A stretch of 63,798 nt of DNA, filler included, from Folioceros fuciformis (lineage: Eukaryota), in the NCBI GenBank assembly GCA_049999805.1. It is 5 parts of 5 records of this genome, joined end to end, with 100 filler letters (N's around TTAATTAATTAA, not from the genome) between each part and the next. Parts side by side here need not be neighbours in the genome. Positions count along the whole stretch, not along the records: positions 51,329 to 63,798 come from JBNGIO010004608.1; 4 more parts are not named here. One strand, given 5' to 3'. The first letter of the stretch is position 1, and every line of letters begins with the position of its first letter. The position numbers and the translations under genes were made by a program. Below the pieces are notes generated by a model, which saw only the letters and a list, made by a program, of their open reading frames with translations, ran no database searches and had not been told where the DNA came from. Shown one piece after another: positions 1 through 63,798 of the stretch.

Positions 1-151
1 TAGACCTATGCATGAGTGGTTTGACCCTTCTTTCCAAGTTGGACTCTTCTTCATAGACCTATGCATGAGTGGTTTGACCCTTCTTTCCAAGTTGGACTCT
101 TCTTCGTAGACCTATGCATGAGTGGTTTGACCCTTCTTTCCAAGTTGGACT
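1..151. repeat. 53-bp tandem repeat, about 3 copies, inside a copia element
   Basis: TAGACCTATGCATGAGTGGTTTGACCCTTCTTTCCAAGTTGGACT recurs at 1, 54 and 107. Confidence 0.9.
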
Positions 152-1933
152 TGTTACTTTGGACACTAGCTTAGCAACTGTTCTTCGTGCTTCCTCCTCC
201 TTAGGTGAACCTGCTATGTATAAGGAGGCTATTGAGGGCCCAGAATCCGTTTTTTGGAAGGCAGCCATAGACTTCGAATATAATTCTCTCATAGCCAACG
301 ATACTTGGAAACTAGTCGACTTGCCTAAGGGTCATAAGCCAGTAGCTTGCAAATGGGTCTTTAAAAGGAAGATGAATATTGATGGCAGCGTAGGACATTA
401 TAAAGCGAAACTTGTCGCTAAGGGATATAGCCAAGTGGCTGGCCTGAATTACAACGAGACCTTTGCTCCAGTTGTTAGGTCCACCTCCATAAGAATATTG
501 TTATCTTTGGCAGCCCACTATGGTCTTCATGTTCACCAACTTGATGTTAAGACAACCTTCTTAAGTGGATCACTTGATGAAGAGATTTATATGTCACAAC
601 CAAAAGGTTACCTAGTGGATGTTGGCAAAGTATGTTTGCTACTCAAGACCATATATGGATTTCAAGAATTTAGCAAGGCCTGGAATGAGACTTTTCATGC
701 TTCTCTTGTTGAGTTGGGAGCCACATGTCGTGATGCTGATAGTAGTGTGCCATAGCTGTGACTAGCAGATCAACTTTAAGTAGAGGTACCCCTACCTCCT
801 CCACTCACCATCCCATCCCATCCGTTCCTGAGAGGATAAGTGCCAAACAGACACTGGGTAAACTAGGGCACACAGTAAATAGATTGAAGGTAATTAGATG
901 TTAGGGGTACGATTAGGACGGTTAGTTATGTTCATCAAGAACACAATTGTAATGACCTCCCAACAGCCGTCTCCGGCCTCTTGGATTGAACCTAGCCAAG
1001 GCCTTATAAGGAACGGACATCGATGGGAGGGTCATACTAGGCTGTGAAGGGTCTCACTAAGCAACGTGTGCAGAATTGGATCGTTGCATAGTGTGTGCAT
1101 CTTATGGGATGGAGAGGACTTCCTAATCTTAATAATCTATAGTGATGACAATTTCTTGTTTTGCACTTCTTTGCTTCTTATGGATAGGATTAAAGATGTT
1201 TTGTTATCTCGTTTCGAGATGACGGACTTAGGCTTGTTGAGATTCTCTCAGGGTGTCCAATTTCAATTCTCAGCTGATAGACACCGTAGAAATTCATCAG
1301 GAGCACTATGTTCATCAATTGCTGGAGCACTTTAACATGTTTGATGCTCCTCCAGTATCAATGCCCATGTCCACAGGTCAGAAACTATCCAAGGAGCAGT
1401 GCCCTTCCACTCAAGAGGAGATGGACATCATGTTATCTTGTCCATATAGGTAAGCAAATGGGCAGGGGATCTTGACTCTTGAGGAAGCATTTGCTGCATA
1501 GTGCAATTGGTTGGGAGGCTCTATCATTTCATGGTCGACCAAGAAGCTCACAATTATCTGCTTGTCTTCAACAAAAGCAAAGTATGGAGCTTTATCTCAC
1601 ACAACCCAAGAAGTCATATGGATCCATTCCTTTCGGAGAGGAGTACAACAATTGCCTACAAGACCTGCCAGACTATGGTGTGCCAACCAGCCTGCAATAG
1701 CACTCTCTAGGAATCCAGTTTTTCATACCAGATCAAAACACATAGAAATTACACATCATTTCATGAGGCAGGCAGCAGATACAGGTGTGGTAGAGGTGAT
1801 GTATATTCCAACTGGTGACAATATAATAGATTTACTTACCAAAGCATTGCCCAAGCATTTACATTTGAAGCACACTATTGCTGTAGGGCTAAACCTGGCT
1901 TCATCCCATCATAAGCCAGGCATAGCACACTAG
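114..1933 (+). mobile_element. Degenerate Ty1/copia pol (RT and RNase H), frameshifted and interrupted
   Basis: Motifs CKWVFKRK, YKAKLVAKGYSQ, HQLDVKTTFL, IYSDD (YVDD equivalent), MTDLG and NPVFHTRSKHIEITHHF, spread over several ORFs with stops and frameshifts. Confidence 0.95.
748..1088. mobile_element. Solo LTR (341 bp) inserted into the copia RT
   Basis: Starts TGCCA and ends TTGCA, flanked by TAGTG at 743-747 and 1089-1093. Removing it restores DADSSVCILWDGEDFLIL. TATA-like CTTATAAG near 1003. Confidence 0.9.
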
Positions 1934-2268
1934 ACTAGTTGTTCTCACATCATGCTTAGGTGTTCAGGTTTCTTGCTTGAACTTTCCCTTAAGTGTTTGC
2001 AGCTTTTCCCAGCAGTGCTGCAACTCACATGACAATGAGGTAAGGGGCATTAGACAAGCATGGTGAGAAATGTAAGACCCAGGAAGTGTAGGGTGGATAA
2101 AGCGTGGATAAAACTTTCACTCACATGTAATAGCCTGCCCACGTCGAGGTCAGGAGGTATCACCTTTTTCATGTTCTCCAGCCCTAGAAGGATGCCTTCG
2201 CTTTTGCTGTTTTATGTTTTATATTTTTTTTAGGTTAATTTCCTGTTTATGTCGCCTAAGAGGGAGCG

Positions 2269-2736
2269 TGGAGAAACGCATTTACCGATAATTACACTGT
2301 GTTTAGTCTCATAAACAGAAAACAATTTTTCCTTGTATATAACTATGGCTATTCATTTTATCAAATAACCGTTTTTCCATTTTTCCTTCGAATCTCGCTT
2401 GTCACGCTCGTGCGCCCCCTTCACATCCCAGGATCGCGAAAAGGCTCTGAGTGGGAAGAATACTGCACTGGGCGCTCAGCAGGTGAGATGCAACACCAGG
2501 TCGAGGCCAGCCTGTCCGTATCCTCAGAGACATCCCAGGCCTAATGAAGTGACAGTCCAGACCATAGCTGAACCGTCACCAGCAGCTCTACATCCAAGAG
2601 GCATCAACCATACGCACCAACCGACGCACCTGTTCGCATAGCACCCTGCACAGACACAAGAACCAGCATGAACACTCAACGCTGAAATCAATTCTTAGAC
2701 CGAATGAAAACAAGAGTATATCTGAAACGTTTTCCA
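2269..2736 (+). mobile_element. Probable 3' LTR of the copia element
   Basis: Polypurine tract AAGAGGGAGCG directly followed by TGGAGAAACG; imperfect inverted end CGTTTTCCA at 2728-2736. Confidence 0.6.
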
Positions 2737-3369
2737 AGGCCTTACTGCAATCTTCCACAGCGGAGAAGGGTGAGCTGCTTCTGTGCAGCCATGGCCAGAC
2801 CGTCCACTCTGACCAGCGAAAAGTATGGAGAGAACTCTTGCTGATGCGAATGCCACTACTTTTCCACCGACATTACAAGCAGTCAATGCCGATTTGTTTA
2901 TTGCTTCCTCCACCACATTCCTCTCCTTCATAGTGCTTCCAACAGCTCATTAGAGCGCATGCTATAGCCCATATCAAGTCATGGGATGCTAGCAAAGGGC
3001 TGTCTGCCAAGATATTGCAATTGTGAAAACAGCACGCTTGCCTCCAGTTTCGTGGCACAGCATGTGGCAACATTGACTTCTCAGTTGACTGTCGAAGGCT
3101 CAAACAACAGTTCCTGCGAGCTTGCGCTTGCGTTCCCCGAGAAACGTAGGCGCCAGAAGTATGAAGTAGGTAGAATCAGCTTCCATTTCAAGAAGCAAAA
3201 AGGAAACGAAAGGAGGGAAGCAGCTTGGAGGTTGAGCAACGCAGGCCTTGCTTTCCACACTTGACCGAAGGAAACAGGCAGTCGGCAGGCGAGGTGCAAC
3301 ACCACAGGTTGTTGAAAATGGCAGCCATGCGGTGCGGTGTTTCTGGGTTTGCAGCGAGGAACCCACAGG

Positions 3370-5133
3370 CTAGCTGCGGCGGCGGCGGCGGCGGTAATTG
3401 CGACTCCCCTGGTGCGCGTCCGTGAAGGTGAAATTGAAAGTGGGCAACGCGTCCTGCGACCGAACAGCGTATGCCGCACAGAGGCGCTGATCGTGGCAGG
3501 TTTGCGTGCCCAACGCGGTCCTCATTCTGACAATGTCGTCGGTGAAGGTGGAGCCTCGACTGCCCATGAAGAGTTTGGCCATGGCACACAGCAGCTTGTC
3601 GAGAGCGGTATGTGCCAGCGCCTGCCCGTCCAGCTTCATCCCGTTCCAAGCATTGGCCCAGTAGAAGTTGTCGGGCGGGCCCAGCTGTTCCGGGCGGCGC
3701 AGAAGCGTGACCGGACCCCCACCCCGCGGATTCGCTGCCAGAAGCTTCTCCAGCAGTGTCAACTCCAAGGGCTTGGCGTCGGTGGCCACGAACACCATGT
3801 TGATGTTGGTGCCTTCCAGCTTCTCCAGGATGCAGTTGGCTATGGCGCCTATGGATGGAAGCTTGCATCCAGCGCTGACGGAGAAAGTGCCTTGCCCGCC
3901 CGCCTGCTTCTGGCAGTTGTCCGCCCAGGCGTGGTAGAAATCGCCCCGCCTCATATGCACTGCCATGTACTGCGGCCCGAAGATGGTCTTCACCAGCCCC
4001 TTGGCGGCCAGGATGATCGCCACATGCGGCTGAGCTACAAGCTTACAAGACAGCCCGGCGAAAGGCAGATTGGGGCTGCTGTACGTCTCCTTGGCCACAT
4101 CCTTGAAGTGGTTCATGTTGTACAGGTCCCCGAAGCTAATGAGGCGATCGCGCAAGCCCCCGAACTCCCGGTGCAGGTCGCGGACAGAGCCCACCTTCTT
4201 CCTGTACTCCCAGCCGGAGAATTCCGCCGGGATTGCCACTCCCTTGGGAAACATCTTCCGGATCCTGTCCAGGTCGCACCTGTCCTTCCAGCACCAGACG
4301 CCGTCGAGCACCGCATCCTTCACCTGCTTCCCGCCCTCCCACAGCCCCTCCATCTCCAGGTATTCCCGGAAAGTGACCACGGTCCGGTTAGCGGACGCCC
4401 CTGATCCCCCGATGCACCGCCGGGCGTGCTCCGCGTCGAACACCAGCCCGTAGTCGTAGCCCGTCAGGCCGTCCCGCTCCGGCATCACCAGCGTCCTGTT
4501 CAGCAGCGTCGCAAGCAGCATGTACCACGTGACGCAGTTGAGGCGGTTGGAAATCTGGCCATAGTCGCAGATGGGCAGCAGGTAGAGCCCAGCGGCTGGC
4601 GTCCAGGTGAGCAAAGCCGAATCCGGCTGCGTGTACTCGTATTTGCCGTCGTCCCGGCAGTATCGCATCGCCTGCAGCTCCTGGTAGGGTGCGCTCCCGA
4701 CGGGGTAGAGCGGCAGAAGCTTGGAGACGTCGGAGCTGGGATACTCCTGCCATGCGCGGCTCTCTTCCGTCCCATTCAATGATGCTGCATTCCCCGAGCT
4801 TCCACCTGATCCGGGTCCTCCTGCTGCTTCGGCTACTGCACGTGTGATCTTGGAATCGACGTCCTCCAACTTGGCCTGAATAAGGGACTGGGAGTCCTTG
4901 AGATCGCGCGCGGCGTCAAGTGTGGACTGGAACAAGGATAGGAGGTGTGCAGAGGTGATGCCCTGCCCGCCCCTTGAATCCGAGGTGGAGCCAGCATCGG
5001 CTGACCAAGCCAACGGGCCCTCTGAAAGTACTCCCACGCGCAACAGCGCCACAGTGGCGGCCACCAGGAAAATGCAGATGGCCAGAACGTAAGCTGGCCT
5101 GATGCCGCCCGAGCTCCACAGCCCCTTCAACAT
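3370..5133 (-). CDS. O-fucosyltransferase-family (POFUT2-like, GT-B) Golgi type II membrane glycosyltransferase, single exon, 587 aa
   Basis: N-terminal TM helix and stem; GQISNRL...ATLLNRTLVMP; AVHMRRGDF; VFVATD; LDKLLCAMAKLFMGSRGSTFTDDI (GDP-fucose-binding motifs). Confidence 0.88.
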   Translation of the reverse strand: MLKGLWSSGGIRPAYVLAICIFLVAATVALLRVGVLSEGPLAWSADAGSTSDSRGGQGITSAHLLSLFQSTLDAARDLKDSQSLIQAKLEDVDSKITRAVAEAAGGPGSGGSSGNAASLNGTEESRAWQEYPSSDVSKLLPLYPVGSAPYQELQAMRYCRDDGKYEYTQPDSALLTWTPAAGLYLLPICDYGQISNRLNCVTWYMLLATLLNRTLVMPERDGLTGYDYGLVFDAEHARRCIGGSGASANRTVVTFREYLEMEGLWEGGKQVKDAVLDGVWCWKDRCDLDRIRKMFPKGVAIPAEFSGWEYRKKVGSVRDLHREFGGLRDRLISFGDLYNMNHFKDVAKETYSSPNLPFAGLSCKLVAQPHVAIILAAKGLVKTIFGPQYMAVHMRRGDFYHAWADNCQKQAGGQGTFSVSAGCKLPSIGAIANCILEKLEGTNINMVFVATDAKPLELTLLEKLLAANPRGGGPVTLLRRPEQLGPPDNFYWANAWNGMKLDGQALAHTALDKLLCAMAKLFMGSRGSTFTDDIVRMRTALGTQTCHDQRLCAAYAVRSQDALPTFNFTFTDAHQGSRNYRRRRRRS

Positions 5134-6313
5134 GCTTTCCGTGAGGGCAGCTGCGGCTCCTGCGGCCGCACTCAGGTGAGCGAACTTTGGCCACGATCTG
5201 CAACATGAAACATCGCCATGTAATAAAACTGCCGCTTGCTTCCCGGCGCCACTCAGGCGGTACCAACTATGTATCTGTCCTAGTGTGGGGTGTTGGGAGC
5301 ATCATGATTCCAGCGCCTTTACGAAGGCACGCCCCCAGCCGCCGTCCTCACAAGACCACATGGCGCTCCAGGGCCGAGGTCATCATCCCCCAAAATATGC
5401 CATCATCTTCTGGACATCTACCTCCATCAAACGCCCAGTCACCACCTATGCTTGTTGCCCGTTTCCTTCGGTAACGGCGTCAAGAACGTGGATTGTAATG
5501 GGCTCCGCAAGTGTTTACGATGCCGTGCAACTGGAATTTCAATGCGTGTATGCAGGATGGATCATGTATGTGGGTTGCTGGTGGATCCTGGATTCCAGAC
5601 CGGTACAGTACTGCGGCCGGCAGGCGCGGGACCATATACATACGTACATCAAATGTATCGTGGGCTGAACCGGCCGATTTGATTGGTGCTTTAGTCAGGA
5701 CCCCAGTACATAGATGCTCTACAGACTGCCACGAGGAGGTGTCCGGATGTCGAACGACATCTCTAAGAGACTTGTACTGCTTTGAAATTCTCTTTTCTTG
5801 TCGTGAAACTCGGCCCTTGGAAGAAGTTTCTTGGAGAGCTCGGGCATTCAACCGGGCAACTTCACATAGCCCCCTTGGTAAACCACCCTGTCCAATTGCT
5901 TGTGGATTCATCCGGCATTTCATTGACGCAAGCTCGACCTGCATATGGGTGCGGGGTTCTGTCGGCTGGCTGGTCTGTGGTTGTGCTGGTTCTTGGCAAC
6001 CGCCTGGCTCACTCGATGGATGAGGACATTTGTTGGGCTCACCAGGCAGAGCATGCTGCCGGAGGCGAATGTCACAGCCAACCAGCGTTTTTGCATAAAT
6101 GCTGCTCTTGCGTGCTTCAGGTGCTGCAACTTCCTCTGTGACCATGAGTTTACGAAATGAATGCATGTCCAGAGTTACATACTGCATGTGGTAAATCTGC
6201 AGAAACGGGAAGGATGTACATACATTGCTGGTGGCTCTGAATTAATCCACAAGTTGTCGCTTGCTCTCCGCTTGTTTTGAAGTTACTGGGCAATTGTAGA
6301 CAGTTTTCTCTGT

Positions 6314-7654
6314 ATGCATCGTGCGGACAGTGAAGCAGGAAGATGGACATACGATCCAACTCCAAGATACATTCCACCCAACATTGCAGGAGATGATGAA
6401 ACCAATGCCTGTGACGAAAGATGGAGGAAAGCCAAGGACGGGGCAGTGAGCGGGCAGGAGGCCAACAACATTGCGAGGGCACACGTTAATGCAAGCGCTT
6501 GGAAGGTGACCTTGTCCATGCCCGCTGCTGCACGCCTTAAAGATCGCACCTAGACCACAAAGCTTATGAACCCCCATTAATTTATGACACTCCAGACGGG
6601 CAATCTAATTTACAGTCTTGGACGTTGCTGAAGATTGAAATTTTTGTCACAGCTGCTAAAGTTTTTGGTAGGAATGTCACCAGGTCAGGGAAGAGCTGAA
6701 ATGGTACTGGAAGACGAACGAGAGCTGCCCGCTGACACCTTTCAACCGGGAGGACTTCTGCAGGTGAGTGAAGCCATGGACGCCGGATCTGCAGCGCTTT
6801 GCAATCGAAGGCCAACCGATAGAACACAGCTTTGGCAAACACGCTGAGCAAAGATATGACTGCAGACGAGTCGGCCAAGGCAACAACGTCCTGATAGTGG
6901 GTGACTCGCTAAGCCAGGAGGTGATGTGGAGCCTCACGAACCACGTGGTGATCAACACCACGGGGATGCAGCTCCCGCTGAAGCACGAGCAGAGAAGCTT
7001 CCAGGGCTGGCCACTTTGCACGGACGTGTTCCCACACGGGCCCGGATTCCGCATCGGCTACATCCGCAACGACAGACTGTCTGCCGTCCAGCAGCCCATC
7101 ATAGACACCCAAGCCAATTTCTATGAGTGGCCGTGGATCGACAAGCTCGTCGAGTGGAACATATCGTTGTTGCTCCTCAACAAAGGAGCCCACTACGAGG
7201 AAGGCGCTGTCTTCTCCCAATCTCTCACCGACACGTTCGCCATCCTCAGATCTCGCTTCCCCCACCTGCTTGTGGTGTACAGGAACACCCCTCCTGGTAC
7301 GTCACACGCCTACCCACAGCTGCAATACGCTTGTTCTGGGCAAGCTTAGAGCGCAAATGCTGATCGGTCCGGATTGCAGGCCACAGGGATTGCCAGAGCT
7401 ACGACAGGCCGTTGGCAGACCGGCAAGACCCGGCCACCCTCCCGCACCAGTGGGGACAGTTTGGGAGGCAAAACCAGGTGTCCAAGCTCCTCACTCTTAC
7501 CGCAGGCTACATCTTTCTGGACATGGATGCTGCCCTGAGTCTGCGAGGAGACAGCCATCTGGAAGCCGGGGACTGCCTGCACTATTGTCTACCCGGACCC
7601 ATGGATACCTTTCCTCTCCTTTTCTACAATCTTCTCCTCCTCCTGCCGCACTGA
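6314..7654 (+). CDS. TBL/PC-esterase (trichome birefringence-like) polysaccharide O-acetyltransferase; multi-exon, 5' end uncertain (may begin near 5950)
   Basis: GRWTYD; LKWYWKTNESCPLTPFNREDFC; intron ~6764-6865; VLIVGDSL (GDS motif); NKGAHY; YRNTPPG; intron ~7297-7380; RGDSH...DCLHYCLPGPMD (DxxH motif); stop at 7654. Confidence 0.85.
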
Positions 7655-8682
7655 TGGTCACACCGCTTACTGTCGTGTGTTCACGAAATCGAAACTGTAC
7701 AACAGTAAGCCGAAAGGAAGAAAAGGAAGTATGAGAACTTGACCTCAGGAGTGTGCAGAAATGTTGACCTTCAATCTCTGCTGGCAGTGAACGTGGGTCA
7801 GGTCGTGAAGAGCCACTTTTCTTTTCGCACAAACGCCACAGCCTTCTACTCACCCCATCATATAAAAGGTGTGTCCATGTAGCCTCACATGAAAAGCCTG
7901 GGGCCTGGACACAGATTTCTAGGTCAGGTACTAATTACCAGTGTTGTTTCCATAGCTTCCTCTTGCCTTGTGTCAAAATCTAGGGAAAGGAAACATACCC
8001 TGGGACTTCGAGTCCAGAATCGAGATGTGGGGCGGGGCTCGTTTGCCGATACAGGGCTGATGGGTCCTGTTGCACTGTCCCCTTCTCCGTTAACCCATTC
8101 CCTGCCCAGCAGGAATCAGGTTCGTTTTCAAGTCTCATCATCAAGCACTCACACCACGGTAGTTCAAGGTACCTAATGAATCAGGTGGTGTACACACTGT
8201 ATGTAGTTGTTTTCAGAGTCGTAGCTACAGTTAGCACATGACTCGCTCGCTGCACGGAAACCGTCCCGTTTGGGTCCCCATTTCCGGCCCGGACGTGCCT
8301 GCGCTTCCTTCCTTCAGGCCCAGCGGGCCTTGCCTGTTCTGAGACTGCTGCGGCGTGGTCGCATCAGCAACAGCAACAACGTAGTCGGAATCTGTGTCCA
8401 CGACGGCTGAGGCGTGCTCACATCAGCAATCTTGTCCGAATCTCTCCACGGGGGCTGAAGCGTAGTCACCTGAGCACTCTTGGCCGCATCTCCTGGGTTC
8501 GAAAAAGTAGCCCCAAGCCAAGAACGCCGAATATGCACTGCATGTATTTGGAGTCAACTCTGTGGCGGTTGTGGAGGCTGGACAGCCTGTTTTCCTTGTT
8601 TTGGTCTGTCCCTCCCATGACTTGATGCCTGAAGCCAGGCTCGAGCTGAAGCAGCAGCAAAAGCGACAGGGGTAGCGACGCG

Positions 8683-10883
8683 ATGAGTCAGGGAAAGGGG
8701 CTGCTGCAGACGAGCCCCTCTCGCGATCGAAAGCAGAATGGCTTCCCAGCAGCAGCATCTTCCTGGAGGATGTGTTGGATCGCATCGTTCCTGGCGGTGA
8801 CCATGGTGTTCGCATATGGATTGCTGGATGAAATCGTGGGTTTGCCCTGGATTCTGGGGTCGTACCAGACCCGCGGCCAGGTTCTTGCGAACACGCAGCA
8901 AGAGCTGGGATCCGGAGCGCCGGAATGGCCGGACTGCCTGAGCAGGTCGCAGCACCCCCTCTACTTCAGAGCCTCCAGGAGGTTCCCCATGTCGCAGAAG
9001 CTGGCAACGCGGATGGAGGAGTATGAGCGGATGCACCGCAGGTGCGTTGTGGGCAGGGATTTGAATGCCGAGGTGGAGAATCCGGGTAATACGCAGCCTG
9101 AGGTAGTCAGTGAGCGCTGAGCTTCAGGTGGAATTGAGGGGAGAGTTCCTTCAAATTTCAGCGTCCATGGGTTTTCAAGAGCTCCTTCACTTGTGGTGAC
9201 CAGCAGAGCTGTTTTGCAGGAAGACAGCCCGCCTTGCAAGTACCTCTATTTCGTAGAATCAGGGGGCCTGGGGAACAGGTTGTTGGGCTTCGTCTCGGCT
9301 TACGTCTACGCGCTTCTCACCGACAGAGCAATGATCATGGGCCATTTCAGCTCCCTGTCCCATCTGATTTGCAATCCGTTCCCCAGCTCCAGCTTGAATG
9401 TGCCCAGGAATTTCTCTCAAAAGGTACACTGTCATGTACGCACAGCTAGGTTCATGGATAGCCAGCATAGCCTGCAGGTGTTGCATCTGTTGCAAGTTGC
9501 GGGGGAAGTTGCTCACCGTGTGACGTTACACAATATTTGTTCCACAGGCTCTGTGCCTGGCCGAAGTGAAGCTGGAGGACTCGAGCCTCCAGGACTTCAG
9601 CAACGCCAGTGTGGTGAAGGTGAAGGAACAGCACAACGCGCAGGTTTCGGACAGGAGGTTCTACTGCACCTCCACCATGGAGAAGTTGTCGGGAGTGAAG
9701 TGGGTTGTCATGGACACCAACCAGTACCTCATTCCTCGCTTCTTCGCCACGCCGTATCTGTGGCCCGTGATGCGAGACCTGCTGGGGGATGAGCCGTCCC
9801 TCATCTTCACCCGCCTCAGCCGACGGCTGTTGCTGCCGAGAAATGTCATCTGGGACCGCATCATGCGAATCTACTGGACGTACTTGGCGGACGCCAAGAA
9901 GCGGGTGGGCCTCCAGGTGCGTTACAAGTCTTGCACAACCGGGTCCTGGCTGCAGCGATCTTATGCCGCGTTGCGCAGTTCTGTGAGGTTAACCGTGGAT
10001 CGTTGTGCAGATCCGGAGGCACTCCACCAACTTCAAATTCGATCAGTCGGCGCACCACCGCGTCATGCGATGCCTCCTGATGAAGAACATGATCCCCAAC
10101 ACCTCAGAGCCGGTAGCATATGAGCAGCTGCCCAGAACGGATCCCCGCCCTGTGTTCAACGTCACGTCCACTCTGACCCGGCTTTCCAACCAGCTGCGGA
10201 GCGTGAGGGCGGCGCAGGGGAGCCGGCAGGTGTCGCCCCTTGAGGACCGCATCAGCTGGACCAGCAGCAGCCCTGAGAACGTGGTGGCAGACCGGGTGGA
10301 GCGTGGCCGTCCCACCTCCGTCTTCATCGCCTCTCTCAACCCCGAGTACTACGAGGAGATGAAGCGGCAGTACGCCATGAATCCCACCACCGACGGCACA
10401 CTCGTCCGATTTTTCCAGGTGAGCCAACTTGAACTTCTTGCACGCTGGTGTGGGCACAAAGACTGACTCGGCTCCACATGCTCTGGTGCGTGCAATTGCG
10501 AGCAGGTGACTGCGGACAATAGCCAGACTTTCGAGTTCGCCCAGCTGATGGACGCCTTCGCGGAGATGTGGCTGCTGGCTTTCAGCGACGAGATCGCCAC
10601 CAGCGGCTGGTCCACGTTCGGCTACGTAGGCCACGGCATCGGCGGGATAAGGCCGTGGATCATGGACCTGAAAGGGGGGTGGCGGCGGGAGGAAGGCAAG
10701 GCGCCCTGCTGGCTGGCGGGGTCTCAGGAGCCGTGCAACCATTTCCCCTATGTGGAGAGCGTGTGCAGGGACTCCATCACCAACCAGAGCGAGGCAGGCA
10801 TGTTACCCGACCAAGCAGTGTGGGTGAAGCAGCACACCAGTAGCTGCGTGGACGAGAGCAAGGGGATCCAGCTCGTCGCCTGA
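8683..10883 (+). CDS. GT37 xyloglucan/AGP-type alpha-1,2-fucosyltransferase, about 5 exons
   Basis: TM helix; YERMHRRC; CKYL...GLGNRLLGFVSAYVYALLTDR; NQYLIPRFF; VGLQ/IR across an intron; VFIASL; AEMWLLAFSDEIATSGWSTFGYVGHGIGG; SQEPCNHFP. Confidence 0.92.
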
Positions 10884-10927
10884 TGCAAGGCGTGCGTGGT
10901 GCCCACGCCCATCACCATCGTGATGCG

Positions 10928-10958
10928 TACCATACCATACCATACCATACCATACCAC
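10928..10958. repeat. (CATAC)n microsatellite downstream of the GT37 stop
   Basis: TACCATACCATACCATACCATACCATACCAC. Confidence 0.85.
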
Positions 10959-11825
10959 GGTGTGTCCACCTCGAGACGTGAGCCACGAGCCGCGGCTGCT
11001 GCCTCCAGGTGTGGGCGTTCAACTAAAATTTTGGTTCCGCCACTTCAGGCCACAATTTGGAACCTCGGGGTGCCAGGCTAATGCTCACGTCATGTGTGCT
11101 CCGCTGCCGAGTGTGTGTCGTGGATGGACCGGTCTGGCATTCCATTCCTCCGCCAAGCCATTTAGATCGAACTGAAACCAGCTGCTACCAACTCTTACGC
11201 AGGCACTGGAATCGAACCCAACCAAACCACCTTCCTTCCGTGGGACGCTCCTGGTGGGAAACAACTACCACAAGTTCACCTATCCATAACATGGATTATG
11301 TACGTGGAAGGGACGGAGAGACAGACTTGGGAGACGCATGTCCCAACCTGTATACACAGAAAATAAAAAAACAAATAATACAAATATATATATAACTATC
11401 AAGATAAAATAATAATAATCTTAAGTATAAAAACAATTTCATAAAGAATTGCAAAATAGTAGCCTGGGTGGTACTGCTGTTGTGAATATTATATTTAAAA
11501 AATTAAACACTCTTAAAAAGCGTTATGAAAAAAAAATTGAGGATTCTAAAAAAGCTTATTAGAGAGAGAAAATTAGATATTTATGCACTTCTTTTCAAAG
11601 GACAAGGTATTGGTAAAATGTTCTTGGTCTTACAAATTTTGGATGTCCATCTTCTTGATAACAATCACATTAGTACATGAGCCTTCTTTCTTCGGAAATC
11701 TTCTGAGTATTTTATTTAAAAGAGAGAGGAAGTCTCATCTACCCTAAACAAGAATAAGAAAAACCAAGAGTATCTCTCTTATGCAACACTCTTGTCATAT
11801 GGTGTTGAAAAAACCTAGATCCATA

Positions 11826-12095
11826 TGTTGCATGAAAAAACCCAAGTTTCATCATCCAAAAAGCCATATGGGCTACATAACATAACATTCATAACATAGC
11901 ATTAAGGTTGCATGAAGAAAGTCGTACTACATAAGAAAACATTACGTTGCATGAAGAAAGTTCTGTTACGTTGCATAAAGAAAGTTGTGTCACGTTCCAC
12001 AAGATAACGTTATGTTGCATGAAGAAAGTTGTGTTACGTTGCATGAAGAAAGTTGTGTCACTTTCCACAAGATAACCTTATGTTGCATGAAGAAA
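11826..12095. repeat. Imperfect minisatellite, core GTTGCATGAAGAAAGT, about 8 or more units
   Basis: Repeated (AC)GTTGCATGAAGAAAGTTGTG with a higher-order ...CCACAAGATAAC... subunit. Confidence 0.8.
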
Positions 12096-13514
12096 CATCG
12101 TTGGGTTGGATAGGCTAGGAGTATGCATATATAGCTAAAGATTCATAAAATCATGTTGCGGGAAGGAGCTAGTTTTGTGTGTTTGTATCATGAGATGGGC
12201 ACTAATGTGCTTACTCCTACTTGAGTAGGGTAGCGCCTTCTATTTTGTATAAGTGCGCCTATATATTCCTCTGATCGTGATCGTGTTGGGTTGCAATCCT
12301 CCGATTCTATTTTGGCGANNNNNNNNNNTGATCGTGATCGTGTTGGGTTGCAATCCTCCGATTCTATTTTGGCGACCTTGGTGTATCCTGTTCCAAGTAA
12401 TGTTATGTTTCTTCCTATGAATCAGGCTCATCGTGTTCGCACCTAATTCATCTACTGGCCCCAGACGTTTCGCGGCACATTCCCAAGATTGTGGGGCTTC
12501 TAGCTCAAGCTCACAACCATTGTTGTCCTTGCTAAACTTCCCAAAGCTCATAGCCAATGGTTAGTCACCTTGTTTTCAAAGTTTGGCTTGGAGTTGTATT
12601 CAACCAAAGCTTCTTTTCAAATTGTATGGAGAACTCTCACAACTTTCTCAAAAGAGAAGAGAAGCAATGAGCTTGAATCCTATGACAAGATTGACTTTGA
12701 ATCCCATTACAAGAATGACAATATCTCTGAGATTCTTTGCTTAGAAACCAACTAGCTTAGTGTCCGACTCTTGGCTTTCAAACTTTTCCTATGCAGCTCC
12801 ACTTGCTGCACATCACATCTGCCTCTACCATGAAGAGGGCTATTGAAGCGACCTCCTACTACTGTATCTGATTCTGGTGTGTGAAGTGGTCCGAACTACG
12901 AGAGTCATCCATATGAATCTTCGAGTGTGTGTCACCCCATGTCGGCATTACATGGAACATGACGCGTACAAGGCAAACACAGCAATGTGCCAAACCGGCA
13001 GCCAGGTGTCCACCCCTAGGGGGACAGCGCAGTCGTGAAATGTGGAGTAATAAAGAGCGGGGTTCCTGCATGCTGTCGGCTGGCCGGAAGAGGGCGGGAA
13101 GCCAGAGTGAAGAGGAGCGTAACACAACGCGACTCTAAGTGAGCGAGCTAGGCTCGCCCCCTTCGTGCCTGCTCACGGGGTCCGTGCACCTACTGGGAGC
13201 AGATTGTCATCACGCACTGCAGCTCTCGAGGTTGCGGGGACCGGTGCTACAGGTGAGAGTGTGCCTGACGTCGTTTTGGGTTTCTGCACAGTCGTCCGCC
13301 GCCGGGCTCCAGTGCGAGCCTGAGCCTCCTGCTGCTGCGCTGCTGCTACAGCACAACACAGCACAGCAGTGCAGTGCATGCACGCTGGCAGGCGGCCGTA
13401 GGGGCTGGATACCTGGTCTCCCAGCTGCAATTGTGGCACCTCCTTTGTGCCACTTGTGGTCCTGCTCATTCTCGAAGCGCGTGTCTCAGGCTTGGCTGCA
13501 GGTGCTCGGCCTCC

Positions 13515-15542
13515 ATGTCCTCGGCGGAGGTGGCTAGCAGCTCGCGGCCCGACTGGCTGAACACGCTCAGGGACTTGGGCTTCTCAGAGGAGGAGGCGGA
13601 GGATGCACTTGTGGACTGCGATAAGAAAGGGCAGGAAACCACCGTGGAAGCCCTAGTGAATGCTGTACTGGACCGTCGGCAGCCGAGCAGCGAGTTTGGA
13701 GTCGGTCGGGATTCTGGCTTGTGCATTGAGTACGAGGATAAGAGTAACGATGGGAAGGAGGAGGAAGACGAGGAGCAGGAGGGGGAGGGGGAGGGGCAGG
13801 GGGAGGAGGAGGACATGGCGCTGCAGCGCCATGACCGAGGTGAGGTGAATGACCGAGTCATGGTAAAGGCGTGTAGCCAGCCCGATTACAGATGGCGCCA
13901 GCTGCGAGGGATGGGCTACGAGCGTGACCTTGTCAGCCTGGCATTAAGCAACAGCGGGGAAAGCGCGACCGTGGCGGATTTGGTGGATTGGCTGTCAGCT
14001 TACACGGTGAGTGACCTTCTTCCCACCAAGATGGCGGAGGAGGAGCAAGAGCAGGTCGACCCGGAGCCGCAGCCGGAGCCGGAAGATGGTGAAGCGCCGG
14101 GTGTAATTGAGGGCTTGAAGAAGATTCTTCCGTACGAGCTGTCTACTGATTACCAAGAACAGATTCTGAAGCACGGCTGTAAGGATGTGGCTGAGGCCCT
14201 GGACCTCATCGATGCTTTGCAATACCAGGAGAAGTTGGACGCGGCTGAAAGGCCCGGGACTTCACACACATCGGGCACTTTACCACTACTGGGCATGCCT
14301 TGCAGCAAGAACGGTATGGAGGACCCGTCCGAGTTCTGGGACTGCGAAGACGTAGACGCCTACGACTTGGGCTGTACCTCACCTCCAGGAGAAAGCGAGG
14401 AAGAGGAGCTCACAATATGTGTGACCAAGAGGAGAAAGACTGAAAAGCGTGGGCGCTCCACTGTCCTCACGTCCGAAAAGGAGGAGAAAGTTAAGGTGAA
14501 CAGCAAGGACGGCAAGACGGGATTTGGTGTGCCCGGCAGGGGATTCATTCCCAGGCAGATCGCGGAGAAGTCACTGGCTCAGGCACCTTACTTCTACTTC
14601 GAGAACGTGGCATCCATGCCTAAGGACCAGTGGGCCGAGATTACTCGCCATCTCTACAGCATCCAGCCTGAGTTTGTGGACTCCCTCCACTTCTCGGCTT
14701 GCAGACGGCCCAGAGGATATATCCACAACCTGCCCGTGGAAGGCAGGCAGCTCCTCATTCCGCCACCGCCTATGACTGTGCAGGAGTTGTTTCCGGAAAC
14801 GTGGGGCAGGCACTGGCCCGAGTGGGACCTCAGGCAGAAGCTCAACTGCATTGACACCAAGACAGCGTGTCATAGCATGGTGCAGCGGATGTCTCCCGTC
14901 ATCAACAGTGAGCGCCTCTCGGTTGATAAGGGCATGCAAGTGGAGGTTGTCAGGTTTTCCAAGAAATGGAACTTGGTGTGGACTGGCCCCAATCAGCTAT
15001 CCCCACTCGCATGCGAAGAGATGGAAATTAGTATGGGCTACGACGCTGGCCACACCAGAGGTGTGGTGAACAGGGTCGATCGGTGTAAAGCTATTGGAAA
15101 CAGCTTCCAGGTTAACACCGTTGCCTATCACCTATCGGTCCTCAAACCTCTTTATCCTGCAGGTATGAAAGTGATCTCCATTTTTGCCGGCATAGGAGGT
15201 GCGGAGGTTGCTCTGCATAAGATTGGCATCAAGTTGAACGTTCTGGTCAGTGTAGAAAAAGAAGACAAAGTCAGGCAAGTAGTTCGGAATTGGTGGGATG
15301 TGACAGAGCAACAGGGTATACTCGTCCATGATATCAAGGATGTGAAGGATTTGACCAGGGTGAAGATGGTGGCTCTCAGGGACAAATATGGCAAATTTGA
15401 TTTGCTCATCGGGGGAAGCCCCTGCAACAATCTCTCGGGCAATAACAGATATACTCGGACGGGGCTGCAGGGACCAGATTCATACTTGTTCCATGACTAC
15501 AAGCGTATTCTGTATGATTTTAGAGAGCTCATGCGAAACTAG
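13515..15542 (+). CDS. DRM: DOMAINS REARRANGED METHYLTRANSFERASE (DRM-type de novo cytosine-5 methyltransferase), intronless CDS, about 675 aa
   Basis: UBA-like segments (LRDLGFSEEEAEDAL; LRGMGYERDLV). Permuted motif order: YFYFENVA (VI), RPRGYIHNLP (VIII), GNSFQV (X), then SIFAGIGGAEVAL (I) and GGSPCNN (IV, catalytic Cys intact). Probable 5'UTR intron ~13252-13501. Confidence 0.95.
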   Translation: MSSAEVASSSRPDWLNTLRDLGFSEEEAEDALVDCDKKGQETTVEALVNAVLDRRQPSSEFGVGRDSGLCIEYEDKSNDGKEEEDEEQEGEGEGQGEEEDMALQRHDRGEVNDRVMVKACSQPDYRWRQLRGMGYERDLVSLALSNSGESATVADLVDWLSAYTVSDLLPTKMAEEEQEQVDPEPQPEPEDGEAPGVIEGLKKILPYELSTDYQEQILKHGCKDVAEALDLIDALQYQEKLDAAERPGTSHTSGTLPLLGMPCSKNGMEDPSEFWDCEDVDAYDLGCTSPPGESEEEELTICVTKRRKTEKRGRSTVLTSEKEEKVKVNSKDGKTGFGVPGRGFIPRQIAEKSLAQAPYFYFENVASMPKDQWAEITRHLYSIQPEFVDSLHFSACRRPRGYIHNLPVEGRQLLIPPPPMTVQELFPETWGRHWPEWDLRQKLNCIDTKTACHSMVQRMSPVINSERLSVDKGMQVEVVRFSKKWNLVWTGPNQLSPLACEEMEISMGYDAGHTRGVVNRVDRCKAIGNSFQVNTVAYHLSVLKPLYPAGMKVISIFAGIGGAEVALHKIGIKLNVLVSVEKEDKVRQVVRNWWDVTEQQGILVHDIKDVKDLTRVKMVALRDKYGKFDLLIGGSPCNNLSGNNRYTRTGLQGPDSYLFHDYKRILYDFRELMRN

Positions 15543-17657
15543 AACATGGCTGAAGCGGGGTATTTTGAAAATTTTGAAAAAAAAAAAACTTCAAATATGG
15601 GTGAGGCGGAAATCACAGGAAGGATANNNNNNNNNNNNNNNNNNNNNNNNNNNNNNNNNNNNNNNNNNNNNNNNNNNNNNNNNNNNNNNNNNNNNNNNNN
15701 NNNNNNNNNNNNNNNNNNNNNNNNNNAGATTATGTTTCGGATCGTTCTCTCATGTAAGTTGAAAGCTTTTCGTGCGTGGCTTCGTGTTTTGGATGTAGTG
15801 GCTTTTCCTCATGTAGTCTTTTGTGCTGTGATCTGCTGCAGGACTAGAACCGCTAGTTAGAAGCGGGCAGGCATTTTTGCGTAGGTATTGCAATGGTCAC
15901 GTTTTCAAGTTTGCACTATACTACTCAATTCGGGAGCAAATTCGTTTAGGAGAGTCTCTGAACCGGCAAAGCTCGGACAGGGCTACTGAGAAAGCAACTC
16001 TATTAAATTTCCAGATCAGCGAGATACTGGGAGGATAGATGCGGTCACTGAGAACAGCTTGCAGAAAATTAAATAGACGGATGGCTGAGGACACTGAAAA
16101 CAGCAGTCCAGGGAGAAAAAATAAGTCCCATTCTCACCGGACGTGTCACATGATGTTTCCCACTTGGATGATAGGAAGCTGGGACACCGTTAGGATGTTT
16201 TTCATTCAACAAGCACGGCAGATGATTCCACGCGGTTGACAACAGCCAACGGAGCTCACTTGTAACTGCAGTGCAGAGGGGTTAACAACATCTATTCCAG
16301 AAGCACTGGTCCACAGCAGTCTCCAATGACGGACGAGAGAACGGTTCCTTCACGACAAAATGAAAAACATACGTTGAGCCAAGTAAACGTGATGCCGTTA
16401 AAGTGAGGGCTAAGTCCCGCTAACCCTACATAAGAACAACGACACCAAGGTAAGCATGTTTGTTGCGCAACTGAACGAAGACTGTGGCAGATTCAGAGTG
16501 TCCATGTGAAATCCTACAACAGGTCACATGCAACATCTCCTAGCTCTTTCGGACGGCTGCTTGACAGAGAAACTCTGCCAAATGCTACGGTCATGACCGC
16601 ACCGCCACTTCAGCTAAACTTGGAGCCCTAGAAGCAACCAAACCAACGTCCTGTCTGCAGCGCAAGAAGTAATCAGATCAGTCAAGGTCCCTCAGTTGTG
16701 AATGAGGATAGGGGCCATTTCTACGCACTTCACATGCTGAGACTCCAATGCCTTTCGCTCAAACTTCAACCGTGATGTCGCCTTTGTCCAACCTATCGTA
16801 AAATTCCTCAACCTTCCGCCGCTCATTCACGTGATGCATCTTCCAAAAGCTCGCTCCTGAACCACCGTCCGAGGTCAGGTGCATTCGGGACGGACAGCAG
16901 AAAGCAGACTGCATGGAGGAGGCTTACCGAAGACACCGAGAACAGTTCCGTAGAAGATCTCCATGACAAGATTTGGCTTGGCCTTGGTCGCATTCGACAC
17001 CACCGCGTGGACATGCTTCGCTCCCGCCATGGCTCACACTGTTGCTGACTATTTGCCTCTCGACTTGCAGACGACAACAAGAGACTCGGAGAGGTAGAGG
17101 AAATGAAAGGAAGAATGCGGAAAGTTTCTCAAAAAACCCCCGAGGCACGGCACGACGTGCGTTGCGAGGGCTAAGTCTGACGTCAATATAACTATAAAAC
17201 AGAGGAGTTCCTCCGGCGCCGGGCCCCAAATTTCAAGAAAAATCTGCACATCGTATGCACATAGGCTATATATGTAAGCAACTTAGGGGAGCTGGGGTTA
17301 TTAGTTCTCGCACGGTTTGCGAGCTCTGCATCACTTCTCACTTCTTCCCTCCGCACGCGACACTGATTGTCTGCGGCTCTTTCTTCGTTGCGCCCGGATT
17401 TCTACTCGGGACCTCTGATATCCTGCCTGCTAGCGGAGGTCCATTTCCTGCTTGTTTGCATCTCGATTTTTTCCTGCGTTATTGTTTGAGATCGCGTCAA
17501 CGTTCTGCGCGCTGTTTGTGTCTGGATCTGCTTTCGGATCTGCCTAGTGATGCAGGTGGCGGCGTCCTTTTCTGTCCCGCAACTGCTACTGCTGTAATTT
17601 CTGAGAATTCTGCCTCGTTGCGCTCAGGAATTTTTAAGCTGGTTATCTTGCGGCGAG

Positions 17658-18823
17658 ATGGAGCAGAGCAACGGCAGCGAGGCAAGCCACAACCAAGATG
17701 GTTTGAAGAAGAACAGGATACAGGTTTCCAACACGAAGAAGCCTCTCTTCTTCTATGTCAATCTTGCCAAGGTAAGGCTCCTTCCTCGGCGCTGTAGTGT
17801 CTGATGAGTCCTGGATTGTTATGCGTTACTTGTGGAGGATGTAGCGTGGCAGGCGTCTTAATTGTGTTGCCGACAGCGATTAGCTGCTGGCGTCTTTGGC
17901 AGTTCCTTCGGGAACTGAGGGTTGATGAAGAACGATTGTCACCCCAAGCTGGACTGGGGATTCTAGCAGTAGGGCTCTTAGCATCTGTTGATGGTGTGTA
18001 GTGGTAATTAAGTGGCCAGCGTCAGGTGAGCTTACGTGTTACGGTTGTTTGAGGTTCTGTCAACAGGTGTTGTAGAGAGTTTTTGTTCTTGTAGCCGAGA
18101 GTTAGGCACTGCTAGCAGGTCCTGTATTTTGTGCCTAGTGCCTTGTCCTCCAGCTTTCCGGCTTGGCTTGTTGTTGCAGAGATTCATGCAGCAGTATGAG
18201 GAGGTGGAGCTCTCCGCTCTTGGAATGGGTGAGTATTTTTCATTGCTGATCTCTTTGTTTCCGAGATGCTGCGTTCCGTAAGCCTATGTCGTGGCAGGGA
18301 AAAGCATTTCTGTCAAGGATGCTGGTCTGCGATCATGACTGTTTTTGTGGATGTATTTCCTCCGGTAAATCGTTTGCTAGGAGTCTGACTTGTTTCTTAC
18401 GGTTGGCAGCTATTGCGACTGTGGTGACTGTTGTGGAGATCCTCAAGAACAATGGATTGGCGGTGGAGAAAAGTAGGTTTTGTTTGGTGGTTTCCGTTCT
18501 GTCGTTGGTGTGGCCAGGGTTGAAATAGATTTAGCGTTCCTGACTTGTTTGGGATGTTCTGTTCACCTTGCAGAGATTTTCACGTCTACAATCGACATGG
18601 GTGACGAGGCGAGGGGCCGTCCTGTGCAAAAAGCCAAGGTCTGCCTGCCGTACCGGTTATTTCGTAACAGCGGTATGCTCTCTTTAGACCGTTGTTTGTG
18701 GACTGAGGTGGGGTTGGCTGGCACTTCTATCAGATGGAGATCGTTTTGGGGAAGTCCGAACAGTTCGACGAGCTCATGGCAGCCTCGGCTGAGGAGAATG
18801 GGTCCCCGAACCAGACCGAATGA
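17658..18823 (+). CDS. Alba-domain nucleic-acid-binding protein (short, At2g34160-like), 5 exons
   Basis: Spliced translation KKNRIQVSNTKKPLFFYVNLAK / RFMQQYEEVELSALGMA / IATVVTVVEILKNNGLAVEKK / IFTSTIDMGDEARGRPVQKAK / MEIVLGKSEQFDELMAA, with GT-AG introns. Confidence 0.93.
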
Positions 18824-19172
18824 GCGAAGTAGTACTCTGGACTGTGTAGCATAGATTCATTTTAGACTGCAGAGTTTGGGTTGAGGTACTTCATGATTTG
18901 CATGGGCTTACTCCGAGCAAGTTTGTCCAACTTTGGCTGGTAGCCTGGCATCTGATTTCCGGCCATGGCTTGACCTGCGAAACTTAAAACCAGACTACGA
19001 TAGTCAGAACTTGCAACATCGACTGAGGCCGTAGGTTGTGAAACCTAAGATAACGACATGTTTGATCCGGGAACCCTAGAGCTTTGACGGGTATTGATAA
19101 CTAAGGTGTTTCGCCCTAACCCTACCATTCTGTTCGCCGACAGACTGACGAACATGTGCTAGCATTAACTCA

Positions 19173-21671
19173 TCAGTGCCAGACAATATCCCCCATAAAT
19201 GTCAAGGCAGGGATGCCTCGTATTTCCAAGTCGAACAAGGGAGCCTCTATGATTTCTAAGTCCGCAAGATTGACATCGCTTCTGACGATGTCTAGAGCCT
19301 TCTTTTGATCCTGTAGTACAGTAGGCCAACAAGTGGAACAGTTCAAGAAGTATCTAAGACAAACTTATGGCATAAATGGCTAACCACACGCAAGGTTCCA
19401 GGGGAGTGGTCACACCTTGCGCTTCATGGCGCAGAACTTGCAGTCTGACGTCGCAGGAGGAAGAAGCTGATTGACAATCACTCTCTTCACACGCACCCCT
19501 TCCTTCTTCAGTGATTGTCGCAGCCGGGAGCTCTCACTCACAGCCATCACCTGCGGCCACCCATTTTAAGTTTATACAATTACACGAAGGAGGTGCTACG
19601 CAAGACAATCATCAGATCGGAGACGCTTAACTGTGGGAATTGTAACGATGACAAACTCTGTTGCTTCCTGATCTCGAAATATTTCCCTGACCATGACCAT
19701 CCTCTCTCTCAGTGTCTGCAACTTATCCGCCTGCCGACAAACAACCAGTCGTTACCAGGTGCAAAGAAATGGCCCCTGTTGCTGTGTCTCAAGAGATGCG
19801 TCCAGGAAGACGAGAACTGCATACCGCATTGTCAACGGCTCCGTCACTCTGACCGAAAAGTGACTTCACAGCAGCAGTTGCTGATGAGATTTTCTGCTTG
19901 AGCTGGTGAGAGACGACGACTCGAGAATGATTTAGATGGGAACCATGACTTCAACCTACAGTTGACTCACCTATTCTTGGTCTGCCCAATCAACGCACCT
20001 TCAAGATCTTCCCGATCGATGCATCGAGGAAATCAGGGAGGGACAGAAGCCGAAGGGTATGACCCTGCGCAAGCGGGAGAGAACTACAAGTCATGGATCA
20101 TGGAAGTTACATTCAGCAAAAAGCCAAACGGAAGCACAGCATGAAATATTACCGTGGGAGCTGTGTCAAAAATAATGCGGGTGAATCGACTGTACTCTGG
20201 GTTTTGCACAAACTGAACTACCTGCATTTGGGGAGTACTGGACAGCAATGCTCAGAATCCAGCTTGAATTGAATAGCCAAGGAGACTGTAAACCGTTTCA
20301 GTCTTGAAGAATACCTACCTTTGATATGGCTATGGCTTCGTCCAGTCCAGGGGGTGGTGTATCAAGTAGCTCACCGAGCTTTAGCTCACTTAACTTAGCA
20401 ACAAACACCACAGCATGGGAAAGCACATTAAACTTGTTGTCCAGAGGACCGATAGCACCATCATTTGAGTGCAAAGCACAAGCTTGCGCATAATCTGGTC
20501 TTGATTTCCTACCTGTTCTACCCAGCCACCAAGGCCCATGCTGTCCATAAAGTCCTTGACACCAGTGCCTCCATCCTTCGACGCAGAAGAGCGAAATTCC
20601 TCTCTGGCTTGTTCAGGGTTTATCTACATTGCAAGTTTGTGGACAATTCAAACTTCAGAAGACAGAAGCCAGCCTACAAAGACAAACACTCCAAACGGAA
20701 TAAGACAACCTGGTAACAAGAGTGCATTCACAGCATCCAGCACAGTGCCCACCTCCATTGCGTAGAGAGGAAGATCTGGACCTTCAACTCGCACAATCGT
20801 CCCACCAGTCAGATCCTGCACACATGCAAGTCCTGCTCACTACCTCGCACAGTGACCACTTCCCCGTGACGATTATCAGCACGTAGGTTCCACGTACCTG
20901 TGCAAACGAGTCGCTGAGAGAATGGGCAGGATCAGTGGAAACCACAAGAGTGGGGTGACCATTGTTTGCAAACTTCACGGCAAGAGATGCTGCGAGACTC
21001 GTCTTCCCGACACCCCCCTTGCCTCCTAGCATGTAGTATTTTCTGGCAGTACCAGCTACCATCTTGTCAAAGCCCGTTTCCTTTTCCACAGTGTCCGCCA
21101 CAGCCCTGACTGCAATCCAACAAATAAAAGCGTTGGAGCAAGCACGTGTGTCCCACAGCTAACAGACCGGCACCACTGTCGTACGCTACACGGCGGTCAT
21201 GTAGGGGTCGCTAGAATGCCGAATTCCTTTAGAGTTACACAATTCTGCTTGCAATTAGAAAGTGCATGCACAACCCACACGACCACACGTCCCCAGGTCG
21301 AACAGAAGGAGTAGCAGCACGACCAGTAGCTCACCATCGTACAGCAGATGAGATACCCTGGATTTGGGGCCACTCTGGCTCTGAATTCGCAACTGCGATC
21401 CCGCAATCTCCGAAAATGTCCAGGAGGAGGAGGTGCAGTCACGAATCCGGGACAATCGCCCACAATCCCAACCTGCTCCGGGTGGGAAAATTCTGCTGCC
21501 ATATCCTTCGCGCAGATTGCTGAATCTACCATTCAGGGTGGAAGATGCTGCAGGAGCAACATACGCAGATGCTAACTTGTGCCACGACGAACTTGCTGGC
21601 GACAATGTGGTGGCCAGGGTCGCGCATGAAGAGGAGATGGGTGACCGCAAGAGCAGCGCTACTTCAGCCAT
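19173..21671 (-). CDS. GET3b: GET3b/c-type ArsA-family ATPase with N-terminal organellar transit peptide, multi-exon
   Basis: Ser/Ala-rich N-terminus; [10 protein letters not shown]-loop; [33 protein letters not shown]-terminal [23 protein letters not shown]. Confidence 0.92.
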
Positions 21672-21924
21672 TGTGTCCACGACTGGAGTTCTTCCACACA
21701 AACGATTGCCACCGGTAAGGTCGTTCTGCCTTCCACCTACATGCTAGGGCTCTCCGTGTTCGTGTCTCGTGCCTCCGCAAGGTTCTGGGTTTTTGCTACT
21801 ATATCCGCATCCACAACTGTATACATATAGGTACATACGCTGTATATGTATGTGCATTGTACATATATAGAAAGTTCTTAACAAGTCAGTTGTTGTTATT
21901 TGTAGTGTCTCAGGGCTATATATG

Positions 21925-22024
21925 NNNNNNNNNNNNNNNNNNNNNNNNNNNNNNNNNNNNNNNNNNNNTTAATTAATTAANNNNNNNNNNNNNNNNNNNN
22001 NNNNNNNNNNNNNNNNNNNNNNNN
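21925..22024. other. Artificial contig linker N44-TTAATTAATTAA-N44 (also at 32581-32680, 42480-42579, 51229-51328)
   Basis: Identical 12-mer with stops in all six frames, centred in 100-bp N blocks, four times. Confidence 0.9.
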
Positions 22025-22966
22025 GCCCTGTCCTGCCCTGCCCCATGACACGAAGAGATGCAAGTGGGCAGTGCGAAATGGGGCGCAACACAACGTGGCC
22101 AGCGTTGGGATTATGTCCGTGACCTGCACTCGCGCTTGCACCTGCTCGCATGTTTCCGTGGCACGTGCTCACCTTGGCCTTTGCCCGTCAAATGGTGCTG
22201 TTTCTTTCCGTTTTCTGTTGAGCATCTTGTCATTTCGGGCGTCACCAGCACAGGCAGAGGCGGAGGCACGCTAGCCACGCCTCCTCCCGCCTCCCTTTCA
22301 CCAATATATATAAGTAATTCCTACTTCCCAAACTTGTGGTGCTGCTTCCACCCACCAACACAACCCAAATAAAATTTGTTATTATTAATTATATATAAGG
22401 TTGGGATCACAGCCACGACAGTGGTGGAAAGCCCAGCCCAAGCAGCTGTTGTGACAAGGAGGAAGTAATCATATAAAAAGTTGTAATAGATATATATATA
22501 CATATAATAGCTGAAGATCAAGGAGAAAACTGCCTGGAGTGCATAGTTCTGGCAATCTTTAGGGATGCTAGTCTGTGAGCGCATTAAAGGTTCCAATGAT
22601 GTGCAAGCTTTTGTTGCCTAGTGTTATGTTCAGCCAACTATGGAATATCGATTCAAACACAACCTAGACACGAGTGTTTTCTTGGAATACATATCTTATA
22701 TGAGAATATATGGTAGAATCTATTATAGATTCTTGTACTAAACATAGTCGCTTCATGGGACCTACATGTACACCATAGAGAACTTTTTTTTCATCATTGT
22801 AACAGGCATGTGGACCGATACGGACACGTACGATGTTTTTTATTTGGGTTAATCTACCCTCATCATAAACAATCATAAAAAAATCAGAATAAAACATATT
22901 GGGGGTTCGTAGGGTTAGGGTTTGGTAGTGTTTCAAAGATGTACTGATTGACACCGCCGTCAGACC

Positions 22967-23046
22967 CTCATGGCGAGCGAAAGACAAGTTGTCTGCCATA
23001 GGTGGCCTCATGGCGAGTAAGAGACAAGTTGTCTGCCATAGGTGGC
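22967..23046. repeat. 40-bp tandem duplication
   Basis: CCTCATGGCGAG..AGACAAGTTGTCTGCCATAGGTGG, two copies. Confidence 0.8.
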
Positions 23047-23309
23047 ACCTCACCATGGATGCATAGGTGTGTCATCCTTCTCCTCTCTAGAGGAACACAC
23101 CTCATAGTAGGAGAGTAGCACCACCTCTTCCGCACCCTCCTAGTTGGCAAGATGCTAAACCCGAAACTTTGATTTGCATCACAATCCCGCCAGCTGTCTT
23201 GCTCTACACCATTGCGTGAGTCCCCGAATATTATCACATGGAATGGATCCTAACATGAGGGATAAAATATTATCACAAAATAGGTGTCCCCAATCGAGAC
23301 ACCTACTTT

Positions 23310-23705
23310 ACGCACTGCAACTGAAGCGGGCATATTTGTTACGCCTAAAATGTTTGGACTGTATACCTCCACGGTAAAGTTTGCAGCTGAAGTGGCTACA
23401 TTTGTTATACCTATGGACCGTATACCGCTGCGGTAAAGTTTGCAGCTGAAGCAGCCACATTTGTTATACCTAAAATGTTTGGACCATATATTGCTGCGGT
23501 AAAGTTTGCGACTGAATTGGGCACATTTGTTACGCCCAAAATGTTTGGACTGTAAACCACCATGGTAAAGTTTGCGACTGAAGTGGGCACACATTTATTA
23601 CGCCCAAAATGTTTGGACCGTATACCGCCGCGATAAAGTTTGCTACTTAAGTGGGCACATTTGTTACGCCCAAAATGTTTGGACCGTATACCGTTGTGGT
23701 AAAGT
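23310..23705. repeat. About 66-bp minisatellite, about 6 copies
   Basis: Unit approximately AAAGTTTGCGACTGAAGTGGGCACATTTGTTACGCCCAAAATGTTTGGACCGTATACCGCCGCGGT; period 66 (23501 to 23567). Confidence 0.9.
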
Positions 23706-23748
23706 TGGTGTGAAAGTTAGCCTGATTCATAGCCAACTACAATAACCA

Positions 23749-23900
23749 GATCTATGAGAATTTTAAGTGATTAAAAAAAAAAGAAGAAGAATGGGACATC
23801 ATTAATATACATATACGTATTTAACCATATCTATGAGAATTTTAAGTGATTTAAAAAAAAAATAAGAATGGGACATCATTAATATACACATACGTATTTA
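23749..23900. repeat. About 81-bp tandem duplication, AT-rich
   Basis: ATCTATGAGAATTTTAAGTGAT...AAGAATGGGACATCATTAATATAC.ATACGTATTTA, two copies. Confidence 0.8.
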
Positions 23901-26393
23901 TGAAAAGAAAATTTTCTTATGATTGAGAAAGAGATGGAAAGTCCCATATACTTCAAAGTAGAGGAACAATCCCATTAAGGCCCAAAAAGAGGTATTTATG
24001 AGGGCCAAAGGCAAAAAGAGGTATTTATGTAGGTGGCACGCATGCCAAAAATCCAATCACATCATCCAAGAATGTGATCAAAGTAATTCCATAAAGCTAT
24101 CACAAGATTAAAAATACAAAAATATTAGTACCAGTTTTGGGTATGAGTTGAATAACCGATTTATATATATTTTATAGTAAAAATGTTTTAAAATATATAT
24201 GAAATAATATAATACAAGGAAAGAAAACAGTTAGACACAACAAACGAGGCCATGGCGGACTTTGGACGAAACGAAGGTTCTTTTGTGTAATACCACTGAC
24301 TGACATGAAGACTCGTGTGGGATCAAAATGCTTTCAAGCGGAAGGGGGAAGGGCGAGTAAATGCTGTAGCCGGTGGGGACTGCGGGTGCATTTATTTATC
24401 CCGCATTACGGTGGCCATCGGGTGGACGTGAGGGCATGACCCCACGCACATGGGCGCGTTCAAATTTTGAAAATTGAAGGAGCGGTTGGTTGCCTTGCCC
24501 ATCAGAATCAGGTGAAATGAGTGAGTTCGTTCGTTCGTTTGGGATCTTTTTCTAATCCCCAAAGCAAGAAAGCAAGCAAGGAAGCAGGGACTGGACCAGA
24601 AGTGAAGGAAGGAAGGAAGCGGAGAAGGGGAATGGCCAGCGTAAGGGCAAGGGCAAGGGGAGAGATAGCAGAGCAAAGGATCCGACAGGGTGTACCGGGT
24701 GTCCGCCACACCACACCACACCACACGCCACTTCATATCGCATGTGCAGGCGAGGTGGTTGCAACCGAAGCCAAACATCTCGGCACACGCAGTGACCGCC
24801 GGAAGCCCCCAGAAACTGTGAAACTCTGTTGGAAGATGCATGTGCAATTCCTGCCAAAAGCGGCCTGGCCGCGGGCAGGCCACGCCACGCCACGCCATGC
24901 CACTCCACAGCACACTACAGCCCACATCACTCCTCGGCTCCAACCTAACCTCCACAGATCGCAACCTGACCTAACCTACCCCGGGGCTCCTTCCCACGCG
25001 GCCGCGGCTCCGGCTCCGCCTCCGGCCCCGCCTCCGCCATCGCCCCCGTGGCCACCGTCCAAGTGGCGTCGCCTTGCTTGTTACTCTCTGCGTTTGAANN
25101 NNNNNNNNNNNNNNNNNNNNNNNNNNNNNNNNNNNNNNNNNNNNNNNNNNNNNNNNNNNNNNNNNNNNNNNNNNNNNNNNNNNNNNNNNNNNNNNNNNAT
25201 CGTATCCCCCGCGTGTTCGTGGCCGCTCCTGCCTCGTGACCGCCTGCAACCGGCTGCAACCGGCTCGTGCCACCCGTTCCGTTCCCGTTTCGACCTGCGC
25301 GCTGCGCGCCAAAGGGCAGACACTGGTAAGGCTAATTCCAGTCTCCTTCTCCTCCTTTTTCTCTCTCTCACTGGAATGCGTAGCCTCGCCTATTGTGCGC
25401 TCCCTCTCTCTCTGCCTCTCTCGCGAGTCGGGCGCCAGCGTGCGCAGATTTGCCCTCAGCAATTTGCCCGCGCGCGCTCTCGATTTGCCCGACACTCGGC
25501 GCCCGCGCCCAGNNNNNNNNNNNNNNNNNNNNNNNNNNNNNNNNNNNNNNNNNNNNNNNNNNNNNNNNNNNNNNNNNNNNNNNNNNNNNNNNNNNNNNNN
25601 NNNNNNNNNNNNCAACGACACACCCTGCGGCTGCGGCTGCTGCTGCTGCTGCTGCAGTCCTGTCCTGCCGTCCCATGCTGCGGGTGCGGGGGCTGCAGCT
25701 CGCTCCCTCCGTCATCGCGGACCCTGCCTGTGGCACCTCCGCTCCTCCTCATCGGGAATCGAATCCGGTTAGCTGCATGGACTTGGAGCATCTTCTGGGT
25801 CTGGATCGCAGGTAGGCAAACCATATAGGTAAGCAGGAGAAGGGAGGGGAAGGGAAGGGCAGGGCAGGGCAAGGCAAGGCAAGGGAAAGGAAGAAAAGGG
25901 AAGGGCAGGGGAGGGGAGGCAGGCGGGAGGAGAGCAGGAAGGAAGGGAGGGACGAAGAACGAAGTAAGAGGAGGAAATTTACCCATACTAGAAGGGGCTT
26001 CTTGCGCTGCTGCCTCCTCTCTTCCGACCTCTTGGATGCGCCGCTGCGTGTGTCACCGCTTGTGATGCGAGAGAACATGTTGCAGGCGAGCAGGACCTGT
26101 GCTGTTGCGTCAGCCGGTCTCTTTCATCTCTAGCTCGGAGCCGGCGACGGGATCCGCGTATTCCTGCTGCAGACGCCATGTAGTGGGCCGACGCGGGGGC
26201 CATGGAGCGCCATTTCATGCCGATGCGGGCCTAGGGCGCCTAGACCCCATCACATCGCATTTGGTCTTTGCTTTCCTTTCCACCAGGTGTTGGCAACCAA
26301 GGATTAGGGTGTGGCTGCTGCTTCTGCTGCCGCTGCTGGCGCCAGCCCGGCCGGGCCACACCCTGGTCAGGTCAGGTCAGGCCAGGCCAGGCC

Positions 26394-29300
26394 ATGGTGC
26401 GCCTACTCGGATACAGCAGCAGCACGCGGGTAGGAATAGATACGGATGATCCCGGGCCCAGGGAAATTGTGAGGGCGCCTAGCTCCAACGGCGACAGCGG
26501 ATGGCTCATCCGCTTCTTTGACTCCTCCTTCTTCTGCGAGTGGATTGCCGTCAGCTACCTCTACAAGCATGAACACTCCGGAGTTCGGGATTATCTCTGC
26601 AACAGGATGTATGCCCTGCCTCTTGCCGGCATCGAACAGTACCTCTTTCAGCTTTGCTACATGCTGTTGCATATGCCCAGCCCGTCTCTGGAGAAGTATG
26701 TCGTCGACATGTGCTCCAAGTCCCTGCGCATTTCCATCAAGGTCCATTGGTTCTTGATCGCCGAGGCGGAGGATGTCGCCGAGAGCAAGGAGATCGTTAG
26801 GTTGCAAGAACGCTGCCAGATGTCCGCCGTCATGGGGGACTGGCCGCCGCTCATCAAGCCGCAGAAGGTCGTCATCACCAGTCCTGCCAGGAGCCGCATG
26901 TTCAAGCTCCTCTCTTCCCGCCGGGTTACTCCCTTCACCAACACCGCCTCCTCCTTCTCCTCGCCCCCTTCCAAGCACTCTGCTGCTGCTGCCGCCGCCG
27001 CCGCCGCCGCCGCACCTCCTTCGCCGCAGCCTACGCCGCCAGATTCTGCGCTCCGAGATGCTGCTCCTGCCGTTGTTGCTCGCCCGGAAGACTCCGACTC
27101 CTTCATCAAGGTCTTGAAGAAGTGCATCCCGGGGCCCAAGGTTCGTGATGCCCTTTTCAAAAAATTCAGGGAGAAGGAAGAAGAGGAAGCGCCGGATCGT
27201 CCTCCCCCTCCCAAGGATGCAGACTCCGACAGCTTTCTCCGTCGCCTTCTCTTCCGTGATAAGGAGGATGATGACAGGACTGTGCGCAACGACGAGGTGC
27301 TCAACACGGATGGCTTCTTCCGAAGGTTGTTCCGCGACAAGGCGGATCCTGACGACCGGACGCCCCACCGACCTGCCGGGGACGATGACGAGAAAGAAGG
27401 ATTTTTCAAAAAGCTTTTTAAGGACAAGAACGAAGATCGCGATAGAGGGGGAGATCGATCTGAGGACGACGACAAGGATACTACCAGCTGTGACGAGGAC
27501 GACGCTGCTGATTTCAACATTTTCCGCAGATTCTTTCGCTTTCACCCTGACGACGAAGGGGACTCCGCTGTGTGCACCCCCGAGAACAGTCCTGGCCACG
27601 AGGGCTTCTTCAAGAAGCTCTTCAGAGAACGGGATAGATCGGTGGAAGGATCACTCAGTGCCAGAAAGGAAGATATTGCAAGAAAGGAGGATGCCTCGCC
27701 GCTTCCCTCCAGTTTTCTGCGTAGGCTTTTCAAGGACCGAGCAGAGGAAGATGCACTTGCCTTGTCGGAGGATTTCAAAGTTCTTACCGTCAGTCACACT
27801 TCGGATGACAAGCAGCATGACCCCTCCAGACTCGAATCTGGAAGGACTGCTCACCAAGATTTCGATTATTATCGCAAAGATGCTTCACTTCCTGTCAAGG
27901 CGGAGTTCTATGCCCCCGGTTCGGACTGGTTGGGAGGTGAAAGAAAAGATCTTGACGATGGATATGCAACGGAAACTGCCGATCATTCTGCCAAGGACGG
28001 TCATGTGACTTTTGCAAATGTGTCCCCTGACCCGGTTACGCGCAAGATTATCTTCTCACCGGATGGGTCCAGGACATCTGTAAGTGCCTGCCGCTCAAGT
28101 GTGTTCTCGTGTCGTCGTACTCTTTGGCGGCACTCATCCCTTGAGTTGTGAAGTTCGTGAGGTTTCCAGTGGTCTCATTGTTTTCTTTTCTCCTCCTCAC
28201 GCCAGGAAGGTTCGTGTGAGGCATGTGAGACCTGCTTGCTTGCGTTCTGATTGTCCTTCTCACTCCTCCACTTCCAATTTCCGTGCAGAAGTGGCCTGGC
28301 TCACCCAAGAGGAAGCTTGAGAGGCCAATTGAAAGAACATCATCCAAGCCACCTCTGCCCAAGCACTCTTCGTTTACACTTCGCAAAGGAGTGTACCATG
28401 CTACTCTTGACTTTGTCGATCACCTGTGTAACACATCCTCCCTCCTGGTTGATGTGTTTCCAGTGGAGGATCGGCGGAAAGCACTGGTTGAGGTGATTTT
28501 TTTTTTTGGCGCTAATCCACTTCATGCTTTGTTCTTGTTTTAAAATGTCTATTCTTTTTTTCGACCCTTGACAGTGTGTCTTTAGCTTGCGCCCCTGAAG
28601 TCTTGTTATATTTCTTGGATGATTATGCAGTCTATTTTGGAGCTGAATGAGCTATTAACTTCAGCTGAGAATGATGGAGGTAGGTTTTCCTTTGTTATCT
28701 TTTTCTTTTTTCATCTTTGTTATATTTTCTCTTGTGTTTGGAGGAGGTTAGTCGACTATCTTTTCGCTGATAACTGTGTTACTGTTCTGTCCCCAGGTGT
28801 GTGCTTTCCCATGGGCACTGGCCTCTCTCGTGTTGTGCACATTCCTGAGGATGAAGCTGTGTTGCTGAATTCAAGGGAAAAAGCACCTTACCTTATTTGC
28901 CTGGAGGTTCTGCGATGTGATCCTGACAGGTGGATGGTCTCCCTCAACGCGTTGTAGTTTTGTCATCTTGAGTTCAGCAGGATCTGCAGGGTTGTGAAGT
29001 GATTCTGATAGCTGGCAAGTTGCTCTTCATGGTGCAGCTCTACAAAGGCGCAGAAGGACCACAGCAACAAGGGTCCTCGGAATGGGATTCCAGTGGCAAA
29101 CGGAGATGTAAGATTACCCCGACCTCCACCATGGGCGTTCTCTGTGATCAGTCAAAACGACAGCCATCAGATAAATACAGAGCACTATCTCAGATCAGCT
29201 TCAAAGGTTATTGATTTAGCGATGGCTCAGATAGGGGAAGCAAAGTTGAAATTTGTAGATGTGAGCCTCCAAGTTGAGCCAATGAAACCCCCCAATGAAG

Positions 29301-31938
29301 AGCAGACCATGACTAGAAACTGTAGTGTAGATGACCCTGCGCGCTGTGTTTCTTCTACAGACTTCTCTGGGGCGGATCCCGCCCAGGATGTGGAATGCAG
29401 ATATTGTGATGGCAATGACCTCCTGGACAAGGAATTGAATATCACCAAGGAAAATGGTTGTCCGCATGGGAACAACGCAGGAAGAGAGAGTGTGGATATG
29501 CAAGGGGAACCAGATTGTCTCCAGATGAGAGTGTTTGATGAATGGGTGAGCGTCACCTTAACCGCTGTACCAGGATTGACTATGGATGACGTTGTAGAGG
29601 AGCAGCCTGTCAAGAGGAGAGAACATCGGCGAGTGCCTAGTACGATTGCAATTGCTGAGGTCACGGTTAGTATTTGGCTTAAAGGTTTGGTGTAACTGGT
29701 CATTGAACTCAGGAACTTTGAGTTGTAACTTTGGATGAGGATGCACATGCCTGGGTTGCTTGATGCTCCCTTTTGCTGCCTGTTGTCTGAGTGGTGACGT
29801 TGCTCTCGTTTCTATGCACAGGCTGCTGCTGCGAAGGGGGAAGCACCTGCTGGTCTCCCTGTCAAGAAGAATGGCACTGGTTCGACTGTCATAACACCTT
29901 CTAAGGTGATTGCCCTCGTGAATTGTCAATGTACTGCCTTGCTTGTCAGTGTATTTGCCTTGTATCATAATTGTATGTTGATCTCTCTAACTTGAAACTT
30001 TTTACCCTTCTCACTTGCAGGACAGTGACGGCTCCGTTTTAAAGGCAACAGATGCACTTGCTGGTGAATTGTGGGAGCATAAGAAGGAGAGGATAAGGAG
30101 GGCTTCCAAATTTGGCTCTCATCCTGAGTGGGATTTGTGCTCGGTATGCTTATTGGTCACAATATGCTGAGTTGTTTATCTAGGACAGCAAAAACTTTCA
30201 TCTTTGTGCTGTCTGGCAAGTTGTTTAAGATTGACGTGGTGTTACCTGCAGTTTATAGTTAAGAGCGGTGATGACTGCAGACAAGAGCACCTAGCTGTTC
30301 AGTTGGTGTCTCATTTCCATGGTGAGATCATTTTCAAGAAATATCTCCTGGAGCTTCTGCCACGTCAGATTTCGGAGGGCCTAATGAGGATGCTGTGCAG
30401 ATATTTTTGTGGAGGCTCAGTTGCCTTTGTGGTTGCGCCCGTACGAAGTTGTGGTCACATCTTCTCATGCTGCCCTGATTGAGACAATCCCAGATACTGT
30501 GAGTTCGTCTCCCCTCAGCATGACGACAGGCAATTTGCATGACACATCCAAGAGTTGAGATTGCTGACTGCTTGGACGTTGACTTGTTATCAGGCCTCTA
30601 TTCATGCCATTAAGAGTAGGAATCCTGGTTCTAGTCTCCGTGACTTTTTTGTAAAGAAGTACAAAGAGGGGTCACCAGCCTTACAGAGTGCTCAGGTATT
30701 GTGTCAATCCTTTTGCCCAGGACTTTGTTCGCTTTGGATGCTTCTACAGATACGATGTTTTTATCTGCTTTTGTAAAGCTTGATCGAAATCGGAAGACTC
30801 TGTCATGTCATGAACTCTGAAATTTACTCCGTCAAGAGGAGATCTTAGGTCTATCATGTCTTTGAAGCCGTATCTGTACATAATTGGCTTTGTTCGTGCA
30901 GAAAAACTTTGTGGAGAGCATGGCTGGCTATTCCATTTTGTGTTATCTTCTGCAGGTATGAGGGCATGACCTAATAGCCGCAGTCAGTCTGAGAGCTTTA
31001 GGATGTAGTTTCGTGAAATATGTGGGTTGTAGATGTTTCACATTATGTTCCATGCAGGTGAAAGACCGGCACAATGCAAACTTGTTGCTGGATGAAGAAG
31101 GGCATATCATACATATTGATTTTGGATTCATGCTGTACAACTCTCCTGGGGGTGTGAACTTTGAGAATGCGCCGTTCAAGCTGTCAAGGGAGCTCCTAGA
31201 GGTAGACTAGCAATGAAAACCAGGAGCTTGTCTGTTTTGATGATTGCTGAGGTGACAGATGTTTGCTTATACAAAAAGAAATGCTTTGAATTGAACTGTA
31301 GGTCATGGACTCTGACGCTGAAGGCACAAGCAGTCAACTTTTCACTTATTATAAGGTCTGTATTCGTGCTATGAAACCACTCCCAATATCATATTCCCTT
31401 TTAATTTCTCCTAAACCTCGGCCAGGGCAAATCTGTGTATTTGGAACAGTTTTTTTTTATGCCTGTTGTTAGCTCAGCAGGGTAAGGCTTGTGTGGTCTA
31501 TTCCTCATCCCTTGTTTCCATGCTCAGTATCTCTGCATTCAAGGCTTTTTGACATGCCGGAAGCATGCCGAGCGAATTATCCTCCTTGTTGAAATGATGC
31601 AGGTAAGGTGATAGCATTTTTGTGATATCTCTGTAGCGGCTGGTGTGTCCCATACTAATGTTTTGTTTGCAGGATTCTGGATGTCCGTGCTTTAAAGGAG
31701 GGCCAAGAACACTCCAGAATTTGAGGAAAAGGTTTCATTTGAGTCTAACAGAAGAGGTACGTCATCGTATAGAGGTTTTTCCTTAAAGTCAGTATCAGTG
31801 GACCAAGTGCCTGATCAATCTGTTCGTTCTGTGCAGCAATGTGTGTCTTTGGTTTTGTCACTTGTAAACAGCAGCCTAGATGCTTGGCGTACACGGCAGT
31901 ATGATTACTATCAACGTGTTCTTAATGGCATCTTGTAA
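26394..31938 (+). CDS. PI4Kbeta: Phosphatidylinositol 4-kinase type III beta (plant PI4Kbeta), multi-exon
   Basis: MVRLLG start; [25 protein letters not shown]; repeated (G/S)FFxxLF charged repeats; [59 protein letters not shown]; ends [12 protein letters not shown]. Confidence 0.96.
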
Positions 31939-32796
31939 CATTGTTGAAATCAAGGCGTAGATCTTTGTTTTGAGGTATCATGGTCTAGCCTCTCGCACTA
32001 GCTGGACAGAGCTGTCGGTCTAATCTCATATCTCTTCCTTCAAGGTAAGAGTTCTTTCCCAAGTACCAGGGTCTTCTTTGGAGCTTTGAATATTTATGTT
32101 CCCACAGCGAGTCGTCTCCTCCGTGTCGCTCTCACGGCTTAGGCATGAGTGCTTGTGTTTTTTTTGGGAAAAAGGATCCTTGCAAGGGATTAGGCAGTGC
32201 TGTTCTCTTTCAGTTTGCAGTGCGATTGTCAGTATATTTTGAAATAAGAGAGAAGAGAGCTTTGGTAATGTGGTTATTGAATGCTGAACTTGTGAGGTGA
32301 ATTAATTGTTGCATTTATCAGGTTCATAATGGTGGCCAAGGAAAATGGTGGCATGTTATCTGCGTGCATCTCTGTCACCTGGTTGAGCTACAACTTCGTT
32401 AGCTTGCAAGTGTGCTATTATGTAGCTATTTTTACCTGGAGCTGCCAATTGAGCTCCGGGATGTGTTAATAAGACTCCACGTTTTTTTGAGTTTGCAACA
32501 TAAGCATCGCCCATTTGGTATGATCAGTTGCCTGTGCACCTTTGTTCTCTGAAGTGAGCTGTCCAACAGGTGGGTTGCAANNNNNNNNNNNNNNNNNNNN
32601 NNNNNNNNNNNNNNNNNNNNNNNNTTAATTAATTAANNNNNNNNNNNNNNNNNNNNNNNNNNNNNNNNNNNNNNNNNNNNTCACAGCGCTTGATACAGTG
32701 CACCTGTTCACAAGCGACTAGGATGGCAAAGGTTTTGCAACAGTTGATGCACGGACCTTTGTCAGTTGTCTTCTTCGGGCAGATGCTATTTACTAT

Positions 32797-35391
32797 GTGG
32801 CATCGATGGACATGGGTACTATCATCTCCTCAAGTGGCCCAGCTGGTGCACTTGAGCTGGGGTCTAGGTTCAGTCGACATTTCTTTCTGGACCGGACACT
32901 TTGGTGGGATCACAGGCAACATAAGAACACGTTCCCACTGCCTCACTTCCAGCGGAGAGAGCCCCATGAGTCTATGTGGCTGAACAAGAGGCATGGGGCA
33001 GCTTGGGTGGATGTGCCCATGGCTGCTGCACATGGAGAAATGCCGATAGGTCCTCGTGCCCCTACATCCAACTGGATTATGTTGGATGCTCCTGATCGTG
33101 GCAGGTCTGCAGCATGTGAAATGGGCGTTTCCCCTAAGACTGTAAGCGAACTCTGTGAGCAGGGTGCCCTCGCCCAGGCTGTTGAGGCTCTGGGAGTTCT
33201 GGTGCAGAAAGGTTATCGTATCTCTCAGACTCTGTTGTATTCTGTCCTGAAGGAATGTGTGGTGCAGAAGCATCTGGTTCTAGGTCGTCGTGTCCATGCT
33301 TTGACAGTGAAAGGGTGTTATGAGTGGGACACGTTTTTGTGCAACCACATCATGCGAATGTATTCTTCTCATGGCAGATTGCAAGACGCGATGGATGTCT
33401 TTGCCGCGATTGCCAAACCGAATGCCTTCACCTGGGCTGCCGTACTGTATGCGCATGTTAAACAGGGGCAAGATAAGGAGGCCCTAGATTTGTATCATCG
33501 GATGCGTGGGACAGGTGTAAATGCAGATGCTCACTTGTTTGTGGCAGCTATCCAGGCTTGTGCAAGGGGTGCAGACTTGAAATCCGGGCAGCAGGTGCAT
33601 GCTGATTTGCTAGCCAGTGGGATTCAGCCTGATTTATTTGTTTGCAGCTGCTTGGTTGACATGTATGCAAAGTGTGGCAGCTTGGCCGAAGCTCGAAGAG
33701 TGTTTGATGGGCTTGAGGAGAAGGATGTGGTGACATGGAATGCTATGATAGCAGGGTATTCTCAGCAGGGGATGGGGGAGGAAGCGCTTCGTCTTCATGA
33801 CACCATGCAAGAAGGCACGGTTGTGTTGGATTCTGTCACATTTGCGTGTCTCTTGCAGGCATGTGCAGGTGTGGGGTCCTTGGCTTTGGAGAAGGGGAGG
33901 GAGCTCCACGCACAAATTAGGGATGGAGGACATCAAGCTAATGTGTTTGTAGGCAGCAGTTTGGTCAACATGTATGCAAAGTGTGGCAGCTTGAAAGATG
34001 CCCAGGGCGTGTTTGATGACCTGCCCCAAAAAAATGTGGTCACGTGGAATGCTATGATTGCCGGTTATTCCCAGCAGGGCATGCAGCAGGAAGTCTTTGG
34101 GCTTTATATGGCTATGCAAGAGGATGGCGTTGTTGCGCCTGATTCTGTTACATTTGTGTGCCTCTTGCAGGCATGTGCAAGCGTGGGCAAGCCAGCTCTG
34201 GAGAAGGGGAAGCAGCTTCATGCACAGATACAAAAACGAGGATTTCAAGCTGACGTGTGTGTAGCCAGTAGTTTGGTGAACATGTATGCAAAGTGCGAAA
34301 GGCTAGAAGACGCTCGGGTGGTGTTTGATGCAGTCGGAGAGAAAAATGTGGTGATGTGGACTGCCATGATTGCGGGATATTCCCAGCAGGGCAGGGGGCA
34401 GGAAGCCCTCGGTCTTTACAGGGCTATGCAAGACGAAGGCATTGTTGCACCGGATCCTGTGACATTTGTGTGCCTCCTGCAGGCATGTGCAGATGTGGCA
34501 GCTTTGCATCTGGGAAGGCAGCTTCATGCACAAATCAAGCAAGAAGGGCTTCAGGCTCATGGGCTTGTGGCTTGCAGTTTGATCAACATGTATGGGAAGT
34601 CTGGGAGCATGGTGGAGGCACAGCAGGTGTTTGAAGAGCTGCCAAAAAGAGATGATGCTGCGTGGAATGCTCTCATTGCAGGCTACGCTCGCCAAGGAGA
34701 CTGTGAAGTGGTATTCCGTTTGTTTCAGAATATGAGGGAGGATGGCGAGGAGCCAAACAGTATCACATTCCTTAGTGTGCTCACAGTATGCAGTCATGTT
34801 GGTCTAGTGAACAAGGGGCAACTGTACTTGCATGCTATGAGCGGGCAGTATGGCATCACACCCACGGCCGAGCACTACACTTGTATTGTGGATCTCCTGG
34901 GTCGTGCAGGTCAGCTGGACGAGGCACTATCTGTAATAAGGACCATGCCTGTGTCGCCTGATGCTGCAGTTTGGCACACGCTATTGGGTGCTTGTCGGAA
35001 GTGGAGCAACGTCCAGGTGGGACTCTTCGCTTTTGACGAGGCACTAAAGCTAGATAGGAAAGATGCCGCAGCACATGTCTTGATGTCAAATGTATACAGC
35101 AGTGCCCAGATGTGGGAGCAGGCACAAGAGATACAGACGAGGAGAGAAGGAATCCAAGCCTGGAAGCAGGCAGGGCAGAGCTGGTGGACAGATATGGATG
35201 GACTGGTGCATACCTTCTTGGTTGGTGATACTAAGCATCCAGAGAGTCAACGCATATTTACAAGTCTCCAACAGCTCATAACCAGATTGAACGAAGATCG
35301 ATATGTGCCAGTTTTAAACTCGACACAGGGAAACCTTATATCTGATCAAAATGAGGAGCTCGGTGTTGCCATGTTGTTGGGCGACACTTGA
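32797..35391 (+). CDS. PLS-class pentatricopeptide repeat protein (organellar RNA-editing factor type), E/E+ with truncated DYW, intronless
   Basis: Tandem P-L-S triplets (VTWNAMIAGYSQQG / DSVTFVCLLQACA / VFVGSSLVNMYAKCG); P2-L2-S2-E1-E2 (HYTCIVDLLGRAG, WHTLLGACR, HVLMSNVY); KQAGQSWW...HTFLVGD..HP; no HxE/CxxC. Confidence 0.95.
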   Translation: MASMDMGTIISSSGPAGALELGSRFSRHFFLDRTLWWDHRQHKNTFPLPHFQRREPHESMWLNKRHGAAWVDVPMAAAHGEMPIGPRAPTSNWIMLDAPDRGRSAACEMGVSPKTVSELCEQGALAQAVEALGVLVQKGYRISQTLLYSVLKECVVQKHLVLGRRVHALTVKGCYEWDTFLCNHIMRMYSSHGRLQDAMDVFAAIAKPNAFTWAAVLYAHVKQGQDKEALDLYHRMRGTGVNADAHLFVAAIQACARGADLKSGQQVHADLLASGIQPDLFVCSCLVDMYAKCGSLAEARRVFDGLEEKDVVTWNAMIAGYSQQGMGEEALRLHDTMQEGTVVLDSVTFACLLQACAGVGSLALEKGRELHAQIRDGGHQANVFVGSSLVNMYAKCGSLKDAQGVFDDLPQKNVVTWNAMIAGYSQQGMQQEVFGLYMAMQEDGVVAPDSVTFVCLLQACASVGKPALEKGKQLHAQIQKRGFQADVCVASSLVNMYAKCERLEDARVVFDAVGEKNVVMWTAMIAGYSQQGRGQEALGLYRAMQDEGIVAPDPVTFVCLLQACADVAALHLGRQLHAQIKQEGLQAHGLVACSLINMYGKSGSMVEAQQVFEELPKRDDAAWNALIAGYARQGDCEVVFRLFQNMREDGEEPNSITFLSVLTVCSHVGLVNKGQLYLHAMSGQYGITPTAEHYTCIVDLLGRAGQLDEALSVIRTMPVSPDAAVWHTLLGACRKWSNVQVGLFAFDEALKLDRKDAAAHVLMSNVYSSAQMWEQAQEIQTRREGIQAWKQAGQSWWTDMDGLVHTFLVGDTKHPESQRIFTSLQQLITRLNEDRYVPVLNSTQGNLISDQNEELGVAMLLGDT

Positions 35392-35430
35392 AAGCAGAAC
35401 TGATCAAGCCCATGCTTCGTGTACCTTAAG

Positions 35431-37260
35431 TTATGTCGTTGATGTGAAACATCGATGGACTGGGGAAAAGGGTACGAAGACTTCGACGTCNNNNNNNNNN
35501 GTGAAACATCGATGGACTGGGGAAAAGGGTACGAAGACTTCGACGTCGCCTAGTCCTAAACAACTTCTGAATGTGAACCGTGCGTACCGATTTCTGAATG
35601 GTTCATATTCATGTTCCGCAAGGGCTGAAGCCTGGCTAGCAGGTGGCTTCAAGCAAGCCAGCCGGCTGCTTCTATTGTTGTTGCAGTCCGGAATTGAAAC
35701 CACTCGCGATCGGAGGCCAGCTTCCATCCTTCGCGCAACGGGGGCGCCAGAAGGATCCTGCATACGAAATAAGCGTGACCATTTGTCGTGACACAAAACC
35801 GGTAGAACCATCTCGTCAAACAAAGGGATGAAGGTCCTTACTCCCTTCAGGAGCAGGAAGCTGAAATCGTTTTCCTCTAGGGAATGTGCGGCTGGGTCCC
35901 CTCTCGCATCCCCCAGACTTGCCCCTGAAGGTGCTTGCAGGGAGCATGGGGATGGGTTTCTCGCTGTCTCTTTGGGAGCCCCCCAGTTCACGAACACTTG
36001 GCATTTCAGCAGCCATGGATCTGGAGCTATCGTTGTCCTTGGCGACACCGTCCTCATTCGACGAGATTGCCTGTCAGCACCATCGCTTTCTGGTTGGTCA
36101 GTGGAGGATTTCTTGGGCCTCAGTTTCGAGCTCCCAGAAACCGTCGAGCTTCGAGTTCCTAGATAGCTTCCAGTTTCGAGCTCCCAGATAGCGTCGAGCT
36201 TCGAGCTCCCGGATAGCGTCGAGCTTCGAGCTCCCGGATAGCGTCCAGTTTCGAGCTCCCAGACAGCGGCTGCTGCAAGAAAGAGACCTTGCCTGTCAGG
36301 CTTCCACATGTCCTCCCGGCTACGTCACCTGGATGATCGGCACCAAAAGTTTTTGAGCTGCCAGTATCCACATCCTCTTCCTCGTCCTCTTCACGCTCCT
36401 TGTTAATGATTGATGGGAAGAGAGCATAGCCTTCCGTATGAAAAGTGGGCATCGTCATCACCATCGTGCTGTCTCTGCCTTCTTAAGAAAGATTTCGAGC
36501 GATCGGAAGGGCCCGCTGGTCACTGTCAGACCTTGCTTCATCATCTTCCACACCATTCGCCGTCACAATCCTCGGGCAAACCTCTGGAGATGACAGCGCC
36601 TTGATTGACCACTGGCTGCCATCCTGTCGAAGACGGGCTGACGCTCTTCCAGAGAGTCTGCTGAGAAAATCCACCTTCGTGCTATGACTAGGCACCGCTG
36701 TTCTGTCCAGGGCTGGCACGGCTAGACTTGCGCAACCTTTCGTAACCATCATCCTCTCCTGATGCGTCGTGTTCTGACCCTCGGTCGTATTCCGGACTTC
36801 CAGATGCGCGCCAGCCTCCTTCAACGGAGATCTCGAGGGCTCTGCCAGCGCACGGTGTGCCTGACTCACAAGGCTGGTAGAAGATGGCGATACATCGTGT
36901 AGAGCTGATTCCTGTTCCATAATCAGTGGTAGCTGGACTTCAGGCAGGGCACTGTCATTTCTCCACTGGAGGAGGGACCATGCTCAGAGCATCTCCCTCA
37001 GCGATGAGAGACTTAAACTCCGCCTTGTCTGCCAGCAAGGACATGTACTTGTTGATGGTCATCTGTTGCCCTTGAAGCTCCTGTTCCGTTTCTTGTATCC
37101 TCCTCCTACCCTCTTCCTTGTCAATTCACGGAGCCTCTTCACGGGTTGGAGTTGGACAGTCGGAGTGTACTCTTGGCCTTGGCTCCTTCTCTGTTGTAGA
37201 TCAGATTTACCGTGCGATGTTAATCGTACACGAGATCTAGAAAGAGTGGCGAGTTGGGAC
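35431..37260 (-). pseudogene. Disrupted ORF region of unknown protein (lineage-specific gene or TE-derived)
   Basis: Consecutive minus-strand ORFs (36483-36920 with open upstream extension, 36159-36464, 35431-36309) separated by frameshifts; no recognisable motif. Confidence 0.3.
36121..36270. repeat. 25-bp minisatellite, about 6 copies
   Basis: Unit GAGCTTCGAGCTCCCGGATAGCGTC. Confidence 0.88.
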
Positions 37261-37427
37261 CATGGGGACTGATTAGTATGTCCTTGTCAGGCAGTTGGTT
37301 ACCCCTCCAAGCATTCCCTTTGTGAGGCACTGCAATCATAGTAAAGGCTGAGGAATCGGTGTGGTCCTAGCGTTGGGGAGCAGAATGGTCCTCCTCCTTG
37401 TGATTTGCCGTCGGAAATAGCCAAATG

Positions 37428-38296
37428 AGTAACGCTCCCTTCCTTACGCAGCGTAAAAGGAAGCAACGGCCTCTAATCCCGTCCATTCACTCTTAGAGTG
37501 CTCTACGACGTTTCTCACATTTTCTCTACGACTTTTCTCACATTTTCTCACACGACTCAGCACTAGGCTCCAAGTAGCTCTACTTCTTCTCACACGACTC
37601 AGCACTAGGCTCCAAGTAGCTCTACTTCTTTTCACACGACTCAGCACTAGGCTCCAAGTAGCTCTACTTCTTCTCACACGACTCAGCACTAGGCTCCAAG
37701 TAGCTCGCCGTCAGTGGCGCAGACCATTTCCTCAGGAGGAGCTCTTTATTCCAGATACTTACAAAAGAGTCTGGGGCATAGATAGTATGGCGATCTATGC
37801 CCCACTGGCTATTGCCCTAGACTCCATCTGAAAAGCTTGCTCTTCAAGCCCTCCACAACTATGCCTCAAGGCTAGACTTCTCANNNNNNNNNNNNNNNNN
37901 NNNNNNNNNNNNNNNNNNNNNNNNNNNNNNNNNNNNNNNNNNNNNNNNNNNNNNNNNNNNNNNNNNNNNNNNNNNNNNNNNNNAGGCTAGACTTCTCAGT
38001 GTCTACCCCTGTCTCTTTGAGTATCCGTGTATCAGAGTATATCCTTAAGACTCTAACACTGGCCTATTTATACTCTACAGCTAAGCCATTGCTAAAGCTG
38101 GGAATGATACACACCACTCATCTCAGAATACTAGTGGTCATTATAACTCCATCCTTCTTAAGAGGTTTTGCCTGGAACACACATCTTGTTTCTAAAGGAA
38201 GCAAGAAGCATACTTGCTTCTTCATCAAGACAACTCTAGATTTAGCTTTCACCTTTCTACTTTTAACTTTCACCTTATTTCACTTGTGCCATTACT
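37428..38296 (-). mobile_element. 3' LTR of the gypsy element, with AGTAA...TTACT termini (contains an N gap)
   Basis: Homologous to 57701-58399; abuts the PPT (minus strand AGTGGGGGAGAG, 38297-38308). Confidence 0.88.
37550..37705. repeat. 42-bp tandem repeat, 4 copies, inside the LTR
   Basis: CACACGACTCAGCACTAGGCTCCAAGTAGCTCTACTTCTTCT. Confidence 0.9.
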
Positions 38297-38367
38297 CTCT
38301 CCCCCACTAGGAAATGTCATTGTCCTCAATGACTTGCAGTATAACATGAGATCATCCATGATCCTTG

Positions 38368-41300
38368 TTACACATGTTGAAGTGAAACCCAGACAGGATC
38401 TGCAAAATCACAAAGCCTTACTAGATACTCTAGAACATTACCACGGACACAAGGCAATTCTCTTTCTGCTAGGAATTGAACAATCTCCTGCACACTATGG
38501 TTATATTGAACCAGGATAACATAGTCTTTCTTGTTCATGTCTTCATTCTTTTTCAAAATCACAAACGGTTTCAGCAAAGAGACATGAAACACATCATGAG
38601 AGAAGATCCATCTAGGCAGTTGTAGTTTGTAAGCCACATTCCCAATGCGCTTCAGAACTACAAAAGGACCTCCATACTTAGGCCTTAACTTTGGGGACAA
38701 TCCTTGAGGTACTGGGAAGTGCTTCAACTTTACTCAAACCTTGTCACCCACTTGAAATTCTGCCTCTTTCCTGTGCCTATCAGCAAACTTCTTTTGCTTG
38801 TCTTGAGCTTTGGCCAAAATCCTCTTAGCAATTTCATGTCTGGCCCTCAACTGCTCAATAAATTCACGTGGTTCTCTTGCTGCTGCCTCAAACACGCCAA
38901 CATTCAACATAGAAACTGCGTCCATTGCTTTGTTACCTGTCATATGAAAAGGTGTATAGCCTGTGGAGCTATGTACAGTATAGTATTGTTATAACAAAAC
39001 TCTGCATCCTCAAGATGATTACTCCAGTTTCTCTGGTTCATCTGTACATAGTGTTATAAGTATTCCTCTTGGATTCTATTTACCCTTTCTGTAGATCTAT
39101 GTGTATCAGGGTGATATGCTATGCTTAAACATAGTTGCACTCCCAAGCTCTTCATAAGCTCTTGCCAAAATTCCGCTGTGAATCTGGGATCTCTATCACT
39201 CACAATTTGCATAGGCAATCCATGTAACACATAGATATGCTTCTTAAACAATTGAGCAACTTCTGAAGCCTTCACTTGCTTCTTCGTGGGGAAGAAGTGT
39301 GCTTGCTTGCTGAACCTATGAACAACTATCATGATAGCTGTGTATCCATTACTGGGTGTCAATGGCATAACAAAATCCATTGATGTGCTCTTCCAAGGCC
39401 CACTTGGAATAGGCAAGGGTTGCAACAAACCTTGTGGATTTGTCTGCTCTACCTTATCCTACTAACAGTCTACACAAGACTTCACATACTCTACAATATA
39501 TTTGTACATTCTAGGCCAGTAAAACAGCTTCTTCAACTTCTCATAAGTTGTGTCAATTCCCCGATGACTAGCACTTGGCACATCGTGACATTCTGCAAAC
39601 AATTTTCTTCTCAACTCTTGAGAATCATGAATCACAATCCTGTTTTGCTTGAACATTAACAAGCCATTTCTAAGCTTAAACTTAGACCCCGGTTGCTCCA
39701 CATCATTGATCCAATCTTGCACTAATGGATCGCGCAGATAAGCCTCCTTAATCTGCGTATGAGTGTCCCTTGGCTCAATCACCATCTGTGTTGCAGCTAG
39801 CTTAGGATTCTTTAGCTTAAAAACAGATGTTAAACTCAACTCCTGCTTGCGACTGAGAGCATATGCCACGAGATTCTCTTTCCCTGGCTTATACTTAATC
39901 ACCACATCATACATCGCTAGGAAATCTTGCCATCTAGCTTGTCTTGCATTCACTCGCAGCTGATTAGAAAAGAAGCTTGTACTTACATTATCTGTGTACA
40001 GCACAAAAGATCTTCCAAGAAGATAGTGTCTCCAAATCTCGAGACAATTGATGACAACTGTCATCTCCTTCTCATATGTGGGGTATTTTCTCTCATGTTC
40101 ATGCAACTTTCTTGATTCGTAAGCCACTGGCCTACCTTCTTGCATAAGCACTCCTCCAATAGCTGTATCTAACGCATCAGTATACACTTCTATATCTTTC
40201 TTTGGATCACAGATTGCTAATACTGGGGCCGTGCTGAGTTTCAACTTGAGAAACTCGAATGCCCTTTGACATTCCTCATCCCACTTCCAAGCCTTCGCCT
40301 TCTTCAAGAGATCAGTTAATGGGGCAGCAATTTTGGCAAACATCGGTATAAATCTTCTGTACCCGCTAGCCAATCCCAAAAACATATGCACTTCATGCAC
40401 ACAGCTGCTGATTCCGCAGGGAATCCTTCGAGGTGAGGGGTAGGAGCAAGAGCTGCGAAAGGTGGAGGAGCAGCTACTGAGTCGAGGCAATTGTATAGAG
40501 TGTTATTCTCCTGCACAAGAACGCTTGGGATGTCGACTGCATTGAAATTGTTGAATGTAAGGTCAAACTGTGGTGTCTGCAGCAATCCGATGCCTGTAAG
40601 GTTCAGCAAGCTTCCATTCAGGGCATTGTGTGACAAGTCAAGAAATTGCAAGTCCTCCAAATGCGTGAAGCTTCCAGGGACAGGGCCCTCCAGAAAATTG
40701 TGGCCCACGAAGAGGGAGGAGAGTGACGCCATAAAGCCAAAGGACTCCGGAAGTTGGCCGGTAAGGTTATTGAAGCCAAGGTTGAGGTTCTTTCAGCCAA
40801 CTCTGTATGGCTTTTATCTTATCACAATCCATCCTGATTCCATCAGCAGAGACAATGAATCCAAGGAAGTCTATCTCTTCCTTAACAAAGTCACACTTTG
40901 TTATCGCTAAGAACAAAGAATTTGCCCTTAACCTTTCCAACACTTTCCTCAAGTGTTGGACATGCTCCTTTAGGGTAGAACTGAATATCAAAATGTCATC
41001 CAAGTAGATCACAACACACTCATCCAACAGATCTTTAAATATAGTATTCATGAGAGTCTGAAATGTGGCTGGTGCGTTAGTGAGTCCAAATGACATGACT
41101 AGAAATTCAAAAGATCCATACCTTGTCCTACAAGGTAGTTTTGTATTCATGTCCTTCTGCGATGCGAATCTAGTAATAACCAGCCATCAAATCTAGTATG
41201 GTAAAATACTTAGCACCTTTCAACATGTCAAACATATCATCCATCCTTGGCAAACGATAGGAGTTCTTGACTGTTATCTGGTTGAGTGCTCTGTAATCCA

Positions 41301-42479
41301 AGCATAATCTTAATCCTCCATTCTTCTTTCGCGTAAACATTACTGGCGCACCAAAAGGGGATTTTGAGACTCTAACATAGCCCTTCGCTAACAAGTTAGA
41401 CATTTGTCTCTTCAACTCTTGAAGCTCATCTAGCGACAATCTGTATGGCGCTCTTGAAGGCGGTACACTTCCTGGCTTTAGATCAATCTCATGATCTACA
41501 ACTCTCCTCTGAGGTAAAGGAGGTAACTCAGTAGGCATCAAGTCTTTAAACTCATCTAAGACAGCCTGTATCTCCTTTGAAATCTTTGGTTGCTTCTAAA
41601 ACCCATCTGAAGACCATCTTCTAGTCCTTGCAACACCAACAAATAGAATTTCTCTCCATTCTTAACACAACGCTTGAGCTCTTTCTTAGAGATGACTTCA
41701 TCAATCTTGTGTCCAAGCTGATGCTCAAGAACTGCACAACTCACTTTGTGCTTTTCATCTCCTAAGATCTATATGGTGCGTGAGTCCATGTCTACACATA
41801 CCTTATTGGCCTTCATCCATTCTAAGCCCAAGATGATTTCATGATCATCCATATCTACAACTGTGAAGCTTGCTTCTCCTGTCGAATTGCCTATCTGCAA
41901 AGGGACTTTTTGCAGCCGTCCTAAGAATTACAGCTTTCCTTTTGCTTGTTTCACTATACATGGCTCTGAAGTACTAGCCCATGTCAAACCAAGCTTACTT
42001 GCTCTGCTAAGAGAGATGAAATTATGTGTTGCTGCTAGATCAAGCAACATCTTCGCTTCTTCACGATTCACACATCCTTCTATATACATGAGCTCTCCAC
42101 CTGCCCTATGAATGATGTTGTCCTCAGCATCTTGAGACTCACCACATGTAGCCTATGCAACATGTGGCCAATCCCGTCACTTGGGATTGTCAGATTTGGA
42201 TACTTCAGTAATCCTGAGTCTTTTGGGCTTTGGGTTGTCTTGAACAACATTCAAAGTTTGTTGAGCATTGGGGCATTCATTCGCATAATGTCCCGGCTCT
42301 CCACAAGAAAAACAAACTCCTTTCCGAGAACCCATTGTCACTGTTCTCTAAGCTTCGCGCCCCCCGCGCACTCCTCAATTTCTACTACGGAAGCTCCCAC
42401 TGAAGTTGCTTCTTGCAACTGTACTTCTTTCATTATCCTTGGGAGTTCCTCTACCAGCACTGTTGGAAGAAACCCTAGT
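38368..42479 (-). mobile_element. Degenerate Ty3/gypsy chromovirus (Galadriel/Tcn1-like): gag C-terminus, PR, RT, RH, INT, chromodomain
   Basis: Order: zinc knuckle, LLDLAATHNFIS (PR), [65 protein letters not shown], then EYLVRLCDFADPVWVS (chromodomain-like). Confidence 0.95.
40401..40793 (-). pseudogene. Captured plant LRR receptor-like gene fragment inside gypsy pol
   Basis: KNLNLGFNNLTGQLPESFGFMASLSSLFVGHNFLEGPVPGSFTHLEDLQFLDLSHNALNGSL matches the plant extracellular LRR consensus LxxLxLxxNxLxGxIP. Confidence 0.85.
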
Positions 42480-43599
42480 NNNNNNNNNNNNNNNNNNNNN
42501 NNNNNNNNNNNNNNNNNNNNNNNTTAATTAATTAANNNNNNNNNNNNNNNNNNNNNNNNNNNNNNNNNNNNNNNNNNNNCAACAAGAACATACGACACAG
42601 GAGACCTAAGCTAGGAGCTTAGCTCTCTCTCGCCACCTCACTCGTCTACGAGGCCTCCCTTAAATTCAAGAGAGAGGACTTAAGAGAGCACCTTGGGTGC
42701 TCACATCATGCTCTCAAGGCAAGTTCTATCACCACTCATTCTAGGGTTGCATGCATCACACATTCTCCTTTAAATTTGGCAAGCTCTCTTGCGTGCTCCT
42801 TAAGCAAGCTTTGTTATTGATTTTGTGTGTTTTTAATATATATATATAATACCTTAATAATGATTATTATATTCATATTTTACTTTACTTATATTTTACA
42901 TCTTAATTACAATCTTTAGTTTACGGTTTTACTTTATTGACAACCCTAAATAGCAATAATATCAACATGCTTAAGATGGTATACCAATGTCTTGAGCTCA
43001 TGACCATCTACATACCATACATTGGATGACCACCAAAGCAAAATCTCGTTCTTTCAAAAGACAATTTCTCACAATACGTATCGACACTCATCCCCACTCT
43101 GCGGCCTTAACCACCCCACGTGGTGGAGAGATTTCCGCCACAACTCCCAATGAAATTAGAATTTGAAGGCAGGCCAATTAGATCATGACCTTCACTTGAC
43201 AAGCAAGAGTTTGCTGATGGAAAATGATAAGGGATCGCCCTCTGAATCTTTGTCGTGCTAGCCAAGGCAAGTGTAAGGGGGGACCCTTCCTTCCTAAGCA
43301 CATATATATGTCTGCCGACATTGAAGCCACCTGCTCCTTGGTTGCAATGCATTGGTCGAGCCCCCTGCAAGCGACTTTGGGGTGTAGAGGGGCCCCAGCT
43401 ACTTGGGAAGGGTTGCGAGGAGGGTAACCCACTCCCATCATAGGAGCAAGGAGGGTAACCAACTCCCATCATAGGAGCAGGATCCTCCACACCACTATAT
43501 TGAAAGCGATTGTGATGTCGTTGATGAATCTCCTATTGCTTAGCCTCGTTATCTTGTTGCTCTCGATATGGATGTTGAAGAGATAGAGTGTTGAGTTAT

Positions 43600-43825
43600 G
43601 ATTAGGGTTTTGGGTTTAAGCTTATCCGAAATGATATGAATAGGTGTCTTATTGGTAGATAGTTTAAATCACACTCTTTTGCTAGGGTTCTAGTGTTTCA
43701 TCATAAGGCAGATTAGGGTTTTGGGTTTAAGCTTATCTGAAATGATATGAATAGGTGTCTTATTGGTAGATCGTTTAAACCACTCCCTTTCGCAAGGGTT
43801 ATAGCGTTTCACCATAAGGCACAGC
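43600..43825. repeat. About 111-bp tandem duplication
   Basis: GATTAGGGTTTTGGGTTTAAGCTTATC.GAAATGATATGAATAGGTGTCTTATTGGTAGAT at ~43600 and ~43711. Confidence 0.8.
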
Positions 43826-46565
43826 CTTAAGCTCTAGTTTATATATATATATATAAAGATTTTCACATATATAGTTATTGTTGATATATTTTAATTATAT
43901 AATTATTCATTTAATTGATCTATGCATGCCTATATTTTATTATGGTATTAGAGCATATGTGCACATAATTTAGTGTATTTAAAAATATGCACAATGATAT
44001 GCTTATTTTTAATTTTCGTGATCAAGAATGTTGCTTTTGAAGAAAATAAAATAACATCAAGTTTTTGTTTGTGCTGATTTGTATGATTTCTTTTGCAAAT
44101 CAAGGAAGGCATCCTAGTGCACTTCCTCTAGATTGCATCTTATACAATACTAATTGAAATACACTAGGACAGCTGCCTAATTGGCAGAAAAATTAAAAGA
44201 CTTTTTTACAGTTATAGAAAGATGTAGAGTTTCTGCATAATAAAAACAGCACAAAATAATTAGCGAAATGAAATGGCTCATGATGAAGGCCAATAGGGGC
44301 ACTTTGACCCTACTAAGCCCATCTTAAATAGATTTGAAGCAAATAACACCTATGTGTTTTTGAATGACCTGCAAAATAGGGCTGTTCAATGGAGTTTAGT
44401 AAATCAAAATCAGCCTATGCAAGTAGCAGATTTTAAAGAAGAATTTAANNNNNNNNNNNNNNNNNNNNNNNNNNNNNNNNNNNNNNNNNNNNNNNNNNNN
44501 NNNNNNNNNNNNNNNNNNNNNNNNNNNNNNNNNNNNNNNNNNNNNNNNCAATTATAGAATGCTTGTATCCTGAAGGCAATGAATTGCTCTTTAATCCTCT
44601 ACCAAGAAATCCATAAAGCTTACCAGAAATCAAAAGTTAGTTGTGCTTTTGATGGAAATGGGCATCCTCGTGGCTTCCTTACCACTCATGTTTCTGCACC
44701 AACTAGAGTCAGAACACTAGTTGATAGACTGGAGGATCACAATAGGCTAGTGGACTGCATATTTCAACATATTACACATGAGATTGCCGTTGTAAGAGTG
44801 GATATGTAGGAATTCAAAGAGCAACTAGCGCTTCTAGATAGTAAATTACTTACTCTGCTAAAAGCACATTTGCTGAAGAACTGTTTATACAAAGATGCAA
44901 CACAAAACAGCGTGCAAGATATTGTTAGTACCTCAAACTTTTCAGAGTCCAATTCCTGCCTTTCTTGCATAACCTATGTACATAATAGACAAGCTTTTAA
45001 TTTTCGTATGTCCTAATGGGAGCTAGATCTAATACTTAACTACTATGTGAACCGACAACTTCGATTGTGATGCGCTAGACTTGTAAAGCGCATGCTTAAT
45101 TTGGATCCTGTGCAGGTGTAATGCTTTGCCTGAGACACGTATTTATGGGGTTAAACAAGCCATTACTTAGTTAGGTGGTGGCATTTGATCAAGATAGAAG
45201 GTTGCTAGGGAGGTCGGCATAGGTACCATGGTCGTCTCGTTATGAAGATTGCTAGGACCCCTGAGACTACCTCAACTACTATGCTCAAGTATAAGAAGGA
45301 AAGTAAGGCAGGAGGTGCTTTCCTTTGCAATGGGAGGGAATCACGAGAGTTGCAATGTAAGCAACTAGGGCAGCACAGGATGCGCACTCTGGCTTGGGGT
45401 TCGTCAGTCACATCTTCACGCCAATATGAGGGGCACACATAAATGAATTATGTATTTTGGACACATGACTACAAGACCTTTCTCCTCTAGTTGTGGCGCT
45501 CTCTAGTGTAACTTTGAAGACTAACCTCCTTGCACCTTGTGACTTGGTGTTAGTGCCTTTCTAGGGGTTTTTCCCAGCGTGTTCACACTTGTTGTGGGCA
45601 AGCGGGTGTGGTATCCCTACCAGGCACCCGCTCACATGTATCGTGGCCACATCAATCCCACGATTGTTGTAGGCTTCCCCGGAATCGCTCCCTTGTGAGC
45701 CTGGTTAGCTACATCTATCGTTCCCCTACTATAGTCAACCCTCCCAACCACATACCTACCAATCCTGCCACATGTCTTGTCAGTAGGAAGGCACCATTCC
45801 TTCACTTGGAAGGGCCCAGTACCTCCCCTATCGATTTCTACCTCCCTAAACTCAATACCTTTTCCTCACAAGGCTCCCTACAACACCTTCCTCACGTCCA
45901 ACCAGTAGGTAGGCACCATTCCTTCACTTCGAAGGGCCTTAGTATCTCTCCTACCGATTTCTACTTCCCTACACTCAATACCTTTTCCTCACAAGTTTCC
46001 CTGTAGAGGAAAAAAACTTTCGGGACTCCCATTTTGAAGAGTAGAATGAACAGGTAGTGTTTTTTTTTGTAAAGATGCGAGTGGATTGGCTTAGTATGGA
46101 AATAACACTTGGGTATTTATACCCAAAAGGCTCCTTGGCCCTTGGTGTTCTGATGGGATTGAGTGACAGGACCGAGGAGAACCGTGTGCGAAGGTGTCCT
46201 TAGCCCTTGGTGGTTCGAGGGGTACTTAGGTGTCTATATATGCACATCCCCCCCAAAAAAAAAAAGAAATAGGAGATAGGGGTAGGGGCTTGGGTAGTGT
46301 GGACTTAGGCAAAAACCGGAGTGTGATGACTGGGCGACGATAGCCGGTTGGGCGATCGTTGTGGAAGGGGAACCGGCGGTAGTGGAATGGAAACCGCGGC
46401 ATAAAACCCTAGAGAGAGACAGGGAGAACTTGGGCAGTAATCGGGGCACGAGCGTCCGTGAGAGTGAGAGTAACCGCGGGGCGCGACGACGGTCAGGAGC
46501 GGAGCGGGCACCAAGTGGCGGCACGGAGTAGGGTGATAGGCGACTGCAAGTGCAGGAGGGCAACG

Positions 46566-47652
46566 ATGTCCGGGGCGTGGGAGGAGGTCAGGCAGGATGA
46601 GGTCTCAATCAAAGTTGCTGCCGGGAGTACTAGTGCCAGAAAAGGAGGTGGGAGGATCGCCTGTCCCGAAGATCGATGTGCTCCTATGGCCCAACATGGA
46701 GCACTGGAGCACCAGAGCCGGAGGGGTGGTCAAAGAACTAGGCCTCAGGTTCATGAACCAGAGGTGGAACTATGCCGCACCGCTGCTGGTCAGGTAGTGC
46801 GCCCTGAAGATGAGAAAGCCCGCCCGAGAGGAGGGGATCCGTGGCAGACCCCAGAAGCGGAATCTGGAGCTGGTAAGACGGGTGTATGGCCGCGATCAGC
46901 AGGAGGAGGGGGGACTAGTGCTGGAGTCTCTGAAGAAGCGTAGGGGTATAGCAGACACCGAGGTGCTACTCAAACCTGGCACCAGGAATGAAGCAAATGG
47001 TTGGCTGATTCGTGACATGGCCAACCCGTAGCTGATGGGTTTGGCCAGATGGTTCCTGTGCTTCCTGTAGGTTTGTAAACATGATTATCTATCAGATGCT
47101 CCTGTTTGTACATGAAGTCGTAAAAGGGAGCAAGGTGTATTGGGAGAAAATCCTGCATGCTAGGATGGACGAGGAGAGGCAAAATCTGACTTTGTCCTCT
47201 CCCCGACCCTCGATGACCTCCCCCTTCCTAGTTCACATCTACTGCTACGCTAATCTTGTGTCTGAACTAGAAGTCAAGGCCTCACTGCATGTGTGGAGAC
47301 CGATAAGGGAGGTGAAGTGGAAGCCCGCCGATCCAGTGGGAGCCGACTCAAGCAGTTGGGACTCGGGTGGTGCGGACAGTTCGGAGGAGGAGACTTCCAC
47401 CAAGTAGAAGAGGAAGGCTGGGGCAGGGAAGAAGACTCCCGTGAAGAAGAGGAGGGCCAGCGGCCAGATTGCCAGGAGAGGAAGCGAAGCAGCACCACAG
47501 GAGGCAGCCCCAGGGCAGACTAGGCAGGAGCAGGGGGCTACTCAGGAACCCGCAGCCAAAGAGCCAGCAGATCAAGAGCTGTTGGAGCAGGAGTCGGGCG
47601 AAGAAGAACCAGGCGCTCCCGAGGAGCAGATGTCGGAGATGGAAGTGGCCCC
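46566..47652 (+). mobile_element. Degraded retrotransposon-associated accessory ORF remnant
   Basis: Frameshifted ORFs (GLRFMNQRWNYAAPLLVR; IRGRPQKRNLELVRRVYG; NGWLIRD; GSKVYWEKIL; acidic tail) resembling bryophyte gypsy-associated proteins, from recall only. Confidence 0.4.
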
Positions 47653-50600
47653 TGTTAGAAATCAAGCTCTAACTGAATTGTTATTAAGAGCATACAACAC
47701 TTAGGATAGTGTAGATTATCCCATATTGAACTCGTAGTTATCTACCACCTAAGTGTTATCCGGATATATCAGGATATACCAGGGTATTGCACCTTCGAGA
47801 CTAAGGCTTACCTTATCGAGGGTTGTCCCGCCTGAAGGCTATATATGTAGCATCATGTGCACCATAAGTAAGGAACNNNNNNNNNNNNNNNNNNNNNNNN
47901 NNNNNNNNNNNNNNNNNNNNNNNNNNNNNNNNNNNNNNNNNNNNNNNNNNNNNNNNNNNNNNNNNNNNNNNNNNNNGGCGGCCATGGTGGCTATGGCGGG
48001 GGTTTGAGGCTATGGCCGTGAGTGTGAAGGTGGCTGGCAATGCAAGCCATTGAGAGGCGCAAGAGGCTCAGCGGCGTAGGCGGCGTAGGAAGCCGCAATA
48101 GGTGCCACAAGCGCAAGAGCGCGCGAAAGGCGGAGAGAGACTCAGGAGGAGCAGCAACTACTAGAGGCAACCAAGCCGTGGAAGCCATAGTAGGCCCAAG
48201 ATTTGCAAGGAGGAAGGCCTGAACTTGGCAAACAGTGTTTTGTTTTTTGAAACCTTAAGCAAAGGCTGTTTTTACTTAGCAAAGAGTCAACTGCACATTC
48301 AGGAATTGTTGAGATATGATTGAGGCTTGTGGAATGCTGGAGCTCTACAGCAGTGCAGGGAGTTGCACTCAAGATTGTCAAAAACATCTGTTGGAAGATA
48401 CATGAAAGTGTTTTGACAATTTGTTCACAAGGGACTTAGTGGCACAGCAAGCAAGACAAGGCAACTGACTTGAGGTGCATGACAAGTGTTGGTGCGTAAA
48501 GGAGCCTGAATCATGGCTAACGTGCAAGGATCAGACAATATCTCTCAGGTTGTGGGAGAGCAGTTGGATAACAAGAATTTTGCTTTGTGGAAGTTTAGGA
48601 TGAAGAACTTCTTGGTAGGTAGAGGCTATTGGGACCTCTGCACAGGTGATGAGAGTGAACCGGAGATGGATTGTACTCCATCACAGGAGCAAAAGACTGC
48701 TCACAAGCATTGGACTGAGAGAGCATGTAAAGTGTTACACTAGCTCTCCTTAAGTATTTCAGATGCTATGGTCATACAGATCACGAGATATGAATCTCCG
48801 AAGGATGCATGGGACATGCTCATAAGGAACTATGGGAATGTCACATGCTAGGAAAATCCAGTTGAAGCAGCAGTTCAACAACTTGTCACGAGGTAGCATA
48901 TCCATACTCGTGTATACAACAAAGGTGAAGACCATAGCTGATCAGCTTGCTACAATCGGTGCAAGTGTGACGGAAGATGACACGGTTGCGGTTACTCTAA
49001 ACGGACTTGGCAAGGAATACAAGTCCTTTGACACATCAATCTCTGTGAGAGCTGAGTCCCCAAGTTGGGATGAATTGGTTGCTTTGTTGCTGCATGAGGA
49101 AGTTAAGCTTGGTCTGAACACAGGTTCAGGTATGTCTCAAGGAAGAGACACTGTTTTGTTTTCTAACCAACGTGGGAGAGGCTATAGAGGTCGTGGTTCA
49201 TTCCAAGGACGGGATGATGCTTGGAACACACAAAATGAGCAAGACAATTGGCATGGAGGAAATGCGCAAGGCCAGAGAGGATCTGGAAGTTTCAGAGGCG
49301 TAGGTAGAGCCACAAGAGGAAGAGATGGTTCTTTTCAATCTCATGACCATTCCAATAGAGACAAGGAGTGTTACTACTATGGAAAGGTTGCTAAGGACAG
49401 CTATAAGCAGCAAGCACACATGAGAGGAAAAGGAAGGCAGCATGAGAACTATGCCTCCTCTAGTAATGCTGGAAATGACTGGGATAGGTTGTTTGCCATG
49501 CAACATCTCTCTGAATAGGATGGGTAGAATGATGAGAGATGGTACATTGATTCAGGAGCATCAAACCACATGACTCCGCATGGCGAGTGGTTTAACAAGA
49601 TGGATGCAGGTCCCCATGGTCATGTGTGTACAGGAGATGACACACAACATGACATAAAGCACGGAGGAATTGTTCCTCTTAGGATGCCGAATGACCAGCA
49701 GAAGACTCTGCAAGATGTGTTGCATGTTCCAACCATTACAAAGAACGTGTTGTCTGTTGGACAGATGGCTGAACAAAGTCTGCAGGTTCGATTCAATAAA
49801 GATGGATGCTTTATTGAAGAATATGACAGAGGGCGCAAACTAATTGCTAAAGGTAGTAAGAATGGACGGATGTTCACTCTATTTGCATCCATTCCAGAGC
49901 TAAATGCAGCAATGTTTACAAATGATGCATGTGCTATACGTGATGTTGAAATATGGCATAAGAGGATTGGGCATGTGAACATAGAGAAGCTGAAATCTAT
50001 GCAACTGGAAAAGCGTGGTGGACGGATTGCCCAAGTTCAAGTATGTTGATCTTGGTCATGTGTCTTCTGCATGTCAATTTAGAAAATAGTCAAGGTTTCC
50101 ATTTGTGTGACACGTGCAGAACAACTCGAGACCTTTGCAATTGATACACTCTGATGTATGGGGTCCTTCACAGAATGCATCATTTGGAGGAGCCCACTAC
50201 TATGTCTCCTTCATTGATGATTTCAGCCGGTACACGTAGCTGTACATACTGAAGCATAAGGATGAAGTGTTCAAGTCTTTCAAGGACTTCAAAAAGCATG
50301 CTGAAAATGACTTCAGCTGCTCCATCTCTTGTCTAAGATCATATGGAGGGGGAGAATATGTCTCAAATGAGTTTGACAGGTATCTTGCAGATCATGGTAT
50401 ACAAAGACAGCTAACTTGCAGATACACACCATAGCAGAATGATGTTGCAGAGAGGAAGAACAGGGTAATCATGGAAACAGCAAGGGTAATGCTGAATGAG
50501 AAGTGCTTACCTAATGATTATTGGGCATAAGCAGTGATGACATTAGTGTATGTACTGAATCGAACTCCTACGGCAGGAATTCATGATGCTACACCAATTG

Positions 50601-51228
50601 AGAGACTGTATGGCTATAAGCTGGATATTAGGCACTTGAAAGTATTTGGGTGCATTGCATATGTGCATGTACCTGATGAGAAGCGTAGGAAGCTGGATCC
50701 TAAAGTAGTGAAGAGTGTTTTTCTGGTGTATGCACGAAATAGGAAGGCATATAAGTGTTATGTGCCATCCACACATGAGATCTTGATAAGCAGGGATGTG
50801 GTATTTGATGAGTTAGCCTCCTGGTATAGCAACTCAATTGTACTACCCTATGACAAACCCACAGGGAAGAACACTGTTAAGCGTACTCCAGTAAAGAGTG
50901 AGGATGTGACCAATGGTGGATCACCAACGGTGAATCCATGGGCTGGAAGACTGCGGAATGGTAAACCCAAGATCACTGACCTAGACATGTTAGTGAGGGG
51001 GAGAGTAGAAAGCAGCAAAATTGGAAATGAGGGATATGAATCCTCAAGTAGTGAGAGCATTGACAGTGAGTTTGGCATTATGTCTGTGGAACCGCCAGGT
51101 GCTAAGGAGCAACGATATGCAAGGGAGGTTCAAACTGAACCAAGACCAAGGAGATTTGAGAGGGTTAGGAAACCTATTGATAGAGACACCTATACGAGCT
51201 ACAATGTGCAACATTATGTGTATATGAC
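47653..51228 (+). mobile_element. Degenerate Ty1/copia element: probable 5' LTR start, gag, PR, GAG-pre-integrase, integrase; truncated by a gap
   Basis: TGTTAGAAAT at 47653; LDNKNFALWKFRMKNFL; LNGLGKEYKSF; WYIDSGASNHMT; WHKRIGH; IHSDVWGP; HLKVFGCIAYVHVPDEKRRKLDPK; SRDVVFDE; many in-frame stops. Confidence 0.93.
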
Positions 51229-51328
51229 NNNNNNNNNNNNNNNNNNNNNNNNNNNNNNNNNNNNNNNNNNNNTTAATTAATTAANNNNNNNNNNNNNNNN
51301 NNNNNNNNNNNNNNNNNNNNNNNNNNNN

Positions 51329-51390
51329 ATGTATGTATGTATGTATGTATGTATGTATGTATGTATGTATGTATGCACATACATACATAC
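51329..51390. repeat. (ATGT)n followed by (ACAT)n microsatellite
   Basis: ATGT about 11 copies, then CATACATACATAC; the two tracts are mutually complementary. Confidence 0.9.
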
Positions 51391-51619
51391 TGCAAGTGCC
51401 ACCACCTTAACGGCTACCGCTGTACAGTGAATGTGACTCGTCAGTGAGGACGAGGGGCCTACTTTTATTGGCTGTCACCAGGCGTGTCTTCTCCGCAGCG
51501 TAATCGGTTGAACGGACAGGGCCCATTCGGGTAGTGAAACAAAGGCGGGAGAAGGGGAAGAGGAAACGGCACCCCGGCGCTCCCAAGTTCCATCCGGACG
51601 CTACGAGTGGGGAGGGAAT

Positions 51620-52510
51620 ATGAAGCGCATAGTTAAGACCGACCGAGGCCGAGGCACGGCTGCTTTACACGACCTCTTCTTTGCTAATCAAGCTCCAGAG
51701 CAGGCCGCGGTGAGTGAGCACAGAGCAGAAAGCGTGGGTGGCGTCGGGACGTGCAGAACAGCATTACTCCGTCATTTATTACATTGGTACGGGAGAGACA
51801 GCATGGAGTGTTACGCGATATCGAGGATGCCAATCTTCCTTTTGGTGGAATGGGATTGGTTTCCTCCGGACGATCTGTTTCTCGTCGAGTACACGGACAC
51901 AAGGAGGGTCGTGAGGGCCTACACCTCCCAGCTGGAAGCACAATCAGCTGCCCTGTTGGCATTCCACGAGTTCGCCGAGCACTGGGGAGGCAAACCAGAG
52001 TTGTACGACCAAGATCCTCGCATCCTGGAGGAGAATTGGAGCAGCATTATGGAAGTAGAGGACCAGTACGAAGCCATGGTGGAGTGCTTGAGGGCGTGGA
52101 AGGATAACCGGTTGGAGCATCCTTATGGCACGATGTATGAGGTGGAAAGGATGACTTTACCACCGGAATCGTGGAATCTTAGTCCACCATTTTCCGTGTT
52201 TGCGGTGGGGAAGACTCGCCTCCCGAACGTGTATAACCACACATTTGATCCCTTGCACGGTTGCGTCTCCATTCTGTCTCTGCATGTAGACGAGCTTGAA
52301 GCGCTGGAGGAAGCTGTCTCCCGGTACGAGGATCACGTTTCGAGAACTGGACAGGAGAAGCTCCGGGATGCGATTGAAGGATGGGAATGTATGAAATCGA
52401 TGCAGAGGTACAGGACTATGTTGAAGCGTGAAGTGGGGAGAGACCTGAAGGAGTCTGCATACCCCGAATTTGGTGTCATCTTCCCTGTCATGCAGATCGT
52501 CGTCACGTAA
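51620..52510 (+). CDS. Orphan protein of unknown function (296 aa ORF; possibly 235 aa from ATG 51803)
   Basis: Long stop-free ORF with globular composition; possible 92-nt intron 51710-51801 (GTGAGT...CAG) just before ATG 51803; two-fold internal repeat. Confidence 0.6.
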   Translation: MKRIVKTDRGRGTAALHDLFFANQAPEQAAVSEHRAESVGGVGTCRTALLRHLLHWYGRDSMECYAISRMPIFLLVEWDWFPPDDLFLVEYTDTRRVVRAYTSQLEAQSAALLAFHEFAEHWGGKPELYDQDPRILEENWSSIMEVEDQYEAMVECLRAWKDNRLEHPYGTMYEVERMTLPPESWNLSPPFSVFAVGKTRLPNVYNHTFDPLHGCVSILSLHVDELEALEEAVSRYEDHVSRTGQEKLRDAIEGWECMKSMQRYRTMLKREVGRDLKESAYPEFGVIFPVMQIVVT

Positions 52511-53375
52511 CCTCAATTGAACTCTTGATGACCAGCACTGCCAATTATTGAATATGTTTCCAACCTGGCTGCGACAATCTGTACTTCGTGCTTTTCCTCT
52601 TCAAGAATCATGAATCACTCTCTGCATGAGAGCGAGCAATGCTCTCTTCTGTCTGTGTCCATGCTTACTTTATGCTGCCTTACGCTTACTTACTACCCCG
52701 CGTCAAGCGAGCCACCGTCATACCGTCGTCCAACAAGTAAGCACAATTACTTCCAGTTGCCTACTTGACCGCACAGCAAGCAGGATTTCGGTGTTGTTGC
52801 ACGGGCCATACGTCACTAGGGTCATGAACATCCCAGAGAAGTTTGAGAAAGGGAGAAACGGCTATCCCGAATGGAGACACGTTTATGAGAATTTTGGAAT
52901 TAAATGTGCTGCTCTTAGATTTAGACTGCGTTTAGATGGATATTGCGAAGGATCCCCAGGGAAGATGTCTGGAGAAGATAGATAGGTATGTGTATTTTGA
53001 ACTCTAATACACTTTGTACATTGTGAACTCTAATAGACTTTGAACTGTGTCATCTCCTCACTCCAATAGAATTCTGTGTCTTTCTCTCGCCATTTCCCTT
53101 TTCTATGTTATCTTCGGGCATTCCGTTCGAATCCAAAGTTGACTTCCTCGAAATTGGGTTAAAGGGAAAACATGTGAAGGCCAAGACAAACAGGCGGATA
53201 TGCCGCCAATTGACTCGGGCTGCGTGCAATTTGCTTGGCGAAGTGAACTAGGCAACAATTAACACCAGGCCATTGCTATTACGGTGTGCAGCGCTTAAAA
53301 ACTGTCCGCCCTCACATGGCCTAAGCCATTTGGACACGCGTACCCGAGATGATGCGTTACCTCCATGGCAAGGGT

Positions 53376-53570
53376 AAAGCTCAGTGATCTAAGTTATGGC
53401 CCAAGTCTGCCCAAAGCTCAGTGCTCTAAGTTATGCGTAGTCCAAGCCCACCTAAAAGCTAAGTGATTTAAGTTAGGGTCCAAGCCTAGCCAAAAGCTCA
53501 GTGATCTGAGTTATGGTCCAAGTCTTGAAAAAGCTCCGTGATCTAGGTTATAATCCAAGTATTGCCAAAA
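53376..53570. repeat. About 37-43 bp tandem repeat, 5 copies
   Basis: AAAGCTCAGTGATCTAAGTTATGG.CCAAG at ~53376, 53413, 53456, 53493 and 53530. Confidence 0.85.
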
Positions 53571-54042
53571 GCACAGCCAGTTTTGCGCATTGCACAGGCC
53601 CCGGCAAACAGATCGCGCTGCATTGGCGAACAAGCATGGCTAAATCTGCTCATACGCTCTGGAAGCTCAACTCCGTATCATCGCACCTTAGTGGGCACGG
53701 CGAGAATAGAGTTCCAGGACTGCTTCATAGCGAATGTGCGTTACGACCTCAAGTTCATCCGCCATGTCGCAACGGAAACCACACCATGAGGACAACCATC
53801 CACGCGCAAGTAAAGATGAATGGAAGACAGGCTTGTGCCTCCTTGTCACCTGTGGAGAGTGACAGAAGGCATGGAAGTGTTGTAAGATACGCAGTTCAGC
53901 AGGCAAGGAAACAACATCAATCTCTCAGCAACAAGTCTCTAGCAAATACATAAATCTGACATATACTCATTGGTTTGAGGAAATATACCTGCATAACTTT
54001 CCACAGTCTGATATAAGAAACAGGAACCCAACCAGAGTACGT

Positions 54043-57000
54043 CTACAAAATTTTCAAGCACCAGTCTCGAGATATAGGGAGGTTCGGGGCTCTGATCGTC
54101 ACGACAGAAGACTTTCCCTGTCCTTTCCGTTGAAGAGGGGAATCAACTTCCACAACTACTGAGCTACCTGACTTTTCCAGTACTGCTTCATGGTTGCTCT
54201 TGTAATCCTTAGGGTTCAATCCATGGATTATGATCCGTTCAACTACACAAGGTGTTGAGAAGACCAGAGCACCACTCGAGGCAGTAGTAGACACCTTTGA
54301 CGAACAAAGTCGACCATTGCTGTATTTAAAAGCGCGATGAATGAAAGCACCTTGCTCAAATTCATAGCTCTTACCATCATCAATGTAAAGCTCACCCTCA
54401 GCCTGAGAGAATGCGTTCAAGGCAACAACCTGGGCATCAAGCAAATGTCAGATAACAATCTGAGAGAAATGATTCTAACGTAGGAAGGCACCTGATGAGT
54501 TATTTACAAGAGTGTACGGATCCTTCTCCATTTGAGTTGAGCTGCGTCGAACTCTATCTTTGCGGGGAATGATAGTACCAGCTCGTTGGAAAACAGGGAT
54601 TGTCTCAAGTGACACTGATATTTTGTGTTCTCGCCCTCCTTCATAGAGAGCTCCAGAGTTGTACCCATACCAGGGGGCAGTGCCAGGAAGGTACACAGAC
54701 TCTGACGTGGCTCCCTAAAGACGAAAACAGGGTCATCCCAAAGAGTACTCATCCATATCGACCACCATCATGGATTTGATACCAGCACAACCAGAAGAGA
54801 CAGTGAGAAAGAGTTCATACCTTTGAGTACACCCCATGAACCAATAAACTGTCGCCCACCAGGAACTCATCATCAATGGAATAAGACCCCTTGTCCTCTG
54901 GAAACTCCATCCACAGAGGCCGCGCTACTGGAAGTCCGCTCACACTGGCTTCCCGGAAAAGTGTGTAGTACAGAGGAAGAAGTGCATACCGAGTGCGGAT
55001 AGCCTCTCGAATAATAGAAGTATATGGCTCCCTGCAACGGTTTGGCAGTGGACAATTGTCATTCCAATGAGTATGCGCAACCACAAAACAGTTTCAAACT
55101 TGGTTGGGAAAAAGAAGGGGACATGCCCAAAAAGCCAAGGCTCCCTTCTTTTGGTGTCCAGGTGAGCATGCGCACGGAAAAAGGGGTAAAAAGCCCCTAA
55201 TTGATAAAATCGTGCCAGTAGTTCGGGTTCCGGGTTTCCAAAAAATCCTCCAACATCAGCCCCTACAAGAACATAGCCACTGTCAGACAGTAAAACAGAG
55301 AATATTCCATCAAAGCACCGGGAAAGGTTACGAAGCAAACTAGGGAAATCGAACCCAAAAACATATGATTATCAGAAACCAATTCAATGCATCACACCTG
55401 TGAACGCAATTGCTGCGACACCAGAACTCAAGATCATGGGAACAGAAACACGAAGGTGGTCCCAGTCTCCTGTGTTGTCTCCCGTCCACACGGGACCAAT
55501 TTTCTGGGTGCCAGCAAAGAAAGCCCTTGAGAGGACAAAGGGCCTGTCCGCTCCGCCATTCCTCTTCACAAGGCCATCTGCTGACGCCATATGGAAATAA
55601 TACCCATACGCATTGTGCAAGTTCCGGTGTTCTACATTTCCAAAGTGAACATTATCCCGGGGCATGGTTGCCTGCGAACAAAGTAGAAGAAAAACAAAAC
55701 CTTGAGTAGATGACGCAAACAAGATGGACATCGACAAGACTTCAGTTGACATCTGTTACCTCTGGCCCGTTGAAGACAGATGGTTCATTCATGTCATTCC
55801 AGATATACAGGCTAGGTGTGGACCCCAAATAACTGCTGTAGGAGAATTTTCCTGCCCACCAATCACGGATTTCGGGACTTAGCATATCCAGGTACGATGA
55901 AGCTCCAGGCCAGCACCATCCGTTATAATCATTTCCGTTCTTATCTTTGACATAGTAACCCTTGTTCGTTGCCTCCTTGTGCAGGGGAAAATTGTCGTCT
56001 CTTCTAATATGAGGGTCAACAATTGCGACCATATGCCGTCCCTTAGCAACCAGCTTGTTCTGCATTGCTGTTGGGTCAGGGAACAAAATAGTATCCCAAG
56101 TGAAATACCTCTTCCCATCAGTATGCTCGATATCCAGCCAAAGAACATCATAAGGAATGTCATACTCGTCAAATTTGGCATCCACGTCAGCAACATCGGC
56201 CTCGTCCCTGTAGTTCCATCGGCATTGGTGGTAAGCTATGGAGAAGAGCTGCGGAAGTCTGGTGGTGCCAGTGACAGAAGCGTACTGCTTCACGACATCC
56301 TTAGGTCCAGGTCCCACAAACATGAAGACATCCAGCATCCCGCTTTCCGCCGTCCACAGAGTATCGATTCCCGAACCCTGAGCTTCGATGCCAGAGCTAA
56401 TCCGGCCCCCGTCACCATTCTCGTCCCCAGACACCTCTTGCACTAACACATCCTGGTCCCAACCAGGCGCCATCACGTCAATCTGCATCTCAGCTGCATT
56501 AAGCCAGAAGAAGCCGGAAGAGCCGTCAGTCCCGTGTGACAACATGAACGGCACCGATCCATACAGTCCGAAGGGCGAATCATGGATATACTCAAAAACA
56601 TCGAGATTGAAGAGGCGGTATGGCTCCGACTGGATCCCCGGGCCCCGAGTCGGTCTAAGAGGCAGGCTGGAAGCATGCTCGGGAATGCCGTACACATGCT
56701 CTGCACCATGGAAAGTAACATCCAGAGCAATGGACTGAGGACCATTTGGCCTGGAATCCGTCACAGACCGGAACGTCTCCTCCCAATTATCTCCCTCCTG
56801 CCGGTCCCGCAGATGATCCATATGGAACAGACCCTTGCCATTGATGGATACCAGCTTCTCCTTCCGGCCCTCGCTGTGCCGTACGTGCACCTGGAAGGGG
56901 CGATGCTGCAGCACGATCTCGTGCTCCGGCGAGAGGTACGCCACCGAGAATCCATCCTCGTCCGCAATGCGATGCAGCCACAGTCTCTTCCGGTCTAAAT

Positions 57001-57343
57001 CCGCCTCCAGCACGTCCGGCACCTCGAATCTGCGCTTCCCTGAGGGGAGGCTCTCCTCCTGCACTCGCAGCCTCACAATGCCGTCCTTGTACACCGAGAC
57101 CTTGAGCACCAGCGCATCCCCGCCTCCTTCCGGCACAACCCTGGCCCGCAGACGGCCCTGGCTCAGGCTCACATCCTGCACCACAAGGCCGCTGCTCCCC
57201 GGAGCCCTCTCCCGCGCCTCTTTACAGAACGGCGCTTGATGACACTTGCGAAATTCATTCTCCTTCCAAGAAACCGCGGTGCCGCACAGCAGCAGCAGCA
57301 GCAGTGAGAAGCCGGCCAGGCCTCCTCCTCCTCGCGAGACCAT
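54043..57343 (-). CDS. RSW3: ER glucosidase II alpha subunit (GH31; RSW3/PSL5 orthologue), about 6 exons
   Basis: Signal peptide then [69 protein letters not shown] (nucleophile); WTGDN (acid/base); [27 protein letters not shown]. Confidence 0.96.
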
Positions 57344-57700
57344 GGCATCCCAAGCTCGCCAGATGCGAGCCGCAGGACTCGATTCTACATTTCCCAAACT
57401 AGACTATTGCTAAATGTTCTTTGACCAGTACTGCGTGTTTCCCGAGGGGAGTCTTTCGCGCAAAGAGCGCTTTTATTTATTTGTCTCAAACCAAGGAGAC
57501 TTTATTATAAAAGATGAGATGGGGAACGGGCACAGCCCAGGGCACTACTTAGTCCGTGTGTTGAAACCTACGCAAATTATCAATTGTTCAAAGATCTTTG
57601 TAATCCTGCTTACCCACCACCCGAACTTAAGTAGTGCTTCCCTGCACTCACTAAGATCTTGTAAGGGGCATTATCCAACACCAACGGAAGGGGGCATACC

Positions 57701-58399
57701 AGTAACGCCCCTTTCCTTGTGCAGCGTAAAAGGAAGCAACGGCCTTGAATCTCGTCTAAACACTCCGCAGCGCTCCACTTACAAATCACTCAAATCTCGT
57801 CTAAACACTCCGCAGCGCTTCACTTACAAATCACTCACTCCTTCTCACACGACTCAGCGCTAGGCTCCAAGTAGCCCGCTGTCCACTGACGACTCGCAGA
57901 CCACCTCCTCTACCCGCTGTCCACTGACGACTCGCAGACCACCTCCTCTAGGTGCTGCTCTTTATTCCCGATACTTACAAAAGAGTCTGGCGATCTACGC
58001 CCCACTGGCTACTGCCCACTGGCTACTGCCCTAGACTCTATCTGACAAGCTTGCTCGTCAAGCCTTCCACAGCTATGCCTCCAGGCTACACTTCTCACTG
58101 TCTGCCCCTTTCTGTATTAGTGTATCACAGTATATCCTTAAGACCCTAACACTAGCCTATTTATACTCCACAGCTAAGCCACTGCTATTGCTGGGAATGA
58201 TACACACCACTCATCTTAGACTACTAGTGATCATTACAACTCCATCCTTCTTAGGAGGTTTTGCCTGGAACACACATTTTGTTTCCAAAGGCAGCAAGAA
58301 GCATACTTGTTTCTTCATCAATGCAGCTCTAGATTTAGCTTTCACCTTTCTACTTTTAACTTTCACGTTGTTTCACTTATGCCACCTTATGCCATTACT
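57701..58399 (-). mobile_element. Solo LTR (699 bp) of the same gypsy family, AGTAA...TTACT termini, 5-bp TSD
   Basis: ATACC at 57696-57700 and 58400-58404; colinear homology to 37428-38296. Confidence 0.92.
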
Positions 58400-58674
58400 A
58401 TACCCAAGCTTAAGACGTGGTACATAGCATTAGCCAAAAACGAAAGATGATATCCTTTGCCTAAAGCACGCAATATATAGCACACAATGAGGACCACCAT
58501 AAGCCTTGGTGCATACATTGGCAAACTTATTAAAACCCTTATCCATGATCATCAAGTCTAGATGGCCAATGGGATGAATGAGTTGTCATTGTGCATAGGA
58601 AAGTATTTGTGGACCTTCATTATTGTGCAACCCTATACTACCCATCTCAACGTGTTTACAATAGTATGTCCATA

Positions 58675-59099
58675 CATTATGTCCCTGGTTGGATTAGACG
58701 GGCATACTTTCATCCCTTTGCTCTTGAGAATGTTCATACATTATGTCCCTAGTTGGATTAGACGGGCATACTTTCATCCCCTTTGCTCTTNNNNNNNNNN
58801 TGTCCCTAGTTGGATTAGACGGGCATACTTTCATCCCCTTTGCTCTTGAGAATCATGGAGCTATGGACAAGGACTTTTCAAGGATTCATGGAGCTATGGG
58901 CAAGGACTTTTCAAGGTTTATCAAGGAGTGCGCCAAGGTTTATCAGAGCAATAGGAATGGTGTTCTCCCTCTTTCCTCAGAGGTGGTCTTCTTTCGACAA
59001 TGTGTATCCATTGCTTTGCAACGAGCATTGGCCAATGCAGTTTTTAGAACAGCAACAAGCACAGATCAAAGTGGCTTCTTCGGCATCAAAGGTAGGTAG
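58675..59099 (+). mobile_element. Remnant of a CRE/R2-like non-LTR retrotransposon C-terminus (restriction-like endonuclease region)
   Basis: GHTFIPFALENHGAM...FIKECAK...FFRQCVSIALQRALANAV resembles the FxPFAxExxG...QRxSxxLQRxxA tail of RLE-clade elements; local tandem duplications. Confidence 0.6.
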
Positions 59100-59344
59100 G
59101 CCTTTTGTTATTCCACATCATGACATTTTGGGAGCAGTAGATGAAGCGGCTTCTTCGACACCGGTGGTAAGTAGGCCTTTTTTTATTCCACAGCATGACA
59201 TTTTGGGAGCAGTAGGTAGTTTTTGAAAATGATATTCACAGGGGAGAGTACCTCTTTTTGCCTTTGGCCCTAATGGGGTTGTTCCTCTAATCTTTGGAGT
59301 AGATGGGACTTTGCATCTCTTTTCCAATCATAGAAAATACGCGA

Positions 59345-59798
59345 TGTTGGATTAGTAACAATCATATTTGCTCCAAGTCAGGAATAAGATCGTCAAAAAG
59401 GAAACCCCAGTAAGCAAGATTTAGAGGTGCTCCTTGAATGGAAAAACTTGTCTTCCCTAACAATGGAGACCATGAAGTTGTGTACAACATCATGCATAGC
59501 AACACACTACCCATGTATAGTGTGTCCCACAACATTTAGTGTGTTCCATAGTCATCAAGAAGGCCCACGTAGCAACAAGTTGAAAGGAAGCAAATTGAAG
59601 GATGTAACAGTATTCAGAGGCTGCCATCCGCGCAGGCAGATGCGCGAGCCGTGGCTGGAAACAAAAACGCGCCCGTAGGCAGAAAACCGTGTGTTCATTA
59701 GGGTGCAACAGAAAACATATGTACAGAGGAAATGTAACGGTTTCGGAATGCCGGACTACGGTAGCAACTAAATTGTTTGGTTACAAATCTGTCTACCA
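59345..59798 (-). mobile_element. Probable 3' LTR of the minus-strand copia
   Basis: Minus-strand PPT AAGTGGGAGTGA followed by TGGTAGAC; candidate end TCCAACA at 59345. Confidence 0.55.
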
Positions 59799-59897
59799 TC
59801 ACTCCCACTTAGTTCTAGTGTAGTCCGCTAATAACAAATCTGAATCCTTAGACTGAACAGAGTGAATGTAATGCGTGAACTCCATCGAAAATGGATC

Positions 59898-62800
59898 TTA
59901 GTGAGCAGTCCCAGCCTTGGCGCTTGATGAAATTTGTTGAACACCAGACGTGTGCTTCTCATGAACAGACTTGGGAGGTGCTTTAGTAAGTAGGTCAGCA
60001 ACATTCTCACTAGTAGGAACATACTCAACATATACTTCCTTGTTGTCAGCTGCTTGATGAATAAAATGGTGTGTTATCTCTATGTGCTTCGTTCTCGCAT
60101 GAAATACAGGATTTCGAGATAGAGCTATGGCCGATTGACTATCATATAGGAGATGAGTTGGCCCTGTTGGGAGTTGATGTAAGCCCTTCAAAAAAGTTCG
60201 AATCCATAAAATCTCCTTTGCTGCTTGAGTCATGGCTCCATACTTGGCTTCGGTACTTGATAAGCATATGGTGGGCAACTTCTTACTTGACCATGAGACA
60301 ACTGAGCCACCAAGAAAACAGCAGTATGCAGCTACACTTCTCCTAGTATCTAGGTCCCCAGCCCAGTCTGCATCACTATATGTTGACAATCCTAATCCAT
60401 CATGCTGTTTAAAGTACCTAAGGCCTTTCCTGGGTGTCCCCTTTAGGTAACGAAAAATTCGTTTTACTGCAATCCAATGTTCCAAACCTGGATTCTCCAT
60501 GAACTGGCTCACATTGTTGACAGCCCTACTGATATCTAAGCGTGTCCATCCAGCTAGATATAACAAACAACCTACGGCCTGTCTATATGGCTTATTAGCC
60601 ATCTCTTCCTTCTCAGCCAATGTAGTAGGTGAGTTCTCCTTCGAAAGCTTCCCATCAACCACCATGGGAGTGGCCACAAGCTTAGCATCCTCCATCTGGA
60701 AACGTCGCAAAAGTTGTAGCACATAGTGCTCTTGGTGGATGTCTATTGTGTGGTCAGCATGATTAAAGTGAAATTGGACACCCAAGGAAAAAGAGAGTTC
60801 ACCCAAGTCGAACATTTCAAATCTAGTTAGCAAAATTCTTTTGATCTTGTCCATCAAAATTGTTGAGGTACTGAAAAGGAAATTATCATCAACATATACT
60901 GAGAGAATTATAAAATCTTGGCCCTCACACAAAATGTGAACACTGGAGTCAGCATCCAAACACACGAAGCCTAGCTCAATCAGCACCTAGTGAAACACTT
61001 TGTTCCATGCTCTTGATGATTGTTTGAGGCCATACAAGGTCTTGAGCAGCTTCAAAACTTTGTGAGGGTTCCTGATGTAACCTTCTGGCTGACACATATA
61101 TATGTCTTCCTTTAGTTGGCCATGCAAAAAAGCAGTTTTTACATCTAGTTGGTGAACAGTCAAATTGAAATGGGCCGCAATTGCTAATAGAATTCTAACG
61201 GAAGTTGCTTTTACTACAGGGGAAAAGTCTCATTATAGTCTAGATCAGGGACTTGGCTATATCCTTTGGCTACTAACCTAACCTTAGGAGACGCTGGCAA
61301 CTGTGGTGGTTGAAGCTCTAGCTGTTGGGGTTGAGCTGGTTGCGCCGGAGCTAACTGTGACAACTGAGGTGGAACTAGCCATTGCGGTGGAGTGTTGTCC
61401 CCCTCTGAATCCATAAGCTTCTCATCATTGTCATAGAGAGTCACCATGGAAGGTTCAAGGGGCTCATCATCTTAAACACCAAAGATAGAAGAAGAATCCT
61501 CACTATGAGCTTGTATTTGTTGAAAATATCGTTGAAGTAAAATATGCTCATTAAAAATACATTTCGAGAAATAGTCAATGAGCAAGTGGCAGGATCAAAA
61601 AGTTTGTACCCCTTCACATCATCAGAATAGCCAACAAATATATGTCGATGTGCCTTTGGATCCAGCTTAGTGAGCAACTCAGGAGGAATGAAGGAATATG
61701 CAGGAGAACCAAACACACGTAAATGAGAAATGCGAGGTTTCTTGCCTGTCCAAAGCTCATAAGGGGTTGTTGATCCCAACTCTTTTGTAGGCAACCGATT
61801 CTGAATATAGTTGGTGGCAACAAGAGCCTCTGCCCAATATGCCCGTGTGAGGCCAACAAACAACAAACTAGCCAAAGTAGCCTCCTGAAGAGTTTTGTTC
61901 TTCCTCTCCTCTCCGCAAAAGAATTTTGTGGTGGAGTGTATGGCACTGTAAGCTGATGTTGAATTCCTTCTGCTTCATACAAGTTCTTGAATGCCCGACT
62001 TGTATATTCTCCGCCATTATCAAACCTAATAATCTTCACACGTGCTCCAATCTTCCTTTGGGCATGTCGCACAAAAGATTGAAAACAATCTAAAACTTCA
62101 CTCTTATGTTTGATAGGATACACTATACAATATATTGACCACTCATCTATAAAGGTGATAGTAAGATGCACCGCCAAAAGAAACTGTGAACATGGGGCCA
62201 CAAACATCACTATGAATGGCCTCCAAAGTAGTAGTAGCTCGAGTTGATAGTATGTCCTTAAAAGGCAATGAATGAGCCTTGCTCATGGCACAGGAGTCAC
62301 AAAAAGGACGGGGATCAGAAGTGAAAGTCAAGGTATCACGAAAACTCCCACTATTTGCTAAAGTAGACAAACGCTGAAAATTTACGTGTCCAAGGCGACA
62401 ATGCCAAAGGTACATGCTAGACTGTGACTAAGCAACATGTGTAGAGGGCATAGAAAGTGGCAGAGTGTAAACATCCAACAAGTAAAGATCATTATAAAGC
62501 TGACCTGAAAACAACTGTAAACCAGTGTCTACGCTAGATATTTTGCAACTTATGTGATCAAAACATATTTGACAAATATGCTCCTCGGAAAGTTTTAGAA
62601 CAGACATCAAATTTTTTGTCATAGCAGGTACGTAGAGTACATGTATAAGGGTGAGACTCCCTCCACTGGGCAACCTAATAAGGACAGAACCCTTGCCTTT
62701 GATAGACAAACCACTATCATCCCCTAGCAACACAAATTGCAGGCTATCATTGGAAGGGATGAAAGATGAGAAAGCACGTCTATCGATGCAAATGTGACTC

Positions 62801-63780
62801 ATTGCACCAAAGTCTAAGAACCATCTATCTCGCTGAACAACTAATGAATTGAGGCAAACAGCAAGGATAGAAGGTGTCTTAGCTTGAGCTACAGCCATGT
62901 TAAACTCTTGGGTAGTGGACTCCCGCTTTGGCTCACCACTCTTCTTCTTCCGGCAATCCCTCTCGTAATGCCCTGGTATTTTTCACCAATTACAGGTGAA
63001 AACCTTCTTTTGTGTGCCTTGCTGACTCGATGGAGATTGGTAGGGCATGCCTCGTCCTCAGCCACGTCCTCGATATCCACCTCTCCCTCTTGATGCAAAA
63101 AGTACTCGATTGGGGTTGTTGCTTAAAGAGCCTTTATTCTTGAGAAGAGATCTTGAGCGCTCCTCTGCCAAAAGTGCTCCGATTACTTCTTCTAAGGTCA
63201 CAGTAGGTTGTTGGCCCGCAGTTGTTGCTTGAACTGCAGCGCATATGGTAGCATTTTGTGAACTCACTAGCTGGCTGTATGTGTTTGGAAGAGAGGCGAG
63301 AAGGGTAACAACTACCTGAACCTCTGATAATACAGTACCATAACAAGCCAAATTAGCCCTCAAGGTCCTAAATTTGTGAATGTAGGCCTCAACAGGCTCA
63401 GTGTCCTTCATTCTCAAATTGAAAAAGTCACGATATGCATGCACCATGGAGGCTGAGCTTTTATCTTCATATATGAGTTTAAAAACCTTCCACACAACAT
63501 GTGAAGTTGTTGCACCTATGGTGTGTGGGATCATGGTCTTGTCTAGGGCTGCAATCAGTATTGATCGAGCCCTTCTGTCCTTATGCTGCCAAGCTAGGAC
63601 ATCCTCAGGAGGATTTGTGGGGCAGATTTCAGTGCCATCCACAACAGACATTAACTCATGTTCTTCCAAAATTTGAGTGACCCTAATGGACCAGATTGCA
63701 TAATCAGTCCCGTTGAATCTATCTTGATCCTTAAAATCAATTTTAAAGGGAAGAACAGCAGAAGGTGCTTCTGCTGAGTC
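59898..63780 (-). mobile_element. Degenerate Ty1/copia gag-pol
   Basis: gag (LMSVVDGTE), WFLDFGAMSHIC (PR), LWHCRLGH, IHSDVCGP, RFDNGGEY, HLRVFGS, RLVAKGYSQ, SVYVDD, YSDADWAGD, ARTKHIEITHHF; frameshifts and stops. Confidence 0.95.
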
Positions 63781-63798
63781 AAAAAAAAAAAAAAAAAA

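Follow-up and report, generated by a model that had tools for sequence, protein, structure and literature searches.

A probable land-plant Ty3/gypsy family with AG...CT ends of the long terminal repeat

LTR ends described in plants and insects

To our knowledge, the integrase requires no sequences in cis other than the ends of the long terminal repeats (LTRs). The termini TG...CA are a hard filter in widely used finders and reference sets. The papers cited below are quoted from their accessible portions.

In the Del chromoviruses the U3 attachment site is TGTAACACCC, and GGG occupies positions -8 to -10 of the U5 attachment site of type A (Cruz et al. 2014, PMC4029996). The end types other than TG...CA that are reported for plants are TGCT, TGGA, TACA, TGTA, TGGT, TACT, TATA, TGTT, TCCA, TAGA and, in Rosaceae, AACA (10.1101/137141, PMC9804982, PMC5659011). 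AG..CT is absent among the end types named in these three sources (text and Table S3 in the case of PMC9804982), and non-canonical gypsy elements are rare in the plant surveys. According to the LTR_retriever preprint (10.1101/137141), only the first T is invariable among the four terminal LTR bases. In lotus the first LTR base is given as "always 'T'", TACA is the sole non-canonical gypsy end in Table S3, and CT-3' ends are the commonest non-canonical type in copia elements, with 6203 copies (PMC9804982). The Rosaceae AA..CA ends were described in copia (Ale) and TRIM elements (PMC5659011). In insects, AGT/AnT LTR ends were described for Drosophila errantiviruses of the gypsy, ZAM and Idefix subgroups (PMC5408687), in agreement with the original prediction made from the present DNA, which had named insect gypsy elements and errantiviruses as the main bearers of AGT-type ends.

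The treatment of LTR ends differs between annotation tools. The de novo set of REXdb was built with LTR_FINDER requiring 5'TG/3'CA (PMC6317226). LTR_retriever searches seven listed non-canonical motifs; those named in the text are TG..GA, TA..TA, TA..CA, TG..CT, TACT, TGTA and TCCA, and AG..CT is not among them (10.1101/137141). DANTE_LTR reports TG/CA only 'if present' (PMC11358816), so domain-first tools of this kind would still find a family with AG...CT ends. The expectation that finders based on TG..CA would miss the family agrees with the REXdb rule and with the motifs named for LTR_retriever, but would not apply to DANTE_LTR. No AG..CT or AGT..ACT LTR ends were found in print; this is weak evidence of absence, with subscription papers and repeat databases outside the scope of the search. 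We regard AG...CT as a modestly novel variant, resting on two copies.

The window, that is, the whole stretch of DNA analyzed here, is 63,798 nucleotides long and comes from Folioceros fuciformis (GCA_049999805.1). Linkers of the form N44-TTAATTAATTAA-N44 are found at 21925-22024, 32581-32680, 42480-42579 and 51229-51328, and the parts between them are roughly 10 kb. Since the window is a chain of separate contigs, adjacency across the linkers is not biological. The linkers give stop codons in all six reading frames. The features of the two LTR copies and of the truncated element are collected in Table 1.

Table 1. Positions in the window of the features of the truncated Ty3/gypsy element and of the solo LTR
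Feature	Position	Strand	Remarks
3' LTR of the truncated Ty3/gypsy element	37428..38296	-	Reads AGTAATGGCA...GGGAGCGTTACT in element orientation; 869 bp as assembled
Candidate U3 TATA box TATAAATA	38065..38072	-	LTR position 225 in element orientation; putative promoter function
Polypurine tract GGGGGAGAG (plus strand CTCTCCCCC)	38297..38305	-	9 nt, directly adjoins the LTR; read directly
Integrase C-terminal SH3-like domain (SH3_Tf2-1)	38371..38733	-	E 1.5e-17
RNase H, integrase zinc finger, integrase core	38988..40400 (also delimited as 38988-40502)	-	About 50% identity to plant gypsy polyproteins over 472 aa, colinear
Foreign DNA of about 385 bp in pol, between reverse transcriptase and RNase H	40401..40784	-	LRR_8, E 1.3e-10
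Reverse transcriptase (RVT_1)	40785..41595	-	Spread over two frames
Aspartic protease (RVP_2 / gag-asp_proteas)	41772..42152	-	Two ORFs
Gag zinc knuckle (zf-CCHC)	42180..42347	-	E 3e-08; most upstream part of the element present
Contig linker N44-TTAATTAATTAA-N44	42480..42579		Element cut inside gag; the DNA beyond belongs to another contig
Target-site duplication ATACC (plus strand)	57696..57700		3' side of the solo LTR in element orientation
Solo LTR	57701..58399	-	699 bp; reads AGTAATGGCAT...GGGGCGTTACT in element orientation
Target-site duplication ATACC (plus strand)	58400..58404		5' side of the solo LTR in element orientation

Several other sequences share the window. Three Ty1/copia fragments, cut by contig ends, are located at 78-752 (+), 48826-52510 (+) and 59898-63798 (-), with RVT_2, gag, Pol_BBD, SH3_retrovirus and rve matches. 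There are no LTR pairs in the window that could serve as canonical controls. Unusually long uninterrupted host reading frames code for an O-fucosyltransferase at 3373-5301 (-), a xyloglucan fucosyltransferase at 9121-10880 (+, over three frames), a protein with UBA and C5-methylase domains (DRM-like) at 13269-15539 (+), a PI4K at 26244-28148 (+) and a PPR protein with E/E+ motifs at 32722-35388 (+). The G+C content is 43-59% in 2-kb windows. The host is a land plant, and these features suggest that it has few or short introns. A tandem pair of 111-bp units, 91% identical, is found at 43600-43821 in the contig neighboring that of the truncated element and is unrelated to the LTR family.

Two copies of the repeat and their ends

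When the window was compared with itself by blastn, the 3' LTR and the solo LTR appeared as homologous segments of the plus strand and as the sole two copies of the repeat; a third copy was not found in the window by either blastn or nhmmer. The blastn segments measure 308, 269 and 65 bp, with identities of 88.96%, 75.8% and 84.6%, respectively, and the nhmmer envelopes extend as far as 38296/58399 and, on the opposite side, 37428/57701. In the aligned blocks 274/302 and 314/363 bases are identical, which corresponds to 86-91% identity or 9-14% divergence. Both copies are old.

On the plus strand both copies begin with AGTAAC and finish with ATTACT, and they have the same 5-bp terminal inverted repeat, AGTAA/TTACT. 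By chance an inverted repeat of this length is found at 80 of 60999 window positions for a span of 699 bp. In element orientation the integrated ends of the LTR are AGTAAT...GTTACT. The first 10 and the last 8 bases are identical in the two copies, while the resemblance ceases just beyond the AGTAAC/ATTACT ends, where the adjacent bases differ (G versus T on one side, C versus G on the other). The boundaries of the LTR are thus fixed by the points at which the homology between the copies stops, and are independent of any motif and of the target-site duplication. The ends are not the canonical TG...CA but AG...CT in 2/2 copies, with the same non-canonical base at all four termini (two ends in each of two copies). 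Neither copy contains a CA in the final 14 bases at U5, and just outside the ends the two copies have no TG in common; the TG at 37426-37427 borders one copy only. Because both ends of both copies are of this form, the AG...CT ends appear to be a trait of the family and not a product of decay after insertion.

The solo LTR has no internal sequence on either side. With the ends fixed as above, a match of all five flanking bases occurs by chance at 95 of 60989 window positions, or 0.16%. The exact 5-bp duplication at this copy, together with the same 3' boundary at a second insertion, supports the view that the AG...CT ends were heritable (2/2 copies) and competent for integration. In the region 57690-57701 (minus strand) the last base of the solo LTR followed by the duplication reads TGGTAT, the same 6 bases with which the primer binding site for plant initiator tRNA-Met begins. 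However, the next 6 bases agree at only 1 position, so this candidate primer binding site at the 3' flank was rejected as a coincidence.

The solo LTR lies upstream of a gene for glucosidase II alpha (GH31), about 360 bp from its first in-frame ATG (57343-57341, minus strand; span 57341-57701). It has the same orientation as this gene, with U5 toward it, and could contribute promoter or read-through transcription. In a search confined to longer proteins, the gene shows 57-67% identity to those of angiosperms.

The 3' LTR, which has also been given as AGTAATGGCA...GCGTTACT in element orientation, contains a gap of 100 N at 37884-37983. The same 15 bp, aggctagacttctca, are found on both sides of the gap, at 37869-37883 and 37984-37998, and the solo copy is continuous at the matching position. 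The gap is probably an assembly artefact of overlapping contig ends and, given the identical 15 bp on its two sides, the real length of this LTR is probably about 754 bp. The TATA box candidate is kept in the solo copy at 58158-58165 (LTR position 235 in element orientation). Downstream of it the tandem repeats differ between the copies (37545-37706; 57748-57837; 57875-57950; 58001-58031): in one copy a unit of 42 bp is repeated 3.9 times, whereas three arrays are found in the other (45 bp x 2, 38 bp x 2, 14 bp x 2.2).

The polypurine tract extends to a purine run of 11 nt if the first two LTR bases (AG) are counted, and it is found about 260 bp downstream of the integrase SH3 domain. The adjoining tract and the Ty3/gypsy integrase upstream on the minus strand identify the repeat as an LTR, and the copy 37428-38296 as a 3' LTR. 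Much of this had been anticipated in the original prediction. The homology of 57701-58399 with 37428-38296 was recovered by blastn and nhmmer, the AGTAAC/ATTACT termini with their 5-bp inverted repeat were read in both copies, the flanks of the solo copy proved to be a perfect duplication (57696-57700 = 58400-58404 = ATACC), and the polypurine tract said to abut at 38297 is indeed GGGGGAGAG at 38297-38305 on the minus strand.

The truncated element and its kinship

The order of domains in pol is protease, reverse transcriptase, RNase H and integrase on the minus strand, as determined by Pfam, and the region is colinear with three plant polyproteins in tblastn. The assignment to Gypsy made in the original prediction is confirmed by this arrangement, which includes the gag zinc knuckle, the protease, the reverse transcriptase, the RNase H and the integrase in order on one strand. 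The element had also been described as full, and this description does not stand: it is interrupted within gag by the linker at 42480-42579. No 5' LTR and no primer binding site were found within the window by blastn and nhmmer, the element stopping at the linker at 42480.

The foreign segment 40401-40784 in pol encodes a plant-type leucine-rich-repeat fragment, KNLNLGFNNLTGQLPESF..., and may be a captured piece of a host gene or a later insertion. The stretch from RNase H to integrase contains 3 in-frame stops; of the 138 columns in which 95 relatives show conservation of 90% or more, it differs at 22. To judge from the frameshifts, the in-frame stops and the foreign fragment of about 385 bp, the truncated copy is evidently dead. 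An inspection of the integrase residues had been proposed together with the original prediction; it gave the 22/138 differing columns, and with 3 in-frame stops in the same stretch these changes are inseparable from decay. The altered end recognition by the integrase, likewise part of the original prediction, is therefore not legible in this copy.

The reading frame of RNase H and integrase matches only plant gypsy polyproteins, with 45-51% identity. Pfam Chromo is present in 35 of the first 60 long matches listed (hand count). A phylogeny of the reverse transcriptase and integrase had likewise been suggested. In a quick tree of 95 relatives, whose rows carry no lineage labels, the element is found on a long branch (1.07) at the base of a clade of 86 rows, with support of 98. 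This clade consists largely of plant polyproteins bearing chromodomains.

No chromodomain is detectable in the element itself. Pfam Chromo gave no match in it even at E up to 10, and BLASTP against two chromodomain-bearing relatives found nothing. A profile made from the tails of 72 relatives likewise gave no acceptable match (E 7.1), and the tblastn alignment to P0259 reaches into the first half of the P0259 chromodomain just with the end of a longer match. The integrase tail '...VQEIVQFLAERELPCVRGNVLEYLVRLCDFADPVWVS' resembles a decayed chromodomain by eye only. The name chromovirus used in the original prediction is therefore retained in part: by kinship (35/60 Chromo-bearing matches and the 86-row clade) the element is likely a chromovirus, but its own chromodomain is undetectable. 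The AG...CT "lineage" rests on two copies in one window.

Origin of the ends and comparison with known systems

We consider it likely that the repeat is the LTR of an old, now dead Ty3/gypsy family of a land plant, with the integrated ends 5'-AGTAAT...GTTACT-3' and not 5'-TG...CA-3'. The left end of U3 is found exactly at the polypurine-tract junction, GGGGGAGAG^AGTAAT, and the same first base of AGTAAT is the first inserted base of the independent solo copy. The right end, ...GTTACT, is the last base common to two independent insertions. Against this explanation it counts that there are only two copies, both old, and that the target-site duplication can be read at the solo copy only.

The insertion of the solo copy involved the 5-bp staggered cut that is standard for this superfamily. 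As 5'-AG is complementary to CT-3', both strands that were transferred to the target would have ended ...CT-3'OH. Apart from its outermost base, the U5 end GGGGCGTTACT is similar to the Del/Tekay sequence TGTAACACCC read as its reverse complement. On the simplest history, therefore, an attachment site of chromovirus-like type would have exchanged its terminal base pair on each side, from T to A in U3 and from A to T in U5. The inverted repeat would have been retained in this exchange, and later copies would have inherited the change through reverse transcription. In plants the TG..CT type, which is one-sided, is already known, and the family would represent its symmetric form, with an end type in common with the AGT/AnT ends of insect errantiviruses. 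It is only tentatively that we propose a chromovirus-like land-plant lineage which swapped both terminal base pairs and whose integrase would join ...ACT-3' ends as the insect errantiviruses do. That this integrase was specialized for CT ends, and not merely tolerant of them, seems doubtful.

It is somewhat unlikely, though conceivable, that the ends are real and the integrase was unchanged. An ordinary chromovirus integrase would then tolerate the outermost base pair, and AG..CT would be a drifted neutral variant in a small subfamily, possibly mobilized in trans by canonical relatives. One-sided CT, GA, TA or TT ends do occur in plant elements that transpose (PMC9804982, PMC5659011), elements with different ends group together in the integrase trees of lotus (PMC9804982), and the remaining U5 bases have the appearance of a usual attachment site of the Del type as given in PMC4029996. 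However, the complementary change at both ends has kept the inverted repeat, as co-adaptation to symmetric recognition would. The four ends bear also on the idea that canonical TG...CA ends were mutated after insertion in these two copies, both of which are indeed old and diverged (86-91% identity in the aligned blocks). The same transversion would be needed at four independent sites with the neighboring 5-9 bases unchanged, and the presence of one and the same base at all four ends despite 9-14% divergence makes such mutation very unlikely, to the point of being hardly credible.

The boundaries might be misplaced, with the ATACC match due to chance and the family an ordinary one with TG...CA ends, considering that TGGCA is located 5 bases inside the U3 start and that the duplication comes from a single copy. 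However, the homology stops exactly at AGTAAT and GTTACT with differing bases outside, neither copy has a CA within 14 bases of its U5 end, and a 5/5 match of the flanks is expected by chance in only 0.16% of positions. A reading with TA...TA ends, in which the LTR would start TAATGG, was rejected as its flanks, TATAG and CTGGT, do not match. We find misplaced boundaries highly improbable, and we give equally little credence to the proposal that the repeat is not an LTR but some other mobile element, whose inverted ends and duplication are each 5 bp long, located beside a truncated gypsy element by chance. It is true that no LTR pair is seen and that 5-bp terminal inverted repeats are formally transposon-like. 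On the other side, the repeat borders on a polypurine tract, with the spacing from the integrase that is expected, LTR retrotransposons normally make a 5-bp duplication, a TATA box is found in the U3 position, the repeat is without a transposase-like reading frame, and variable tandem repeats of such a kind are common in LTRs.

If the tentative reading of a chromovirus-like lineage with both terminal base pairs swapped is true, this would be the first A-initial palindromic end type other than TG/CA in plant gypsy elements, contradicting the published rule of an invariable first T, and the family may be abundant in its genome and yet missing from libraries constrained to TG/CA, such as REXdb. 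A gypsy family with AG...CT ends shows that the "invariant" first T can change in plants. The CA-ended and CT-ended attachment sites on an otherwise Del-like end would form a natural pair on which the reading of the terminal base by integrases could be studied. Annotation of lesser-studied plant genomes under this constraint would mis-bound or drop such families, and a practical remedy would be the use of structure-based finders without a motif constraint or of domain-first tools.

The Del/Tekay chromoviruses of angiosperms have the same Ty3/gypsy domain order, the nearest protein relatives of the element bear chromodomains, and a 5-bp target duplication is likewise found at the solo LTR. The U5 end GGGGCGTTACT matches the reverse complement of TGTAACACCC at 8/10 positions and resembles the quoted U5 attachment site of type A in having GGG at -8 to -10, G at -6 and AC at -3/-2. 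In detail, the solo copy has GGG at -8 to -10 and the truncated copy GAG; positions -2, -3 and -6 agree and position -1 differs. However, the U3 start AGTAATGGCA matches TGTAACACCC at only 5/10 positions, and the outermost base is A, not T, at the U3 start and T, not A, at the U5 end. The Del/Tekay LTRs are 1.2-4.5 kb long in the table of PMC4029996, against about 700-750 bp here. The element differs further in its undetectable chromodomain, and Del/Tekay would be a candidate lineage for it.

The errantiviruses have LTR ends AGT...AnT with several complementary terminal bases, in the source cited above, and the repeat described here has AGT...ACT with 5 complementary bases. They differ in that their hosts are insects and that they have three reading frames including env, while the relatives of the present element are plant gypsy polyproteins. 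With only about 260 bp between the integrase SH3 domain and the LTR, there is no room for an env reading frame after pol. Errantivirus target duplications are 4 bp long and sequence-specific, while the duplication here is 5 bp.

The plant elements with ends other than TG...CA, as far as the cited surveys describe them, have clean duplications of 4-6 bp and heritable ends, as is the case here. Their types are mostly non-palindromic, whereas AG..CT is palindromic. The only A-initial type reported among them, AA..CA, belongs to copia and TRIM elements, and the present family is gypsy. The CT-3' right end is the commonest type in these plant elements, and it is the same right end as that found in both copies of the repeat.
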